61,300 nt of DNA. Source: a virus. Its lineage: Duplodnaviria > Caudoviricetes. Both the position numbers and the translations under genes were made by a program. The DNA lies in IMG/VR virus record IMGVR_UViG_3300021961_006819, positions 1 to 61,300 of that record, one strand, 5' to 3'. Under the pieces are notes generated by a model. That model saw only the letters and a program-made list of their open reading frames with translations. It did no database searches and was not told the DNA's origin. How positions within the stretch are numbered: position 1 is the first letter of the stretch; every line of letters begins with the position of its first letter. Positions 1-61,300 of this stretch are shown piece after piece.

Positions 1-383
1 TGGGTGGTATCTATCGTGCTACAAATTGGTTATTCCAAGACACCAACAAAATCCAACTGATGCCGAACTATGGTATTTGTTTGGAAGGTGAACACGGACA
101 ATACATCCATTCACGGACTGTATTCTCGCGATGGGGTAGTCACAACTTGGAACATCTCAAAACCGAGATTGGTAAAGAGGGATACAAAGAGTTCTGGCGT
201 AGAAAAGAAATGTCCAAACTACGATACATTCAGATTCTACCAACCAACAAGTCAGAGAAGAAGAAGTTACTGAAATCTCTCAAACATCCTTGTGAAACAC
301 CGCCAAAGGATATTAAGGATATCTTACCAGCAGCAGAACGATACGAAACTTACGAGCCGGAAAATAAAGTAAATTTTTGGTAA
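1..383 (+). CDS. Mom-like (GNAT-fold) DNA modification protein, 5'-truncated
   Basis: Frame is open from base 3 and reads GGIYRATNWLF, matching the GxIYxAxNW motif of phage Mom-like proteins; the true start lies upstream of the window. Confidence 0.6.
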   Translation, partial: GGIYRATNWLFQDTNKIQLMPNYGICLEGEHGQYIHSRTVFSRWGSHNLEHLKTEIGKEGYKEFWRRKEMSKLRYIQILPTNKSEKKKLLKSLKHPCETPPKDIKDILPAAERYETYEPENKVNFW

Positions 384-388
384 ATAAG

Positions 389-420
389 TTTGGTAGTTAC
401 GAATTTATTTTGTATATTTG
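389..420 (+). promoter_or_regulatory. Bacteroidetes sigma70-type promoter
   Basis: TTTG 389-392, 20-nt spacer, TATATTTG 413-420. Confidence 0.75.
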
Positions 421-474
421 TATAACAATGAGGTCGGAGAACCTCGTTAAGTAATAACTAAAAGGAAAAGTAAA

Positions 475-1746
475 ATGAAACACAATTTCAAAGCCCCCTC
501 AATCAAAGAGGTACATATTGGGGATGTACCAAGCGTTTACGAAGGTTATCTTTACCGATTTACCGATTTAGATACCGGTAAAATGTATGTTGGAATCCAT
601 AAGGGTTCTGTTGATGATGAATATTGGCATTCATCAACAAATGATGAATTTGCTGAAGTATTTCAAGATTCAAACTCAAATCTAAAATTTGAAATTTTGG
701 AATATGGCGATTATGCAGAAATGACTGTATCCGAACACCGAATTCTAAAAGAAAACGATGCTCGTAATAATCCAATGTTTTTCAATAAAACAAATGGAGC
801 ACCAAAGTTTACTCAACCAAGAAACGATTTGATGAAAGAACTGGCCGATTCAATTATGAAACGCGAGTTTCCAATTACAATGGAGCCGGTTTATGATGTA
901 TTTCAACTACCACGACTCCAAGTTCGTTTAGTGGAGGATAAAGAACTACGAAGGGAAATCAAAGAAAATATTGATGAAGCCGGTGGTAATACCGATAAGT
1001 GTAATCCTATTGTAATATATGAAGGTAGACAATTTGGTAACGATATTGTTGGGGATGGTAACCATACATTAAATGGTGCAAATGATTCTAAACATTGTAC
1101 TCAAGTTCCTGTAATCAGAATTCCATACGAAGTTCATAGTGAATACACTAATATGGAACTTAAAGGAGTTAGTAATCTACTAAACAAAAAGCCAGAAATT
1201 ATCAAAAAGGCCATTAGTGAGGATGATGCTGTTAAATACATTGTTGGAACTTATAGTGAGGGAACTCAACACGATTCTGTTGGTAATAAACAATTTTTAT
1301 TAGATTGTGGATTCACAAAACGGGCAATAACTTCAATATTAAAAAAAGCAAAGGTTGAAATTGATAAAAACAATTTGGCTTTGGGTAACAAACTTTGGAT
1401 TGACTATAAGAGTAAAACTCACAAACCAACTTTAGACACGACTGTTGAGGGATTTAGGGACTCAAACACAATTTCACTGGTCTACTCATCCGCAATGTTT
1501 AAGTGGGATAATATCTTCAATAGTATCTTCGCTCACACCAAATACAATGATAAAACCAAATCATACGAACCAACAAAAACCAATGTAATCATTACGGTCT
1601 ATCACCCAAATCCGATTGCAGAAGAGAATTGGAAGATGGTTCACCAACCAGACGCACTTCGTAAACTAAAGTATTACCTGTCACCTCTTGGTTATACTTA
1701 TAAAATCCACGAGATGACATCCACTATGTACAACGGATTGGTATAA
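475..1746 (+). CDS. GIY-YIG (Seg-like) endonuclease domain fused to a ParB/Srx-like domain
   Basis: N-terminal GYLYRFTDLDTGKMYVGIHK...YWHSS...FFNKTNG; central PIVIY...IVGDGNHT resembles the ParB-N DGxHR motif. Confidence 0.55.
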   Translation: MKHNFKAPSIKEVHIGDVPSVYEGYLYRFTDLDTGKMYVGIHKGSVDDEYWHSSTNDEFAEVFQDSNSNLKFEILEYGDYAEMTVSEHRILKENDARNNPMFFNKTNGAPKFTQPRNDLMKELADSIMKREFPITMEPVYDVFQLPRLQVRLVEDKELRREIKENIDEAGGNTDKCNPIVIYEGRQFGNDIVGDGNHTLNGANDSKHCTQVPVIRIPYEVHSEYTNMELKGVSNLLNKKPEIIKKAISEDDAVKYIVGTYSEGTQHDSVGNKQFLLDCGFTKRAITSILKKAKVEIDKNNLALGNKLWIDYKSKTHKPTLDTTVEGFRDSNTISLVYSSAMFKWDNIFNSIFAHTKYNDKTKSYEPTKTNVIITVYHPNPIAEENWKMVHQPDALRKLKYYLSPLGYTYKIHEMTSTMYNGLV

Positions 1747-2876
1747 TGAGTTTTTGGGAATCAGTAGATTACAAAAATGCCAGAAAGGTATTGGTAATCC
1801 CGAACATTACGAACTCATCTAACATTGAAAAGGATTCATTCATTGATGTAATTCACAATCACATCAAAGCGTTAGAAAACTATGGTGAATACTATTGGAA
1901 TGTATTAGTTCCAAAGGGTAGCGTTACTAAAAAGTTGAACCTACCAAATGTAAAACAAGTTGAGATTCACATTCCAGGTGATATGATGAATCAGAGAGCG
2001 TTCCCATCGAGTGACCTCATAAAAGTTCTGAAGGATATTGACTATGATGTAATCTATTCACATTTGCCAGATTGGCCTCAAGTGGGTAGATACAAGAAAT
2101 CAATGGACACAAAAATTGTAGGTTATTGTCATTGGTGGGAGATGAAATCGTGTAACGGACCTGACAATAGAGAAGGTAAGGCAAAGTGGTTGTGGTTACC
2201 TATTGAATTATTGGGTGTATCACAAATGGAGGTATGTTATCTTAATACTCAAGACCAGAAGAATCGTGTATTGGCTGAAGCAAAGGAAATCTTCAATGAA
2301 GAGTTTGCTCAAAAGTTAGATGGTATTCTAAAGGTTTGGAATTTGGGTGTACCGCAAGATAAGATTGTCGATGGTATCAAAGAATCAAAAGAAAACATCA
2401 TAGTATTTAACCACCGACCAGCCGCATATAAAGGGTATCCAAAATTTATTGAGTTGATGGAAGAGTATCGTACTCAACGACAAGATTTTACTGTGTGGAT
2501 TCCACAATTAAGTGGTAAAGTTCCTTTTGGTTGGATTGACAATACAAAATTAGCAAAGAACGAATACTATCAACAATTACAAAAGTGTAAAGTAGGTGTT
2601 CAGATGCGTCAAACCAACTATGGATGGTCAGTAAGTGGTACTGATTGTATGATGAATGGAACTCCAATGATTTGGCAAGAATCTGATTGTTATCACGAAA
2701 TTGACCCCAATGGAATGTTCTTCAAAACAAAGAAGGAGTTCTTTGGGTATTTAGACAAGATGTTGGATGATGACAATTTTAGAAAAGAACAAGACAATAT
2801 GTCAGTTGTAAGGGCTGTGGAACTATCTTTGAATGAAGATAAAATGATTCAAGAACTACATAAAGAGTTAAATTAA
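1746..2876 (+). CDS. GT-B fold glycosyltransferase (possibly DNA-modifying)
   Basis: IVFNHRPAAYKGYPKF and GWSVSGTDCMMNGTP GT4-like motifs; TAATG overlap with the polymerase gene. Confidence 0.7.
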   Translation: MSFWESVDYKNARKVLVIPNITNSSNIEKDSFIDVIHNHIKALENYGEYYWNVLVPKGSVTKKLNLPNVKQVEIHIPGDMMNQRAFPSSDLIKVLKDIDYDVIYSHLPDWPQVGRYKKSMDTKIVGYCHWWEMKSCNGPDNREGKAKWLWLPIELLGVSQMEVCYLNTQDQKNRVLAEAKEIFNEEFAQKLDGILKVWNLGVPQDKIVDGIKESKENIIVFNHRPAAYKGYPKFIELMEEYRTQRQDFTVWIPQLSGKVPFGWIDNTKLAKNEYYQQLQKCKVGVQMRQTNYGWSVSGTDCMMNGTPMIWQESDCYHEIDPNGMFFKTKKEFFGYLDKMLDDDNFRKEQDNMSVVRAVELSLNEDKMIQELHKELN

Positions 2877-5389
2877 TGTATCAAAATGTTTACTACGATA
2901 AAGAGAATTCAGTCATCCATTGTTGGGATGACCAAAAAGGTTATTTTACAAGTAAGTACCGTAGATATGCTTATGTTCGAGATGGGAATGGTGCTTTTAC
3001 TTCTATTCACGGAGAGCGTCTTAAAAAGATAAACTTTTGGAAATCAGAGGATAATCTTAAACTCTACGAATCCGATGTAAACGAGGTTACACGATTCCTT
3101 ATCGACCAATATGGTGAATCCGATGAGGTGTCCGTAGGTCATACTACTTTAACCTTTGACATTGAGGTTGAGATGAATAGTGGTTTGCCGGACATTGATA
3201 AAGCCGGTAACGCTATCACTTCAATTGCAGGTCACGATTCGGTGACTAACGACTACTTTGTATATGTTGTATCAGACAGCTATGTAGACAAAACGATTAA
3301 GGGTGCTCAAGTTCGTTCATTTAAGACCGAAGCTGACCTACTCGAAGCGTTCTTGAACAAATGGCAAGAAATCAACCCAACGATTGTTACGGGTTGGAAC
3401 ATTGACTACTTTGATATTACCTATCTCTACAACCGATTACGAAATGTATTGGGTGAGAGGATGGCTAACAAATTGTCATCCATAGGTAAGGTCAGTTGGA
3501 ACAAGTATCGCAAACGCTACATCATTGCAGGTGTATCGTGTTTGGACTACCTTGCTCTATACAAAAACTTTACCTATCAAGAGTTCCCTAACTACCGATT
3601 GGACACCATTGCTAACATTGTGTTAGGTCGTGGTAAGATTGAGTACGAAGGTAACCTTGACCAATTGTTCCGAGATGACTTGGAAAAGTTCATTGAGTAC
3701 AACTTGGTAGATGTGGAGTTGGTTGTTGAAATGGATAGAAAACTTCAGTTTATTGAACTCGCACAGGCGATTTGCCACGCGGGGCATGTTTTCTATGAAG
3801 ATTTCTTATTCTCCTCAAAATGGTTAGAGGGTGCTATCTTGACTTTCTTACGGAGGTCAAATCGTGTGGCGCCAGACAAACCACTACGAGCTGCCAAAAA
3901 CGATGATGGGTCTGATGGTGAGGGTAAGTTCACCGGCGCATATGTAAAAGAACCCAAGCCGGGTCTTTACAAATGGGTATATGACTTGGACTTGACATCG
4001 CTGTATCCATCCATCATTATGACTCTTAATGTTAGTCCTGAAACCAAGATTGGTAAACTGAAATCATTTTCTTCAGAGGATTATATGAAGAATCGAATTG
4101 AAGAATATTCAATCATTGATGAGAGTGGTAAGGAATTCCCACCACTTTCTCGTGAGGAGTTCCAAAAATTGATTGAAGATTCAAATTATTCTATTTCATC
4201 GAATGGTGTTTTATACACGCAGGATAAGGTGGGTGTTATTCCAGAGATTCTGAATGTTTGGTTTGACAAACGAGTGGAGTACAAAGACCTTATGAAGAAA
4301 TATGGTAAAGAGGGTAACGATGAACTTTATAAGTTCTACTCTCAACGCCAGTTGGTTCAAAAGATTATGTTGAACTCTCTCTATGGTGTATTGGGTCTAC
4401 CATCATTTCGATTCTACGATGTGGATAATGCAGAGGCTACCACAATCACAGGTCAGACGGTAATTAAAACTACCGAGATGATTGCTAACCAATACTACAA
4501 AAGTATCATTGGTAAAGAGGATGATTACAATGTGTATACCGATACCGACTCCGTATTCTATCAGGCAGCTCCCCTTGTAAAAGCAAGAAACCCTGAAATT
4601 GATGTAGAGTCCGATGAACAAATGGTCCCCGCTATTTTGTCAGTTGCTCAAGAGGTACAAGCTCACATCAACAAAGTGTATGACACTATGTCCAAGAAAT
4701 TGTTTAATGTGGATTCTCACCGATTTGACATCAAACAAGAAACCATTGCAAAGGGTGGATTTTGGGTATCGAAGAAGAGATACGCCCAATGGATTATCAA
4801 CGACAACACTGTACCCGTTGATAAGATGGATGTTAAGGGTTTGGATGTTCGTAGGTCTTCGTTCCCTACCTACTTTAAAAAGGTGATGGAAACTGTATTG
4901 TTGGATATCCTAAAGGGTGTTGACAAGAAGATTATCGATGAGAAAATCCTTACATTCAAACAAGAGATGCCGGACCAAAACTTCGTAGACATTGCAAAGA
5001 ACTCCGCTATTAAGGAGATGTCAAAGTATATGTTTAAGAATCAGGCGTTGGGTGAGTACGCTAAAGGAACACCGGCCCACAACAAAGCGGCTATCACTTA
5101 CAATCAGTTGTTGAAACATTTCAACGCCCCTTACAAATATGAACCTATGAAAGATGGTGATAAGGTTAAGTGGGTGTATCTGAAGAAGAATCCACTTGGA
5201 TTAGACGCTGTTGCTTTCACCGGTCATAACGACCCACCACAAATCAATCAGTTTATTCAACAATATATTGATTATGATTTAATTTGGGAAAAGGAGTTAA
5301 ACAACAAGTTGGATGACTTCTATAACGCTATGGGTTGGGACAAACCAAATCCCAATCTCGCAGCGGCATCACAATTTTTTGCATTTTAA
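2876..5389 (+). CDS. Family B DNA polymerase (T4 gp43-like)
   Basis: ExoI FDIEV, GWNIDYFD, DLDLTSLYPSII, KIMLNSLYG, YTDTDS, KKRYA motifs. Confidence 0.98.
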   Translation: MYQNVYYDKENSVIHCWDDQKGYFTSKYRRYAYVRDGNGAFTSIHGERLKKINFWKSEDNLKLYESDVNEVTRFLIDQYGESDEVSVGHTTLTFDIEVEMNSGLPDIDKAGNAITSIAGHDSVTNDYFVYVVSDSYVDKTIKGAQVRSFKTEADLLEAFLNKWQEINPTIVTGWNIDYFDITYLYNRLRNVLGERMANKLSSIGKVSWNKYRKRYIIAGVSCLDYLALYKNFTYQEFPNYRLDTIANIVLGRGKIEYEGNLDQLFRDDLEKFIEYNLVDVELVVEMDRKLQFIELAQAICHAGHVFYEDFLFSSKWLEGAILTFLRRSNRVAPDKPLRAAKNDDGSDGEGKFTGAYVKEPKPGLYKWVYDLDLTSLYPSIIMTLNVSPETKIGKLKSFSSEDYMKNRIEEYSIIDESGKEFPPLSREEFQKLIEDSNYSISSNGVLYTQDKVGVIPEILNVWFDKRVEYKDLMKKYGKEGNDELYKFYSQRQLVQKIMLNSLYGVLGLPSFRFYDVDNAEATTITGQTVIKTTEMIANQYYKSIIGKEDDYNVYTDTDSVFYQAAPLVKARNPEIDVESDEQMVPAILSVAQEVQAHINKVYDTMSKKLFNVDSHRFDIKQETIAKGGFWVSKKRYAQWIINDNTVPVDKMDVKGLDVRRSSFPTYFKKVMETVLLDILKGVDKKIIDEKILTFKQEMPDQNFVDIAKNSAIKEMSKYMFKNQALGEYAKGTPAHNKAAITYNQLLKHFNAPYKYEPMKDGDKVKWVYLKKNPLGLDAVAFTGHNDPPQINQFIQQYIDYDLIWEKELNNKLDDFYNAMGWDKPNPNLAAASQFFAF

Positions 5390-5421
5390 TTTGGAAATGT
5401 GAAAACTATTTCGTATATTTG
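5390..5421 (+). promoter_or_regulatory. Bacteroidetes sigma70-type promoter
   Basis: TTTG 5390-5393, N20, TATATTTG 5414-5421. Confidence 0.75.
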
Positions 5422-5444
5422 TATCATTAAATAACAATTAAATT

Positions 5445-6140
5445 ATGAAGAAAAGCTCATTTGAAGGGTTTATTGCCCGCTACAGTTTGGGTGGTGAAGT
5501 TGAATCCGTAAAAATCAACTCTACCGATGAAGGAATGTCTGTAAAATTCATCTCTGATGACAAAACCCTATTGGGTAGTGTTGAGAGTGAAGATAAAGAT
5601 TTACCTAACGGAGAGTTTGGTGTATACACCACTTCCCAACTCAAAGGTCTGCTCGGTGTTTTGGATTCAAACATCGATGTAACTGAAGGAGAAGCAAGTT
5701 TGGTCTTCGGTGATAAAGGTACATCAGTAAACTATATGTTGGCTGACCTGTCCGTTATCCCTGTCGTACCCGAACTTAAACAACTCCCTCCTTTTGGTTC
5801 TACTATTACTTTGGATGAAGAGTTTGTAAGTAAATTCATCAAATCCAAAGGTGCTTTGAGTGACTCCGACACTTTCACTTTCAAGAGTAAAGGTGGTAAG
5901 AGTGAAGTTATTTTGGGTTACTCCAAAATCAACTCAAACCGAATCTCAATCAATGTTCAGGCAACTTGTGAAAATGATGTTGAACCCATCTCTTTCTCTG
6001 CTAAATACTTGAAGGAGATTCTTAACGCAAATCGTGGTGCAAAGTCATCTTCATTGAAGGTGTCTTCTCAAGGATTGGCTCACGCTTCCTTTGAACACGA
6101 TGGTTACAAGTCAAACTATTACCTTGTAGAGATTAAGTAA
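5445..6140 (+). CDS. Sliding clamp (gp45/PCNA-like)
   Basis: 231 aa, FSAKYLKEIL and C-terminal YYLV PCNA-like pattern; lies between polymerase and clamp loader. Confidence 0.85.
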   Translation: MKKSSFEGFIARYSLGGEVESVKINSTDEGMSVKFISDDKTLLGSVESEDKDLPNGEFGVYTTSQLKGLLGVLDSNIDVTEGEASLVFGDKGTSVNYMLADLSVIPVVPELKQLPPFGSTITLDEEFVSKFIKSKGALSDSDTFTFKSKGGKSEVILGYSKINSNRISINVQATCENDVEPISFSAKYLKEILNANRGAKSSSLKVSSQGLAHASFEHDGYKSNYYLVEIK

Positions 6141-7330
6141 TGAGTTTTTGGGATACAGAACCAGCGAAGCCAACATTCGACTACGATGTAGAGAAAAAGA
6201 AGTTCATAGATAATATGGACTATCTTTCCTCTATGTCAGTAGAAGAACAAACGCTGTATAAAAAGTGGCAGGAGTGGAACTCCGACCTTGCATCTTCTAT
6301 GAAGAAGAAAGCCAGTTTGGCTCTACACTACGATTCACTTTGGATGCCAACGGACATCTATAACAAAGAACAAACAATTAAGGAAATCGAAGACCTCGAC
6401 CCTTATGTTGAGATTGTAGATGACCCGAAGGAATCCACACGCTGGACTGAAATCCGAAAGCTTATTCATACGATGTCATTTGACGCTAACCCAGGTCGTA
6501 ATGTAAAAATCTATGTTAAGGACCGAGTTAGTGGAAAAATCCTTGGATTAGTATCCTTGGGTTCAGATGTAACATCGTTGGGAGTGAGGGATACCTACAT
6601 TGGGTGGACACAGGACAACAAATACAAAGATGGTCGGTTGAATCACACCACCATAGCTACCACTATCGTATGTACACAACCATTGGGGTACAATTTCTTG
6701 GGTGGTAAGCTGGTCGCTTGTATGGCGACCTCGCCTGAAGTTCGTAAACATTGGAAAGACAAGTACGGACAAACACTCATCGCAGTAGGCACCACCTCTT
6801 TGTATGGTATCCACTCCCAATATAACGGAATTCCACATTTCAAAACCTTGGGCGAATCCGCAGGTAAGGTTGCTACCAAACCTGATGATTCAGTATACGA
6901 AGTTTGGCATCATTGGATGAAGGAAAACAAACCTGAAGAATACGCCAGACAAACCGCTGAAAAGGAAGGTGTAGATGGACCTGCTACCGGAGTGAAACAA
7001 AAGATTATCAATATGATTTTCAAAGAAGTCGGTATCAAGGCATCCCACTACCAACACGGATTCAAACGAGGTGTGTATTTCGCCCAAATGTACGATAATG
7101 GTAATGAGTTTCTCCGTAACGAGATTACTGAAGACCAACTCGTAATGAAAGACAAATTTGTTGAGGGTGATGAGTACACAATGAAGTGGTGGAAACCAAA
7201 AGCTATCCGTAGATACACCACATTATTCGATGAAGGTCGTATCAAAGATGAATCATTGTTTTACATCGACATCATTGGTATGTCGTGGGAAGACGCAAAA
7301 GCAAAATATCTCAAAGAAGTAGGAAGATGA
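6140..7330 (+). CDS. DUF4338 / DruA-like protein
   Basis: PGRNVKIYV, LGSDVTSLGVRDTYIGW, QPLGYNFLGGKLVA and TTSLYG motifs recalled for the DUF4338 family. Confidence 0.6.
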   Translation: MSFWDTEPAKPTFDYDVEKKKFIDNMDYLSSMSVEEQTLYKKWQEWNSDLASSMKKKASLALHYDSLWMPTDIYNKEQTIKEIEDLDPYVEIVDDPKESTRWTEIRKLIHTMSFDANPGRNVKIYVKDRVSGKILGLVSLGSDVTSLGVRDTYIGWTQDNKYKDGRLNHTTIATTIVCTQPLGYNFLGGKLVACMATSPEVRKHWKDKYGQTLIAVGTTSLYGIHSQYNGIPHFKTLGESAGKVATKPDDSVYEVWHHWMKENKPEEYARQTAEKEGVDGPATGVKQKIINMIFKEVGIKASHYQHGFKRGVYFAQMYDNGNEFLRNEITEDQLVMKDKFVEGDEYTMKWWKPKAIRRYTTLFDEGRIKDESLFYIDIIGMSWEDAKAKYLKEVGR

Positions 7331-8244
7331 GTAACTCACTATGGGTCGAGAAGTATCGACCAGACACATTAGAAGGTTATGTTGGAAATGAACATATCCT
7401 TGAGAAAGTAAAGATTTACATTCAGAACGAGGATGTACCTCATTTGTTGTTGTATGGTCAAGCCGGTACAGGTAAAACCACACTCGCAAAAATCATTACC
7501 AATCAGATTGATTGTGATTTGATGTACATCAACGCTTCTGATGAAAACTCCGTAGATGCGGTCCGTGATAAGATTCGTGGATTCGCATCCTCTATGGGAT
7601 TCCGTAAGTGGAAGGTGATTATCTTGGATGAGGCTGACTATTTGACACCCAACGCCCAAGCCGCTCTCCGTAACCTTATGGAAACCTTTTCAAAATCTAC
7701 TCGTTTCATTTTAACTTGTAACTATGTAGAGAAAGTGATTGACCCCATTCAATCTCGTTGCCAGACATTCGCTATTACACCTCCATCAAAGAAAGAGGTT
7801 GCTAAACGATTGGTTGACATCTTGAACGAGGAAGGTGTTGAGTATCAGAAAGAAGACCTTGCTGTTTTAGTTAATAGTGGGTATCCCGACATCCGTAGGG
7901 TTCTGAACGCAGCTCAACGACAAGTCATCAATGGTAAGATGGTGATTGACGCATCATCAAACATTCAGGCAAACTATGCTGACAATGTGGTAGAGGAATT
8001 GATTAAACTAACTGATTCTAAAGCTACATTCACAAATGTTCGCCAGATTATTGCTGATTCAAAAGTTCGTGATTTCTCACCTCTATATAAAACACTTTAT
8101 GATAGGGTTGATGAATACGCGAATGGTAAAGTAGGTCAGACCATCTTAAACATCGCAGATGGTCAGTACAAAGACCCAATGGTAGTTGATAAAGAAATCA
8201 ATGTAATGGCGATGATGATTAACATTATTATGACAATTAAATAG
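7327..8244 (+). CDS. Clamp loader AAA+ subunit (gp44/RFC-small-like)
   Basis: LWVEKYRP, Walker A GQAGTGKT, LDEAD and SRC motifs; start moved to ATG 7327 (ATGA overlap). Confidence 0.96.
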   Translation: MSNSLWVEKYRPDTLEGYVGNEHILEKVKIYIQNEDVPHLLLYGQAGTGKTTLAKIITNQIDCDLMYINASDENSVDAVRDKIRGFASSMGFRKWKVIILDEADYLTPNAQAALRNLMETFSKSTRFILTCNYVEKVIDPIQSRCQTFAITPPSKKEVAKRLVDILNEEGVEYQKEDLAVLVNSGYPDIRRVLNAAQRQVINGKMVIDASSNIQANYADNVVEELIKLTDSKATFTNVRQIIADSKVRDFSPLYKTLYDRVDEYANGKVGQTILNIADGQYKDPMVVDKEINVMAMMINIIMTIK

Positions 8245-8245
8245 T

Positions 8246-8416
8246 ATGGCAAATTCACAAGAACTATTTGAGCAGATGCAGAAGTTGTTTGCTCAATTCG
8301 AAACGGAACACAATGGTACAACCAAAGCATCTAAAACTCGTGCTCGTAAAACAATCAATGAGTTGAAAAAATTGGTTACCGACTATCGCAAATCTTCAGT
8401 AGAAGAAAGTAAGTAA
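8246..8416 (+). CDS. Histone H1-like (Hc1 family, Bacteroidetes type) small protein, 56 aa
   Basis: Not in ORF track; MANSQELFEQMQKLFAQFETEHNGTTKASKTRARKTINELKKLVTDYRKSSVEESK has the KAxxxRARK...ELxKL...RK signature. Confidence 0.7.
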   Translation: MANSQELFEQMQKLFAQFETEHNGTTKASKTRARKTINELKKLVTDYRKSSVEESK

Positions 8417-8419
8417 GTT

Positions 8420-8698
8420 ATGGCAAAGAAACAAGGAAAAGTAATCCCTATGGGGGGTCAGAAACAATCCGCACCACAAATGCAGATTGACCCATTTAAG
8501 TTACCAACGGTAACCTGTCCAAATTGTGAAGGTATCTTCTTCACCGAACTGACAATGTTTAAAGAAGTTCCGGCTCTACAATCACCAAATGGTCAGCAAT
8601 CAATGTTGCCTATCCCTGTGGTAGTTTGTAATGATTGTGGAACAGTCCATCCAAAGTTCACCCCACGAGAATTCTTTGAGAATGGCGAAGAAAAGTGA
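8420..8698 (+). CDS. Small zinc-ribbon protein
   Basis: CPNC...CNDC pair. Confidence 0.7.
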   Translation: MAKKQGKVIPMGGQKQSAPQMQIDPFKLPTVTCPNCEGIFFTELTMFKEVPALQSPNGQQSMLPIPVVVCNDCGTVHPKFTPREFFENGEEK

Positions 8699-9137
8699 TG
8701 AAAATGTCGTAAAGGCAAAGTCACTATTTGACCACTTGGGGGGGATTACCTACAAAAAAGATAAGTGGGAATCCCTCTCCGAGATGGACAAGAAATCCTT
8801 TGAGATGTATATGGTCAATCGGTTTCTATCTATGAACCTCGACTACCTTGAGTTGGTAAATGAGATTCAACGCTATACTAATGGTCAGTTGAAATCTCGT
8901 GAACTATACAAAGTGTACTTGGATATTCTACCAAAGAAGAAATCGTTTGACAAATACATTAAGGGTAAGTCGGAATCGAAGTGGGATAAGAATGTGATAA
9001 AATATCTTTGTGAGTATTTCAAGCTATCATCCCGTGAGGTTGAAGATTATCTTGAAATCCTATCAAAAGATGAAGTTAAGTCAATCATCCAAAAATTTGG
9101 AGTAGATAAAAAAGAAATAGACAAATGGCTGAAGTAA
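8682..9137 (+). CDS. Clamp loader small subunit (gp62-like)
   Basis: YMVNRFLSM, LPKKKSFDKYIK and EYFKLSSREVEDYL are typical of gp62 homologs; replication context. Confidence 0.75.
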   Translation: MAKKSDENVVKAKSLFDHLGGITYKKDKWESLSEMDKKSFEMYMVNRFLSMNLDYLELVNEIQRYTNGQLKSRELYKVYLDILPKKKSFDKYIKGKSESKWDKNVIKYLCEYFKLSSREVEDYLEILSKDEVKSIIQKFGVDKKEIDKWLK

Positions 9138-9541
9138 TTAGAGAAGCAAAAAACAAAGTAACTTGGTTGGGAGAAGAAGAACAACCAATCTATGGTGGTA
9201 TGGAACAATCCGCAATTCAGTATTGTGAGGAGAACTATCCCCAAATGATGGCGGAGTACAAACGGATTATGTATGAACAATACGAAACCTTTTGTAAAAA
9301 ACAACGAAACTACGGACCGGGCAACATCTCCGTAGGAACAACTCTACAAACCAAAGATGATATTAAATTGTCACTTACAGGATTGTGGTTCAGAATCAAC
9401 GATAAAATTCAGAGATTGAAACAAATGGTTATTTTGGGTCAACCTGATGAAGTTGGTGAATCAGTTCAAGATACCTTTGCCGACCTTTCGGTGTATGGCA
9501 TCATTGCCCAAATCGTTCAGAACGGAAAGTGGGGAAAATAA
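9125..9541 (+). CDS. DUF1599 / nucleotide-modification-associated domain protein
   Basis: KKQRNYG, RINDKIQRL and ESVQDTFADLSVYGII motifs. Confidence 0.75.
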   Translation: MAEVIREAKNKVTWLGEEEQPIYGGMEQSAIQYCEENYPQMMAEYKRIMYEQYETFCKKQRNYGPGNISVGTTLQTKDDIKLSLTGLWFRINDKIQRLKQMVILGQPDEVGESVQDTFADLSVYGIIAQIVQNGKWGK

Positions 9542-9542
9542 T

Positions 9543-9597
9543 TTAACCATTTGTTAACATTAACATTTGGTTATTTCAAAATTATTTCTTATATTTG
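9543..9597 (+). promoter_or_regulatory. Sigma70-type promoter with upstream 11-bp-period TTAACA repeat
   Basis: TTAACC 9543 and TTAACA 9554; TTTG 9566; TATATTTG 9590. Confidence 0.65.
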
Positions 9598-9602
9598 TAT
9601 AG

Positions 9603-10550
9603 ATGAAAAAGTCAGTAGTATCAAACATATTCAATTTCCCTGTGTATGAGGAGCAGAAGGGTGATGTGAAAATCTCCTATTCTCAATACACGATGTGGGC
9701 TAATTGTCCTAAACAATGGAAGCTGACTTATGTGGATGGTCACAAATTCGATGACCCATCAATCCACCTAATCTTCGGTACAGCAATGCACGAAGTAATC
9801 CAAGAGTGGTTGAAGGTCATTTATAGTGAGAGTGCATCTAAAGCCGACACTATGGACCTCAACAAGATGTTGTTGGAAACTATGGCTACTGAATACAAAA
9901 AGTCAATGGCTATCTATGGTGTTAAGTTTACTACAAAAGACCAAATGAATGAGTTCTACGCCGATGGTGTAGAAATCCTTGACTTTCTCCGTAAGAATCG
10001 TTCTGAATATTTCTCAACTCGTAAGATGAGGTTAGTAGGTGTGGAACTTCCCATCTACTATCCCGCATCCGAGTCCAACGAACACATTATGATGAAGGGT
10101 TTCCTTGATTTGGTGTTTGAGATTGTAGAAGATGGTACGATTGAGATTTGGGACATCAAGACATCCACAAATGGGTGGAACAAATATCAGAAAGATGATA
10201 AGACCAAAACCGCTCAGTTAGTTCTTTATAAGAAGTTCTTCTCTGACCAGTATGGTTACCCTTTAGAAAAGATTCAAGTTCGTTACTTCATCGTAAAGAG
10301 AAAGTTGTGGGAAGAGGCGATGTTCGCCCAAAAACGAGTACAAGAGTTTGTACCTGCTCACGGAGTTCCTACGATGAGAAAGATATTAAAAGAGTTCAAC
10401 CGATTTATTGATGAAGGTTTCAATAAAGATGGTACATATAAGGTTGATGGGGAGTTCCTCGCTATCGCAGGTAAGAGTGGTAAGAATTGTAAGTTTTGTC
10501 CATTCAAAGATAGTGAGTTGTGTTCCAAGAAAGACCGAATCAAAGAGTAA
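9603..10550 (+). CDS. PD-(D/E)XK exonuclease (RecB/AddB/Cas4-like)
   Basis: ISYSQ..CPKQW, FGTAMHE, GFLDLV..IWDIKTS, QLVLY, C-terminal CKFCP...C. Confidence 0.88.
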   Translation: MKKSVVSNIFNFPVYEEQKGDVKISYSQYTMWANCPKQWKLTYVDGHKFDDPSIHLIFGTAMHEVIQEWLKVIYSESASKADTMDLNKMLLETMATEYKKSMAIYGVKFTTKDQMNEFYADGVEILDFLRKNRSEYFSTRKMRLVGVELPIYYPASESNEHIMMKGFLDLVFEIVEDGTIEIWDIKTSTNGWNKYQKDDKTKTAQLVLYKKFFSDQYGYPLEKIQVRYFIVKRKLWEEAMFAQKRVQEFVPAHGVPTMRKILKEFNRFIDEGFNKDGTYKVDGEFLAIAGKSGKNCKFCPFKDSELCSKKDRIKE

Positions 10551-10561
10551 ATTAATCCGTT

Positions 10562-11131
10562 ATGTTTTATAAATTCGACAAAGAGTTCCTTGAGTGGAAG
10601 AAAGATTCTAAAAAGATGAAGTTATTCGTAGCTTCTATTGTAGTGGTAATTCTATCATCATTCGTGGTAGGTAGGTATGTACGATTCGCATCATTGGATA
10701 AGTTTGAGAAAGAAGTAATGATTCTCAATCTTCAGAAAGAACGAGATAGGTTTACTGAAGATAAGTTGGTAAACGAGTTGAAACGACTAAACATCCGTTA
10801 TCCTCACATTGTAATGGCTCAATCCATTTTGGAAACCGGTCATTGGAAGAGTCAAGTGTTCAAATCCAATCACAACCTATTTGGTATGAAACAGGCGAAC
10901 CTTCGAATAAACACCGCTAAAGGTACAAACCTAAATCACGCCTATTACGAAAACTGGCAAGAGAGCTTGTATGACTATGCATTTTATCAATGTAGGTATA
11001 TGAGTAACGCAAGAACCGAAGAGGAATATTTCCTTGCGTTGAATGCTTCATATGCTGAAGCTGGTGGTCAATATTCAATAGCTCTAAAAAATGTTATCGA
11101 GAAAGAAAAACTACGCGAAAAGTTCGAATAA
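10562..11131 (+). CDS. Membrane-anchored glucosaminidase (GH73-like) peptidoglycan hydrolase
   Basis: N-terminal TM helix; AQSILETG..NLFGMK..YAE motifs. Confidence 0.8.
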   Translation: MFYKFDKEFLEWKKDSKKMKLFVASIVVVILSSFVVGRYVRFASLDKFEKEVMILNLQKERDRFTEDKLVNELKRLNIRYPHIVMAQSILETGHWKSQVFKSNHNLFGMKQANLRINTAKGTNLNHAYYENWQESLYDYAFYQCRYMSNARTEEEYFLALNASYAEAGGQYSIALKNVIEKEKLREKFE

Positions 11132-11168
11132 GGTGAAGGTAAATTACCGATTCAAAAAGGATAGACAT

Positions 11169-11564
11169 ATGAGAGTTGCTTTGATTGGAGATGAGAAATA
11201 TGAAAATCGTAATGAAATCAAAGACCTCGTATTCAAACTAAAACAAAAATATGGAGATGACCTCATTCTCATCACCCGTGGTAATCAGGTGGGTGTAGAG
11301 AAATGGGTTCGTAAATTCGCTTTGGAAATGGGGTGTAAGTACATCGAGTACAACCCCGCTTCTACTCCAATGAATCTCTACAGTGGTATGACTGAAGAGT
11401 ATTACGACAAACCATACCACCCAACTCAACCATTACATCAATACAATTGTGTGGTTGAAAATGCCGATAAGTTAATTTATTTTGGTGAAATAAAAAGGAA
11501 CGAATATAACCACTTTAATCGTGTATTACAACGATGGGGAAAGAAGGTTAATTTTGTTCAATAA
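11169..11564 (+). CDS. SLOG-family (YspA/DUF2493-like) protein
   Basis: MRVALIG..ITRGNQVGVEKWVRKFA pattern; start moved to ATG 11169. Confidence 0.55.
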   Translation: MRVALIGDEKYENRNEIKDLVFKLKQKYGDDLILITRGNQVGVEKWVRKFALEMGCKYIEYNPASTPMNLYSGMTEEYYDKPYHPTQPLHQYNCVVENADKLIYFGEIKRNEYNHFNRVLQRWGKKVNFVQ

Positions 11565-11597
11565 TTTGGATTCACCAAATATTTTCCGTATATTTAT
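11565..11597 (+). promoter_or_regulatory. Promoter (TTTG-N20-TATATTTA, also contains ATATTTAT)
   Basis: TTTG 11565; TATATTTAT 11589-11597. Confidence 0.55.
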
Positions 11598-11623
11598 AGA
11601 ATATAAAATCAAGAAAGTTACGA

Positions 11624-13042
11624 ATGGAATTACAATTGCCTAAATTACGCAAGGTAGACCCGAATAAACCCAAAAAGAAGAAGATTCTTCTACTTTCGGA
11701 TGACCTACGATTACATAGTGGTATTGCAACTCAATCTAAAGAAATGGTTCTTTCCACAATTCACAAGTATGATTGGGTTCAGTTAGGAGCCGCTCTAAAA
11801 CACCCAGACCACGGAAAGGTTTTTGATATATCAGCTGATGTATCCAAAGAAACCGGAGTATCTGATGCTAATGTGAAGATTTATGCACATACCGGATATG
11901 GCACTCCTGATGTGTTGAGGGAACTCTTGAATGTAGAGAAGCCGGATGCTATTCTACACTTTACCGACCCTCGTTTTTGGGGTTGGTTATATAATATGGA
12001 GAACGAACTACGCCAGTTTATTCCCATTATGTATTATAATATTTGGGACTCTATTCCAGACCCAATGTGGAATGCTCCGTTCTACGCAAGTTGTGACTTG
12101 TTGATGTCCATCTCAAAACAAACCTATGGTATCAACAAACGAACTCTTGAAAAGTATGGTATGCCTAAAGAAGATTGGTCATACAAATATATTCCCCACG
12201 GAGTATCTAAATTATTCAAACCACTACCTAAAGATGATTCAAAGTTAGTTGAGTTTAACCAACGATATGGTTTAAATCAATATGATTTTGTGGTTCTTTG
12301 GAACAACCGAAATATTCGTAGAAAACAACCCGGTGATGTTATTCTCGCGTTTAACGAGTTTGCTAAACAACATCAAGATAAGAAAGTTTGTTTATTTATG
12401 CATACTCAACAAGTTGATGAAAACGGAACTGATTTAAACGAAGTCATCAAATGGAATGGTCATTATGGTGACTATAAGTTTACGAATGCAAGATTCTCAA
12501 CGGAAGAATTAAACCTATTCTACAATTCGGGCGATATCATTCTAAACATCGCATCCAATGAAGGATTTGGACTTGCAAGTTGTGAAGCTCTCCGAGCCGG
12601 CACTCCAATTGTTGTGAATGTTACTGGTGGACTACAAGACCAATGTGGTTTTGATTACGCAGGTGAGGGTGATTTGACCGCAGAAGATTATGTAAAGATT
12701 GGTTCACTCCATAATCGTAGGGAGTGGAAAGATAACCCATCATTAGCGTGGGGAGTTTGGTCTTTCCCAGTTTGGCCATCTAATCTTTCACTTCAGGGTT
12801 CACCCGTGACTCCGTATATTTTTGATGACCGATGTGATTTTAATGAGGTTGCAGAACAATTAAGTATTGCATTCCAAAAAGGTAGAGAAAAACTTACCGA
12901 GTATGGTCAGTTTGGTCACGATTGGCTTGTATCAGATGCCGGTATGGCTTCTGAATCTATGGGGGAACGATTTATTGACGCTATTGATGGGTGTTTCCAA
13001 AATTGGACACCTCGTAAACGATTTGAAATGTATTCAGTATGA
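11624..13042 (+). CDS. GT4 glycosyltransferase
   Basis: NRNIRRKQ and NEGFGLASCEALRAGTP. Confidence 0.9.
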   Translation: MELQLPKLRKVDPNKPKKKKILLLSDDLRLHSGIATQSKEMVLSTIHKYDWVQLGAALKHPDHGKVFDISADVSKETGVSDANVKIYAHTGYGTPDVLRELLNVEKPDAILHFTDPRFWGWLYNMENELRQFIPIMYYNIWDSIPDPMWNAPFYASCDLLMSISKQTYGINKRTLEKYGMPKEDWSYKYIPHGVSKLFKPLPKDDSKLVEFNQRYGLNQYDFVVLWNNRNIRRKQPGDVILAFNEFAKQHQDKKVCLFMHTQQVDENGTDLNEVIKWNGHYGDYKFTNARFSTEELNLFYNSGDIILNIASNEGFGLASCEALRAGTPIVVNVTGGLQDQCGFDYAGEGDLTAEDYVKIGSLHNRREWKDNPSLAWGVWSFPVWPSNLSLQGSPVTPYIFDDRCDFNEVAEQLSIAFQKGREKLTEYGQFGHDWLVSDAGMASESMGERFIDAIDGCFQNWTPRKRFEMYSV

Positions 13043-14310
13043 AAAAGTTATGTGTAGTTAGTTGCCCAATCGCAACACGAAGTGGTTATGGTTCTCGTTC
13101 ACGAGATTTTGTTCGCTCTTTAATTGAGGTAAAGGGTGAAGAGTGGGATATTAAGATTCTACCTCAACGATGGGGAAATACACCCCAAAACGCATTGACA
13201 TCGGAAGATACGGATTTAACATCTCGTATTATTGGTAATATGCAACAAAAGCCAGATGTGTGGATTCAGATTACAATTCCCAATGAGTTTCAAGCGGTGG
13301 GTCACTTTAACATTGGAGTATCTGCGGTAATTGAAACTACCGAAGCCAGTCCGCAATTTATTGAGGGTTGTAATCGTATGGATTTGAATATTGTATCATC
13401 TAAACACTCCGCATCAACTCTTCAAACTTCATATGAAAAACTTGATGAAAAAACTAAACAAAAAATTGGTGATTTAAAACTAATCAAGCCCGTTGAGGTT
13501 CTATTTGAGGGATTTGATGAAAACATCTATGATAATAAGTTACCTGTACACAAATCGATAAATGATGTGATGTCATCCATTAAAGAAGAATTTGCCTTTC
13601 TATTTGTTGGCCATTGGCTACAGGGTAATTTGGGTCAGGATAGAAAAAATGTTAGTGGTTTAATAAAAATATTCTTGGAAACATTCAAGAATAAATCTAA
13701 AAAACCCGCACTTATTTTAAAGACATCCATCACATCACCTGGTATTACAAATGTTCACGAACTTCGTAAACGAGTCGAGATGATTAAGAGTACTGTTGAC
13801 TCAAAAAACCTACCAAGTATTTATATCCTCGATGGTGACCTTTCGGATGAAGAGATGAACTCTTTATATAACCACCCAAAAGTAAAGGTGAATGTTTCAT
13901 TTACACGAGGTGAGGGATTTGGTAGACCCCTATTGGAAGCTTGTGTAAGTGGTAAACCAATTGTAGTTTCTAATTGGAGTGGTCATTTAGATTTTTTACA
14001 TCCCGATTACAACTTTTTAGTGGGTGGGTCACTTGAACAAGTTGATGAGTCCGCCGCCAATGATTGGATTCGTAAAGAATCGAAGTGGTTTACTATTAAT
14101 TATAATGAGGGTGGTGGTATTATGAAATGGATTTACGATAATTATAAGAAAGCGGAAGAGAAATCTCGTAAGAATCGTAAGTATGTAAAAGATAACTTCA
14201 CAATTCGGAAAATGACCGAATTACTTGGTGATATTTTACAAAAACATAACGCGGGAAAAGGACCACAACAAGTTACACTTCAGTTACCTAAATTGAAGAA
14301 GGTTGAATAA
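13039..14310 (+). CDS. GT4 glycosyltransferase
   Basis: SGYG, DRKNV and RGEGFGRPLLEA..GKP. Confidence 0.9.
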   Translation: MKKLCVVSCPIATRSGYGSRSRDFVRSLIEVKGEEWDIKILPQRWGNTPQNALTSEDTDLTSRIIGNMQQKPDVWIQITIPNEFQAVGHFNIGVSAVIETTEASPQFIEGCNRMDLNIVSSKHSASTLQTSYEKLDEKTKQKIGDLKLIKPVEVLFEGFDENIYDNKLPVHKSINDVMSSIKEEFAFLFVGHWLQGNLGQDRKNVSGLIKIFLETFKNKSKKPALILKTSITSPGITNVHELRKRVEMIKSTVDSKNLPSIYILDGDLSDEEMNSLYNHPKVKVNVSFTRGEGFGRPLLEACVSGKPIVVSNWSGHLDFLHPDYNFLVGGSLEQVDESAANDWIRKESKWFTINYNEGGGIMKWIYDNYKKAEEKSRKNRKYVKDNFTIRKMTELLGDILQKHNAGKGPQQVTLQLPKLKKVE

Positions 14311-14312
14311 TA

Positions 14313-14810
14313 ATGAACTATACAACACAACATCGAAATAAATTATCAGACCCGACCCGTATCTCCAAATCACAATTGGAGAGGGGTCAGGTGGTAAAAG
14401 TCCGTTATAGAAAAGCAGACAATTCAATGGGTGATTATTTCGTATTTGTGTTACAACCCAAATACCACGGATATTTTCATTGCTTGGATTTAAAAGTAAT
14501 AGCCCCGGCATCTATGATAAAACTCGCAAAGGATTTGGGTGAAACCTTTTGTACGGGAGCTCGTGTAAAGAAATTGGATTTAACTAAACTCCTAATCACG
14601 GAAAATTCAAAGGGATTTTACATTGGTAATATTAGACATAAGAAACTCCAAGAGGGGTATAGAACTTTTATTGAACCAAATATAATGTCTATACTTGCTT
14701 ACAACTATGACTACGGAATCCACGACAAAATCGCAACCAAAGCAGAACGAATCAAAGCCGAGGGTAAACGACAAGATGACCAAGACGCAATGGGAACTTA
14801 CACAGGTTAA
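14313..14810 (+). CDS. Hypothetical protein
   Basis: 165-aa ORF in operon; no confident motif. Confidence 0.6.
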   Translation: MNYTTQHRNKLSDPTRISKSQLERGQVVKVRYRKADNSMGDYFVFVLQPKYHGYFHCLDLKVIAPASMIKLAKDLGETFCTGARVKKLDLTKLLITENSKGFYIGNIRHKKLQEGYRTFIEPNIMSILAYNYDYGIHDKIATKAERIKAEGKRQDDQDAMGTYTG

Positions 14811-14815
14811 AAATT

Positions 14816-15433
14816 ATGAAAATCAGTTACGCAGTTACGGTATGTAACGAAATCGAGGAAATCAAACGATTGATTCCTTTCTTGGTAGAGAAGAAACAAC
14901 CACAAGATGAGATTGTGGTTTTAATCGACTTGAAGAACGGCTCCGCCGAAGTGCTTGAATGGTTGGGGATGTGGGAAGATGATATCTTCATTATGGGTGA
15001 ACAATTTGATGGTCACTTTGGTAATTGGAAGAATCGACTTACCGACTATTGTAGTGGTGATTATGTTTTTCAGATTGATGCGGATGAGATTCCCCACGAA
15101 GCTCTTATGTTAAACATTCATTCGATTCTTGAAGAAAATGATGTGGATGCCATTCTTGTACCACGAGTAAACACGGTTGAAGGTTTGACGCCAGAACACA
15201 TTCAGAAGTGGGGTTGGAATCTAAATGAAAAGGGTTGGGTAAATTGGCCAGACCCACAATGGAGAGTTTATAAAAACAATAGGTCAGTTCGTTGGGAAAA
15301 CAAGGTTCACGAAAAACTCGTTGGATACGAAACCCTTTCTAACTTTCCGTGGATTGAAGAATTATCCCTTTATCATCACAAACAAATTCAAAGACAAGAG
15401 CGACAAAACGAATATTACGAAACCCTATCGTGA
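14816..15433 (+). CDS. GT2 glycosyltransferase
   Basis: ISYAVTVCNE, FQIDADE and VHE motifs. Confidence 0.88.
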   Translation: MKISYAVTVCNEIEEIKRLIPFLVEKKQPQDEIVVLIDLKNGSAEVLEWLGMWEDDIFIMGEQFDGHFGNWKNRLTDYCSGDYVFQIDADEIPHEALMLNIHSILEENDVDAILVPRVNTVEGLTPEHIQKWGWNLNEKGWVNWPDPQWRVYKNNRSVRWENKVHEKLVGYETLSNFPWIEELSLYHHKQIQRQERQNEYYETLS

Positions 15434-15454
15434 TGGGAGTTTTGGAAACGATTC

Positions 15455-17173
15455 GTGTGTCCTAAAGAAAATTTTCAATTTCCTATGTTATTAGATTGTA
15501 CATTAAGAGATGGTGGTTACTACACCAATTGGAACTTTGACACTCAAATGGTCAAAGAAATGATTCAAGCCCTTGACCTTTCGGGTGTCGATGTGATTGA
15601 ATTGGGTTATAAATCCCCCGTAAAGGGTGGTAAGTTTCGTAAATGTAACGATAGGTTCATTTGGGAAGTTTTGGAATATAGATTGCCCGTAAACTCTCGT
15701 TTGGCGTTTATGATTGATGCTAAAGATTTCATCAAAGGTGATGATGTTGATTACTCTCTCATTGATGATGTCATTCACAACCAATGGCAATCTCCTTTCG
15801 AGATTTGTAGATTGGCAATCAAACATTCCGAGATTGAACCATCCTTAAAGATTGGAGAATACATTAAATCAAAGGGATACCAACTTGCGGTAAACCTTAT
15901 GGGTATCTCACTTTTGAGTGATGAACAAATTAACGACTTTGGTAAGTTCTCCTATTTAGACCCCATCGCATTATACTTTGCGGATTCTTATGGAAATCTT
16001 GAACCTACACGAACAAAACAATTAGTATCGTTATTCAAAACCTTTGGGTGTGCCGTTGGTGTTCATACACACGACAACCTTGGACTTGCTTTCGCAAATT
16101 GTTTGTCTTCCTTGGAAGAGGGTGCAAGTTGGATTGATGGAACTCTACTTGGTATGGGTCGTGGGGTAGGTAATGTTAAAACCGAACAATTGGTTACATA
16201 CCTACAATACAAAACACAAGCGTACAATTCCAAACCTATTCAAAAAATTCTTACGGATTGGATGATTCCTTTGATGGAAACACACAAATGGGGATTCACA
16301 CACAATTATATGGTAAGTGGATTGAAACACATTCACCCATTGTATCCACAAACACTTCAGTCATCTTTCTTGAATCCAAATCGTATTGAGGATATTCTTT
16401 TGGATATTGAAGATTCCACCTCATACGATTACTCAAAGATTGAAGACCAACTGAAACCAAAAGTAGCTGTGGTCATTCCGGCCCGTTACAAATCTTCAAG
16501 ATTTCCTGGCAAACCTCTTGCTAAAATTAAGGGTAAGGAAATGATTATTTGGGTAGCGGAAACTGCTGAAAAAGCCGTAGGTCGTGAGAATGTTTACATT
16601 GCAACCGAAAACGAAGAAATTGTTGATGTGGTTAAGGGTTACGGATACAAAGTAGTCCTAACATCAGATTCGTGTCCTACGGGTACGGACCGAGTGGCTG
16701 AGGCGGCTTTGGAGATTGATGCTGATATCATCATCAACATTCAGGGAGATGAACCCCTGTTAGACCCTTCGGACATCACCAAAGTTATTGAGTATAAGAT
16801 GTGTTACCCAAATCATATTGTGAATTGTATGGCATATCTAAACAAACACGAGAATGTAGAAGATAAGAAGATTCCAAAGGTAATTACCTCATTGGATGAT
16901 GAGTTGATTTATATTTCTCGTAATCCGATTCCTGGCACAAAGACCGGCAATGGTTCTAATCCAAAGAAACAAGTTTGTATCTACGGATTCAATCGTGAAC
17001 ATTTGAAGGAGTTCGCTGGGATGGGTAAAAAGACACCACTCGAATTTGAAGAAGATATCGAAATCATCAGATTCTTGGAAATGGGTCATAAAATTAAAAT
17101 GGTTATGTTGGATTCCAACTCACACGCAGTTGATTATCCGGAAGATATTAAAATTGTAGAAGAAATGTTATGA
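15455..17173 (+). CDS. kdsB: Fusion of DRE-TIM aldolase-like (HMGL-like) domain and CMP-Kdo synthetase-like cytidylyltransferase
   Basis: N-terminal LLDCTLRDGGY, HTHDNLGLAFAN, GMGRGVGN; C-terminal IPARYKSSRFPGKPL, GTDRVAEA, NIQGDEP; start may be ATG 15485. Confidence 0.85.
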   Translation: MCPKENFQFPMLLDCTLRDGGYYTNWNFDTQMVKEMIQALDLSGVDVIELGYKSPVKGGKFRKCNDRFIWEVLEYRLPVNSRLAFMIDAKDFIKGDDVDYSLIDDVIHNQWQSPFEICRLAIKHSEIEPSLKIGEYIKSKGYQLAVNLMGISLLSDEQINDFGKFSYLDPIALYFADSYGNLEPTRTKQLVSLFKTFGCAVGVHTHDNLGLAFANCLSSLEEGASWIDGTLLGMGRGVGNVKTEQLVTYLQYKTQAYNSKPIQKILTDWMIPLMETHKWGFTHNYMVSGLKHIHPLYPQTLQSSFLNPNRIEDILLDIEDSTSYDYSKIEDQLKPKVAVVIPARYKSSRFPGKPLAKIKGKEMIIWVAETAEKAVGRENVYIATENEEIVDVVKGYGYKVVLTSDSCPTGTDRVAEAALEIDADIIINIQGDEPLLDPSDITKVIEYKMCYPNHIVNCMAYLNKHENVEDKKIPKVITSLDDELIYISRNPIPGTKTGNGSNPKKQVCIYGFNREHLKEFAGMGKKTPLEFEEDIEIIRFLEMGHKIKMVMLDSNSHAVDYPEDIKIVEEML

Positions 17174-17964
17174 AACAAAAAACAATAGAGTTACAAAAAG
17201 AACTACAATCATTACAATATATGGATGAGAGATTATCCGTATTGAAAAATCAATATGATGGTGAAACCGCATATATTATTGCGGCCGGACCATCCCTAAA
17301 CAATTATTCAATTAATCAATTGAAAAAAGTATTGGGAGATAAGTTGGTATTTTGTATTAAACAACCATACCATAATCTAAAAGATATTACTGACTTTTTG
17401 TTTCTTAATTTTACAAATCTATCACCATATCAGTTTCAATCCGATACGATTGTATCTTGGGCTTATTGGTTTCAACAACATCCTCAAGTTATTGCCGACC
17501 AAAAGTGGAAGGCTGATTTGTTGTTCCCCATCTTCAGAAATGAAAATATTGATAACAAGATAAGTCAATCTATTGCGTATAGAAACGACTTTGAAAATAT
17601 TTCATTCGAAAAGAGTATCGAGCGACCTTGGGGGCCAGGTCTAATGTATGAACTTGCTATTCCAATGGCTCTACATTTAGGATGTAAAAAGATTGTTACT
17701 ATTGGGTGGGATATTGGAGATATTAATATGTGGTCAAATCCAAGTGATGAAAATGAAAGACACTTTGTTGAACACTTTTATTCTCCCGAAACACCAATGT
17801 ATGATAAATTCAAAATGGATGCCGAAGAGGTTATGTTGATTACCAAATCCGTAACCGATTTAAGTAATTATCTAAAATCTATGGGTGTTGAGTTCCAAAT
17901 CATATCAGACCGAAATCCGGCCGATAGTTCTATCCAAAGAATTGAATTAGAAGACATAAAATGA
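17170..17964 (+). CDS. MAF_flag10/DUF115-like protein (putative ulosonic-acid transferase)
   Basis: AYIIAAGPSL and ALHLGCKKIVTIGWD motifs. Confidence 0.65.
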   Translation: MKQKTIELQKELQSLQYMDERLSVLKNQYDGETAYIIAAGPSLNNYSINQLKKVLGDKLVFCIKQPYHNLKDITDFLFLNFTNLSPYQFQSDTIVSWAYWFQQHPQVIADQKWKADLLFPIFRNENIDNKISQSIAYRNDFENISFEKSIERPWGPGLMYELAIPMALHLGCKKIVTIGWDIGDINMWSNPSDENERHFVEHFYSPETPMYDKFKMDAEEVMLITKSVTDLSNYLKSMGVEFQIISDRNPADSSIQRIELEDIK

Positions 17965-18347
17965 ACATAGAAGAATATAATATCCTACAAAAGAATGAAA
18001 ACGCCAATCAGATTGCGATAGATTTTGATGGAGTAATCCATAAGAATTCTTTAGGATTTCACGATGGTAGTGTTTATGATGAACCTATTGAGGGTTCGTT
18101 GGAAGCAATTCGCAAATTATATGATATGGGTTACTCCATAGTTATATTCACCGCCAAAGCAAAGTCAGATAGACCTCTTGTAAATGGTAAAACTGGTGAA
18201 GAGTTGATTTGGGAGTGGCTGGAAAAATATAATGTTTCTCAATACATCAAGTCGATAACATCGGAGAAGCCAAGAGCCAAGTATTACATCGATGATAATG
18301 CTGTAAGGTTTACTAATTGGGTTGATGTTTTAGGTTTGGTAATGTAA
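17961..18347 (+). CDS. HAD-family phosphatase
   Basis: IAIDFDGVI, FTA and KP..YYIDD. Confidence 0.85.
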   Translation: MNIEEYNILQKNENANQIAIDFDGVIHKNSLGFHDGSVYDEPIEGSLEAIRKLYDMGYSIVIFTAKAKSDRPLVNGKTGEELIWEWLEKYNVSQYIKSITSEKPRAKYYIDDNAVRFTNWVDVLGLVM

Positions 18348-18366
18348 AAAATATTTTGTATATTTG
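18335..18366 (+). promoter_or_regulatory. Bacteroidetes sigma70-type promoter
   Basis: TTTG 18335, N20, TATATTTG 18359. Confidence 0.7.
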
Positions 18367-18381
18367 TAAAAATAAATTGTT

Positions 18382-19566
18382 ATGAAAGAGCAAATACCTT
18401 TATTTAAAGTGTTTATGAGTCCCACCGCTAAAGATGAGGTGGCTAAAGTTCTTGATAGTGGATTCATAGGTCAAGGTGCTGTTGTAGAAAAATTCGAAAA
18501 GAACCTGTCCGATTTCCTTGAGAACGATAGAGTATTGACTCTCAATTCGGGTACATCAGGTCTTCATCTAGCCTTACATCTTTTGAAAGCTCCAAAGAAA
18601 TCAACTCAAGTATTTCACGGAGTCGCTTCAATTGATTCATATTGGCCCGGTCTTGAAGATGGTGATGAAGTTTTGGCTACATCGCTGACTTGTACGGCTT
18701 CCAATTTTCCAATTCTGGCTAATAATCTAAAGATTAAGTGGGTAGATATCAATCCTACAACATTAAACATTGATTTGGATGACTTGGAAAGAAAGTTAAG
18801 TCCAAAGACAAAAGTTATTATGTTGGTACATTGGGGTGGATATCCGAATGATTTGAATCGTATTCAACAAATTCAAGAAAAAGCCAAACGGATGTATGGT
18901 TTTAAACCTGCTGTTATTGAAGATGGTGCTCACTCATTTGGTACAAGATATATGGGTAAACCACTTGGAAACCACGGAAATATTGTAATGCACTCGTTGC
19001 AGGCAATTAAACATATCACTTCAGTTGATGGTGGTATTTTGATACTACCTCACCAAGAACTTTATAGTAGAGGTAAGTTGATTCGTTGGTATGGTATTGA
19101 CCGAGATTCTAATCGTAAGGATTTCCGATGTGAAGCTGATATTCCGGAATGGGGATTTAAATTCCATATGAATGATGTGAATGCGGCTGTGGGTATAGAG
19201 AACTTGAAACACGCCAAGAATATTATTACGACTCACCAGGACAACGCCAAGTTCTACGACCAAAATCTTCAAAATATTAGTGGTCTTGAAACCTTGAAAC
19301 GAGAGGTTGGCCACGAATCTGCGTTTTGGATTTATTCAATGTTGGTAGATGACCGAGATGGATTTATGAAATGGATGAAAGAATGTAACATCATCGTTTC
19401 TCAAGTACACGAACGAAACGATAAACATTCTTGTGTTAGGGAGTACACATCAGCCCTTCCACAACTTGATAGAACCATTGGTAAGGTAGTTTCAATTCCA
19501 GTTGGTTGGTGGGTTAACGCTGAACAGCGTGAATATATTGTAGATTGTATCAAAAAAGGTTGGTAA
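18382..19566 (+). CDS. DegT/DnrJ/EryC1/StrS sugar aminotransferase
   Basis: NSGTSGLHLAL, IEDGAHSFG and SLQAIKHITSVDGG (PLP lysine). Confidence 0.93.
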   Translation: MKEQIPLFKVFMSPTAKDEVAKVLDSGFIGQGAVVEKFEKNLSDFLENDRVLTLNSGTSGLHLALHLLKAPKKSTQVFHGVASIDSYWPGLEDGDEVLATSLTCTASNFPILANNLKIKWVDINPTTLNIDLDDLERKLSPKTKVIMLVHWGGYPNDLNRIQQIQEKAKRMYGFKPAVIEDGAHSFGTRYMGKPLGNHGNIVMHSLQAIKHITSVDGGILILPHQELYSRGKLIRWYGIDRDSNRKDFRCEADIPEWGFKFHMNDVNAAVGIENLKHAKNIITTHQDNAKFYDQNLQNISGLETLKREVGHESAFWIYSMLVDDRDGFMKWMKECNIIVSQVHERNDKHSCVREYTSALPQLDRTIGKVVSIPVGWWVNAEQREYIVDCIKKGW

Positions 19567-20156
19567 TGTATATTGAACCGAGTATTGAGTCATCCTATCA
19601 TTTTAACAATAAGGGAGCTCATCCAAGTCAAAATGTAAACCTCTATTTTCAACCCAATATTGGTGTTGAAATCTATAACATCGTTATGGAAAAAAAACCA
19701 AAGGTGGTTGTTGAATTTGGAGTTTTGAATGGATTTTCAACAGTATGTATCGCACAAGCTCTTCGTGACCTTGGTGGTGGTAAATTATACTCTTACGATT
19801 TGTGGGAAAAATATCCATATAAGAGAGGTAATAAAGAAATAGTTGCTTCTAATTTAGAATACTACAACTTAACTAAATATGTTGAATTGTGTGATGGTGA
19901 CTTTATGGAATGGTGTAATCAAAGACACGAATGTGATTTACTTCATCTTGATGTAAATAATGATGGTAACATTATTGAGATGGTAAATGAGAAAATAGAT
20001 TGGTGTGATATCATTTTCGAAGGTGGCTCAGTAGAACGAGATAATTGTTGGTGGATGAGAGAATTTAATAGACGCCCAATTAACGAAGTAAAAGAATTAA
20101 CTAACTACAAAGTTTTGGTGGAGGATTTCCCATCAATATCAATTATAGAAAGATAA
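19566..20156 (+). CDS. Class I SAM-dependent methyltransferase
   Basis: VVEFGVLNGFST..YSYD..LLHLD. Confidence 0.8.
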   Translation: MYIEPSIESSYHFNNKGAHPSQNVNLYFQPNIGVEIYNIVMEKKPKVVVEFGVLNGFSTVCIAQALRDLGGGKLYSYDLWEKYPYKRGNKEIVASNLEYYNLTKYVELCDGDFMEWCNQRHECDLLHLDVNNDGNIIEMVNEKIDWCDIIFEGGSVERDNCWWMREFNRRPINEVKELTNYKVLVEDFPSISIIER

Positions 20157-20157
20157 T

Positions 20158-21057
20158 ATGCCTCATTTTTTTAGAATGTATGGTGAGTCGGTTCAAGACC
20201 TTGGGGAAGTTCCTCGTTTAGGTTGGTCTTCCGATGACGCATATATGATTGATGATGAATACCTTCAACGAGGTAGATTTCTGATAATGAGGATGTGTAA
20301 TGGTTTTGGGGATTGGGGTATCATTTCATCGATGCCAAGATTGTTAAAGCAGAAATATCCACATTCTAAAATATATGTTCCAAGTGAAACATTCATAAAA
20401 AAGATATTTGGAGATTCATCTGCTTGGAAACATTGGCCTCAAGCTGAATTAAATTCTTATCGGACATTTGTAAACAACCCATATATAGATGGATTTGTAG
20501 ATTCGTTTGATGATGAGGTCTACCACGACCATTACAGAATATATGACAGGATGAATGTAAATATCCCTTTGGTAAAACAAATGTTGAAATTTTGGGGATT
20601 GTCTGAAGATGAAATGATTGATTATGAACCAGAACTATATTTTAGTGATGATGAAAAAGAACAAGGTGATGCTCTAATCAGAGAATACTTTGGAGAATCT
20701 AACTTTGGTGGATTCATAGCAACAAGTAGTCAGCTTGGGGCTGGTCGTTTCTTTGATGAACATAGAAATAATCTAATCATTAATGAGTTAAAAAAACACG
20801 ACTTAAAATATGTGTACTATGGTGGTGTTGATATAAAAGACACTCCGTTCGGTGAGTATGTTAATGTGGGTTTGGATTTTGCTAAAGTCCCAACTTCATT
20901 GAGAGTTCAATTATACATCCGTTCAAAGGCAAAAGTGAACATTGGGTATCAAAGTTCTATTCACGAATTGATTTGTAGATACTCGCCGATTGTATGTACT
21001 GAAATGGATGGTGGCCCGAGAGAAAATTACTTTGATAAAATAACTTACTTGAAATGA
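20158..21057 (+). CDS. GT9-like glycosyltransferase
   Basis: GFGDWGIISSMPRLLKQKYP, NNPYID, PELYFS. Confidence 0.65.
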   Translation: MPHFFRMYGESVQDLGEVPRLGWSSDDAYMIDDEYLQRGRFLIMRMCNGFGDWGIISSMPRLLKQKYPHSKIYVPSETFIKKIFGDSSAWKHWPQAELNSYRTFVNNPYIDGFVDSFDDEVYHDHYRIYDRMNVNIPLVKQMLKFWGLSEDEMIDYEPELYFSDDEKEQGDALIREYFGESNFGGFIATSSQLGAGRFFDEHRNNLIINELKKHDLKYVYYGGVDIKDTPFGEYVNVGLDFAKVPTSLRVQLYIRSKAKVNIGYQSSIHELICRYSPIVCTEMDGGPRENYFDKITYLK

Positions 21058-22106
21058 AATTAAACTACAAATATATCATAGGAACACATACTATGTTCTA
21101 TGAGATTGAGATTCTATCAGAATTTGTTGACTCTCTGATTCAATGCGCAACCGAGGTTGATAATCGTGAAAACATAACATATGATTTTACATTCAATATC
21201 AGCGAATATCTTGAAGCCGTAGATACTACACAAATCACAAAAGAAAAACTTGTGTGGATGTTTGAGAAACAAATGGAAAGATTGACCAATGTTGGTGTTA
21301 ATGTTAGATACAACATCTATTCAGATGATTCTAAATTGTATAGTATTGCGGACTATCGTAGGGACTTTAATTATCATAATTGTTCAGACCACGATTATTT
21401 GATTTGGGGTGAAACTGATTCACTATTTCCCAAACAATTATTTGAGGGTTTGGAAACAATTAAAAATTATGCCGTAAGTCAAAACATTCATAGATACACG
21501 GTTTGGTTTGCTGAACGAAAGATGTGGGATGACTCTTGGAAACCATTAGAACATATTGATTTTGAAAATGAGAAGTATATTTCCATCAAAGATTTTGCTA
21601 CCGAAGAGGAGTATAAGAAGAAGATTTTAGAATCACCACATAGCATTCGATATGTAATGAATCTTGATGAGATGAATGAAATCAATAACAAGTACGCCGA
21701 TTTTAACATTCAAGTATTACAATATCCAAAGTTTAACGGATGTGGTCTTGTTATGAGTTCCGACTTTGTAAAAGCTGGTGTAAACATACCAAGAGGTATT
21801 TTTGGAGTCGTAGCGGAGGACACCGCTATGATGATATCAGCTCAACAAGTTATGGGTAAGGCATATATTCAGTTTATTGTTAAAAATGTATTGTTAGTCC
21901 ACAATAGAGAACACACTCGTAAGCGAATGTATTGTGTAGATAAGGAAACTCAATCTGAAAGTGGTATGGGTGATTCATATAAACACGGTAAAGGTAACTG
22001 GTTTGATAGAATTCTTGATATGTGTAAACAAAATGTAAATCTATTGGGTTACAGACAAGATAGGTTTTTTACAATAGAAGATTTTGAAAATGAAAATAGA
22101 GCTTGA
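21054..22106 (+). CDS. Putative GT-A glycosyltransferase
   Basis: WGETDS (DxD-like) and AEDTAM; glycan cluster context. Confidence 0.5.
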   Translation: MKLNYKYIIGTHTMFYEIEILSEFVDSLIQCATEVDNRENITYDFTFNISEYLEAVDTTQITKEKLVWMFEKQMERLTNVGVNVRYNIYSDDSKLYSIADYRRDFNYHNCSDHDYLIWGETDSLFPKQLFEGLETIKNYAVSQNIHRYTVWFAERKMWDDSWKPLEHIDFENEKYISIKDFATEEEYKKKILESPHSIRYVMNLDEMNEINNKYADFNIQVLQYPKFNGCGLVMSSDFVKAGVNIPRGIFGVVAEDTAMMISAQQVMGKAYIQFIVKNVLLVHNREHTRKRMYCVDKETQSESGMGDSYKHGKGNWFDRILDMCKQNVNLLGYRQDRFFTIEDFENENRA

Positions 22107-22860
22107 TTATTTTATTGAAGAACCCAATAGAGTAGACCCCAGCGTAATCCCAAGTATTGATGTTTCATATGAGGATGTGAAATCCATCTACAATCAGTCA
22201 AACATCAGTAGAAAGTATAACGACTATTTGAAGGGCAAGTCGGTAATTCTTGTCGGACCTGCATCATACCTTGAAGGTAAAAGTCGTGGTGATGAATTTG
22301 ACTCATTTGATGTTGTTGTTAGATTGAATCGTTCGTATCCGGTCAACAACACAATTGACTATGGAAAAAAATGTGACATCCGATATCATAATATGAGCCA
22401 AAACGCAGCACAAGGTGGTCCGTTTCTCCGTGAACAAATGGAATCTGATGGTGTTATGTTTATATCATCACCATTTCCAAAACACCTATCATATTTTCAT
22501 AATGATATAAAAGTATGTGAATCTCATATGAAAGGTAGTCAGGTTCAGTTTCATCAATGGGCCGACCTCGAACAATTCTTAACACTACATATGATTCTAC
22601 AAACAAGGCCAAATATTGGAGTATGTGCTATTCTTGACTTGTTAAATTACGATATAAAACAACTACATATTAGTGGAATTACCTTTTTTGAAGATGGATA
22701 TTCTTCGGAGTACAAAGATAGGGATGATGACCTCGTTCCAGCATATCATCAGAACAGAGTTATAAATCACGCCCAAAAACCACAAAAAGAATTGATAAAA
22801 TTAATTTCAGAAAATGATAGTAGAATTACTATGGATAAAGAAGTAAAGGAGTCGTTATGA
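22090..22860 (+). CDS. GT29 sialyltransferase-like protein
   Basis: SVILVGPASYL..FDSFDVVVRLN..DYGKKCD (sialylmotif-L-like), HISGITF and C-terminal H. Confidence 0.7.
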   Translation: MKIELDYFIEEPNRVDPSVIPSIDVSYEDVKSIYNQSNISRKYNDYLKGKSVILVGPASYLEGKSRGDEFDSFDVVVRLNRSYPVNNTIDYGKKCDIRYHNMSQNAAQGGPFLREQMESDGVMFISSPFPKHLSYFHNDIKVCESHMKGSQVQFHQWADLEQFLTLHMILQTRPNIGVCAILDLLNYDIKQLHISGITFFEDGYSSEYKDRDDDLVPAYHQNRVINHAQKPQKELIKLISENDSRITMDKEVKESL

Positions 22861-23813
22861 AAATAGCATTTTTTAGTGAGATGGGATTTGTTGGTAAAAT
22901 ACCAAGAACCCATAGAAATATGAGAGTTGAATTTGCTCAGATGTGTGCTCTAAACGCAGACCATTATCCGATGTTACAAATTCAACAAGTAAAAGAAGAA
23001 TATGATTTTGCTATTTTGTTGGTAGGTAAATCCACCAATTTTAGAAACCAAATAGCAAATATTGATGTTGTAACCGAAGCGAGAAGATTTGCCAAAAAGG
23101 TTCTATGGATGCAAGAGGGGCCACATTGGGTATTTCAAGATATGCCATTAGAACATCAGTTTTGGCATTATAGTGTTTTAGCCGCAGCCGATGGATTGTT
23201 AAGTGAAAACAAAACTGACATTCCGTACTTTAAAGGTATAATGGGCGATGATAAGTGGGTTGAGGACATTCCAAGTTTGATGATTACTGACCTTGTTAAA
23301 GATGTTGAGTACGCTGAGAAAGAAGAGAAAGTTGTAGTTGGTGGAAATTTTGTAAGATGGTATGGTGGATTTGATTCTTATGTATGTGCTAGAGATTTAA
23401 ATATTCCAATTTGGGCGCCATCTATGGGGCGGAAGATTGAAAATGAAGATTTGATAGAAGATATGAACTACTTTCCATATATGGAATGGGTTGATTGGAT
23501 TAAGACACTATCATCTTTTAAATACGCAATCCATCTTATGCCAACAACCGGCGCCGGAACATTTCCTATGAATTGTGCTTACTTGGGTATTCCGTGTGTT
23601 GCGTATAACGACTTGGATACTCAAGTTAATTTACACCCCGACTTGTCAGTAAATCCAAGTGATGTTCAGAGTGCTAGAAAACTTCTGAACAAATTAAAGA
23701 ATGACCCTATCTTTTATAAAGATATGAGTGATAAATGTAGATACTTATATAAAGAACACCATTCGGAAGAATCGTTTCTATTAGATTTTAGTAAAAAGTT
23801 ACAAACATTATGA
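22857..23813 (+). CDS. Putative GT-B glycosyltransferase
   Basis: AGTFPMNCAYLGIPCV; cluster context. Confidence 0.6.
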   Translation: MKIAFFSEMGFVGKIPRTHRNMRVEFAQMCALNADHYPMLQIQQVKEEYDFAILLVGKSTNFRNQIANIDVVTEARRFAKKVLWMQEGPHWVFQDMPLEHQFWHYSVLAAADGLLSENKTDIPYFKGIMGDDKWVEDIPSLMITDLVKDVEYAEKEEKVVVGGNFVRWYGGFDSYVCARDLNIPIWAPSMGRKIENEDLIEDMNYFPYMEWVDWIKTLSSFKYAIHLMPTTGAGTFPMNCAYLGIPCVAYNDLDTQVNLHPDLSVNPSDVQSARKLLNKLKNDPIFYKDMSDKCRYLYKEHHSEESFLLDFSKKLQTL

Positions 23814-24997
23814 TTACAAAAAAAGATATTAGTTTTATACAACCATCACGAAACAACTTGAAATACCTCAAGTGGTCGTATGAGGGTATTAGGAAGAATG
23901 CAGGGCCTGAACCTACCATCTGCGTTGCTGATGATTTCAGTAACGATGGAACTTGGGAGTGGTGTGAAGAGATGATGTCTAAAGACCCAAACTTTAAGGC
24001 ACTTCGTAATGAAGGGCCAGCTAGATTGGGTCACACCATTCTCTATGACCGACTTATCAACGAGTTAGCGACAACATCAATCGTAGGTATTTACCACGCA
24101 GATATGTGGTTGTGTCCTGGTGCTCTTGAATCCGTATTGGAACACATCAAACCATTAACGGTAGTATCACTCACTCGTATTGAGCCCGACCTACACCCAG
24201 CCGGACCGGAGAAGGTGTTGATTCGAAACGCACCCACCGAGCCGGAGCATTTTGATGAGGTTTGGTTCAACGATTTCTTCAACGAGTATCTACCTCAAGT
24301 AAAGGGTAAAACTACCGAAGGTATCTTTGCACCTTGGTTCTTGTTCAAAGAGGATTTCACATCCATCGGAGGACACGACCCATTGTATGCTCCTCAATCC
24401 AAAGAGGACTCTGACATCTTCAACCGATTCTTACTAAACGGATATCAGTTTGTTCAAACTTGGGAAGGTGCCGTATTCCATTTGACTTGTAGAGGTTCAC
24501 GATTCAATCCAACATTAACCACGCCTGGTCAAAACTCTAACGAGTGGGAGGCTCAAAACATTAGGTCTACTCGTAATTTTATCCGTAAGTGGGGGCACTT
24601 TGTAAAACACGATAAGTTGATGAAACCTATCGTTCCTCACAAATATGATATTGAGTTTAAGATTACAAATTGTGGTCCTAAACAACTTGAGGAATTAGAA
24701 CCTTGGTGTGATAGAATGACTATTGATATGAGTAAAATGGACATAGATTGGTATATTACCAAAGAACAATCAAACACCAAGTTTGACTTATCTAAAAAGT
24801 TCAATACGAACGAGAATTCAGACATTATTGTACAATTTGACGCTTTACGACTTACAAATCAGTCATATCAGTTCCTTACAAATTTGTCAGAAATCTTCGA
24901 TTTTAATCAATTTGATGTTGGTGAGTATGAATTTGATATATTTAATATAAAGGTCAACCGAGTAAAACATTACGAAGACAGGTTAGTTAAACTATGA
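23810..24997 (+). CDS. GT2 glycosyltransferase
   Basis: VADDFSNDGT, HADM and GGHD..EDSD. Confidence 0.88.
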   Translation: MITKKDISFIQPSRNNLKYLKWSYEGIRKNAGPEPTICVADDFSNDGTWEWCEEMMSKDPNFKALRNEGPARLGHTILYDRLINELATTSIVGIYHADMWLCPGALESVLEHIKPLTVVSLTRIEPDLHPAGPEKVLIRNAPTEPEHFDEVWFNDFFNEYLPQVKGKTTEGIFAPWFLFKEDFTSIGGHDPLYAPQSKEDSDIFNRFLLNGYQFVQTWEGAVFHLTCRGSRFNPTLTTPGQNSNEWEAQNIRSTRNFIRKWGHFVKHDKLMKPIVPHKYDIEFKITNCGPKQLEELEPWCDRMTIDMSKMDIDWYITKEQSNTKFDLSKKFNTNENSDIIVQFDALRLTNQSYQFLTNLSEIFDFNQFDVGEYEFDIFNIKVNRVKHYEDRLVKL

Positions 24998-25239
24998 GAT
25001 ATTTCATATTACTACCAGGGGATACGGAAGAAGATGTTGATTTCTCAACCAACATATTAGGAGAAGTATCCTTCAAGAATTTCTGGGCCGATAGAGGTTT
25101 TGAGATTCTTGTTCGATTGGTAGAAAAATATCCTGACACCTTGACCGAGGTGACAATTAAAGATGAAAAAAATAAATCTTATTCCGTAGAAGAATTCTTG
25201 GAGTCCATTAAAAATTTAAAGGTAATTCGCAATGGCTAA
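24994..25239 (+). CDS. Hypothetical protein
   Basis: ATGA-coupled ORF, 81 aa. Confidence 0.65.
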   Translation: MRYFILLPGDTEEDVDFSTNILGEVSFKNFWADRGFEILVRLVEKYPDTLTEVTIKDEKNKSYSVEEFLESIKNLKVIRNG

Positions 25240-25414
25240 AATTAATATTAATAGTATCGATTGGGAAGAGGAATCAGCTGGTTATGAAAAATTTACAAAA
25301 TCAAATAGGAAAAAAACTCCTAATGAAGAGGACATTCTCCAATCACAAGGGAAGCTTGGTAGAGGGAGAAAAGGTGACTCTTTTATTAGTCAACGAACAA
25401 AAGCAAGAAGGTAA
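25232..25414 (+). CDS. Small hypothetical protein
   Basis: Coupled start; basic C-terminus; overlaps next ORF. Confidence 0.45.
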   Translation: MAKININSIDWEEESAGYEKFTKSNRKKTPNEEDILQSQGKLGRGRKGDSFISQRTKARR

Positions 25415-25475
25415 AGTTGAAGACCCCTTTGGTATAGAGTGGGTAATTCCTTTAGAATTTCTCCATACTTATTAG
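25323..25475 (+). CDS. Small hypothetical protein
   Basis: MKRTFSNHKGSLVEGEKV...; overlaps previous ORF in another frame. Confidence 0.4.
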   Translation: MKRTFSNHKGSLVEGEKVTLLLVNEQKQEGKVEDPFGIEWVIPLEFLHTY

Positions 25476-25488
25476 TAAGGAGATTTAT

Positions 25489-25794
25489 ATGCCCGCAAAG
25501 TCAAAAGCACAACAAAGGTTTATGGGGTTGGTTTACGCTCTCAAAAAGGGGGGTGTAAAACCATCTGATGTTTCTCAAGATGTGAGAGATACTGCTAAAT
25601 CTATGACTACAAAACAGGCAAAAGATTTCGCAGGAACTAAACACGAAAATCTTCCTAACAAGTTAGAACAAGCTATGGAACGACTCATCAAATCAGTTGA
25701 TGAGAAATGGTCTGAAAAGTATAAAAAGTCGATTGATTGTAACAACCCAAAGGGATTCAGTCAAAAAGCTCATTGTGCTGGCCGTAAAAAATAA
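25489..25794 (+). CDS. DUF3008-like small protein with conserved phage C-terminal module
   Basis: MPAKSKAQQRFMG N-terminus; EKWSEKYKKSIDCNNPKGFSQKAHC module; SD TAAGGAG. Confidence 0.65.
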   Translation: MPAKSKAQQRFMGLVYALKKGGVKPSDVSQDVRDTAKSMTTKQAKDFAGTKHENLPNKLEQAMERLIKSVDEKWSEKYKKSIDCNNPKGFSQKAHCAGRKK

Positions 25795-25803
25795 AACAAT
25801 TTG

Positions 25804-25835
25804 ATGGTGAGGGTACATCCCTCACTATTTATTTA
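25804..25835 (+). terminator. Probable intrinsic terminator
   Basis: ATGGTGAGGG-TACAT-CCCTCACTAT hairpin followed by TTATTT. Confidence 0.55.
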
Positions 25836-25863
25836 TAAATGTGTCTATAAATAGGAGTTTAAA

Positions 25864-26694
25864 ATGGCAGTTTACAAAAAAGGTGATAACAACGAGTTTA
25901 TCAAAGAGATTCAAAAAGTTTTGGGAGTAGAACAAGTAGGTAATTTTGGTCCTAAAACTGAAACTGCCGTAAAAGAGTTCCAAAAGAAACACGGATTGAC
26001 AGCCGATGGTATTGTTGGTCCTGGTACTTTAGAGAAAATGGGACTTAAAGCTCCCACAACCGCACCGACAAGTGCTCCTGCACCAAACAACAAACCTACC
26101 GCTGGTGCTAAATACTCAAAAGAGTCAATCGAGAAAACCGTAAAAGCTAAAGGTTACAAGTGGTTCGAAGGTAAGGATTACTTATTGAACATCGTTGGTG
26201 TTCGTAATTCAGATACCGGAACTAAAGTAACAAACGCGTTTGATGATAAGATTACTCTTTCATACCAAGTTAATGGTGAGTGGATTTACAAAGAGTGGAT
26301 GAACACAACTGACCCTGGTACAAAAGGTGTTAAAGAATACCACAACGCAGCCGGTGTTGCAAGATTGGTTCCTGGTCAATATGTTGACTCACACGCTTTG
26401 GGATTACACCAAGGTAAGTACGAAGCGCTCAAACAATTTGGTAAGGTTAAGGTCTATCGTGATGCGAATCGTGATATGAACTACGATGAGAAAGTAATCC
26501 AAGAAGGTGTATTTGGTATTAACATCCACAAAGCAGGTAAAGATTCTACTTATGTAGAGAACTGGTCTGAAGGATGTCAAGTATTCAAGAGAGAGGCTGA
26601 CTTTAACGAGTTTATGGATATTGTAAGAAAGTCAAAAGCCGCAGGTAACGCTAAATTTACTTACACTTTGATTGAAAGTAAAGATATCAAGTAA
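25864..26694 (+). CDS. Endolysin-like protein with N-terminal peptidoglycan-binding domain
   Basis: FGPKTETAVKEFQKKHGLTADGIVGPGT PG-binding motif, P/T/A linker, catalytic-like GINIH..WSEGCQV. Confidence 0.8.
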   Translation: MAVYKKGDNNEFIKEIQKVLGVEQVGNFGPKTETAVKEFQKKHGLTADGIVGPGTLEKMGLKAPTTAPTSAPAPNNKPTAGAKYSKESIEKTVKAKGYKWFEGKDYLLNIVGVRNSDTGTKVTNAFDDKITLSYQVNGEWIYKEWMNTTDPGTKGVKEYHNAAGVARLVPGQYVDSHALGLHQGKYEALKQFGKVKVYRDANRDMNYDEKVIQEGVFGINIHKAGKDSTYVENWSEGCQVFKREADFNEFMDIVRKSKAAGNAKFTYTLIESKDIK

Positions 26695-26730
26695 TTATAT
26701 TAACAATCAGTTATTTAAGGAGGTTACGCT

Positions 26731-27003
26731 ATGTTTTCATATATAAGGAGAAAATTTATGGCATTTAGTGACATTTTTAAGGACAACAACGAATACAACG
26801 AAAAGAACATCGTTGGTTTTATGTCGTTCGCTGTAATGGCTATCTTCGCAGGTGCGGATGTTGTTACAGGTATTATGGGTCAACATTTGGTGATTTCTGA
26901 CACCATCTTTAACTCATTCGTTATCATTGTTCTTGGTTCTTTCGGTATCGATGGTGTAACCAAGATTTTCAGTAAAAAAGATGATTCTTCTGAAGAAGGA
27001 TAA
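26731..27003 (+). CDS. Putative holin (2 TM, dual start 26731/26758)
   Basis: Two hydrophobic helices, follows endolysin, SD before both ATGs. Confidence 0.55.
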   Translation: MFSYIRRKFMAFSDIFKDNNEYNEKNIVGFMSFAVMAIFAGADVVTGIMGQHLVISDTIFNSFVIIVLGSFGIDGVTKIFSKKDDSSEEG

Positions 27004-27010
27004 ATAAACT

Positions 27011-27096
27011 AATAGGGGGTCGCCTGATATATTTTAGTGTATTTAGGTGATTGAGTATTGAGAGTTTAATCGGCGGCTCCCTATTTTTATTTTTTT
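27011..27096 (+). terminator. Long hairpin with U-tract (terminator or attenuator)
   Basis: AATAGGGGGTCGCC 27011-27024 pairs with GGCGGCTCCCTATT 27072-27085, followed by TTTATTTTTTT. Confidence 0.55.
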
Positions 27097-27141
27097 AAAT
27101 TGTTACGAACAATAAGTTATACATTTAAATGGAGAGATTAA

Positions 27142-29052
27142 ATGAAAAAACTATCATTGTTGTTCGTGACATTACTCACGACACTAAACTTATTTGGTCA
27201 AAATGGTAAGAATGAAACCTTGACCGCACCGAACTCGAATTCACCATATTTCTTGGTGGATACTTCTTTTATACAGGGTTCGATTCTTGAAGATACAACT
27301 ACTATCTATCTTCACTTTGCTAACCCAACATCTACAAAGATTACCGCATTTCAGGTTAGATTCTTTTACGATACTGCAAACTTTAAAGCCCCTCAAGTAA
27401 AGTGGGGACCTGTTGCGTTATCAGTAACCGACAAGTATGGTGCTTACTACTCATCCTCAAATTGGGTGAATGTTTCTTTGGTATACACCGGAAACTCATC
27501 TACATTCGAGTGGTCTGATGGTGCTATTTTAAAAGTAATCTTCCCTCATAAGAGTGGATTTGACGCATCTGCAGTAGATTCATTGAAGGTTACCCCATTG
27601 AGTTCAAACTTCTCAAACATCGCAACCTCAAATACGGGTGTTGATATGACATTGGGTGTTTACTCTTATAATGGTGAGTTCTTACAACCAACCTTAAACT
27701 TCCCATTCTGGGTTAAAACTGTTTTGGGTGCTGGTACTAAAGGAATCTCCGTTCAATACCATCAAAAGAAAAAGACCGCTTCAACTTGGAATGCCGGTGA
27801 TGTATTCAGAACTGATTCAACCGGTCTTGCTATGATGGAAATCCCATACGACACTTCATTCTATAATGTCAAGTTCACGGTGGCTACCGACTCACTCTCC
27901 GATGGTTCTGCTATCTCAATCGTAGACGCATATAGATTGACTGAAGTATCCGTACAAACTGATACCTTATCTACATACGAGTATCAAGAGGGTGATGTTA
28001 ACTTGGATGGTAACCATTCCATCTCTGACGCATTCTTGGTATTCAATCGTTTGGCTACATCTGCTACAACTTGGAACTCTTTAGTGAGTGGTCAACATAA
28101 CCTTAAATTATTCAGAAAGACCGAATACGATTCAATCGTAAACTCATCCACATTCTTGACCACGAAGAGAGGTACATACACAATCGATAAAACAATCAAC
28201 GGATTGGATTCGGTTGTTTACTATTCTTATGTATTGGGTGATGTTACCTCTACCGGTTACAACACCACATCTTACTTGGTTGCCAAGATTGCTCCGGGCA
28301 ACACGGGAACAACTTATGTTCTTGACCAACAAAAGATATTGCAACACATTGATGACTCTATTCAGTTTGTAATTCCAAAGTTGACTATCTCCGCCGACAA
28401 CACCGCTGACATTCCTGTAACTCTTGTTACTCACGGAAACAAAGTGGGTGCTGCTCAAATCGGATTGGAGTACGACACTAATGTATTCAAGTTCTTGTCT
28501 TTGGATATGGGTTCTACAATGAGTCGCTGGACTTCATTCTTAACTAACGAGAATGGTAAAGTTCTTTGGGGTGGCCACGAATCACAAATGGACCCTGCTC
28601 TTGTAACTCAAAACACTCAAGTGTTCACATTCAAGTTCCAAATCAAATCTACCAATTGGGAAGAAACCCCAATCAGAGTATTCTCTAAAGCTGCTGGTGA
28701 TGAGAACGCAAGAGATTTGAACATCATCAAAACCCCTACCGATGCTACTGTTATTTATCGTAGAAAAAGGGATGATTTGGTTACCGAGTTGGTTGATGGA
28801 TTCCGTGTGTATCCTAACCCAGTTACCGAAGGATATGTATTGTTCGATTACTATATGGAAACTGAACACGAATTGTCAGTTGGTCTGATTAACCCAATGG
28901 GTCAGTTAGTAACCTTTGACAAACAACAAGTATACCAAGGTGGTGAGGTTGTCACCGGTATGTTGAATATGGATAATGTTGCTAATGGAAACTACATTCT
29001 CCTTCTTTCAACCCCAACAAAAACCAAATATTATAGAATCAGTAAATTTTAA
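27142..29052 (+). CDS. Secreted cohesin/dockerin-like protein with T9SS type A C-terminal domain
   Basis: Signal peptide; cohesin-like ITAFQVRFFYD and IPVTL..AAQIGLEYD; dockerin-like GDVNLDGNHSISDA; CTD FRVYPNP...NGNYILL. Confidence 0.75.
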   Translation: MKKLSLLFVTLLTTLNLFGQNGKNETLTAPNSNSPYFLVDTSFIQGSILEDTTTIYLHFANPTSTKITAFQVRFFYDTANFKAPQVKWGPVALSVTDKYGAYYSSSNWVNVSLVYTGNSSTFEWSDGAILKVIFPHKSGFDASAVDSLKVTPLSSNFSNIATSNTGVDMTLGVYSYNGEFLQPTLNFPFWVKTVLGAGTKGISVQYHQKKKTASTWNAGDVFRTDSTGLAMMEIPYDTSFYNVKFTVATDSLSDGSAISIVDAYRLTEVSVQTDTLSTYEYQEGDVNLDGNHSISDAFLVFNRLATSATTWNSLVSGQHNLKLFRKTEYDSIVNSSTFLTTKRGTYTIDKTINGLDSVVYYSYVLGDVTSTGYNTTSYLVAKIAPGNTGTTYVLDQQKILQHIDDSIQFVIPKLTISADNTADIPVTLVTHGNKVGAAQIGLEYDTNVFKFLSLDMGSTMSRWTSFLTNENGKVLWGGHESQMDPALVTQNTQVFTFKFQIKSTNWEETPIRVFSKAAGDENARDLNIIKTPTDATVIYRRKRDDLVTELVDGFRVYPNPVTEGYVLFDYYMETEHELSVGLINPMGQLVTFDKQQVYQGGEVVTGMLNMDNVANGNYILLLSTPTKTKYYRISKF

Positions 29053-29061
29053 GGAGTCGTT

Positions 29062-29451
29062 ATGAGCGAAGAAACCCAAGAAGGTGGATTGTCCACATTA
29101 AAGAAAACAGTAATCGGTATCGCCACTACCGCAGTTACAGCCGCAGGTGCGTATGTAACTACCCACATCGAAGCTATCTTTGGTGGTGGTGAAGAGGAAG
29201 TTAAAACGGAGCAAGTTGCCCAACCAGCAGCTGCCGCCGCTGCCGCCCCAATCATCCTGAATATCGAAAACAACAACACCCAACAACAAAACAATAGTGG
29301 TGGTGGTAAAACAATCATCAAGGAAACCGTGAGAGAAGTTCCCGCTGCCAGTTCAACTCCTGCTCCAGTAGTAGAAGAGAAGCCAGAAACTCCAGCAGAG
29401 AGAATGGCAAGATTGAAGAAACAACGAGAAGACCAAAACGGGGGTAAGTAA
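29062..29451 (+). CDS. Hypothetical membrane-anchored protein
   Basis: N-terminal hydrophobic segment, Ala/Pro/Asn low complexity; SD AAGGAG. Confidence 0.65.
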   Translation: MSEETQEGGLSTLKKTVIGIATTAVTAAGAYVTTHIEAIFGGGEEEVKTEQVAQPAAAAAAAPIILNIENNNTQQQNNSGGGKTIIKETVREVPAASSTPAPVVEEKPETPAERMARLKKQREDQNGGK

Positions 29452-30191
29452 TGAGAACTCGTAAAGATGTTATCCTCGAAAATATCTTCGCTCCAATCGG
29501 ATTGTTGATGGTGATTGGTGGTATGCTGTTGGTAGGTACTATGGCTACTTCTTGTAAGTCATCTATTGGTGTAACACAATACCAAGCTAATTTTGAAAAA
29601 GCTGACGCATTAGAAACCCTTCCACCATATACAGGTGAAAGACAAATCATCCAACTTTCCAAACTGAATGTAAACAAAGAGTTATGGGAAATGTTTCCAG
29701 AGCTTCGTGACAAACGAGTAGGTTTGGGTGTATCAAATCGTATTGTAGAAAACTTTGAAGTAACAAATCGTTTCAAGTATGCTGAAGAGAAAGACGCTAT
29801 TGTCAATCAGATGTTAGATGCTTGGGAAACCGATTTGAATGGTTTGGGTAATGGTGAAACAAAACTTTCTATGGAAGGTATTGCTATCCCTAAATACATC
29901 GTATATGCTGAGATTTATGATTTCGCAGTATCTTATGGTGAAACCTACGACAAAGGTAAATTAAACAAAACAAACACTACAATCATTGGTATTCAAATCC
30001 GTATGGTAAATGTAGATAACTCTCAATATATCGTGGCTTCAGGTCAAGGTACATCAACTCAAGTTGGTGAGGGTTACTTCAGAAATCCACAAATGGGATT
30101 TGACCAATCTACCGTTGGTATTGCTACCCAGAGAGCTTTGGAGGTTGCTACAATGAACCTCGTGAAGCGTATGGAAGCATATGGATGGTAA
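29451..30191 (+). CDS. CsgG/HfaB-family lipoprotein
   Basis: Lipobox ATSC; NRFKYAE, IGIQIRMVNVDNSQ..ASGQG and GIATQRALE. Confidence 0.7.
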   Translation: MRTRKDVILENIFAPIGLLMVIGGMLLVGTMATSCKSSIGVTQYQANFEKADALETLPPYTGERQIIQLSKLNVNKELWEMFPELRDKRVGLGVSNRIVENFEVTNRFKYAEEKDAIVNQMLDAWETDLNGLGNGETKLSMEGIAIPKYIVYAEIYDFAVSYGETYDKGKLNKTNTTIIGIQIRMVNVDNSQYIVASGQGTSTQVGEGYFRNPQMGFDQSTVGIATQRALEVATMNLVKRMEAYGW

Positions 30192-31767
30192 GAAATTAAT
30201 ATTATTTTTAATCTTTGTATTGAGTGGCTTGGGTGTATACGCTCAGGCCACTTATACATATATAGACCCGTGTACTGGTGCACCGGTCACCATTCCCATT
30301 CAACAAGGTGGGGTAACAATGTCCTATGGGGGACAAGTCCAATTCTTTACTTATGCACAATTACAAGCCGGTGCTTACCAATCTTGGGTAGCCGGAATCA
30401 ACGCAACATTTCCACCAGGAACTGACCCTTGTGCTGGTCAAGGTGAGGCGGTAACAAACAATTTTAATACAAACTTGGGAAGTAATACTGCTACTACAAT
30501 TACAGGTATTGTTAGTATGGCTGCAAGTTTAGGTTCATCAATGAGTGGTGCGGCTTCAACCGCAGGTGGAATTAGTTCATCTGCAGCTGGAGGTGCTTCT
30601 GCCGGTGGTGGTAATTCTAATAACAATGATAACGGAGATAATAATGGTAATTCTAACAACTCTAACAATAGTGGTTCTTCTACTGGCTCTAATAGTAGCG
30701 GGAATTCTTCAGGTTCTTCAACATCAGGAGGAACGAGTGGGTCGAATGGCGGGTCATCTTCTAATGGCGGTAACAGTGGTTCTGGGGGCTCTTCCGGCGG
30801 TTCTTCTGGTTCTTCAGGCGGTGGGTCTACTGGCGGAGGAGGCTCAAACGGAGGTTCGAGTGGAGGTTCATCGGGTGGAAACAATGGCTCCGGTGGCGGA
30901 AGTACCGGTGGTTCTGGAGGTGGCGGAGGTGGAAGCACCGACCCCAACTCTGGAGTAAGTGGAACTGGTAGTACCGGTGGTGGAACTACTGAAAGTGGTG
31001 GAACTGAATCTACGGGCGCCGTGGGTGAAGGAACTACTACAACTACATCCGGTGGTGATTCTGAATCATCTGGTGATGGTGATGGTGGTGGTGGAGGAGG
31101 AGGCGGCAAACCCAAATCGAAACAAGAGAAAGTTGGTAGAGGTGCTTTGATTGGTGCTGGTGACTTTGTAATTATCCGTAACTCCGCAAACATCCAAGAC
31201 ACGGGCGTGGACAACTTCAAGTTCAATATGTCCCTTACTCACCTTAACACCAAACAAACATTCATTAAAGGTGTGAATCTAAACTATCAGACGGGTGAAA
31301 ATGTTGCGAATGTGACTTTGTATGGTTCATACAAAACACCATCCTTTATGGGAATCTTTTCAAACTCAACAATGTCAAACTTCACTACGGATTGGTTCAA
31401 TACCACATCGTTAATGGCGGCTCAAAAAGTAAAGTCGGTTACCGGTATGGTTGGTACGAACTTTACCTATGGATACTTGGGTAAGGGCCAGTTCTCCAAC
31501 TGGTCAATCATTGGTGGTGGATTCACGAATTTCAAGGGTGGTAGAAACTTTGGAGCTAATGTATTGTTATTGGGAGTGTATTCTCCATACATTTTCTACT
31601 ATGAAGGACAATGGTATAAATCTGGAATACTACTTATACCTATGATGAACACCGATTTTAAGGTGAGTGATTCATTCAAATGGAGTATCTCATTTTCAGG
31701 AGTTTATCAGTATGGAGCCGACATCCTAAACTGGCAATTATCAACGGGAACAAAGATTTTGTTATGA
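30181..31767 (+). CDS. Secreted protein with Gly/Ser/Asn-rich linker and probable C-terminal beta-barrel
   Basis: Signal peptide, long GS-rich tract, C-terminal amphipathic strands. Confidence 0.65.
   Translation: MDGKKLILFLIFVLSGLGVYAQATYTYIDPCTGAPVTIPIQQGGVTMSYGGQVQFFTYAQLQAGAYQSWVAGINATFPPGTDPCAGQGEAVTNNFNTNLGSNTATTITGIVSMAASLGSSMSGAASTAGGISSSAAGGASAGGGNSNNNDNGDNNGNSNNSNNSGSSTGSNSSGNSSGSSTSGGTSGSNGGSSSNGGNSGSGGSSGGSSGSSGGGSTGGGGSNGGSSGGSSGGNNGSGGGSTGGSGGGGGGSTDPNSGVSGTGSTGGGTTESGGTESTGAVGEGTTTTTSGGDSESSGDGDGGGGGGGGKPKSKQEKVGRGALIGAGDFVIIRNSANIQDTGVDNFKFNMSLTHLNTKQTFIKGVNLNYQTGENVANVTLYGSYKTPSFMGIFSNSTMSNFTTDWFNTTSLMAAQKVKSVTGMVGTNFTYGYLGKGQFSNWSIIGGGFTNFKGGRNFGANVLLLGVYSPYIFYYEGQWYKSGILLIPMMNTDFKVSDSFKWSISFSGVYQYGADILNWQLSTGTKILL
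30540..31110 (+). repeat. Low-complexity Gly/Ser-coding tract
   Basis: GGN/TCN-rich degenerate repeats encoding GGSSGG. Confidence 0.8.
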
Positions 31768-32882
31768 GAAAGTTTATTTTAACTCTGATTTTTGTACTAA
31801 TAGTACAAATTTGGGGATATTCTCAAACCATAACTCTTACCCCAATAGGAAATCATAGTGTTAGTGGTATACCAATAAAAATGGAACACTATGTCACTAC
31901 AACAAATTCAAGCACATTTGTAAGAGTATTCAGAACCCATTATGGAAATGGTAATACATCACAATACGCTCAATACCCATCCACTCGTTCTGAAATGGAT
32001 AAGTTATTTAATACTACATTTGCAGCAACAACTTGGTGGTGGCAAGGAAATATAAATGGTGGTACATCATTAAACTTTACGGCATACACAACACTAACTT
32101 CAGCCGGAGTATCCGTACCATCGGGTGGTGATTACTATGCCACGGAAGTAACATTCAACTTTGTTGCGGCAGAAACAGGCACCTACTCTTTTGGTATAAC
32201 ATCTGATGATGGTTCTGATTTAACAATCAACGGAACTTCGGTAATTGAATATTATGGTGGTAAGGGGATTGGTACTTACAAATATGGTAGTTACTCTATG
32301 ACAAAGGGTAATTCATATACAATTGTAGCACGAATGCAGGAATATGGTGGTGGTGATGGTTTGATAGTTAAATGGAAAAGACCTTCACAATCATCGTATA
32401 GTTTACAATTATCAGAGGTAGGTACTACTTCATCTACTTGGACTACACAATCTACACAAAATACTAATAGTAGTGGTCAGGCCACTTGGTCAAATAGTTC
32501 CTCGTGGCCGTATCGTGTGACAATTAATGTTTCGAATGTATTTCATACCATCACTACGGATGATATGAATTATATGTTCGATGTTAGATTGGGTACTCAT
32601 ACCATTTCAGGTTGGGATTTCTATACTTGTGATTGTAACAACTCATCCACATTCACACTTGATGATATTGAATTTTGTTATACATTGTGGTTAAATGGAT
32701 ACTATCACAACAAGTATATCTTTACTCAAGCTGAAAAAACTACCATTGAATCAAATCCCAACACTAATTATTATAACACATATTCACCATCCCAAAATAG
32801 AACAATTCAAAACGAAAGTCAGTTTTATATTATGGGAACTGGTAAACATAAAACAACAACTCAATATTTGAGAATAGAATGA
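31764..32882 (+). CDS. Secreted PA14-domain protein with dockerin-like C-terminal region
   Basis: Signal peptide from ATG 31764; GTYSFGITSDDGSDLTING..QEYGGGDGL..W PA14 motifs; DCNNSSTFTLDD. Confidence 0.75.
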   Translation: MRKFILTLIFVLIVQIWGYSQTITLTPIGNHSVSGIPIKMEHYVTTTNSSTFVRVFRTHYGNGNTSQYAQYPSTRSEMDKLFNTTFAATTWWWQGNINGGTSLNFTAYTTLTSAGVSVPSGGDYYATEVTFNFVAAETGTYSFGITSDDGSDLTINGTSVIEYYGGKGIGTYKYGSYSMTKGNSYTIVARMQEYGGGDGLIVKWKRPSQSSYSLQLSEVGTTSSTWTTQSTQNTNSSGQATWSNSSSWPYRVTINVSNVFHTITTDDMNYMFDVRLGTHTISGWDFYTCDCNNSSTFTLDDIEFCYTLWLNGYYHNKYIFTQAEKTTIESNPNTNYYNTYSPSQNRTIQNESQFYIMGTGKHKTTTQYLRIE

Positions 32883-34033
32883 AATGGTTATTACTATTTT
32901 TACCAACCCTAACATTTGCCCAAACTATCACGGTAGTTCCGTTAGGTAATATTCGTAAGGATAGTATCCCAATCAAAGTCGAACATTATAGTTCGGCATC
33001 AACCACTGGTGCTATCACCAAAATCACATCCAACATTCCAACTGATAGAGGTCGAACGGGGTTAACTCAAATATGGAATACCGCAAACTCCGACCAAGGT
33101 AATTTGACGGTAAACTTCCCAAGTGGGTATGGATTTGCCGTTGGGACAACAACATACTCAAACGCAACCCTACACGCAAATGCTTGGTTTGCTCTTGGAA
33201 CATCGACATATAATAGTTACGCAGGAAACGCATCAAATCCAAATGTCCCAACCATCCACTTCACATCGGTAAACAATTCAAATACAGACAATAATATGTC
33301 GTGGGCTGGGACTGAAACTTATTATGACTCTACATTGAGTGCTGATGTATTTAGAGTGAGATACGAAGGTAGTTACAAATACAATGTTAGTGGTATCAAC
33401 ACAAAAATAGATTTGATATTCTTTAAATCAGATTGGACTAAATGTTATGTCCTAACACGAACATTCCTTGCGGATGGTTCTGGTATAGAACAAATCGGTC
33501 TATCAAATGGTTCATCGTGGTTGGCGTCAATCACCAACTCAAGTTTCTCAAGTGGGGAGTGTTACCAACTGACATCATCTGCGACGGTAGCCGCTTGGAC
33601 ATCCCAAGGAACAAAATACACCGACTCTACCGGTAAAGTGGTATTCACAAATAGTAGTGGCGCTCAATATAGAGTGACCTTACCATCTATGACTTATGCC
33701 GCCGACACCTCAACTCGTTCATATTTCAGTAGTAGAATCCTACAACTGGATTCCGTGGTTGGATTTGATTGGTATTGTTTGGATGTTTATAGTGATAACA
33801 AAATAGATGTGGCTGATATACAAGCCGCATATTATTCACATAATCAGTCCACCTTACGAAATGGTCTTTGGTTTACTCAATCCGAGTATAACTCAATTGT
33901 AAATTCAACTACAAACCCAAAATCGACATATCCACCCTATTCTTCTGCGGTGATATCGAATCAAAATACATTTTATATAATAGTTATGACATATCCACCC
34001 AAATCATTTAAAAAAGTAGGAGAATTAAAATGA
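32879..34033 (+). CDS. Secreted protein, paralog of 31764 with a different inserted domain
   Basis: Signal peptide; QTIT..PLGN..IPIKVEHY, TDSTG..YRVTL and DVYSDNKIDVADI. Confidence 0.65.
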   Translation: MKWLLLFLPTLTFAQTITVVPLGNIRKDSIPIKVEHYSSASTTGAITKITSNIPTDRGRTGLTQIWNTANSDQGNLTVNFPSGYGFAVGTTTYSNATLHANAWFALGTSTYNSYAGNASNPNVPTIHFTSVNNSNTDNNMSWAGTETYYDSTLSADVFRVRYEGSYKYNVSGINTKIDLIFFKSDWTKCYVLTRTFLADGSGIEQIGLSNGSSWLASITNSSFSSGECYQLTSSATVAAWTSQGTKYTDSTGKVVFTNSSGAQYRVTLPSMTYAADTSTRSYFSSRILQLDSVVGFDWYCLDVYSDNKIDVADIQAAYYSHNQSTLRNGLWFTQSEYNSIVNSTTNPKSTYPPYSSAVISNQNTFYIIVMTYPPKSFKKVGELK

Positions 34034-34428
34034 ACCCAATCGTATGTTACTTCGTTGCTTCAGTAATGTCTTTAGCATCTATCAAAGATATCCCACAAGA
34101 AAAGTTCACCTTTGGTGTTAGACAAATCACGGAAGAGATTCTCGCCGAATCCGCACCTATTTGTCCTGATGGTTCACCTGTTTATGTGGTTGTAGAATCT
34201 ATTGAAGCTCCAACCAACGCAGTTAGAATCGGACCATTCGAATTCAAACAAAAAAAGACCATCGTTACAGTTAAAGTAACCAAAGATGGTAAGGAAACCA
34301 TTGGGGTTGGAACTGCTAAAATGAATGTCGCAGCCACTCTTTTACAACTCCAAGACCCAGACCTTCCGTTCGAACAAACGGAATTTTCAATTGCTATGAA
34401 AAAAGCGATTGAATCCGCGCTTAGGTAA
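34030..34428 (+). CDS. Hypothetical protein of the secreted cluster
   Basis: FGVRQITEEIL..GVGTA..FSIAMKKAI, weakly CsgG-like. Confidence 0.55.
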   Translation: MNPIVCYFVASVMSLASIKDIPQEKFTFGVRQITEEILAESAPICPDGSPVYVVVESIEAPTNAVRIGPFEFKQKKTIVTVKVTKDGKETIGVGTAKMNVAATLLQLQDPDLPFEQTEFSIAMKKAIESALR

Positions 34429-34461
34429 TATTTATTATTACATATTTGTATAGAGGTCTGA

Positions 34462-35274
34462 ATGAATAAACTGATTCGTGAATGCATCATCGTGGCCAAG
34501 AAGGTCGGAGATGCGGTGATTATGGCGAAAAACCGAGATAGGGCCTACAAACCCCAATTGGAAATTGTCCACGAGATTGTGGATGGTGTTGAGATTGCAT
34601 ATCTACGAGATATGGTTACGGATTGGTCTGAAGGACTAAACGAATATGGTATTGGTGTATTGAATACCGCACTAATGGTTGGATACGATGAGAATGAGAA
34701 GAAAATCGTAAAGAAGGGTGGTAAACCTTCTAAAGATGGCGCAAGAATCCGACAAGCACTAACAAGTAAAACTTTAAGACAAGCCGTAGAAACTGTTGCC
34801 AAAATGGGAGTGAAGGGACATACCTTCGTTTCAGACCCTCAAAAGATGGTATCTATGGAAATGACCTCTAAACATAACCCTAAATTAGACATCAGAGATT
34901 TATCCTCTGATAACTTTGTTAGGACAAACCACGGTTATCATTACTATGATGCCGGATACACAAAAGGTGATGATTACCTTTCATCTAAAATCAGAAAGAT
35001 TTCTGCTGAAAAGGTACTTGGAGCCGCCGAAGAAGCTATGGACATCCTTGATGGATTGAAGAAACAATTCTACGCAAGTGATTCTCATTTGAATATGAGA
35101 AGGGATACGGAAAAAATGTCTACCTCTTCACAATTGATGTTGAATCTTACGGACCGAGAAATGACTCTTCACTACTTCAAGTCAAAGGTGGAGAAGTTCA
35201 ACGGAATCGTAAATAGATTGCCGGAAGGACACACTCCGAAAATTAAGATTCATATTCAAGAAGTGGAGTTGTAA
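34462..35274 (+). CDS. Ntn-hydrolase-fold protein (NRDE/C45-like)
   Basis: CIIV near N-terminus, AKNRDR, WSEGLNEYGI and RTNHG. Confidence 0.7.
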   Translation: MNKLIRECIIVAKKVGDAVIMAKNRDRAYKPQLEIVHEIVDGVEIAYLRDMVTDWSEGLNEYGIGVLNTALMVGYDENEKKIVKKGGKPSKDGARIRQALTSKTLRQAVETVAKMGVKGHTFVSDPQKMVSMEMTSKHNPKLDIRDLSSDNFVRTNHGYHYYDAGYTKGDDYLSSKIRKISAEKVLGAAEEAMDILDGLKKQFYASDSHLNMRRDTEKMSTSSQLMLNLTDREMTLHYFKSKVEKFNGIVNRLPEGHTPKIKIHIQEVEL

Positions 35275-35275
35275 A

Positions 35276-35419
35276 ATGGCAAAAGCTAAAGCACAAACGG
35301 CGTCTTCGTTCAAAGAGAAGCCAAAAGTATCAAGACCAGGCGTTCACGCCAAAACCAGAACATCATCTTTGAAGTCCTCAAAGAATTACAAAAAGAAATA
35401 TAGAGGACAAGGTAAGTAA
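35276..35419 (+). CDS. Small basic phage protein ending KKYRGQGK, 47 aa
   Basis: Not in ORF track; MAKAKAQ...KNYKKKYRGQGK; YRGQG tail recurs in small proteins of T4-like phages. Confidence 0.65.
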   Translation: MAKAKAQTASSFKEKPKVSRPGVHAKTRTSSLKSSKNYKKKYRGQGK

Positions 35420-35420
35420 G

Positions 35421-35543
35421 ATGGGAAGGTCAGAAAAGAAAAGATTACTTTCTGCTAAACCAAAAAGTAGAAAGAGTCAATTAAAGTTTCAGAAACGAAT
35501 GGAAGAAAACCATCGTGTACTGAAATCACTTGAACAAAAATAA
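35421..35543 (+). CDS. Small basic hypothetical protein, 40 aa
   Basis: MGRSEKKRLLSAKPKSRKSQLKFQKRMEENHRVLKSLEQK fills the gap between neighbours. Confidence 0.45.
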   Translation: MGRSEKKRLLSAKPKSRKSQLKFQKRMEENHRVLKSLEQK

Positions 35544-35562
35544 TTTAATACTTATATACGAT

Positions 35563-36660
35563 ATGCCATTAGTAAAGACAAAACGAGGAATAGAAAGACA
35601 AGCTCTTCAAGCCATCCACAATCCTCCATCTGCAACTCAAACTGTAAAAGTCAGTAAAGAGAATCAAGATGAGAAGAGAAAGATGGTAAAGGAGCTTATT
35701 CCGTTTTTGGCATATCTCTATAAAAAGTATATGGGTGCTACAATCTCCGAGAGAGTTGTGGAATCTTATTTGGAATCAAGAACCAATACCCACCTTACTA
35801 AACTCACCGAAGTTAAAAAAAAAAGTTCTAATCAACCTGAATACAAAGAGGTAGACCCAACTTTGGCTTCTCCACGAGGATTTGAAAGTCCTATGGATGT
35901 TGAAGATGAGTTGGATATGGTAGGTGATGAACTAACCGAAGACATTAACATCCCATTGAATGTGGGTGATACTGTTTTGGGTGGTAAGTTTAAGAACAAA
36001 CGAATTGTCGTAAAATCTATTGGTAAGAACGAAAAGGGTGAGATTACCATCAATGGTAAACCTCTTCTCAAATATAGATTAGTAAGTGAAGCAAACGCAG
36101 TAAGTGGTGGTAAGGTCAACAAATACATTACAGGTAAGAATCTTACATTAAAGGGTAAGAAGTATTCCGATATTGAGTTTGAGGTATTGAGTATTGATAA
36201 CAAATCTCAATTAGTCAAGTTGAAAGTATTAGCACCTAAAGGCATCTTTGGTCAAGAAATGAATGTTCCCTTCAAAACAATCAGAAGAGGTCCATTCTTA
36301 AAAACCAATACATCTATCAACGAAATCCCAATGGCGGACCTTCAGAAGATTGACCAATTTGCAGACAAACAATTGAACCCAATTGATGTTGTAATTACCG
36401 ACAAACATTTCTTTGATAGATTGAACGACCCTCGTAATGGTAAGGAAATATCAAACGCAGAGTTGATTGGATTCTTTAAGAGATTGGGTAAACACAAAAA
36501 AGAGTTCTTGGATTTCTTGGAGAAATACAAAGAGGTAGTTGCTACTGATGATAGAACAAACATCAATATCCCATTTATGAAACAGGCGAACAAAGCTATT
36601 GCCAAGACCATTATGAGGAAAAATAATTTTAAAACTCCTGGTGAAAAGTTGGAATTCTAA
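35563..36660 (+). CDS. Multi-module putative internal head protein
   Basis: Modules separated by LTE/VSE/INE; last module has HFFDRLNDPRN; start at ATG 35563. Confidence 0.55.
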   Translation: MPLVKTKRGIERQALQAIHNPPSATQTVKVSKENQDEKRKMVKELIPFLAYLYKKYMGATISERVVESYLESRTNTHLTKLTEVKKKSSNQPEYKEVDPTLASPRGFESPMDVEDELDMVGDELTEDINIPLNVGDTVLGGKFKNKRIVVKSIGKNEKGEITINGKPLLKYRLVSEANAVSGGKVNKYITGKNLTLKGKKYSDIEFEVLSIDNKSQLVKLKVLAPKGIFGQEMNVPFKTIRRGPFLKTNTSINEIPMADLQKIDQFADKQLNPIDVVITDKHFFDRLNDPRNGKEISNAELIGFFKRLGKHKKEFLDFLEKYKEVVATDDRTNINIPFMKQANKAIAKTIMRKNNFKTPGEKLEF

Positions 36661-36681
36661 TAATTTATTCGTATATTTGTA

Positions 36682-37443
36682 ATGAAGCTGAAACAACTCA
36701 TATTAGAAGGAATGTACGATAAACTGACAGGTGATATCAATAAGGCGGTATTCTCCAAGATGAAAGACGCCATCAAGGGTAGTGGTACTCAAGAGAAACC
36801 CAAGAAGTACAAGGGGTATGAAGTTCGTAAAGACCCAATCCCAACCCTATCACTACAACATATGTTTCAATCGGAAAAGAAGACCATCTATGTTGGTGAG
36901 TTCAACGACCCTGTAAGTGGTGTTGATGTTGAAGTAGAATTGAAATTTGCTATTAGTGAAGATGGTGTTAAGCCAGGCGCATTCTTTATCGATGGTTCTG
37001 CTGAAGCCGATTCCGATTACCCATCTATTGAGGTAAACATTGGAATCCATCCAAATGATGAAAAGGGTTCTATCTTCTCAAAGATTCAGCCAGTTCTTCG
37101 TGATTTAGTAAGACACGAGATTGAACACTTGACTCACGGAAAGGATTCCGCCGCCGTAAAACTATCAAAGGTTCTTCGTGGTGATGAAGCTATGAGAGTT
37201 AAGATTCGCCAGAATCCTGAATTGTTCTACAAATACTTCTTACTACCAAAAGAGGTAGATGCTAACATCCACGGATTGTATTCAAAAGCAAAGACAATGA
37301 AGAAACCATACCAAGATGTGGTTGATGACTATTTAGATTCATTGGTAGATGATGGTATCATCACACCGAAGAATAGACAATTGATTTATAAAACTTGGAA
37401 AGCCAGAATCCCAAAGATTGGCGGTCTTCCTACATTGAAGTGA
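36682..37443 (+). CDS. HExxH protein (putative metalloprotease-like head protein)
   Basis: MKLKQLILE leader; RHEIEH and YFLLPKEVDA. Confidence 0.6.
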   Translation: MKLKQLILEGMYDKLTGDINKAVFSKMKDAIKGSGTQEKPKKYKGYEVRKDPIPTLSLQHMFQSEKKTIYVGEFNDPVSGVDVEVELKFAISEDGVKPGAFFIDGSAEADSDYPSIEVNIGIHPNDEKGSIFSKIQPVLRDLVRHEIEHLTHGKDSAAVKLSKVLRGDEAMRVKIRQNPELFYKYFLLPKEVDANIHGLYSKAKTMKKPYQDVVDDYLDSLVDDGIITPKNRQLIYKTWKARIPKIGGLPTLK

Positions 37444-37447
37444 TACT

Positions 37448-38317
37448 ATGGATTTCAGTAATAACTCAAACTTAAAAGATTATCTCCGTAGAAAAGAGAT
37501 GGAAACGGAAGCCAAAAAAGCCAACCGAAATAGAATTATTGAACAACAAAACCGTGAGAGTTTCTTGAAGTATCAAGATTTTCTTCGTAGTCAACTCGCC
37601 GGTGATTATGAAATTCCAAATGAACCAATTGTTATTGATGGGTTAGTATTATACTATGACGCGGGTCTACAAACATCATACGCAGGTACAGGTACAACTA
37701 TCCGAGATATAACCGGGAATGGTAGACACGGAACAATTGCAGGTTCGCCAAACTATAATACAAAGGGTTGGTTTGATTTTGTAAACGACTCAATCATTAC
37801 TCCTGATTTAGACCAGTTAGTGACTATTGGCGATGAAGCACATTCCGTAGAGGTTTGGGTATATCCTACTAATAATGGTGTAATTGCATCATATCAAGGT
37901 TCTGGTGCTATAAACTCCGGTTATCACTTTAGTGCTATCGAATTGGTATCGGGTCAAGTAGAGTTTGGATTGTGGAATGGTGCAAGTATTACAAGTACAG
38001 GTCCAACCGGTGCTCTTACTTTAAACGAATGGCATCAACTTGTGTTAACATACAATGGACACGGTTCGCCTGTTAAAGGTTATATTGATGGTGTATTAGT
38101 AGACCAAACTGCAAATATGAACTTTAACTCACCGATGGATGATGCTATTTCTCAATTCAGAATTGCGTTTGGAACTCAAGATAATACTGACCAAGGTAAT
38201 GGTACTTATTTCGATGGTAGAATTTCGATTATGAAAGTATATGATAAAGAGTTAACCTCCGCCGAAGTGGTACAAAACTATACATCACATCATAGAAGAT
38301 TTGTTTACAATGGGTAA
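37448..38317 (+). CDS. LamG/concanavalin-A-like domain protein
   Basis: GLVLYYDAG, SVEVWVYP, WHQLVLTY, YIDGVL and VYDKELTSAEV. Confidence 0.85.
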   Translation: MDFSNNSNLKDYLRRKEMETEAKKANRNRIIEQQNRESFLKYQDFLRSQLAGDYEIPNEPIVIDGLVLYYDAGLQTSYAGTGTTIRDITGNGRHGTIAGSPNYNTKGWFDFVNDSIITPDLDQLVTIGDEAHSVEVWVYPTNNGVIASYQGSGAINSGYHFSAIELVSGQVEFGLWNGASITSTGPTGALTLNEWHQLVLTYNGHGSPVKGYIDGVLVDQTANMNFNSPMDDAISQFRIAFGTQDNTDQGNGTYFDGRISIMKVYDKELTSAEVVQNYTSHHRRFVYNG

Positions 38318-38879
38318 GGTATTAAGAGTATTCGACTTTGATGACACACTTGCAAAGAGTGTATCATACATCTATGTAAAACATTCGGATGGTACGGAAA
38401 CCAAAATGGACCCTGCTGAATATGCAAAGTATGTTCCACAAAAGGGGGATGTATTTGATTTCAAGGATTTCAATCGAATGTTGAACAAACCACAACTTAT
38501 TAAAAAGAATGTGGATTTACTTCGTAGGATGTTGTCAAACCCGGATAAAAAAGTAACAATTCTTACCGCTCGTAAATTAGGATTTCCTGTAAAGTATTGG
38601 TTCAAAAAAGAGTTGGGATTGGATGTTTATGTGGTTGGGTTGGGAAATGCTGACCCTCAAGCCAAAGCCGATTGGATTGAAAAACATATTGAAAAAGGTT
38701 ATACCGACATCGCTTTTATGGATGATTCAATCAAAAATGTAAAAGCAGTTCAAGGATTGCAGAAAAAACATCCAAACATCACAATCAAGTCCGTACTCGC
38801 CGTAGAACATTTATCGAGAGAAGAAACAAAAGAACTGATAGAAAATTATATTTCAGACACAAATTCTCTCTATTTATAG
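38310..38879 (+). CDS. HAD-superfamily hydrolase
   Basis: VFDFDDTL, ILTAR and FMDDS. Confidence 0.85.
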   Translation: MGKVLRVFDFDDTLAKSVSYIYVKHSDGTETKMDPAEYAKYVPQKGDVFDFKDFNRMLNKPQLIKKNVDLLRRMLSNPDKKVTILTARKLGFPVKYWFKKELGLDVYVVGLGNADPQAKADWIEKHIEKGYTDIAFMDDSIKNVKAVQGLQKKHPNITIKSVLAVEHLSREETKELIENYISDTNSLYL

Positions 38880-38911
38880 TCAGTTGTTGTTCAAAAACGA
38901 GGAATACCAAA

Positions 38912-39295
38912 ATGGCTAATACGCAAAAAGATATTTTAGAACAAATACTCGTAGAAATTGCTACGATGAAGACAAAACTCCCAAATGGTGAGTTAAAGCG
39001 TATGGAGGAATCCATTCGTGATTTAAGAGATAACTACACAACACTTAAAGAAGATGTGTCAGATATCAAATATACATTACTAAATCCCGAAGATGGGATT
39101 ATTGTTCGTGTGAATAAGAACACGGATTACCGACACGAACGAGAACACAAACAAGAATACTACGATAAAATTGTAACCGACTTTGAAAAGATGAAAGATT
39201 GGAAAGAGAGTGTTACTAAAGCTCTTTGGATAGTTTTCACCGCATTAGTTGGTATTGTGGGTTACATTTTATCAGGCGTAATGCCAAATACTTAA
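38912..39295 (+). CDS. Coiled-coil protein with C-terminal TM helix
   Basis: ALWIVFTALVGIVGYIL. Confidence 0.65.
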   Translation: MANTQKDILEQILVEIATMKTKLPNGELKRMEESIRDLRDNYTTLKEDVSDIKYTLLNPEDGIIVRVNKNTDYRHEREHKQEYYDKIVTDFEKMKDWKESVTKALWIVFTALVGIVGYILSGVMPNT

Positions 39296-39321
39296 TTTTA
39301 TTAAATTTCCCAACTCTATTT

Positions 39322-39537
39322 ATGGATGATTATCAACATATGGCTATGGATGAAGTGTACGACATTTTATTGTACAATCCAGACACAGTTGATATTGAAT
39401 TAAAAAGAAACCTCATTAAAAACCTAACGGAGTATTACACCGAAAAAGAAGAGTATGAGAAGTGTGTAAACCTCCAAGAAGTGCTAAGAGTGATGGAGAA
39501 CGGAAATGAAAATAATAATCAAACGAGTTGGTGGTGA
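39322..39537 (+). CDS. Small hypothetical protein (UVR-like motif)
   Basis: YYTEKEEYEKCVNL; start at ATG 39322. Confidence 0.55.
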   Translation: MDDYQHMAMDEVYDILLYNPDTVDIELKRNLIKNLTEYYTEKEEYEKCVNLQEVLRVMENGNENNNQTSWW

Positions 39538-39694
39538 TGTAGAAACCATCAGTAAAGAATACCTTGTATATGTAACAACGGATACTGAAACCTCCATTAG
39601 AGCCGAGGTGTGTGATTGGGATGAACTCAATCCACTTGTTCAGAAACTCAAAGAAGAATACCCTATCAAAGAAACAATCTATTTTGACCTTTAA
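39506..39694 (+). CDS. Hypothetical protein
   Basis: 62-aa ORF in operon. Confidence 0.5.
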   Translation: MKIIIKRVGGDVETISKEYLVYVTTDTETSIRAEVCDWDELNPLVQKLKEEYPIKETIYFDL

Positions 39695-39927
39695 TGGATT
39701 CCCGACTATATTTATTAAATGATGATGTTCACACTTTTGATGATGTGATATTCACGCTTCGTAAACACTTTGGATATTCCATCCTACACGGAGCGTCTAT
39801 CGCAACCATCGTTCACGAAAAAGGTGAGTGTGAGGTCAAAAGTGGTTTCTTTGAAGATTTAGAAATCTACAAAGAAAGTTTAACAAAAGATGGTTTTAAT
39901 GTAAAGATTAAAAAGTATGAATGGTAA
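39694..39927 (+). CDS. clpS: ClpS-like N-degron adaptor
   Basis: LYLLNDDVHTFDDVI..VHEKG..VKSG. Confidence 0.8.
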   Translation: MDSRLYLLNDDVHTFDDVIFTLRKHFGYSILHGASIATIVHEKGECEVKSGFFEDLEIYKESLTKDGFNVKIKKYEW

Positions 39928-40129
39928 AGAATCAAAAGGTTTAGGTGATACTATTGCAAAAATCACATCTGCTACTAAATTAGACAAGTTAGCAGAAGCG
40001 ATTGCACAAGCAGCCGGTAAGGATGATTGTGGTTGTAAAGCACGCCAGGAAAGATTAAATAATCTATTCCCATATAACAACGAACCCAGAAAAACTTCAC
40101 CTAAATCTAATTTCCCTACCAAGGAGTAA
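39917..40129 (+). CDS. Conserved small phage protein (CGC motif)
   Basis: SKGLGDTIAKIT..DCGCKARQERLN.LFP. Confidence 0.65.
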   Translation: MNGKESKGLGDTIAKITSATKLDKLAEAIAQAAGKDDCGCKARQERLNNLFPYNNEPRKTSPKSNFPTKE

Positions 40130-40131
40130 TA

Positions 40132-41133
40132 ATGGCTAGTTTAAGAGATTTAATTTTGGAAGTAATCACCGAGGAACAACTTGATGAAAAATTGATTACA
40201 TATGGTAATAGAAAGCCATATGGTCAAATAGTGTTCTTGGCCGGTGGTGCTGGTTCTGGTAAGGGATTTGCTATTTCTAACTTCTTGGATTCTGCCGGAT
40301 TCAAAGTTCGTGATGTGGATGAGATGAAAAAACAACTTCAGGTATTGAATCGTTTGGGTAAAATTTCAATTGATGATATCATTAAGAAGTATGGTAAAAA
40401 CATTCCACCAAGAGAAATAGAAAACATTCGTTCTATTCAATCTCAAGGATATAGATTACAAAATATGGACTTGAAACGACCAGAGCAAGTTCAAGCACTT
40501 CACGCTCTTGTTAAGGCAATTGGTATCAAAGATGCATCGCTTGCTAATATGTTGGCGGCTGCAAGTAATCCTGAAGTTCTTCCAAATATTATGTTTGACA
40601 TTACTGCAAAAGATTTGAGTGACATCACCGATGTTTTACCTCAACTAAAAGCAGTTGGATACAAGCCAGAAAATATTCACTTGACTTGGATTCTTACAAA
40701 CTATGTTGTTGCTATGCAAAACAACAAAAGTCGTTCAAGAATGGTTCCTGAAGATATCTTATTGAAGACCCACGAGGGTGCTTCAAATACCATTTGGGGA
40801 TTGGTAACTAAAGCACTTCCAAAAGGTATGAATGGTCGTGTGGATGTAGTTCTTAATAACCCAGAAAATACGGTATATATTAAAAACGCAGCCGGACAAG
40901 ACATTGAAAAAACCCAAGATAAAGTTAAAACACATATGTCTTTGGATGACAAGGGTAAGATAAAAACAACACGAACAGTTGAGAAGGAAAAAGTAAAGTT
41001 TGCTACTAATTTCTTATCATTACCACTTAAAAGCGCGGGTAGTGGTTTTGTTCCTGAAAAAATATGGAGAAATATCTTATTTGGATGGATTAAACAAAAC
41101 GCACCTGATTCAGTTACTTCAAATATGGAATAA
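40132..41133 (+). CDS. P-loop kinase-like protein (zeta-toxin/AAA_33-like)
   Basis: FLAGGAGSGKG Walker A and RSRMVP; LRDLILE leader. Confidence 0.7.
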   Translation: MASLRDLILEVITEEQLDEKLITYGNRKPYGQIVFLAGGAGSGKGFAISNFLDSAGFKVRDVDEMKKQLQVLNRLGKISIDDIIKKYGKNIPPREIENIRSIQSQGYRLQNMDLKRPEQVQALHALVKAIGIKDASLANMLAAASNPEVLPNIMFDITAKDLSDITDVLPQLKAVGYKPENIHLTWILTNYVVAMQNNKSRSRMVPEDILLKTHEGASNTIWGLVTKALPKGMNGRVDVVLNNPENTVYIKNAAGQDIEKTQDKVKTHMSLDDKGKIKTTRTVEKEKVKFATNFLSLPLKSAGSGFVPEKIWRNILFGWIKQNAPDSVTSNME

Positions 41134-41150
41134 ACATAAAAACAAAAGTT

Positions 41151-41735
41151 ATGCAAATATCAGCTTATATCATCGACAATTTTTATTCCGATGTAGACGC
41201 AGTTAGAGAATTCGCTCTACAACAGGACTTTTCAGTTCGTGGAAACTATCCAGGCCCAAGAACTCAAACTTTCCTCAATGATTCAATGAAAGACACAATT
41301 GAGTCAGTTGTAAAACCAATGTATGGTAATGTTACCTATTGGTCCGAAGAACAATATACAGGCGCTTATCAATATACAACTTCAAGAGATAGAAGTTGGA
41401 TTCACGCAGACCAAACTACAAAGTGGGCCGCTGTTTGTTATTTGACACCAGACGCACCTTTGAGTGCAGGTACGGGCCTTTTCAAACACAAACCAACCGG
41501 TCTTACAATGGCGCCTAAAAACGAGGATGGTTCTTATAATAAAGAATTGCTTCAACAAATCTACAAGGATTCTCAAGATATGACTAAATGGGAAATGGTA
41601 GACCGATTGGGTAATGTTTACAATCGATTGGTATTGTATCGCGGTGACCACTTCCATATGTCGTTGGATTACTTTGGTCAAGACCTTTACGATGGTAGAT
41701 TATTTCAGACATTCTTCTTTGATACTGAACTTTGA
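41151..41735 (+). CDS. 2OG-Fe(II) oxygenase (DUF6445-like)
   Basis: IIDNFY, YPGPRT, WIHAD, YNRLVLY..FH..RLFQTFF. Confidence 0.8.
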   Translation: MQISAYIIDNFYSDVDAVREFALQQDFSVRGNYPGPRTQTFLNDSMKDTIESVVKPMYGNVTYWSEEQYTGAYQYTTSRDRSWIHADQTTKWAAVCYLTPDAPLSAGTGLFKHKPTGLTMAPKNEDGSYNKELLQQIYKDSQDMTKWEMVDRLGNVYNRLVLYRGDHFHMSLDYFGQDLYDGRLFQTFFFDTEL

Positions 41736-42340
41736 ACTACTCCCATAAACACAAATTTGTCTGGCACGCCCCATTTAAAGTAGCAAGTAGAGCTACCGCT
41801 GATGTATTTAGGTATACATCAGATATGAATCCCCATTTACCTATGGGAAATAGTCCTATGATATTCACCCACGAAAATATGTGGCCTGAAGAATGTCCAA
41901 TGGATTACTTACATATTGTAAATGTAAGACACCCATACTATCGGTGGATTTCATATTGGAAACACGGCTTAAAAGATGAAAATGAGTTAGACAAATCACT
42001 CAAAGACCCACTTACTGCGTTAAAGTCCGTAACCGATGAAAGGTGTTGGGCTTGGTCTGAATGGAGAATTGTAACTCAATTCCAAGAACGAATAGACCAC
42101 ATTATCCACGCCGAATCCGTATTAGAAGACCTTCGCAAACTACCATTTATTTCAGATGACTTTGAGTGGGATTTTACTCCACGAAGTAAACGACCAACAT
42201 TCATACCTAAAGGAACTACTTGGGATGTAAACGAACTCCGAGAGCTTGTTTACGATAAGTTCAGATGGGATTATGACAATTTTGGATATGGAAAGTGGGA
42301 TAACCACGATAATCTTTGGGATTGTTCGCCAAAGATTTAA
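41732..42340 (+). CDS. Sulfotransferase family 2-like protein
   Basis: FVWHAPFKVASR, VRHPYYRWISYW and WDYDNFGY. Confidence 0.65.
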   Translation: MNYSHKHKFVWHAPFKVASRATADVFRYTSDMNPHLPMGNSPMIFTHENMWPEECPMDYLHIVNVRHPYYRWISYWKHGLKDENELDKSLKDPLTALKSVTDERCWAWSEWRIVTQFQERIDHIIHAESVLEDLRKLPFISDDFEWDFTPRSKRPTFIPKGTTWDVNELRELVYDKFRWDYDNFGYGKWDNHDNLWDCSPKI

Positions 42341-42414
42341 CATAAACTTAACATTAAAAGTTTGTTTTTTCAGAATTATTTCGTATCTTTACTATGTAAT
42401 CAATGAGAGATATG
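42337..42414 (+). promoter_or_regulatory. Promoter with TTAACA-N5-TTAACA box and AGAGATATG leader
   Basis: TTAACA 42337 and 42348; TTTG 42361; TATCTTTA 42384. Confidence 0.65.
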
Positions 42415-43128
42415 AAACCAATTAAAGAAGAAATCCTCCACCAGTTAGAGAAACCCATTAGTGATTTAACTGCTGAAATCATTCAGAGTGAGAAAGCCTT
42501 TTACCTAAAGAAGACCGGTAGGGAACTCCGAATTACCGAAAGAGATAAAGAGATGATTCGTTTGAGTTTGGTCATTGACCTAATGAAAGCTCTTCAAAAC
42601 TACATCCTTCCTACCGATAAACTGACTGGGTTCAATTGGTATGGTGGTCCGAAAGGAATTGAGATTTCTGCTGGAATTGAACGAGAGGGAACTAAATACT
42701 TCTTCGTTACCGAAGCCATCACTGCTGGTGGTTACAACATCCAACGATTCCACTACCGATATATCGTTAAGAGTAAGATGCCGCGTGTTTATAGTGACCT
42801 CGCTGCCGAATATGTCGCTAAACAAAAGAAGATGAAAACTCTTGACCGATTGGAAAAAGAGTTGAATGACCTCAACAAAATATACGAAGATAAACAAACT
42901 TCGGTTAACACCTACTCCGCAATGACTCGTTCACAACTGATTGAAGCTATGAAAGAGAGTATGTACTCTTGGAGATACGAAGCTTGGAAACGAGATGGTG
43001 ATGATGAGATTTTGGAAGAGGGTATTCGTGGTATGAAACAATGGTACATCGAGTGGCCTAAACGAGATATGAAGAACCTCCTCAAGAGAATCGCCAAACT
43101 AAACATCAAAATTGATAATATAAAATAA
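42412..43128 (+). CDS. Hypothetical early protein
   Basis: AGGYNIQRFHYRYI; coiled coil; start after AGAGAT. Confidence 0.7.
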   Translation: MKPIKEEILHQLEKPISDLTAEIIQSEKAFYLKKTGRELRITERDKEMIRLSLVIDLMKALQNYILPTDKLTGFNWYGGPKGIEISAGIEREGTKYFFVTEAITAGGYNIQRFHYRYIVKSKMPRVYSDLAAEYVAKQKKMKTLDRLEKELNDLNKIYEDKQTSVNTYSAMTRSQLIEAMKESMYSWRYEAWKRDGDDEILEEGIRGMKQWYIEWPKRDMKNLLKRIAKLNIKIDNIK

Positions 43129-43202
43129 CAATTTCTTAACATTAGAAATTTGGATATATGGAATATATGTCGTACTTTAGTAGTGTAAGATTAAGAGATA
43201 TG
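43125..43202 (+). promoter_or_regulatory. Promoter with (T/A)TAACA direct repeat and GTAAGATTAAGAGATATG leader
   Basis: ATAACA 43125, TTAACA 43136, TTTG 43149, TACTTTAG 43173. Confidence 0.6.
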
Positions 43203-43382
43203 AGAAATCTGATTTATATTTTGTGTTCCCTTGCTCTGATTGGTGTCGGAGTTGGGATGATGAGAGGTGATGTTCAAGAAGTAATTCACTTCGCAGACCC
43301 ACTCAACGAGTTAGTGTTTACTATGTTGGTATTTTTACTATCAGTCGCAGTATTGTCTAACTTGAAATTCAAATCCAAGTAA
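43200..43382 (+). CDS. Small 2-TM membrane protein
   Basis: Two hydrophobic helices; start ATG 43200. Confidence 0.6.
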   Translation: MRNLIYILCSLALIGVGVGMMRGDVQEVIHFADPLNELVFTMLVFLLSVAVLSNLKFKSK

Positions 43383-43383
43383 T

Positions 43384-43566
43384 ATGAAGTGGCAGTATCG
43401 TGAGATGGGTTCTCGTGATAAGAAAGGTAATCTAAAGTATTACAAAGTCACGGTAGAAGATTGGAAGATTATTAATTGTGAATGTCCGGCTCGTGAGTTC
43501 CGTAGATATTCTCCTTGTAAACATATGAAACGACTTAATGAAAAGTGTTCCCACCTTGCCCTCTAA
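43384..43566 (+). CDS. SWIM zinc-finger protein
   Basis: CECPA..FRR..PCKH. Confidence 0.75.
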   Translation: MKWQYREMGSRDKKGNLKYYKVTVEDWKIINCECPAREFRRYSPCKHMKRLNEKCSHLAL

Positions 43567-43680
43567 TAACCGATTAGGTTATGTTGAATGGATGTTAAAA
43601 ATCCAAAGTGTTCATTACGCCAACAAACCAGCGATGGAACGGGCCTTAAACCGATTAGTCCCATAAAAAAATTGAAAAAA

Positions 43681-43756
43681 TTAACAAAAACTTAACAAAA
43701 ACATTTGGTAGTTCCAAATCTATTTTGTATATTTGTATGTAAGAGTTAGAGATATG
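43681..43756 (+). promoter_or_regulatory. Promoter with TTAACA-N5-TTAACA box and AGAGATATG leader
   Basis: TTAACA 43681 and 43692; TTTG 43704; TATATTTG 43728. Confidence 0.75.
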
Positions 43757-44107
43757 AAGAATAAAACGATTTTCACCGACATTGACGGTACTTTGGTTCA
43801 CCAAGTACGATTTGAAGAAATTGACCCTTATAGTAGTGTGGCTTTGCCCGGTGCTGTTGAGAAAATGAACCAATGGTACAACGAAGGTCATCATATTGTG
43901 TTAACCACCGCTCGACCAGAATATCTACGAAATACCACTGTTCTTGAGATGGCGTTGTTAGGTATCCCATTCCACCAATTGGTAATGGGTATCGGCCGAG
44001 CTGAACGAATCCTAATCAACAATGCTAGTGAGGAACGACCTCAAGAGGTTCGAGCCGCCGCTATCCAAGTTGAAAAGAATGGTGGTTTTGAAAATGTAAA
44101 CATCTAA
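43754..44107 (+). CDS. HAD-family protein
   Basis: FTDIDGTL and LTTAR. Confidence 0.8.
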   Translation: MKNKTIFTDIDGTLVHQVRFEEIDPYSSVALPGAVEKMNQWYNEGHHIVLTTARPEYLRNTTVLEMALLGIPFHQLVMGIGRAERILINNASEERPQEVRAAAIQVEKNGGFENVNI

Positions 44108-44131
44108 TTATTCTCATAAGGAGAAAAAATT

Positions 44132-44377
44132 ATGAGTGAACAAGATTTAATAGACCTTGGGTTCGAGAGAACCGATGAACCGGCGGAAGCTTGGGGTGGT
44201 CAAGATGACTTTTATTACTACTCGTTAAACATTGGTGGTGTTGAATTTATTTCAAACGCAAACGATGAGTGGGATAGCGAAGGTTTATGGGTAGAGATTA
44301 TGGAAACCGACATCCGTTTCAAAGGAAGTGGTGACTTGGAAGATATTATCAGAATCCTTGAACAAAACGAAAGATAA
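44132..44377 (+). CDS. Acidic hypothetical protein
   Basis: 81 aa, SD AAGGAG. Confidence 0.65.
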   Translation: MSEQDLIDLGFERTDEPAEAWGGQDDFYYYSLNIGGVEFISNANDEWDSEGLWVEIMETDIRFKGSGDLEDIIRILEQNER

Positions 44378-44829
44378 TGGAGTTACCAAAAGTACGACAC
44401 ATTAACAAAGATAAACGCAAGAAGAAAAAACACCACTATAAGGAGTTTGACCCTGTGGTGATTAAATTTTATGGGGAACGACATATATGTTTTGTAGAGA
44501 AACTACAATTCAGTAAAGATAAGTACCCTACTTATAAAGTGAGGTCGGTCACCAATCCTGGTTGTATTTATTATGACTTGGAATTGGATGACCCTGATGA
44601 CCCTTATTGTTATGTATCATCAACCCTAACTAAAAGTTTAACAGATGCCGAATTGGAAAGAATTAGAATACACGCAAACGAATATCGAACAAGAATCGAT
44701 AGAAAGTTCCGTGTGGAAAATCAGCAACAATCCAATGGGGTTGTTAATCTCCGAGTTGATGAAAAACAACAACTCAAAAAACAAATCAAAAAACAAAAAC
44801 AATTTGTAAATGGTGAAAAGTTCTGGTAA
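44377..44829 (+). CDS. Hypothetical protein
   Basis: TAATG-coupled ORF. Confidence 0.6.
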   Translation: MELPKVRHINKDKRKKKKHHYKEFDPVVIKFYGERHICFVEKLQFSKDKYPTYKVRSVTNPGCIYYDLELDDPDDPYCYVSSTLTKSLTDAELERIRIHANEYRTRIDRKFRVENQQQSNGVVNLRVDEKQQLKKQIKKQKQFVNGEKFW

Positions 44830-45295
44830 ATTCCTACGCAACTTCGTAGTTCTACTAATAGTAAACTTTGTTGCATTGGCTCTTGGGGCCGCATATACTG
44901 ACCCAGGCGTATCTTCTGATTGGTACAAATCTTTAAATCAAGCACCTTGGACTCCGCCGGGTTGGGTCTTCGGAATGGCTTGGACTACAATTGGAGTTAC
45001 ATACGCATTAATGATGACTTACCTTTCAGTAAGTTCATATCGACATATTGACCAAGTTCACAATTGGTTTTGGTTTAGTGTTGCATTCAACATTATGTGG
45101 AATCCTGTATTCTTTTGGAAACATTTCCTATGGTTGGGTGTTATAGTATTGGTAATCCTATCTTATTTGATTTTCCGATTGGTGGACTTTACTCGTTCAT
45201 CGATGGGGTGGAAGATTGCTTGGTTGGGAATGCCATACTTTATTTGGTTAATGATTGCGACATCTCTGAATTTATACATCGCATTGATGAATTGA
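44810..45295 (+). CDS. tspO: TspO/MBR tryptophan-rich sensory protein
   Basis: WYKSLNQAPWTPPGWVFGMAWT, WNPVFF, PYFIWL.IA.SLN; 5 TM. Confidence 0.9.
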   Translation: MVKSSGKFLRNFVVLLIVNFVALALGAAYTDPGVSSDWYKSLNQAPWTPPGWVFGMAWTTIGVTYALMMTYLSVSSYRHIDQVHNWFWFSVAFNIMWNPVFFWKHFLWLGVIVLVILSYLIFRLVDFTRSSMGWKIAWLGMPYFIWLMIATSLNLYIALMN

Positions 45296-45327
45296 TTTGG
45301 TAATGTCAGATTTATTTTGTATATTTG
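45296..45327 (+). promoter_or_regulatory. Bacteroidetes sigma70-type promoter
   Basis: TTTG 45296, N20, TATATTTG 45320. Confidence 0.75.
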
Positions 45328-45347
45328 TTAAAAATAAGGAAAAAGTT

Positions 45348-45638
45348 ATGAAGTACAAACCATTGAATGACTATGTATTAGTCAAGGTTATTAAAGAAGA
45401 AGAGAAGACCAAAGGTGGTCTTTATAAACCATCAGACGCTAAAGAGCAGATGTTGGGTGAAGTTTTGTCAGTAGGTAGTGGTATCTACACATCATCCGGA
45501 ACTCTGATTCCAATGAATCTAAAAGTGGGTGATAGGGTAATCGTACCCAATACGGGCATTCAATTGAAGTTAGAAGGTGAGAAGTATAACCTCTATCGTG
45601 AGGCAGAAATCTTAATGGTAATCGATGAGCTTAACTAA
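45348..45638 (+). CDS. groES: Co-chaperonin GroES
   Basis: KPLNDYVLV..KTKGGL..GEVLSVGSG..LKVGDRV; start ATG 45348. Confidence 0.93.
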   Translation: MKYKPLNDYVLVKVIKEEEKTKGGLYKPSDAKEQMLGEVLSVGSGIYTSSGTLIPMNLKVGDRVIVPNTGIQLKLEGEKYNLYREAEILMVIDELN

Positions 45639-45780
45639 ACGATATATTGATTCATTGTACGAAACAAGTGGTGTAAATCCACTCGTTAATGATTACGAAG
45701 ACGCTGACTACGAATACCAACAATATAAAGATAATCAACCAACACATAGTGATTGGGAAGATTACGATACAGACGAATGA
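45625..45780 (+). CDS. Small acidic hypothetical protein, 51 aa
   Basis: Not in ORF track; MSLTKRYIDSLY...DWEDYDTDE, ATGA-coupled to next ORF. Confidence 0.5.
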   Translation: MSLTKRYIDSLYETSGVNPLVNDYEDADYEYQQYKDNQPTHSDWEDYDTDE

Positions 45781-46121
45781 GAAATTTAACAATAGGACTT
45801 TTACTAATATTCATAGGTCAAGCTATGATATGGTTTCAAACCAACGGACAATTTGTATGGGACTCGTTTAAACGAAATACCTTACTTTTGTCTGTTGGTT
45901 TGGGTTCTATTATTTCCTATTTGTTTATTGTCGGAACTCGTTATCTCGTAGTTCACTTTGATGGGTTATTGTGGCCTGGTCGGTTCATCGCATTTGGTAT
46001 GGGTATCATCTCATTCACCGCATTGACTTGGTACTACCTTGGTGAGGGACTATCCACCAAAACCATCGTATCCCTTATGTTAGCATTTTTACTTGTAGGT
46101 ATTCAGATTCTATGGAAATAG
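45777..46121 (+). CDS. 4-TM membrane protein (SMR/DMT-like)
   Basis: Four hydrophobic helices; YYLGEGLS. Confidence 0.55.
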   Translation: MRNLTIGLLLIFIGQAMIWFQTNGQFVWDSFKRNTLLLSVGLGSIISYLFIVGTRYLVVHFDGLLWPGRFIAFGMGIISFTALTWYYLGEGLSTKTIVSLMLAFLLVGIQILWK

Positions 46122-46324
46122 CAAATAGAGAATTAAGAAAACACGCCATAATGTTGGCGGATGCAAAGAAGGTTGTGTATGAGAGTAAACACCATCTTGT
46201 AGGTGTTGACGCATACAAAGACAAAAAGAAGATTAACGATTTAGAAATCAAAATTCGTGATAAGGGTCAATTAATGACAATTAAAGACCTCCAATTTTTG
46301 GAAAGTATACACGAAAAATATTGA
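46112..46324 (+). CDS. Hypothetical protein
   Basis: 70-aa ORF in operon. Confidence 0.5.
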   Translation: MEIANRELRKHAIMLADAKKVVYESKHHLVGVDAYKDKKKINDLEIKIRDKGQLMTIKDLQFLESIHEKY

Positions 46325-46342
46325 GAAACATATTTATTAATA

Positions 46343-46957
46343 ATGAGTTACGGAAAAGGACATAAGATGCCGAGTGGTTATGTGTTGGGTAAGGGTAGGA
46401 CTCCTATGAACCTTACTGAAGCACAAATTCGGTATGCGATGAAGAACTCCAAGAGTAATAGTGGAGCTGCCCGATTCCTTAACATTTCACTCACCACATT
46501 TCAGAAGTACGCCAAACAATACATTGATGAAACTACCGGCAAATCTCTTTGGGACTTACATAAGAATCAAAAAGGTGAGGGTGTTAAGAAACCATATAAT
46601 GTAGAAAAGGGTAAATACTCACTTACTGAAATCTTGGAAGGTAAACATCCAAATTATTCAGTTCACTTACTGAAGAGTAGATTAATCAACAATGCTGACA
46701 AGATGGAGGATTTCCCTCACGAATGTCATAATTGTGGATACAATGAGAAAAGAATCACCGATGGTAGCATTCCATTGGTGTTAGACCATATGGATGAGGA
46801 TTGGAAGAATCACAAGAAGGAAAATCTCCGTTTCTTGTGTTACAATTGTTTCCATAATCTCCGTGGTAATCTCCGTGGTAAACAACCAGAGTGGAGAGCA
46901 GAGAAAATCAAAGCCGCAATCAAAAAACGAAAACAACAAGAAAAAAAGGAAAAATAA
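46343..46957 (+). CDS. HTH plus HNH endonuclease
   Basis: SNSGAARFLNISLTTF HTH; CHNC..LDHMDED..NLRFLCYNC. Confidence 0.8.
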   Translation: MSYGKGHKMPSGYVLGKGRTPMNLTEAQIRYAMKNSKSNSGAARFLNISLTTFQKYAKQYIDETTGKSLWDLHKNQKGEGVKKPYNVEKGKYSLTEILEGKHPNYSVHLLKSRLINNADKMEDFPHECHNCGYNEKRITDGSIPLVLDHMDEDWKNHKKENLRFLCYNCFHNLRGNLRGKQPEWRAEKIKAAIKKRKQQEKKEK

Positions 46958-46960
46958 GTT

Positions 46961-48550
46961 ATGGGTAAACAAGTATTTTACGGAAATGAATCACGACAAA
47001 AATTATTAGCCGGAGTTAATCAACTTGCTGACGCAGTTGTGGTAACACTTGGACCTCGTGGTCGTAATGTAATCATTGAAACGGACACGACTCCACATAT
47101 TACAAAGGATGGTGTTACAGTTGCAAAATCAATCGAGTTCACCGACAAGACAATGAACTTGGGTGCTCGTGTAATCAAAGAGGCAGCACAACAAACTGCT
47201 GACCACGCGGGTGATGGTACAACCACATCCACGGTTCTTGCTCGTGAAATCTTCAGTAATGGAATGGAGGCGATTGAGAAGGGTGTGAATCCTATTGAGT
47301 TGAAACGAGGTATGGATATTGCCGTAAAGTCAATCGTTAGTAACTTGGTTCAGAACATTTCGACCAAAGTAGAAACGAACGACCAAATCAAACAAGTCGC
47401 AACTATCTCCGCAAATGGTGATGAGGTAATCGGTTCTATGTTGGCTGATGCTATGGCTCAAGTGGGTCGTGATGGTGTAATCACTATCGAAGAAGGAAAC
47501 TCAAATGAGGATGAACTCAAAATTGTAGAAGGTCTTCAGTTTGATAAAGGTTACCTTTCTCACTACTTTATGAACAATCAGTCAAAACTGAATTGTGAAT
47601 TGACCGAACCACAAATCCTACTCTACGATGGTCATATTTCAGAGATGGATGACATCGTGGGTATCCTTGAGAATGTATCAAGTAAGAACAAGGCGATTGC
47701 CGTGATTGCTCACGAAATCGATGGACAAGCTCTCGCTACTATGGTGGTGAACGCAGCCCGTGGTACATTGAAGTGTGTTGCTGTGAAAGCTCCCGGCTTC
47801 GGTAACGAACGAAGTGAGATGATGAAAGATATCGCAGCTCTAACCGGCGCTACTCTTTTTGGTGGTATTGGTAAAGAACTCGAAGACATCACTATGGATG
47901 ACTTGGGTGAAGCCGAGAAAATGGTAGTAACCAAATCAGACACCACAATCATTGGTGGTATGGGTGCTAACGAAGACATCCAAACTCGTGTTCAACAAAT
48001 CAAAACCGAGATTGAAGAATCCTCTTCAGATTATGAAAAGGAGAAACTCCACAAACGATTGGCTAAATTGAGTGGTGGTGTTGCAGTTATCCGTGTTGGT
48101 GCTGAATCTGAAATCGAGATGAGGGAGAAGAAAGACCGAATTGATGACGCTCTTCTCGCTACCAAAGCCGCAGTTGAAGAGGGAATCGTGCCGGGTGGCG
48201 GTGCCGCTCTGATTCACGCAAGTGACACGGTTTATATGGGTGAAACCCAACTATCAGCTGACCAAGAAACTGGCTTCAACATTGTGTGTAGTGCGTGTCA
48301 CGCTCCATTCAACGCAATCCTAAAGAACGCCGGTCTTCAGTATTTGTCAGATGGACAAAATCACGGACATACTTATGGTTATAATGTAGTGACTGAACAA
48401 TATTGTGACTTGTTAGAGGCCGGTGTAATTGACCCAACCAAAGTAACTCGTACCGCTATTGAGAAGGCCGTATCGGTTGCATCTACATTGTTAACGACTG
48501 AATGTATGATTGTAAACGAGCCGGAAGAAAAGGGTGAATCGCAAGCTTAA
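46961..48550 (+). CDS. groEL: Chaperonin GroEL
   Basis: TLGPRGRNV, TKDGVTVA, GDGTTT, GLQFDKGYLS and EEGIVPGGG; lacks GGM tail. Confidence 0.98.
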   Translation: MGKQVFYGNESRQKLLAGVNQLADAVVVTLGPRGRNVIIETDTTPHITKDGVTVAKSIEFTDKTMNLGARVIKEAAQQTADHAGDGTTTSTVLAREIFSNGMEAIEKGVNPIELKRGMDIAVKSIVSNLVQNISTKVETNDQIKQVATISANGDEVIGSMLADAMAQVGRDGVITIEEGNSNEDELKIVEGLQFDKGYLSHYFMNNQSKLNCELTEPQILLYDGHISEMDDIVGILENVSSKNKAIAVIAHEIDGQALATMVVNAARGTLKCVAVKAPGFGNERSEMMKDIAALTGATLFGGIGKELEDITMDDLGEAEKMVVTKSDTTIIGGMGANEDIQTRVQQIKTEIEESSSDYEKEKLHKRLAKLSGGVAVIRVGAESEIEMREKKDRIDDALLATKAAVEEGIVPGGGAALIHASDTVYMGETQLSADQETGFNIVCSACHAPFNAILKNAGLQYLSDGQNHGHTYGYNVVTEQYCDLLEAGVIDPTKVTRTAIEKAVSVASTLLTTECMIVNEPEEKGESQA

Positions 48551-49235
48551 AAAATATCATCTAAAGTACGAATACCTAAAACTTGAGGATGCGGATGTTG
48601 GTGATGAACTTAAAGAATATATCAGAGATTTTGAAGATAGATTCAACAAGTATTATCGTAAACCAAAACCAAATTCAAAAAATAAAGAAGTTTGGGTAAA
48701 CGAGGAAACGGGGGAGGTTAGAGATACACCTCCTCCGTTTGATGATTTTACTAAACATTGGGATAACTACAAAAAAGAATCCGAAGAAAAAGAACGAAAG
48801 CACAAAGAAAAAGTTGAAGAACTTAAAAATAGACCTGAAAAGCTCAAAAAACTCTACAAAAAATTGGCCGCTTATACTCATCCTGATAGAGGTGGTTCTA
48901 ATGATTTATTTCAAAAAGTAAACAAATCATATGAATCAAACGACCTAATGACTCTATTGAATCTTGCAGGAGAGTATGAATTAGAATACGACATTGATAA
49001 TTCAGATGAAAAAATTCTTGAAAAGAATCTCCGTGAGTTAGAAAAGGAAATTGAAAGAAAGAAAAATACACTCGCTTGGGCTTGGGGAACTGGTGATAAA
49101 AATACAAGAATTAATGTTGTAAAAGAAGTGGAAAAACAAACTGGTTGGGAAGTTGATGATGTTGATTTACCAGAAGACCTTGTAGACAAATCGAAAGAAA
49201 TTTTGTTAATTTCAACAGGCAGTTTGGATAATTAA
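48534..49235 (+). CDS. J-domain protein
   Basis: LKKLYKKLAAYTHPDRGG. Confidence 0.8.
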   Translation: MNRKLKKYHLKYEYLKLEDADVGDELKEYIRDFEDRFNKYYRKPKPNSKNKEVWVNEETGEVRDTPPPFDDFTKHWDNYKKESEEKERKHKEKVEELKNRPEKLKKLYKKLAAYTHPDRGGSNDLFQKVNKSYESNDLMTLLNLAGEYELEYDIDNSDEKILEKNLRELEKEIERKKNTLAWAWGTGDKNTRINVVKEVEKQTGWEVDDVDLPEDLVDKSKEILLISTGSLDN

Positions 49236-49254
49236 AATTTGTGTTGTATATTTG
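49223..49254 (+). promoter_or_regulatory. Bacteroidetes sigma70-type promoter
   Basis: TTTG 49223, N20, TATATTTG 49247. Confidence 0.75.
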
Positions 49255-49277
49255 TATCAAATAAAAACTAAAAAACA

Positions 49278-49844
49278 ATGGCAAATAATGTTACGACTTG
49301 GATTAAGGTAGAACAAGGCTCACCTGCCGTGTATGAAAAACTCAAAAGTATCTTTAACGATGCTCAAAATTGGGAAGCGTGGGATTCTACAAAGTTCTAC
49401 GAAGCTCTATACCCAGAACACGCTGGGGAAGATTACAATCGTGAAACATTCACTAAACGAATGGGTGCTAAATGGTGTTATGTAGAATGGTGTGATTTAT
49501 CAGATGATTATTTTGAACTCACAACCATTTCCGCTTGGGATTGGTGTAGTGGTGCATTCGAACGACTCCACCTACTACTTCACGAGGTTGATGAGGATGT
49601 GGTCCTTACTTGTACATTCGAAGATGAGGGTTACAACTTTGTTGGTGGTGCTGCCGTCAAAGAACCTGGTGATGTCTATGATTATCAAGATGACACTCTT
49701 TCATATCCAAACGAGGATGATTACGAATCAGAAGAAGCATATCAAGCGGCTTGTGAGGAATTCTATGATATTGTAGCAGATTCTATGGCGTCTTGTCGTG
49801 ATGAGGCGTTGGAAGATGCTACTTGGGAAGATGGTGATGAATAA
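49278..49844 (+). CDS. Acidic protein, DUF1281/YubB ferredoxin-like
   Basis: MANNV.., MGAKW, TISAW and FEDEG..FVG. Confidence 0.5.
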   Translation: MANNVTTWIKVEQGSPAVYEKLKSIFNDAQNWEAWDSTKFYEALYPEHAGEDYNRETFTKRMGAKWCYVEWCDLSDDYFELTTISAWDWCSGAFERLHLLLHEVDEDVVLTCTFEDEGYNFVGGAAVKEPGDVYDYQDDTLSYPNEDDYESEEAYQAACEEFYDIVADSMASCRDEALEDATWEDGDE

Positions 49845-51527
49845 ATGATTTCGGTAGGGTTTTCAATAGGACACGATAGAGGCGCAGTTCTTATTCGTGA
49901 TGGTGAAGTTGTTGTAGGTATTTCGAGGGAGAGATTATCACGAATCAAATCGGATGAATCTTTTCAGAATGAGATGATTCCTGTGGATTGTATTGATTAT
50001 TGTCTTCAGTCAGAAGGATTGACTTATGATGATGTAGACATTTATTGTTATAATTCCACAATGGTTGAGGATATTGAAGCTCAATTTATAGAGTTGTTAA
50101 ATCAACCAATTGAAAAATTATATTTTATTCCCCATCACCTAGCGCACGCTTATTCAACATACTATTCATCACCATTCGAATCATCGGTGGTGGTTGTTGC
50201 TGACGCTATGGGTAGCGTTGCTACCAAAGATAGTAAAACTTGGGAATGGTTTTCCAAAGGTTACAATCTTACCGATACTTCTGATGAAGAATATGATTGG
50301 GCAGAGGGGATTACAATTTACGATGTATCTGACAACAATTTTAATGAGGTCTATAAAAAATGGATTAAGTTTGAATTTCCGTGGGAAGTTGAAGGAGAAC
50401 AAACATCGGTGGGTGGATACTATGGAATCGGAACACTTCAGTTAGTATACAACCCAATCAATAATACTTGGCAAGCCGGTAAATTGATGGGACTTGCTTC
50501 ATATGCGGAATCGGAGTATGTGGATTCAATTCCACGCCAGACATATCGTGATGGTATGGATGTCTTTATCCCAACAATGAAACACCGACCTGATGTAGAT
50601 TATCGTGATGACTTTCAGTTAAAGGCAAATGTTGCAGGAGTTTATCAGAGAGAACAAGAAGAAATCTCTATGGAATTGGCTCGTATAGGTAAGGAACTTA
50701 CAAATCAAGAAAACATTTGTGTTGCTGGTGGTTCGTTTCTAAATTGTAATACCAACGAAAAAATTATCAAAAGTGAACTATTCCGAGGTACATACTTTGT
50801 ACCACCCGCAGATGATAGTGGAATTCCATTGGGATGTGCTTGGGGTGGATATATTAAATTAAACCCCGAGTTTAAGAAACCAATACGAATTCAATCACCA
50901 TATTTGGGTAGAGAATATTCTCGACAGGAAATCATAGACGCCATTCAAGCAAATGATATTGTCCATCACATTTACTATCCAAACTTTAGTGAATTGGCTG
51001 ATAGAGTTGCTGAATTGTTAGATGAGGGTAAAGTCATTGGTTGGATGCAAGGTGGTTCGGAAATTGGACCTCGTGCTCTTGGTAATCGTTCAATCCTTGC
51101 AAATCCAACAAAATCTTGGATGACTAATTATGTAAATGAATTGAAAGGTAGAGAGTGGTATAGACCATTCGCACCATCAGTTCTACACGATAAACAATCT
51201 CAAGTTTTTGACTTGGATACATTCTCACCATATATGTTAGTTACGGCTAATGTCAAAGATGAGTGGAAATCTAAAATTCCTGCGGTGACTCACATTGATG
51301 GAACATCTCGTTACCAATCAGTCAGTCCCTTTATGAATCCACGCTATTACACTCTGATTGAATCCTTTTACTCAAGAACGGGTGTTCCATTGGTACTAAA
51401 TACATCATTCAACGGACCGGGAGAACCCATCGTTGAAACACCCGAAAACGCAATAAATACATTTCTAAATCGTGGATTACACTATTTAGTAATAGGTAAC
51501 TATCTAATCTTTAAAATCAACAAGTAA
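49845..51527 (+). CDS. Carbamoyltransferase (NodU/CmcH/TobZ family)
   Basis: HHLAHA, GKLMGLA, AGGSFLN, GPRALGNRSIL, RPFAP and LNTSFN. Confidence 0.95.
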   Translation: MISVGFSIGHDRGAVLIRDGEVVVGISRERLSRIKSDESFQNEMIPVDCIDYCLQSEGLTYDDVDIYCYNSTMVEDIEAQFIELLNQPIEKLYFIPHHLAHAYSTYYSSPFESSVVVVADAMGSVATKDSKTWEWFSKGYNLTDTSDEEYDWAEGITIYDVSDNNFNEVYKKWIKFEFPWEVEGEQTSVGGYYGIGTLQLVYNPINNTWQAGKLMGLASYAESEYVDSIPRQTYRDGMDVFIPTMKHRPDVDYRDDFQLKANVAGVYQREQEEISMELARIGKELTNQENICVAGGSFLNCNTNEKIIKSELFRGTYFVPPADDSGIPLGCAWGGYIKLNPEFKKPIRIQSPYLGREYSRQEIIDAIQANDIVHHIYYPNFSELADRVAELLDEGKVIGWMQGGSEIGPRALGNRSILANPTKSWMTNYVNELKGREWYRPFAPSVLHDKQSQVFDLDTFSPYMLVTANVKDEWKSKIPAVTHIDGTSRYQSVSPFMNPRYYTLIESFYSRTGVPLVLNTSFNGPGEPIVETPENAINTFLNRGLHYLVIGNYLIFKINK

Positions 51528-51528
51528 A

Positions 51529-52119
51529 ATGAAAAAAATTACACTCTTTCTAACTCTTCTTGTCCTTACGACAACATCCGTATTTGGACAACTCCGTGAT
51601 TCCATTTGGTGGAACACTCCGTACTTCGAAATTGTTTATTCCGAGGTTCTCGAACAACCCAAGTGGGTTCACTATCGTGTAGCTTGTCCAACCGGCAACG
51701 CAAGTCGTAGTGGTATGGATTTCTACAAAGAACAAGGAATCAAAACATCAGACCACAAAGATTACGAAAACAATGTGTGGGATAAGGGTCATATGGCACC
51801 TGCTGCAGATTTCAATTGTACTCGTGATATGTTGTACGAAACATTCACTTATATGAACTGCGCTCTTCAACATCAGTCACTCAATCGTGGTGTATGGAAA
51901 CATTTGGAAGCCAGAGAACGACAACTCGCCAGTCAGTTCCCAGTAGTTGATATTACAATCCGTATCGTATTTGATAAGAAACCAACCAAGGTCGAGGGAG
52001 GGGCTTCAATTCCGAGTGGCTTTTATAAAACTATTAAGTACGGAAATGTGACCGAGATTTACTATTTCCCAAACACAACCCCAACTTCAACGGACTTTAA
52101 CACTTATCGTACTAATTGA
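51529..52119 (+). CDS. Secreted DNA/RNA non-specific endonuclease
   Basis: Signal peptide; DKGHMAPA, TF.Y.N..Q..LNRG.W..LE. Confidence 0.9.
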   Translation: MKKITLFLTLLVLTTTSVFGQLRDSIWWNTPYFEIVYSEVLEQPKWVHYRVACPTGNASRSGMDFYKEQGIKTSDHKDYENNVWDKGHMAPAADFNCTRDMLYETFTYMNCALQHQSLNRGVWKHLEARERQLASQFPVVDITIRIVFDKKPTKVEGGASIPSGFYKTIKYGNVTEIYYFPNTTPTSTDFNTYRTN

Positions 52120-53162
52120 TGAGAAAACTCTTATTACCCATATTGGGATTGTTATTTATCGCGGGATGCGGTGAAGACCCAGTACCACCATCCCCAAAAG
52201 ATTATGAAGGAATCTTGGTGGTTAATGACATTGATTCGAATACAACTTGGTATTCAGATTCAATCTATACCATTCGTGGAAGAATTGCAGTAAAGGAAGG
52301 CGCTACTCTAACTATCCAACCAGGATGTATTATTAAGGGAGAGCCGGGGTCTGGCGCAAACGCATCGTGTTTAGTTATCGCTCAAGGTGCTAAGATTTAC
52401 GCTCTTGGAACTGAATCTTCTCCAATCATCTTTACATCAACAGCAGATTCAATTCAACCAGGTCAAATCGTATCCCCAAATTTAGATGAAACTTATACAG
52501 GTCTTTGGGGTGGTTTAATCATTCTTGGATACGCTCCTATTTCTACAACAATCTCACCTGTTCAGATTGAGGGAATCCCATCATCAGACCCAAGTGGTCT
52601 TTATGGTGGACTTGATTCACTTGATAATTCAGGCGCATTACAATATGTATCCATCCGCCACGGAGGAACAAACATCGGTCAAGGAAACGAAATCAATGGT
52701 CTGACTTTGGGTGGTGTTGGATTCCTTACAATAATAGACCACATTGAGGTTGTTGGAAACCAAGACGATGGTATTGAAATCTTTGGAGGAAATGTTGGAG
52801 TACGACACGCAGTTGTATGGGGCCAACAAGATGATGGATTTGATTTGGACCAAGGATATTCCGGACTGATTAATAGTTTCATTCATATTGAGGGTGGTGG
52901 TGTACACGACCACGCTCTTGAAATTGATGGGGGTGAAGGTTCTTGGAATAAATCATTCACTATGACCAACGGAATGGTAGTAAGTCAAGATACTGCTCAA
53001 TTAGCATTCCGTGATGATGCTATGGGATATATTTCAATCTTTGGAACATTTAAGACAAAACCATCAGCCGGAACTTCGGTAATGGTTGATACACTATTTA
53101 CTAACACTGTTGACCTAACCGAGTTCAATTGGACTTGGAGTCACGCCGCAGGAAAAATCTAA
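52116..53162 (+). CDS. Bacteroidetes-type beta-helix lipoprotein
   Basis: Lipobox IAGC; WGGLIILG, DNSG.LQYVSIRHGG, NEINGLTLGGVG and DDGIEIFGG. Confidence 0.75.
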   Translation: MMRKLLLPILGLLFIAGCGEDPVPPSPKDYEGILVVNDIDSNTTWYSDSIYTIRGRIAVKEGATLTIQPGCIIKGEPGSGANASCLVIAQGAKIYALGTESSPIIFTSTADSIQPGQIVSPNLDETYTGLWGGLIILGYAPISTTISPVQIEGIPSSDPSGLYGGLDSLDNSGALQYVSIRHGGTNIGQGNEINGLTLGGVGFLTIIDHIEVVGNQDDGIEIFGGNVGVRHAVVWGQQDDGFDLDQGYSGLINSFIHIEGGGVHDHALEIDGGEGSWNKSFTMTNGMVVSQDTAQLAFRDDAMGYISIFGTFKTKPSAGTSVMVDTLFTNTVDLTEFNWTWSHAAGKI

Positions 53163-53165
53163 ACT

Positions 53166-54740
53166 ATGAAACGATTCCTCACATCCCTACTGATTCTCGC
53201 ATCATTTGCAAGTTTTGGTTCTCACCTCGCCGGTGGTGATATTCAATACAAATATATTGGAGATTCAACCGGAGTAAATAGACACTACAAAGTAATCTTA
53301 CGAGTATATAGGGATGTGACCGGAATCGGAATGCCCACTACGGAGAATGTGACGGTTTCATCAGGATGTTTTACAAATATAAATGTTCCGATGAACCTCA
53401 CCGCCGGAAGTGGTGTGGTATCTCCAACTTTATTCGACTGTGTGAATCCATCTCCAAATGTAAAAACCTTGGAGGTGTATCGTTATATAGGGTATGTAAT
53501 TTTACCAAGTAATTGTTCTGATATTACATTTTGGTATTCGAATTGTTGTAGACCGCCAGGAATTACAAATATTAACACTTCAAATGGTGGGGGTTCGGAT
53601 GGATTCTATTTTGATGCAAAATTAAACAATACTCAAGGTCAGAACTCATCTCCTATATTTGTATCAGAGCCAGTTCGAGCATTTTGTGTGGGTAATCCTT
53701 TCAGTTGGAAACAATCCACAATTGAGTACGATGGTGATTCGGTGGTGTATTCTCTTATTAATTGTAGAGAAAACGCATATCCAAACCAAACCGACATTCC
53801 ATTTGACGCGGGGTGGAGTAAGAATCAGCCGGTTACATCCGCATATTTTAGTATAAATCCCAATACAGGTCTTATCTCATTCCTACCAACCAACCAAGAA
53901 ATTGATGTCTTGTCGGTATTGGTAGAAGAATATAGATGGGATACGATTAATTTGTGGTGGTATCCGATAGGAACTGCTTCCAGAGATATGATGATATCAA
54001 TCGCATCAACTTGTAATCCAATCGCAATGAGTGGGGTTCAGTTTGATTCGAATACATATCCTCTTGATTCAATCACAGGGTTACCATATAAAGAAGTACA
54101 ATGTGGTGATACTGCGTTCGGAATCAAATTCCATATTGCATTAGATGGATACTCAATCAATGACATAGATTTCCGTATGACCAATACAATGACCTCACAG
54201 CCAGAAGCGATTACAAAGATTTGGTCGGATGTGGATGTGAATTATGAAACCGATTCAGTTCGTGTGGTTATGTTCGCTCCATTCAGTCAAGAAGGAAATT
54301 ATTACCTATATTCCAAGAAGGGGAACGATGGGAACACGCTTATAAACAAATGTGGAATCCCAATGAACGAGTTTGATACAATATTAGTCAAAGTTGTGAA
54401 TTGTCCACCTTGTCCACCAGACCCACCTATTGGAACTATTGACCAAGAATTGGAGGGAATCCCACCAAGTCCACTACCACAACCCGTGGTGATTCCGAAT
54501 GTGATGACTCCAAATGGTGATAATAAAAATGATTTGTTCACTATTGAAAATTTAATGGACTGGGAATATAGAGAATTAATTATATTCAATCGTTGGGGTG
54601 GTATTGTATATTACAATTACAACTATCAAAATGATTGGGATGGTGGAAGCGTTTCAGATGGTGTTTACTTTGGTGTATTGAATATATCCTATAAAGATAT
54701 TATAGAAGAACACCACTTTGATGTAACTATAACGAGATAA
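53166..54740 (+). CDS. Secreted protein with T9SS type B (gliding-motility-associated, CHU_C) C-terminal domain
   Basis: Signal peptide, SHLAGGDIQY, NCCR, NSSPIF; CTD IPNVMTPNGDNKND..IFNRWG..WDG..GVYF. Confidence 0.88.
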   Translation: MKRFLTSLLILASFASFGSHLAGGDIQYKYIGDSTGVNRHYKVILRVYRDVTGIGMPTTENVTVSSGCFTNINVPMNLTAGSGVVSPTLFDCVNPSPNVKTLEVYRYIGYVILPSNCSDITFWYSNCCRPPGITNINTSNGGGSDGFYFDAKLNNTQGQNSSPIFVSEPVRAFCVGNPFSWKQSTIEYDGDSVVYSLINCRENAYPNQTDIPFDAGWSKNQPVTSAYFSINPNTGLISFLPTNQEIDVLSVLVEEYRWDTINLWWYPIGTASRDMMISIASTCNPIAMSGVQFDSNTYPLDSITGLPYKEVQCGDTAFGIKFHIALDGYSINDIDFRMTNTMTSQPEAITKIWSDVDVNYETDSVRVVMFAPFSQEGNYYLYSKKGNDGNTLINKCGIPMNEFDTILVKVVNCPPCPPDPPIGTIDQELEGIPPSPLPQPVVIPNVMTPNGDNKNDLFTIENLMDWEYRELIIFNRWGGIVYYNYNYQNDWDGGSVSDGVYFGVLNISYKDIIEEHHFDVTITR

Positions 54741-54741
54741 T

Positions 54742-54912
54742 ATGCCAGAAAAGAAACCATTTTCAGATACATTTATGGCATCGCTCATATGGAATACAAA
54801 CCCAGGACAAATGTTGGGTGTTGTTCTTATAATGATGAAGATGGCTAAAGAAATGGATGATGGTACTGATTGGGATGAGTATTGGAGTAGAGTTGGATTC
54901 ATAAAAGAATAA
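54742..54912 (+). CDS. Small hypothetical protein, 56 aa
   Basis: Not in ORF track; fills the gap exactly. Confidence 0.45.
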   Translation: MPEKKPFSDTFMASLIWNTNPGQMLGVVLIMMKMAKEMDDGTDWDEYWSRVGFIKE

Positions 54913-55320
54913 GTGATGATTAAATTGGTTGTTGGAATGTTAGTAGATGAGGATAAATTCCTTATAGGTCGTAGAAAGCCGGACAATAAGAATTACCCCG
55001 ATATGTGGGAATTGCCGGGTGGAAAGATTGAAGAAGGTGAAACGCCTTGGGAAGCAATCAATAGAGAATGGAAGGAAGAACTCGACATTAACATCAGAGT
55101 TCTCCATCAAATCCCCGAAAGAGAGATGTTAGAAACTATGGTGTATCCTTTCATTATTAGGTATGAAAGTGGTAAAGCTAAAAAAAACGACCATAGTGAT
55201 ATAAAATTTATAAAAATTTCGGATATAAACGACTATTTATTCACTCCTATAAGTAAAAAAATTATACATATAGTAAAGGGAAGTTATTCACTATTTTTAA
55301 AAGAACCACCACAGGAGTAA
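54913..55320 (+). CDS. Nudix hydrolase (MutT-like)
   Basis: WELPGGKIEEGETPWEAINREWKEEL Nudix box. Confidence 0.92.
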   Translation: MMIKLVVGMLVDEDKFLIGRRKPDNKNYPDMWELPGGKIEEGETPWEAINREWKEELDINIRVLHQIPEREMLETMVYPFIIRYESGKAKKNDHSDIKFIKISDINDYLFTPISKKIIHIVKGSYSLFLKEPPQE

Positions 55321-55331
55321 GGAGCCAACAA

Positions 55332-55505
55332 ATGAAAACCATCATCGAACGAGTTCAGAAATGGAACAAGTTCAAAAAGAAGTCCGTAGGAAACAAATCC
55401 AAACAAGTCAGTATCGTAGAAAAACCCACCGATTGTATAGGGTGGACAATGGCAGACAATTCAGAGAAACCATTCATTCCAGAATTTATTAAGAACAATG
55501 AGTAA
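55332..55505 (+). CDS. Small hypothetical protein, 57 aa
   Basis: SD AAGGAG; MKTIIERVQK... Confidence 0.5.
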   Translation: MKTIIERVQKWNKFKKKSVGNKSKQVSIVEKPTDCIGWTMADNSEKPFIPEFIKNNE

Positions 55506-55740
55506 CGACAAATCCTTCACCGACCCACAATTGGATGGTCACGAACGATTTCGTGTGTCCAAAGAAAATTTTGGAGTATCTAACGATACCCGCAAAATTA
55601 TTCTTGAGAAACTTAATGAGTTTGAGATATGGGATACAACGCTTGGTGATGGTCTTGAGGATTTAGATTGGAATGATGATGAGTATGATAATTGGTATCC
55701 AGATTTCCCCAGTTCAAGTTCGTATGAAATAAAAGGATAA
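55498..55740 (+). CDS. Acidic hypothetical protein
   Basis: WDTTLGDGLED. Confidence 0.55.
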   Translation: MSNDKSFTDPQLDGHERFRVSKENFGVSNDTRKIILEKLNEFEIWDTTLGDGLEDLDWNDDEYDNWYPDFPSSSSYEIKG

Positions 55741-55744
55741 AACT

Positions 55745-55906
55745 ATGACACTACAAGAAGAATTAAATTATTGGAATGAGTTATACTCTCAAGAGATTCA
55801 AACGAATCCAAGTTCAGTATACGCAAGTGAATTAAATGATTATCGTAAGGAATGTTTACGAGAGTTAAATGGTGAAACCATTGTAAGAACACGACCAAGT
55901 GTATAA
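55745..55906 (+). CDS. Small hypothetical protein, 53 aa
   Basis: MTLQEELNYW...; fills the gap. Confidence 0.45.
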   Translation: MTLQEELNYWNELYSQEIQTNPSSVYASELNDYRKECLRELNGETIVRTRPSV

Positions 55907-55925
55907 TTAAAACAAATATAAAGAT

Positions 55926-56288
55926 ATGAAAGCAAAAGTTATTGATGTACATTACAGGAAAGACAGCGAGTCATTCCCAGAATGGATGAAGTATGAAATC
56001 ACCTTACTAAATGAGGATGGTACAACGGAAAGAATCCCTGCGTATGGAAAAGACCTTCAAGACGCATTGGATAGGGTTGTCCACGATAGAAAGGTTGAGA
56101 GAATCTCCGAGAAGGTTGAGAAAGTTCCCCTAGCGGTATGGCTTCTCTTATGGTTCTCTTATTTGGGAATTCTTATCATTGCGTATACCATCACAGATAA
56201 TCCATTTATAATTCTTGGTGGAATCATTGGTATTGGTGGTGTAGTCGCTTCCTTGAATTGGTGGTCTAAATTCCGTAACAAACCATAA
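55926..56288 (+). CDS. Membrane protein (2 C-terminal TM)
   Basis: PAYGKDLQDAL plus two hydrophobic helices. Confidence 0.65.
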   Translation: MKAKVIDVHYRKDSESFPEWMKYEITLLNEDGTTERIPAYGKDLQDALDRVVHDRKVERISEKVEKVPLAVWLLLWFSYLGILIIAYTITDNPFIILGGIIGIGGVVASLNWWSKFRNKP

Positions 56289-56434
56289 TGATACAAAACG
56301 AAGAATGGGTTGGGATAGATAATGAGGTCGTTCATTACTATGATTCTATGAAAGAATGTATCCAAGGTGGTCACAAAGTGAATATGACAAAACGATACTA
56401 CATTCATCACTATAAAGAAGAACACAAATTGTAG
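56288..56434 (+). CDS. Small hypothetical protein, 48 aa
   Basis: TAATG-coupled. Confidence 0.4.
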   Translation: MIQNEEWVGIDNEVVHYYDSMKECIQGGHKVNMTKRYYIHHYKEEHKL

Positions 56435-56537
56435 GGATATGAACAATGAAAATAATAGCGTATCAACTCCTCTCTATGACAATCATAGGAATATTGGTGA
56501 TGATACCTATCGTATTAATTTATATACAAGATAAGAA

Positions 56538-56780
56538 ATGGAATCGTACAAAGAAGAAGTAGACCAAATCATATTCAGAGATGAGTATGTTATTATCGTT
56601 ACTACAAGTAAGACCTATACCGTAAAGTATAAGGATATGGGTTCAGTAGCGAAGGGATGGTTAGAGAATATTAACGCGTGTGGATTGAGTATCGCCAAAT
56701 TCCCTCAAAATAGAGATAAATACTATACGGGTAAGGAATTAGAAGACCATCACGAATATATTGATACTAAATATGAGTAG
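56538..56780 (+). CDS. Hypothetical protein
   Basis: 80-aa ORF. Confidence 0.55.
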   Translation: MESYKEEVDQIIFRDEYVIIVTTSKTYTVKYKDMGSVAKGWLENINACGLSIAKFPQNRDKYYTGKELEDHHEYIDTKYE

Positions 56781-56952
56781 GATAGAATTAACTCCAAGGG
56801 GATATAGAATCAGAACCTTACTCATCGCTATCGGAATATTTGGTCTTATGAGAATGGGATGGATAGGTGAGGGGATTGGAAGCTTCTTATTTGGGATGTG
56901 TTTTGGATTCATATTCTTATCTATTAAAAATGAACGGAAAAACCGTGAATAA
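56761..56952 (+). CDS. Small membrane protein
   Basis: Two hydrophobic segments. Confidence 0.5.
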   Translation: MILNMSRIELTPRGYRIRTLLIAIGIFGLMRMGWIGEGIGSFLFGMCFGFIFLSIKNERKNRE

Positions 56953-57123
56953 AAAATAAATCAGTACAATGCTACGATTCATACTAATACTCATTATATC
57001 CTTTATACTAACCTCTCTATTATACAATACAATAGAAGAAGTAATAAACTATACTATGTCTATGACCTTCTTCGTTACATTAGGATGGGAAACCATACGG
57101 GCTATAAGGAATAGGAATAAGGA

Positions 57124-57357
57124 ATGACCCACAATAAGAATATTATTGACCTACACGGAGTCCGACACGAATGGGTAGAAGAAGTGTTGGAGAAGGCCCT
57201 ATTAGGATACCACGATACCCAAGGGTGGATAATTATCACAGGCAATTCACCTTTAATGATTGAAATAGTAGAGAGTTGGTTAAGTAGACACTGGTTTGGC
57301 TGGTATAGAGAAGACCATAACTACGGAAGAATTATTCTTACTGAAGATTGGAGATAG
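57124..57357 (+). CDS. Stand-alone Smr-domain protein
   Basis: IIDLHG..IITGNS..NYG. Confidence 0.7.
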   Translation: MTHNKNIIDLHGVRHEWVEEVLEKALLGYHDTQGWIIITGNSPLMIEIVESWLSRHWFGWYREDHNYGRIILTEDWR

Positions 57358-57437
57358 GGATTCGGAGGGCTACGGAAACCCTTATCAGAGGATTCAGAGC
57401 TGGAAAACGGCTGGATGATTTACCACCAAAATTTATA

Positions 57438-57460
57438 GACACCCAATAGGGTGTTTTTTT
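57438..57460 (+). terminator. Intrinsic terminator
   Basis: GACACCC-AATA-GGGTGTT followed by TTTTT. Confidence 0.75.
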
Positions 57461-57848
57461 ATGCCCAACCCTCCAATTCTCGATTCTCGAATCACGAATC
57501 CAAAAATATTACCTTTAAAAACCCTCAAAAAAGGGGAGAAAGTGGGGAAAGGTGGGGAATAATGGTAAACACTCTTTCGTATAACTCATATTTGGTAAGT
57601 GTATTTCATTATTGGTAAACACACCAGCACCCCACACATAGGGGTCAGAATCCCCAAATCATTTAATTTTTCCCTAATTAACACAAACACACCTCCCATT
57701 TTATACTGGTATTATTATTTAACACTAATTGAGCACATATACTATGTCTTTTTTGGCGGAAAGCAAAATTTTTGCTGGGAAAGTTATTAACAGCCCTTTG
57801 TGGATAACTTTTTCCCATAGATTTTCTCTATAGCGACCACCCAAAAAC

Positions 57849-57963
57849 CCTGACATAATGACTTAAAGTAATACTTTAAGCGTGGAACATTTCTTAAAGT
57901 AAAGCTTTAAGGCCCGACCTGACACGATGTCACTTAAAGTAATACTTTAACTCCGTGGAACAT
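57849..57963. repeat. Duplicated unit containing three copies of palindrome CTTAAAGTAATACTTTAAG
   Basis: Palindromes at 57862, 57893 (variant) and 57933; units CCTGACA..palindrome..CGTGGAACAT at 57849-57890 and 57918-57963. Confidence 0.85.
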
Positions 57964-57998
57964 TGTTGATAACTTTTTTGAAAAAATAAGCCGCAAAG

Positions 57999-58030
57999 CT
58001 TGTGCAATTCGGAAATTTGTCGTATATTTG
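57999..58030 (+). promoter_or_regulatory. Sigma70-type promoter
   Basis: TTG ending at 58002, N20, TATATTTG 58023. Confidence 0.55.
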
Positions 58031-58150
58031 TTATGTTGGGGGCGCTGACTATATAAAAAAAATGCGATTAAAAGCTCAAACGCGTGCAAACCCAACGGGA
58101 ATGGGGGTTCCCGATGTGGATAACTTTGTTGATAACTTTATTTTATTTTG

Positions 58151-58182
58151 TTTGGATATTAAAAGAAATAGTGTTATCTTTG
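58151..58182 (+). promoter_or_regulatory. Sigma70-type promoter
   Basis: TTTG 58151, N20, TATCTTTG 58175. Confidence 0.7.
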
Positions 58183-58193
58183 TATAGTAAGAT

Positions 58194-58376
58194 ATGTTAA
58201 GAGATATAAAAATTAATTACGCTAGCAAGGCTGGCAGTATTACATTCACCAAAGTAGGTGAACTAACGAAGTCAGAAGTCAACGAATGTCTAGCCTATTG
58301 TTGGTGGAGATTCAGAAAATCAATTAGGAAGGAATCTCTTTCCGAATGTGGGATGGAGTTCCAAGTAAAGATTTAA
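58194..58376 (+). CDS. Small early protein
   Basis: Follows promoter; 60 aa. Confidence 0.55.
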   Translation: MLRDIKINYASKAGSITFTKVGELTKSEVNECLAYCWWRFRKSIRKESLSECGMEFQVKI

Positions 58377-58450
58377 CAATTTAATAACATAAAAGGCTTG
58401 TGGATATGAAAATTATTCACTACATTTGTATAGTAAGATTAAGAGATATG
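58373..58450 (+). promoter_or_regulatory. Promoter with TTAACA/ATAACA direct repeat and GTAAGATTAAGAGATATG leader
   Basis: TTAACA 58373, ATAACA 58384, CTTG 58397, TACATTTG 58421. Confidence 0.65.
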
Positions 58451-58660
58451 ATTGAGTTAAAAGATTGTTACCAAGCGTTCCCCCAAATGGACTCCAATGT
58501 GTATTGGGTGTATAAGAATGGCCACAAAGTTAGTGTGGTGGTTACTGATAGTGAAGAACGGGCTATTAAGTCCTATAAGAGAGAGGAAGCTCGTAAGAGC
58601 CGTATCTCCAACCTTATCGCTACCCATATCAGTATGGAGAACGGAATGTTTGGATTGTAA
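58448..58660 (+). CDS. Small early protein
   Basis: Start ATG 58448 after conserved leader. Confidence 0.6.
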   Translation: MIELKDCYQAFPQMDSNVYWVYKNGHKVSVVVTDSEERAIKSYKREEARKSRISNLIATHISMENGMFGL

Positions 58661-58699
58661 AAAAGTGAAATAAAAACTAAATAGCTAATAGTATATAGT

Positions 58700-58879
58700 A
58701 TGAAGTATAACCAAGGGTATATCCCCAAAATTAATTACTGGGTAGAGAAACTACTCAAGGCATCAACGCCATTAGAACAGGCAAACGCATTAAGTAAGGT
58801 AAGGTACTTCCAGAAGAGGCATAAAGAGGTGTACGGGTCAGTCCCCACCATCCACGACCTCTCATATGGAGTAGAGTAA
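58700..58879 (+). CDS. Small hypothetical protein, 59 aa
   Basis: Not in ORF track; MKYNQGYIPKINYW..KVRYFQKRHKEVYG. Confidence 0.5.
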   Translation: MKYNQGYIPKINYWVEKLLKASTPLEQANALSKVRYFQKRHKEVYGSVPTIHDLSYGVE

Positions 58880-59079
58880 TAGAGATAGCCCACAAACCCC
58901 GTAAGCCGTTATAGGCGATGAAAGACACTCGCGCAGGGGGGGTGGGCATTATCTTGTAAACCTATGAGTATCAATGAGTTATGAACGCGTGTAGTCCGTT
59001 TTCATATCGAGCCCGGTTTTTTCGCTGGGGAGAAAAGTCCCCTCCAAGCCCGTGAGGACACGAAATGAAGTAAAATAAA

Positions 59080-59111
59080 TTTGGTTAATTCAGATAAATG
59101 TTGTATATTTG
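59080..59111 (+). promoter_or_regulatory. Bacteroidetes sigma70-type promoter
   Basis: TTTG 59080, N20, TATATTTG 59104. Confidence 0.75.
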
Positions 59112-59117
59112 TAAACT

Positions 59118-59423
59118 ATGGAAAAGATAATTAGAGATGGTAAGGTAGGTGTACTGATATCTGCCGGATGGGGAGCTGGGTTCTCCTCGTGGGGATTTCC
59201 CCTTGAAGCAGTTTTCTCCCCTACCCTAATCGATATGGTAGAGAGGGAAGATTACCACTCTGCTGTGGAGTATTGTGAAACCAATTGGAAGGGCAACTAT
59301 TGTGGTGGTATCTTTGACTTGGAAGTTTATTGGGTACAAGAAGGTCGTAAGTTTCAGATTACGGAATACGATGGTGCTGAAACTATTGAGTTTGAGGATG
59401 AAATACATTGGATAACCGCCTGA
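59118..59423 (+). CDS. Conserved phage hypothetical protein
   Basis: VLISAGWGAGFSSW..ITEYDGAE. Confidence 0.7.
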   Translation: MEKIIRDGKVGVLISAGWGAGFSSWGFPLEAVFSPTLIDMVEREDYHSAVEYCETNWKGNYCGGIFDLEVYWVQEGRKFQITEYDGAETIEFEDEIHWITA

Positions 59424-59638
59424 TGAAGAACCCCCTATACTATGTACAAGCTTACCGATGGGGTAAGATGGACAACCATTCATATGTGGTTGGGGTATGG
59501 GATAATTCTACCCAAGCCCAATCAGCCGCTGTGATGGAAGAGGTCTATCGTGGTGGTAAATACGAATGTGTTGTGTACCTATGTGAACTTAATCAACCCC
59601 TTGAACCTTGGACCGATGATTCAACCGATGACCTCTGA
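59423..59638 (+). CDS. Hypothetical protein
   Basis: AYRWG..HSYVVGV..RGGKYEC; TGATG-coupled. Confidence 0.6.
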   Translation: MKNPLYYVQAYRWGKMDNHSYVVGVWDNSTQAQSAAVMEEVYRGGKYECVVYLCELNQPLEPWTDDSTDDL

Positions 59639-59867
59639 ACAATTATCAGCTCTTCTAAAGATGTGTTATCATTCTGACTATAAGGTAGATAGAGGTTCTC
59701 GTTGGTATCATCTCCATCATATGGGTTATGAACCCTCTACGGATACTCACACCTTTAGGATGTCCTACTCTGAAGGTATAGATGTAGATTTTAATTCTCG
59801 TACCCATATACACACTATTGAATCAGAGTCCCTTCGTTATATGTATAATCATTATATGAGCAAATAA
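59628..59867 (+). CDS. Hypothetical protein
   Basis: Start ATG 59628. Confidence 0.5.
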   Translation: MTSEQLSALLKMCYHSDYKVDRGSRWYHLHHMGYEPSTDTHTFRMSYSEGIDVDFNSRTHIHTIESESLRYMYNHYMSK

Positions 59868-59902
59868 TTTTTTATGTCACCAATTTTTAACACCAACGAG
59901 AA

Positions 59903-60034
59903 ATGAAACAAGAAGAACCAAGCAACGATATGTGCGAATGCAAAATCCCACAACCACAAATCAAAGTCAGTGAAAATGGAACATATGCGTACTGCACAAA
60001 ATGCATAAGAACAATTAACACTAACAAGAAATGA
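59903..60034 (+). CDS. Cassette ORF: small Cys-rich (CxC..CxxC) protein, 43 aa
   Basis: Not in ORF track; MKQEEPSNDMCECK..YCTKCIRTINTNKK. Confidence 0.55.
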   Translation: MKQEEPSNDMCECKIPQPQIKVSENGTYAYCTKCIRTINTNKK

Positions 60035-60234
60035 AACAGACAGCAGTAGAGTGGCAACACATTGAGTTATCAAAATTTCTTTATGGAAAATCAGAATTTA
60101 CAGACGCAAATGATATTCTAATTAAAGCCAAAGAAATGGAGAAGGAGCAGATGATTGATTGGTATGCTACGGGGCAGGCAGATACAGTAAATATGTATGA
60201 GCAACACCTCAACAAAACCGTTAACACCAAATAG
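60031..60234 (+). CDS. Cassette ORF: MKQTAVEW-type small phage protein
   Basis: MKQTAVEW..AKEMEKEQM. Confidence 0.65.
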   Translation: MKQTAVEWQHIELSKFLYGKSEFTDANDILIKAKEMEKEQMIDWYATGQADTVNMYEQHLNKTVNTK

Positions 60235-60236
60235 AG

Positions 60237-60755
60237 ATGAAAACACCAATACAAGAGTTGATTGAGAAACTTAAGGACTTATATTATTATGACCTTAAAG
60301 AAGGCATACGAAATGGGGCGATACTTGTGGATATTGAGTTGTCGCAAGAACTTCTTGAGAAAGAGAAGAAATTTATGGCAGATGTTTGGCTTGATGCACA
60401 AGTAGCACATCAAGGAGATGGATACATTAAACCATCTGACCCAACATTTGATGAGTATTATGAAAAAACCTTTAACACCAAAAGAGAAATGAAAGAGTAT
60501 AGAAAGATTGCAACAGTCAAAGCTAAGTTGTTTGAAAAAGGCGATGAAGATGGAATGATTCACAAAGACGGTATACTTGGAGTAATGCAAGATGCTAAGT
60601 ACGGACTTAAACCAGACTTGGTGCCATATATCTCAACATTAAAGAATCAGCATCACAGGGGTGAGTTTGGAAAACACTACCTGTGTGTTGGAATCAAAGG
60701 TGAGAAATGGCTCGTAGAGAAAGAAATCTTTGAGAGTACATATGAAGCTATCTAA
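60237..60755 (+). CDS. In-frame fusion of two cassette ORFs (second begins at ATG 60489)
   Basis: MKTPIQELIE..FDEYYEKTFNTKRE then MKEYRKIATVKA; internal repeat copy at 60471. Confidence 0.65.
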   Translation: MKTPIQELIEKLKDLYYYDLKEGIRNGAILVDIELSQELLEKEKKFMADVWLDAQVAHQGDGYIKPSDPTFDEYYEKTFNTKREMKEYRKIATVKAKLFEKGDEDGMIHKDGILGVMQDAKYGLKPDLVPYISTLKNQHHRGEFGKHYLCVGIKGEKWLVEKEIFESTYEAI

Positions 60756-60786
60756 AACCTTTAACACCAAATAGAAATGGCAAAAT

Positions 60787-60883
60787 AGTCAGGTGGCGGA
60801 TTGGGTAGACGCTAAAACGGTAATAGTCACGTAGATTACCATAGTTTAAAACGTACGAACAGGTTCGATTCCTGTCCTGACTA
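60787..60883 (+). ncRNA. tRNA-like RNA with canonical acceptor, D and T arms but aberrant anticodon region
   Basis: AGTCAGG/CCTGACT acceptor; TGGCGGATTGGGTAGACGC D arm; ACAGG-TTCGATT-CCTGT T arm; GGTAAT/ATTACC stem with 10-nt loop. Confidence 0.7.
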
Positions 60884-60906
60884 CAAGCCTTTAACACCAA
60901 AGAGAA

Positions 60907-61179
60907 ATGAAACATATTATTGAACAATTAAAAGAACAGAGAGAAAAAGCAAAACATAAATTTGTTGAAATGTCTATAATTAAGAGATGTAGCAAAAACG
61001 ATTCAGATATTCCAGATACTGATTCATACCTTGACGAGGTAATAGCAATAGATGAAGCAATATCTGTTTTGGAAAATCACCTACAAAACAAATTGACAGA
61101 AAGTCTATCAGACCACACGAATAGTTATACCTATTACCCACAGGAACACAAAACAATCTTTAACACCAAAGAGAAATGA
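60907..61179 (+). CDS. Cassette ORF: hypothetical protein
   Basis: Starts and ends in junction repeats (FNTKEK stop). Confidence 0.6.
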   Translation: MKHIIEQLKEQREKAKHKFVEMSIIKRCSKNDSDIPDTDSYLDEVIAIDEAISVLENHLQNKLTESLSDHTNSYTYYPQEHKTIFNTKEK

Positions 61180-61300
61180 CACAAGAAGAATTAGCAGATA
61201 AGATTCTTGCACGTTACGAAGATGACAGAGAATATCATTTTTTCCGGGTAGATAGAGAATGGATTATTGAAGCAATGATTGAGTTTGCAAATAAAGTTAA
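61176..61300 (+). CDS. Cassette ORF, 3'-truncated
   Basis: MTQEELADKIL..WIIEAMIEFA runs off the window. Confidence 0.55.
   Translation, partial: MTQEELADKILARYEDDREYHFFRVDREWIIEAMIEFANKV

Follow-up and report, generated by a model that had tools for sequence, protein, structure and literature searches.

What is the short sequence that recurs between small genes at the end of a Caudoviricetes genome record, and why does it join so many different genes? The record is IMG/VR IMGVR_UViG_3300021961_006819 (61,300 nt; the whole of this stretch is called the window below), which carries a T4-type replication module and, in its last 1.4 kb, an array of seven motif copies. All seven are on the + strand, starting at positions 59886, 60014, 60220, 60471, 60760, 60890, and 61159, with gaps between consecutive copies of 128, 206, 251, 289, 130, and 269 nt. 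A first-pass annotation made from the sequence had reported seven copies of one 20-nt repeat; the positions, strand, and spacing stand, but the identity does not, as only two of the seven are exact, four carry one to four substitutions, and one has an extra A. Five copies have at most three mismatches, compared to a chance expectation of 0.03, and none of 100 shuffles reached five. A search of the rest of the 61.3-kb record, with up to five edits allowed, returned no convincing further copy. The record stops at 61300, and no terminal repeat was found in it.

The array is preceded on the + strand by a match to a Bacteroidota-type promoter at 59080..59111 (pattern TTTG-N19-TAnnTTTG, which we take to be the consensus); the window has 14 such matches compared to 2.48 expected, 10 of them on the + strand. 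Three motif-free backbone genes follow at 59118..59867 on the same strand (ORFs 59118–59423, 59423–59638, and 59616–59867), joined by ordinary overlaps and 71–91 per cent identical to relatives at the nucleotide level. The transition to the array is a 10-codon mini-ORF, MSPIFNTNEK* (59874..59906, +), in which the opening codons of a gene that relative L137 has intact (MSPQIEQRPWG...) are fused to motif copy 1 (TTTAACACCAACGAGAAATG, one mismatch; 59886..59905); the ATG of cassette 1 overlaps the TGA of this mini-ORF.

The remaining features are likewise on the + strand. Cassette 1 (59903..60034) encodes 43 amino acids with a CxC...CxxC pattern and has no Pfam or PHROG match; its C-terminus, RTINTNKK, lies within copy 2 (ATTAACACTAACAAGAAATG, four mismatches, encoding INTNKK; 60014..60033), in which the TGA overlaps the next ATG. 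Cassette 2 (67 aa; 60031..60234) ends KTVNTK within copy 3 (three mismatches, TAG variant; 60220..60239). The next ORF (172 aa; 60237..60755) is an in-frame fusion of cassettes 3 and 4, because copy 4 (21 nt; 60471..60491) has an extra A that removes the in-frame stop and is thus read through; the first 84 residues belong to a protein family that we call F1 (MKTP...FNTKEK), and a separate ATG for cassette 4 lies at 60489. The extra A is also present in Logan contigs from two runs. Copy 5 (one mismatch, TAG variant; 60760..60779) is followed by a tRNA-like RNA cassette (60787..60883), copy 6 (exact; 60890..60909), cassette 6 (90 aa, ending IFNTKEK; 60907..61179), copy 7 (exact; 61159..61178), and cassette 7 (61176..61300), which is cut by the record end. 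The cassette 6 protein is identical in relative L141, where cassette 7 also has the same start. The first-pass annotation was correct that every copy (7/7) finishes in the ATG of the next cassette and that the copies at 60014, 60220, and 61159 also encode the C-terminus and stop of the upstream ORF (the INTNKK, VNTK, and FNTKEK ends). Contigs from an RNA library of one run span 60336–61300, which could reflect DNA carry-over.

Across 210 distinct instances, the extended motif is approximately AAACC-TTTAACACCAAAGAGAAATG-A, or about 27 nt; past about −5 and +3, the flanks are uninformative. In one frame it always holds a TGA stop and in a second a TAA, together with the next ATG, which is found at the motif end in 234 of 246 instances. 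The upstream ORF stops at the TGA that overlaps this ATG in 106 of 214 instances and at a TAG variant in six. In another 52 it stops at the TAA of TTTAAC, which precedes the ATG by 12 nt, and the peptide is then not encoded. Complete ORFs downstream of the motif are small (median 57.5 aa; n = 216).

We rejected the reading of the motif as a promoter. A pattern search found no Bacteroidota-type promoter inside 59886–61300, and sigma-70-type hits are no commoner than in shuffles (27 compared to 25.3). The TTAACA of the motif resembles a −35 box, but the corresponding −10 would sit within the next ORF. The motif is asymmetric, with no inverted repeat or hairpin at any copy, and repeat and folding checks found no stem-loop terminator within it. 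A role at the start of translation is plausible on sequence grounds, either as a start site or as a coupling site. The first-pass annotation had proposed a portable translation-initiation site, and the position of the motif, the overlap of stop and start, the promoter-free array, and a slightly higher predicted accessibility (unpaired probability of 0.61 at −22..0, compared to 0.54 at 50 other phage starts and 0.47–0.51 in the flanks) are consistent with it. ATGA is also the commonest junction among the other genes of the window phage (10 of 64). We also tested the motif for 16S rRNA pairing of the kind found at viral reinitiation sites, using a Flavobacteriales 16S gene, and discarded the idea: with G-U pairs allowed, the longest run is 8 nt, and shuffled motifs mostly give 7–9 nt. 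The available text of one study gives A as the favored base at −3 (PMC6847099); the motif carries G there and is therefore not simply an optimal start site.

The search in the whole genome and in other phages that the first-pass annotation had suggested found one array in the window and the exact 20-mer in at least 122 IMG/VR stretches, compared to only seven bacterial-genome contigs. In five motif-bearing records of 76–212 kb, the copies (one to six per record) form one local cluster. The DNA polymerase of the window has no match in three of five large motif-bearing records and only weak matches in the other two. Motif-bearing phages have different backbones and no obvious common gene set. 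Assemblies tend to break at the motif, which lies within 150 nt of a contig end in 29 of 119 contigs (3.1 expected). In a blastn search of 58000–61300 against 50,697 phage records, no cultured phage matched, and the canonical motif was not found in cultured phages; Flavobacterium phage FPSV-D35 has one copy that agrees at 18 of 20 positions and whose final ATG starts a hypothetical gene. Homologs of the ORF at 59118–59423 (41–46 per cent identity) have no motif within 5 kb, and the NUDIX gene found no relatives when used as a query. Searches of the literature with the 20-mer and three of its sub-strings returned no hit, and no description of the motif was found. An AACGAG variant is consistently the first array copy in the relatives of the window and is also found at inner positions; the idea that this variant is a hybrid formed at the start of the fused gene was dropped, as it occurs in other contexts.

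The cargo is diverse. The 240 motif-started ORFs fall into 36 families and 83 singletons, in many different pair orders, and F1 supplies 40 of them, leaving 35 families and the singletons for the rest. F1 is a very large family: of 8000 protein clusters scored, at least 4263 reach E <= 0.001. Its model is predicted with a pLDDT of 87 and has three helices, and a comparison of this fold to the PDB gave no match at E <= 0.001. The cassette proteins have no Pfam match, two have weak PHROG matches of unknown function only (E 0.002–0.003), and their atlas neighbors are unnamed viral clusters. The host-takeover or anti-defence roles suggested for them by the first-pass annotation are speculative. 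Two kinds of RNA cassette also carry the motif: the tRNA-like RNA and another small structured RNA. The first-pass annotation had recognized the former, and 60787–60883 does reach the Rfam tRNA threshold (34.1 bits; gathering score 29). This RNA has 36 nt in place of the 17-nt anticodon arm, and ARAGORN made no tRNA call on it. The motif both precedes and follows RNA cassettes, and it adjoins the 3′ side of true tRNAs at three loci.

The motif is conserved at the level of nucleotides and not only of the peptide that it encodes. In 32 F1 genes that were retrieved by N-terminus alone, the terminal codons within the motif are TTT in 32/32, AAC in 30/32, ACC in 30/32, AAA in 52/52, and GAG in 32/32 cases, whereas internally in these genes the same codons are used in 73, 61, 46, 71, and 47 per cent of cases, respectively. 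Synonymous sites within the motif are therefore nearly invariant, which implies more than a shared peptide.

Cassette content and order differ between relatives, and gains and losses map to the repeat. Alignments between contigs end on the motif at 418 of 1554 left and 398 of 1517 right ends, compared to 4.9 per cent of random positions, an excess to be read with the tendency of phage breakpoints to fall at gene ends anyway and of any conserved stretch to draw alignment ends. Among 23 simple indels, six have all four junctions on motif copies (overlap of 24–28 nt), including one between contigs L006 and L009 with flanks that are 99–100 per cent identical; six further indels share one junction at the motif, and 11 lie off it. 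Segment replacements have four motif junctions in 0 of 20 cases and share one in seven. The many off-motif indels and replacements indicate that the region is plastic by other routes too.

Individual relatives give the same picture. L138 is 91 per cent identical to the window up to 59914 and has different cassettes beyond. L141 has a backbone that is only 71 per cent identical, but matches the window at 100.000 per cent over 516 nt from 60757, that is, from 3 nt before the copy at 60760, which is thus the left edge of the identical block; L144 has the same join. In L129, the tRNA-like cassette is found motif-to-motif, 93 per cent identical, between other neighbors. No motif was found in the compared DNA of L136 and L137, the closest relatives; for L137, the comparison takes in 3.1 kb downstream. 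The six four-sided indels, L138, L141, and L129 bear out the proposal of the first-pass annotation that cassettes are gained, lost, and re-paired as units at the repeat, with the proviso that metagenome contigs could in principle be chimeric within shared cassettes. Depth peaks and loose ends of Logan contigs at motif copies, and apparent joints (e.g. 60779 to 60888), were considered as signs of excision and rejected: the source contigs match by 23–31 nt only, and such short-sided joints reflect a motif that is common to many genomes. Adjacent copies in one array share a median of 13 identical nt, which is short for efficient homologous exchange, and at least 23 nt in 17 of 130 pairs. The available part of one report puts the minimal pairing segment for Red-beta-type recombinases at 23–27 bp (PMC3945230).

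Enzymes that could act at the motif were sought near it. As the first-pass annotation had stated, no recombinase is visible: no integrase or resolvase family was detected among the scanned ORFs of the window, which is a fragment, and no tyrosine or serine recombinase was detected at E <= 1e-5 in 150 of the 176 flanking ORFs at other motif loci. Within 2 kb of the motif in other contigs, there are a PDDEXK exonuclease (DUF3799) at 20 loci, ERF at two, and YqaJ at one, a proximity that could stem from gene order being conserved in a single phage lineage.

We consider it probable, though far from certain, that the motif is a translation-coupling joint that doubles as a short-homology crossover site. 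In the mRNA, the joint would close the upstream frame and place the next AUG on or just behind the stop, and ribosomes would be handed from small gene to small gene within one promoter-driven operon, in a host that does not use Shine–Dalgarno sites. Since unrelated cargo is flanked by this one sequence in many phages that occur together, the joint could also act as a crossover site for whole cassettes, which short-homology recombination would delete, insert, or exchange while leaving expression intact. The exchange could be carried out by general recombinases, such as phage single-strand-annealing enzymes, or result from copy-choice in replication, with no dedicated recombinase involved. The joint probably originated as the 3′ end of the abundant F1 gene (MKTP...YYNETFNTKEK) together with the start of its neighbor, and then passed, along with cassettes, between unrelated phages that infect Flavobacteria-type hosts. 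The broader idea that the joint is a common plug of many unrelated phages of such hosts, by which any small gene or small RNA that carries it could be dropped into the array of any other phage and expressed at once, with each copy kept at the consensus by a phage or host factor that reads the RNA or DNA, is possible but doubtful.

An alternative is that the repeat has no function of its own and is the conserved ends of tandem paralogs of one gene family, copied by duplication. F1 is huge and natively starts MKTPMQ and ends YYNETFNTKEK (79 of the 120 best hits finish so), and its genes have the motif upstream in 45 of 61 cases and at their own end in 48 of 61. However, F1 accounts for only 40 of the 240 downstream ORFs, other families, singletons, and two kinds of RNA also carry the motif, the TAA ends 52 of 214 upstream ORFs, which do not encode the peptide, and the synonymous sites are nearly fixed. 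These observations also dispose of the worry, raised by the first-pass annotation itself, that the repeat is only a C-terminal peptide of paralogs. The paralog explanation is largely refuted, and we regard it as very improbable. We assign a similarly small chance to a true site-specific, integron-like cassette system in which the motif is the site of an unrecognized recombinase of phage or host. Such a system would fit the promoterless, one-orientation cassettes behind one promoter, the precisely motif-bounded indels, and the AACGAG variant as the consistent first array copy in the relatives of the window. It is opposed by the asymmetry of the motif, with no inverted repeat or hairpin, by the many breakpoints off the motif, by the AACGAG variant at inner positions, and by the negative searches for integrases and resolvases in the scanned window ORFs and in 150 of the 176 flanking ORFs.

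A more serious competitor, which we nonetheless judge unlikely, is that the motif primarily serves expression, as a signal that a specific factor recognizes, and that recombination is a by-product of its conservation. The factor could be a translational repressor/activator of the T4 RegA type, an RNA-binding protein, or a processing nuclease that frees embedded RNAs by cutting the polycistronic transcript. About 27 nt kept even at synonymous sites, in hundreds of copies and in unrelated phages, exceeds what a crossover patch needs, and the motif flanks RNA cassettes and abuts the 3′ ends of true tRNAs at three loci. Moreover, neighboring copies differ too much for homologous exchange to be efficient, which suggests that something else holds each near the consensus. 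Against this explanation, complementarity to 16S rRNA is no better than that of shuffled motifs, and a RegA-like protein was not found: the ORF at 9125–9541, behind the clamp-loader genes, has weak matches to DUF1599 and phrog_1485 only. As motif-bearing phages have no obvious gene set in common, the factor would have to be the host's.

According to the available text of one account, conserved boundary sequences were proposed decades ago and are said to be unidentifiable at most phage joints (PMC3029335). The motif array is an unusually clean case, with one fixed 27-nt joint across different backbones in at least 119 contigs, and recent exchange is visible in it as a cassette block at 100 per cent identity on a backbone at 71 per cent. 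The joint offers a concrete sequence for testing how ribosomes pass from gene to gene in hosts without Shine–Dalgarno sites, and allows a test of the shortest homology that phage recombinases use in nature. It further singles out as mobile cargo a large reservoir of small phage genes and RNAs that have yet to be studied, one family with thousands of members among them, and the engineering of Flavobacterium phages could use it as a scar-free linker. If the joint is indeed a common plug, the array would be an integrase-free counterpart of the integron, with an accessory-gene pool common to phage families.

Integrons carry promoterless cassettes in one orientation behind an upstream promoter, next to the tyrosine recombinase IntI and with attC hairpins. 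The array is similar in its promoterless, one-orientation cassettes after the match at 59080–59111 and in its variable content between relatives. It differs in having no integrase and no attC-type inverted repeat, and in a joint that overlaps coding ends; the label "integron-like" of the first-pass annotation therefore holds as an analogy only.

Closer parallels are found in phages themselves. As far as the available text of the two reports goes, the PeSLs (promoter-early stem-loops) of T4-type phages are intergenic elements of about 100 bp with a sigma-70 promoter and a terminator stem-loop (Arbiol et al. 2010, PMC2839356; Comeau et al. 2014, PMC4122927). Like the motif, PeSLs are short, conserved, and set between the small orphan genes of hyperplastic regions. 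In both cases the element flanks genes that one phage has and a related phage lacks (here, 6 of 23 indels are motif-bounded), and exchange between elements was proposed to delete, insert, and move genes along with their expression signals. In contrast, the motif, at about 27 nt, lacks both promoter match and stem-loop, overlaps coding ends, would act at translation if it acts at all, and is common to phages with unrelated backbones. Mini-circles have been demonstrated for PeSLs. The accessible part of the boundary-sequence account has general recombination making mosaic joints at such sequences (PMC3029335). This agrees with one sequence at the junctions of unrelated DNA in at least 119 contigs, with breakpoints within it, but the motif is fixed, has a built-in stop and start, and forms one array per genome in varied phage types. 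The SAS of Cluster K mycobacteriophages is a 13-bp, partly Shine–Dalgarno-like sequence in 11–19 copies genome-wide (PMC3203893). In the available portion of that report, it too is a short asymmetric repeat located directly before the start codons of genes that belong to different families; the host genome lacks it, and it has been proposed to act in translation initiation. However, it is dispersed and not described there as a recombination joint, whereas the motif forms a tandem array with stop and start and marks breakpoints. Translational coupling by termination–reinitiation takes place at ATGA overlaps, according to the available text of Huber et al. (2019; PMC6728339), and the stop overlaps the next start in this way in 106 of 214 motif instances, although ordinary overlaps have no long conserved sequence and are not common to unrelated genes. 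By analogy with these systems, the motif may be viewed as an instance of the conserved-boundary-sequence idea, and as a counterpart of the PeSL that dispenses with promoter and terminator.

All seven motif copies placed in the array (59886–61300) by the first-pass annotation lie at their assigned positions on the plus strand and end in ATG. However, the implied single sequence did not hold: only the copies at 60890 and 61159 (two of seven) carry the exact 20-mer, whereas those at 59886 and 60760 have one mismatch each, 60220 has three, 60014 has four, and 60471–60491 has one extra A. Five copies fall within three mismatches (0.03 expected; none of 100 shuffles reached five), and a search allowing five edits found no credible extra copy in the rest of the window. 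The C-termini read inside copies for three upstream ORFs were recovered as RTINTNKK, KTVNTK, and IFNTKEK. The extra A, present in contigs from two sequencing runs, abolishes the stop, so that two cassettes read as one 172-aa ORF; a related contig, L080, keeps the normal stop there. The window record, in which no terminal repeat was found, ends 122 nt beyond a copy.

The motif acts as a joint between small genes. Among 246 instances analysed, 234 have ATG at the end, and the ORFs beginning there are a median of 57.5 aa long. An upstream ORF is present in 214, of which 106 stop at a TGA overlapping the ATG (the product ending in ...FNTKEK), 52 at a TAA within TTTAAC, and 6 at a TAG variant. Nearly every copy keeps both TGA and TAA regardless of the stop used; thus, the joint terminates reading in two of three frames and starts the next gene. 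Conservation across 210 distinct instances is confined to AAACC + 20-mer + A(A)A, outside of which information drops to nothing. The search of other phages proposed by the first-pass annotation recovered the exact 20-mer in at least 122 IMG/VR stretches; loci among the matches listed hold 233 copies at three or fewer mismatches, nearly always several on a single strand and 100–500 nt apart. In each of five large records, the copies (1–6) form one local cluster. The window's polymerase is unmatched in three of these records (two rated complete) and weakly matched in the other two, and many other joint loci have an ERF/PDDEXK-exonuclease neighbourhood instead, so the joint is common to phages with different backbones.

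ORFs that begin at the joint belong to 36 families, with 83 more as singletons. F1, the largest of these families, is a three-helix protein of ~75 aa (MKTPMQELIE...AESMLEKEKE...YYNETFNTKEK), with at least 4263 clusters among 8000 candidates scored, all without a name. The joint is the native F1 C-terminus in 79 of the best 120 matches, which suggests that it originated at the boundary of F1 genes arranged in tandem. In 61 F1 genes fetched via the N-terminus alone, the joint lies upstream in 45 and at the end in 48. Terminal codons of the 32 ending in FNTKE[KR] are near-fixed (TTT 32/32, AAC 30/32, ACC 30/32, AAA 52/52, GAG 32/32), as compared with internal use of 73, 61, 46, 71, and 47 per cent, respectively, and the constraint therefore acts on nucleic acid. 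This near-fixation and the diversity of families contradict the option that the repeat is only a C-terminal peptide of paralogs. F1 proteins are mosaics in which recurring N-terminal, middle (EKEKEV...), and C-terminal parts are joined in different combinations, so crossovers also occur inside genes. Family F5 has a long form (70 aa; L012, L023, L059, L084) containing a decayed inner joint (IETQNAKE) and a short form (42 aa; L039, L050), which looks like a deletion between the inner and terminal joints.

Contigs of the window's lineage, fetched via the anchor gene just upstream of the array, do not keep one cassette order, whereas an identical order was the outcome that the first-pass annotation had named as refuting. 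The identity of L138 to the window, 91 per cent, runs to 59914, which is nine bases beyond the first copy; two different cassettes follow in L138. Backbone genes of L141 are only 71 per cent identical, but a 516-nt block that starts at 60757, three bases ahead of copy 60760, and extends to the end of the L141 contig is 100.000 per cent identical. This block contains the tRNA-like RNA together with cassettes 6 and 7; L144, under another record id, has the same join. In L136 and L137, homology stops at the anchor gene's stop, after which L137 has other genes and lacks the joint. The next gene of L137 is represented in the window and L138 by its first three or four codons, which continue in frame into the first joint and form a 10-codon ORF whose stop overlaps the ATG of the first cassette.

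Between-contig alignments end on a joint at 418 of 1554 left and 398 of 1517 right ends, as compared with 4.9 per cent of random positions. The expectation that gains and losses map to the repeat was borne out. Six of 23 simple indels between related contigs (L006/L009, with flanks 99–100 per cent identical, L011/L117, L038/L117, L019/L103, L019/L086, and L023/L083) are bounded by joint copies at all four junctions, overlapping by 24–28 nt, and another six share one junction there, but 11 are located elsewhere; no segment replacement (0/20) has all four junctions on joints, and seven share one. Some crossovers fall within conserved parts of F1 genes. An exact motif lies within 150 nt of the end in 29 of 119 contigs (3.1 expected), which fits arrays differing within samples or cassettes shared among co-occurring phages.

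The joint is also borne by two kinds of RNA cassette. The tRNA-like RNA (60787–60883) scores above the Rfam tRNA threshold and has intact acceptor, D, and T arms, but its anticodon arm is replaced by 36 nt (a 6-bp hairpin with a 10-nt loop), and ARAGORN does not call it. It recurs in L129 (oriented; 451–549) and L141 (1737–1867), with 93 per cent identity in an unrelated context and 100 per cent in a diverged relative. The other is an almost invariant ~75-nt element with a closing stem (GACUCCG...CGGAGUC) followed by a U-run, directly after a motif copy in eight contigs (L080, L030, L129, L014, L007, L052, L123, and L029). Its 27-aa ORF was rejected as a mimic; instead, this cassette is a structured RNA or a terminator, and no Rfam match was found for it.

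All window genes are on the plus strand, and PHROG matches include a family-B DNA polymerase, sliding clamp, clamp-loader subunits, exonuclease, and GroEL; we take this set to be a T4-type replication module. A DruA-like protein (Pfam PF14236, 2.2e-24; 6140–7330) lies between the clamp and clamp-loader genes. A large sugar-modification cluster (11624–24997 and 49845–51527) encodes several glycosyltransferases (one family-29 sialyltransferase-like), a cytidylyltransferase fused to an HMGL-like domain, an aminotransferase, a methyltransferase, and a carbamoyltransferase. The gene-poor 57400–58450 stretch, possibly an origin or regulatory region, contains repeats of its own (four copies of TTGTGGATAACTTT, three of the palindromic ACTTAAAGTAATACTTTAA, and two of TTTGTATAGTAAGAT), and within it contig joints 'go back', with ends at about 58390 and 58018.

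Several features indicate that the host belongs to Bacteroidota, most likely Flavobacteriia. Two phage proteins bear type-IX-secretion sorting domains (cohesin + Por_Secre_tail; CHU_C); these and a signal-peptide-bearing nuclease occupy 27142–29052, 51529–52119, and 53166–54740. Of seven bacterial-genome contigs with the 20-mer, four come from Flavobacteriaceae, Flavobacteriales, or Saprospiraceae MAGs, and one 18/20 copy, ending in a gene's ATG, occurs in a cultured Flavobacterium psychrophilum phage. The pattern TTTG-N19-TAnnTTTG, a Bacteroidota promoter consensus, has 14 matches in the window (2.5 expected), 10 of them on the plus strand. Eight near-identical 32-nt sites before gene blocks (plus strand; 389, 5390, 9566, 18335, 43704, 45296, 49223, and 59080; TTTGG.A.T...TATTTTGTATATTTG) look like strong host-type promoters that form a class specific to this phage.

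No match to this consensus lies inside the array, the nearest (59080–59111) being ahead of the three ordinary genes that precede it. The phage's other genes have no conserved upstream sequence, and their commonest junction is an ATGA overlap (10/64). Predicted openness is 0.61 in the motif region, as compared with 0.47–0.54 in flanks and other start regions. Bacteroidetes are described, in PMC6847099, as without Shine–Dalgarno sites and favouring A at −3; the joint has G there and is therefore not simply an optimal start site. The joint is no more complementary to a Flavobacteriales 16S rRNA than expected by chance. We infer translational coupling at the joint.

As first noted, no linked recombinase is visible: there is no integrase among the ORFs scanned in the window or in the flanks of other loci. 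Cassettes would be exchanged by general recombination on short homology at the joint, presumably through a recombination enzyme acting there. This is the economical reading. The conserved length and the 24–28-nt overlaps match the 23–27-bp minimal pairing segment given for Red-beta-type recombinases, as opposed to 31–34 bp for RecA, in PMC3945230. Genes beside the array in other loci include a PDDEXK exonuclease (20), ERF (2), and YqaJ (1), an adjacency that may be one lineage's gene order. Neighbouring copies in the same array have a median of just 13 identical nt in common, which counts against efficient exchange; this divergence may itself stop array collapse. It also means that something other than exchange holds each copy near consensus, and for this reason we allow a chance of roughly one in five that the joint is instead a specific expression signal.

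With neither an integrase nor, in the joint copies, a hairpin, the label 'integron-like' stands as an analogy only. The closest published system is the PeSLs of T4-type phages, which play the same part in shuffling orphan genes. Unlike PeSLs, described in PMC2839356 as ~100-bp promoter–terminator units, the joint has neither promoter nor terminator and would work at a stop–start overlap. A search of main texts found no paper containing the motif sequence; closer examples may exist in the supplementary material on PeSLs. In position, the joint is similar to the start-associated sequences outlined for Cluster K mycobacteriophages in PMC3203893. PMC3029335 states that 'short conserved boundary sequences' are absent from most mosaic joints, and the joint is a clear instance of such sequences.
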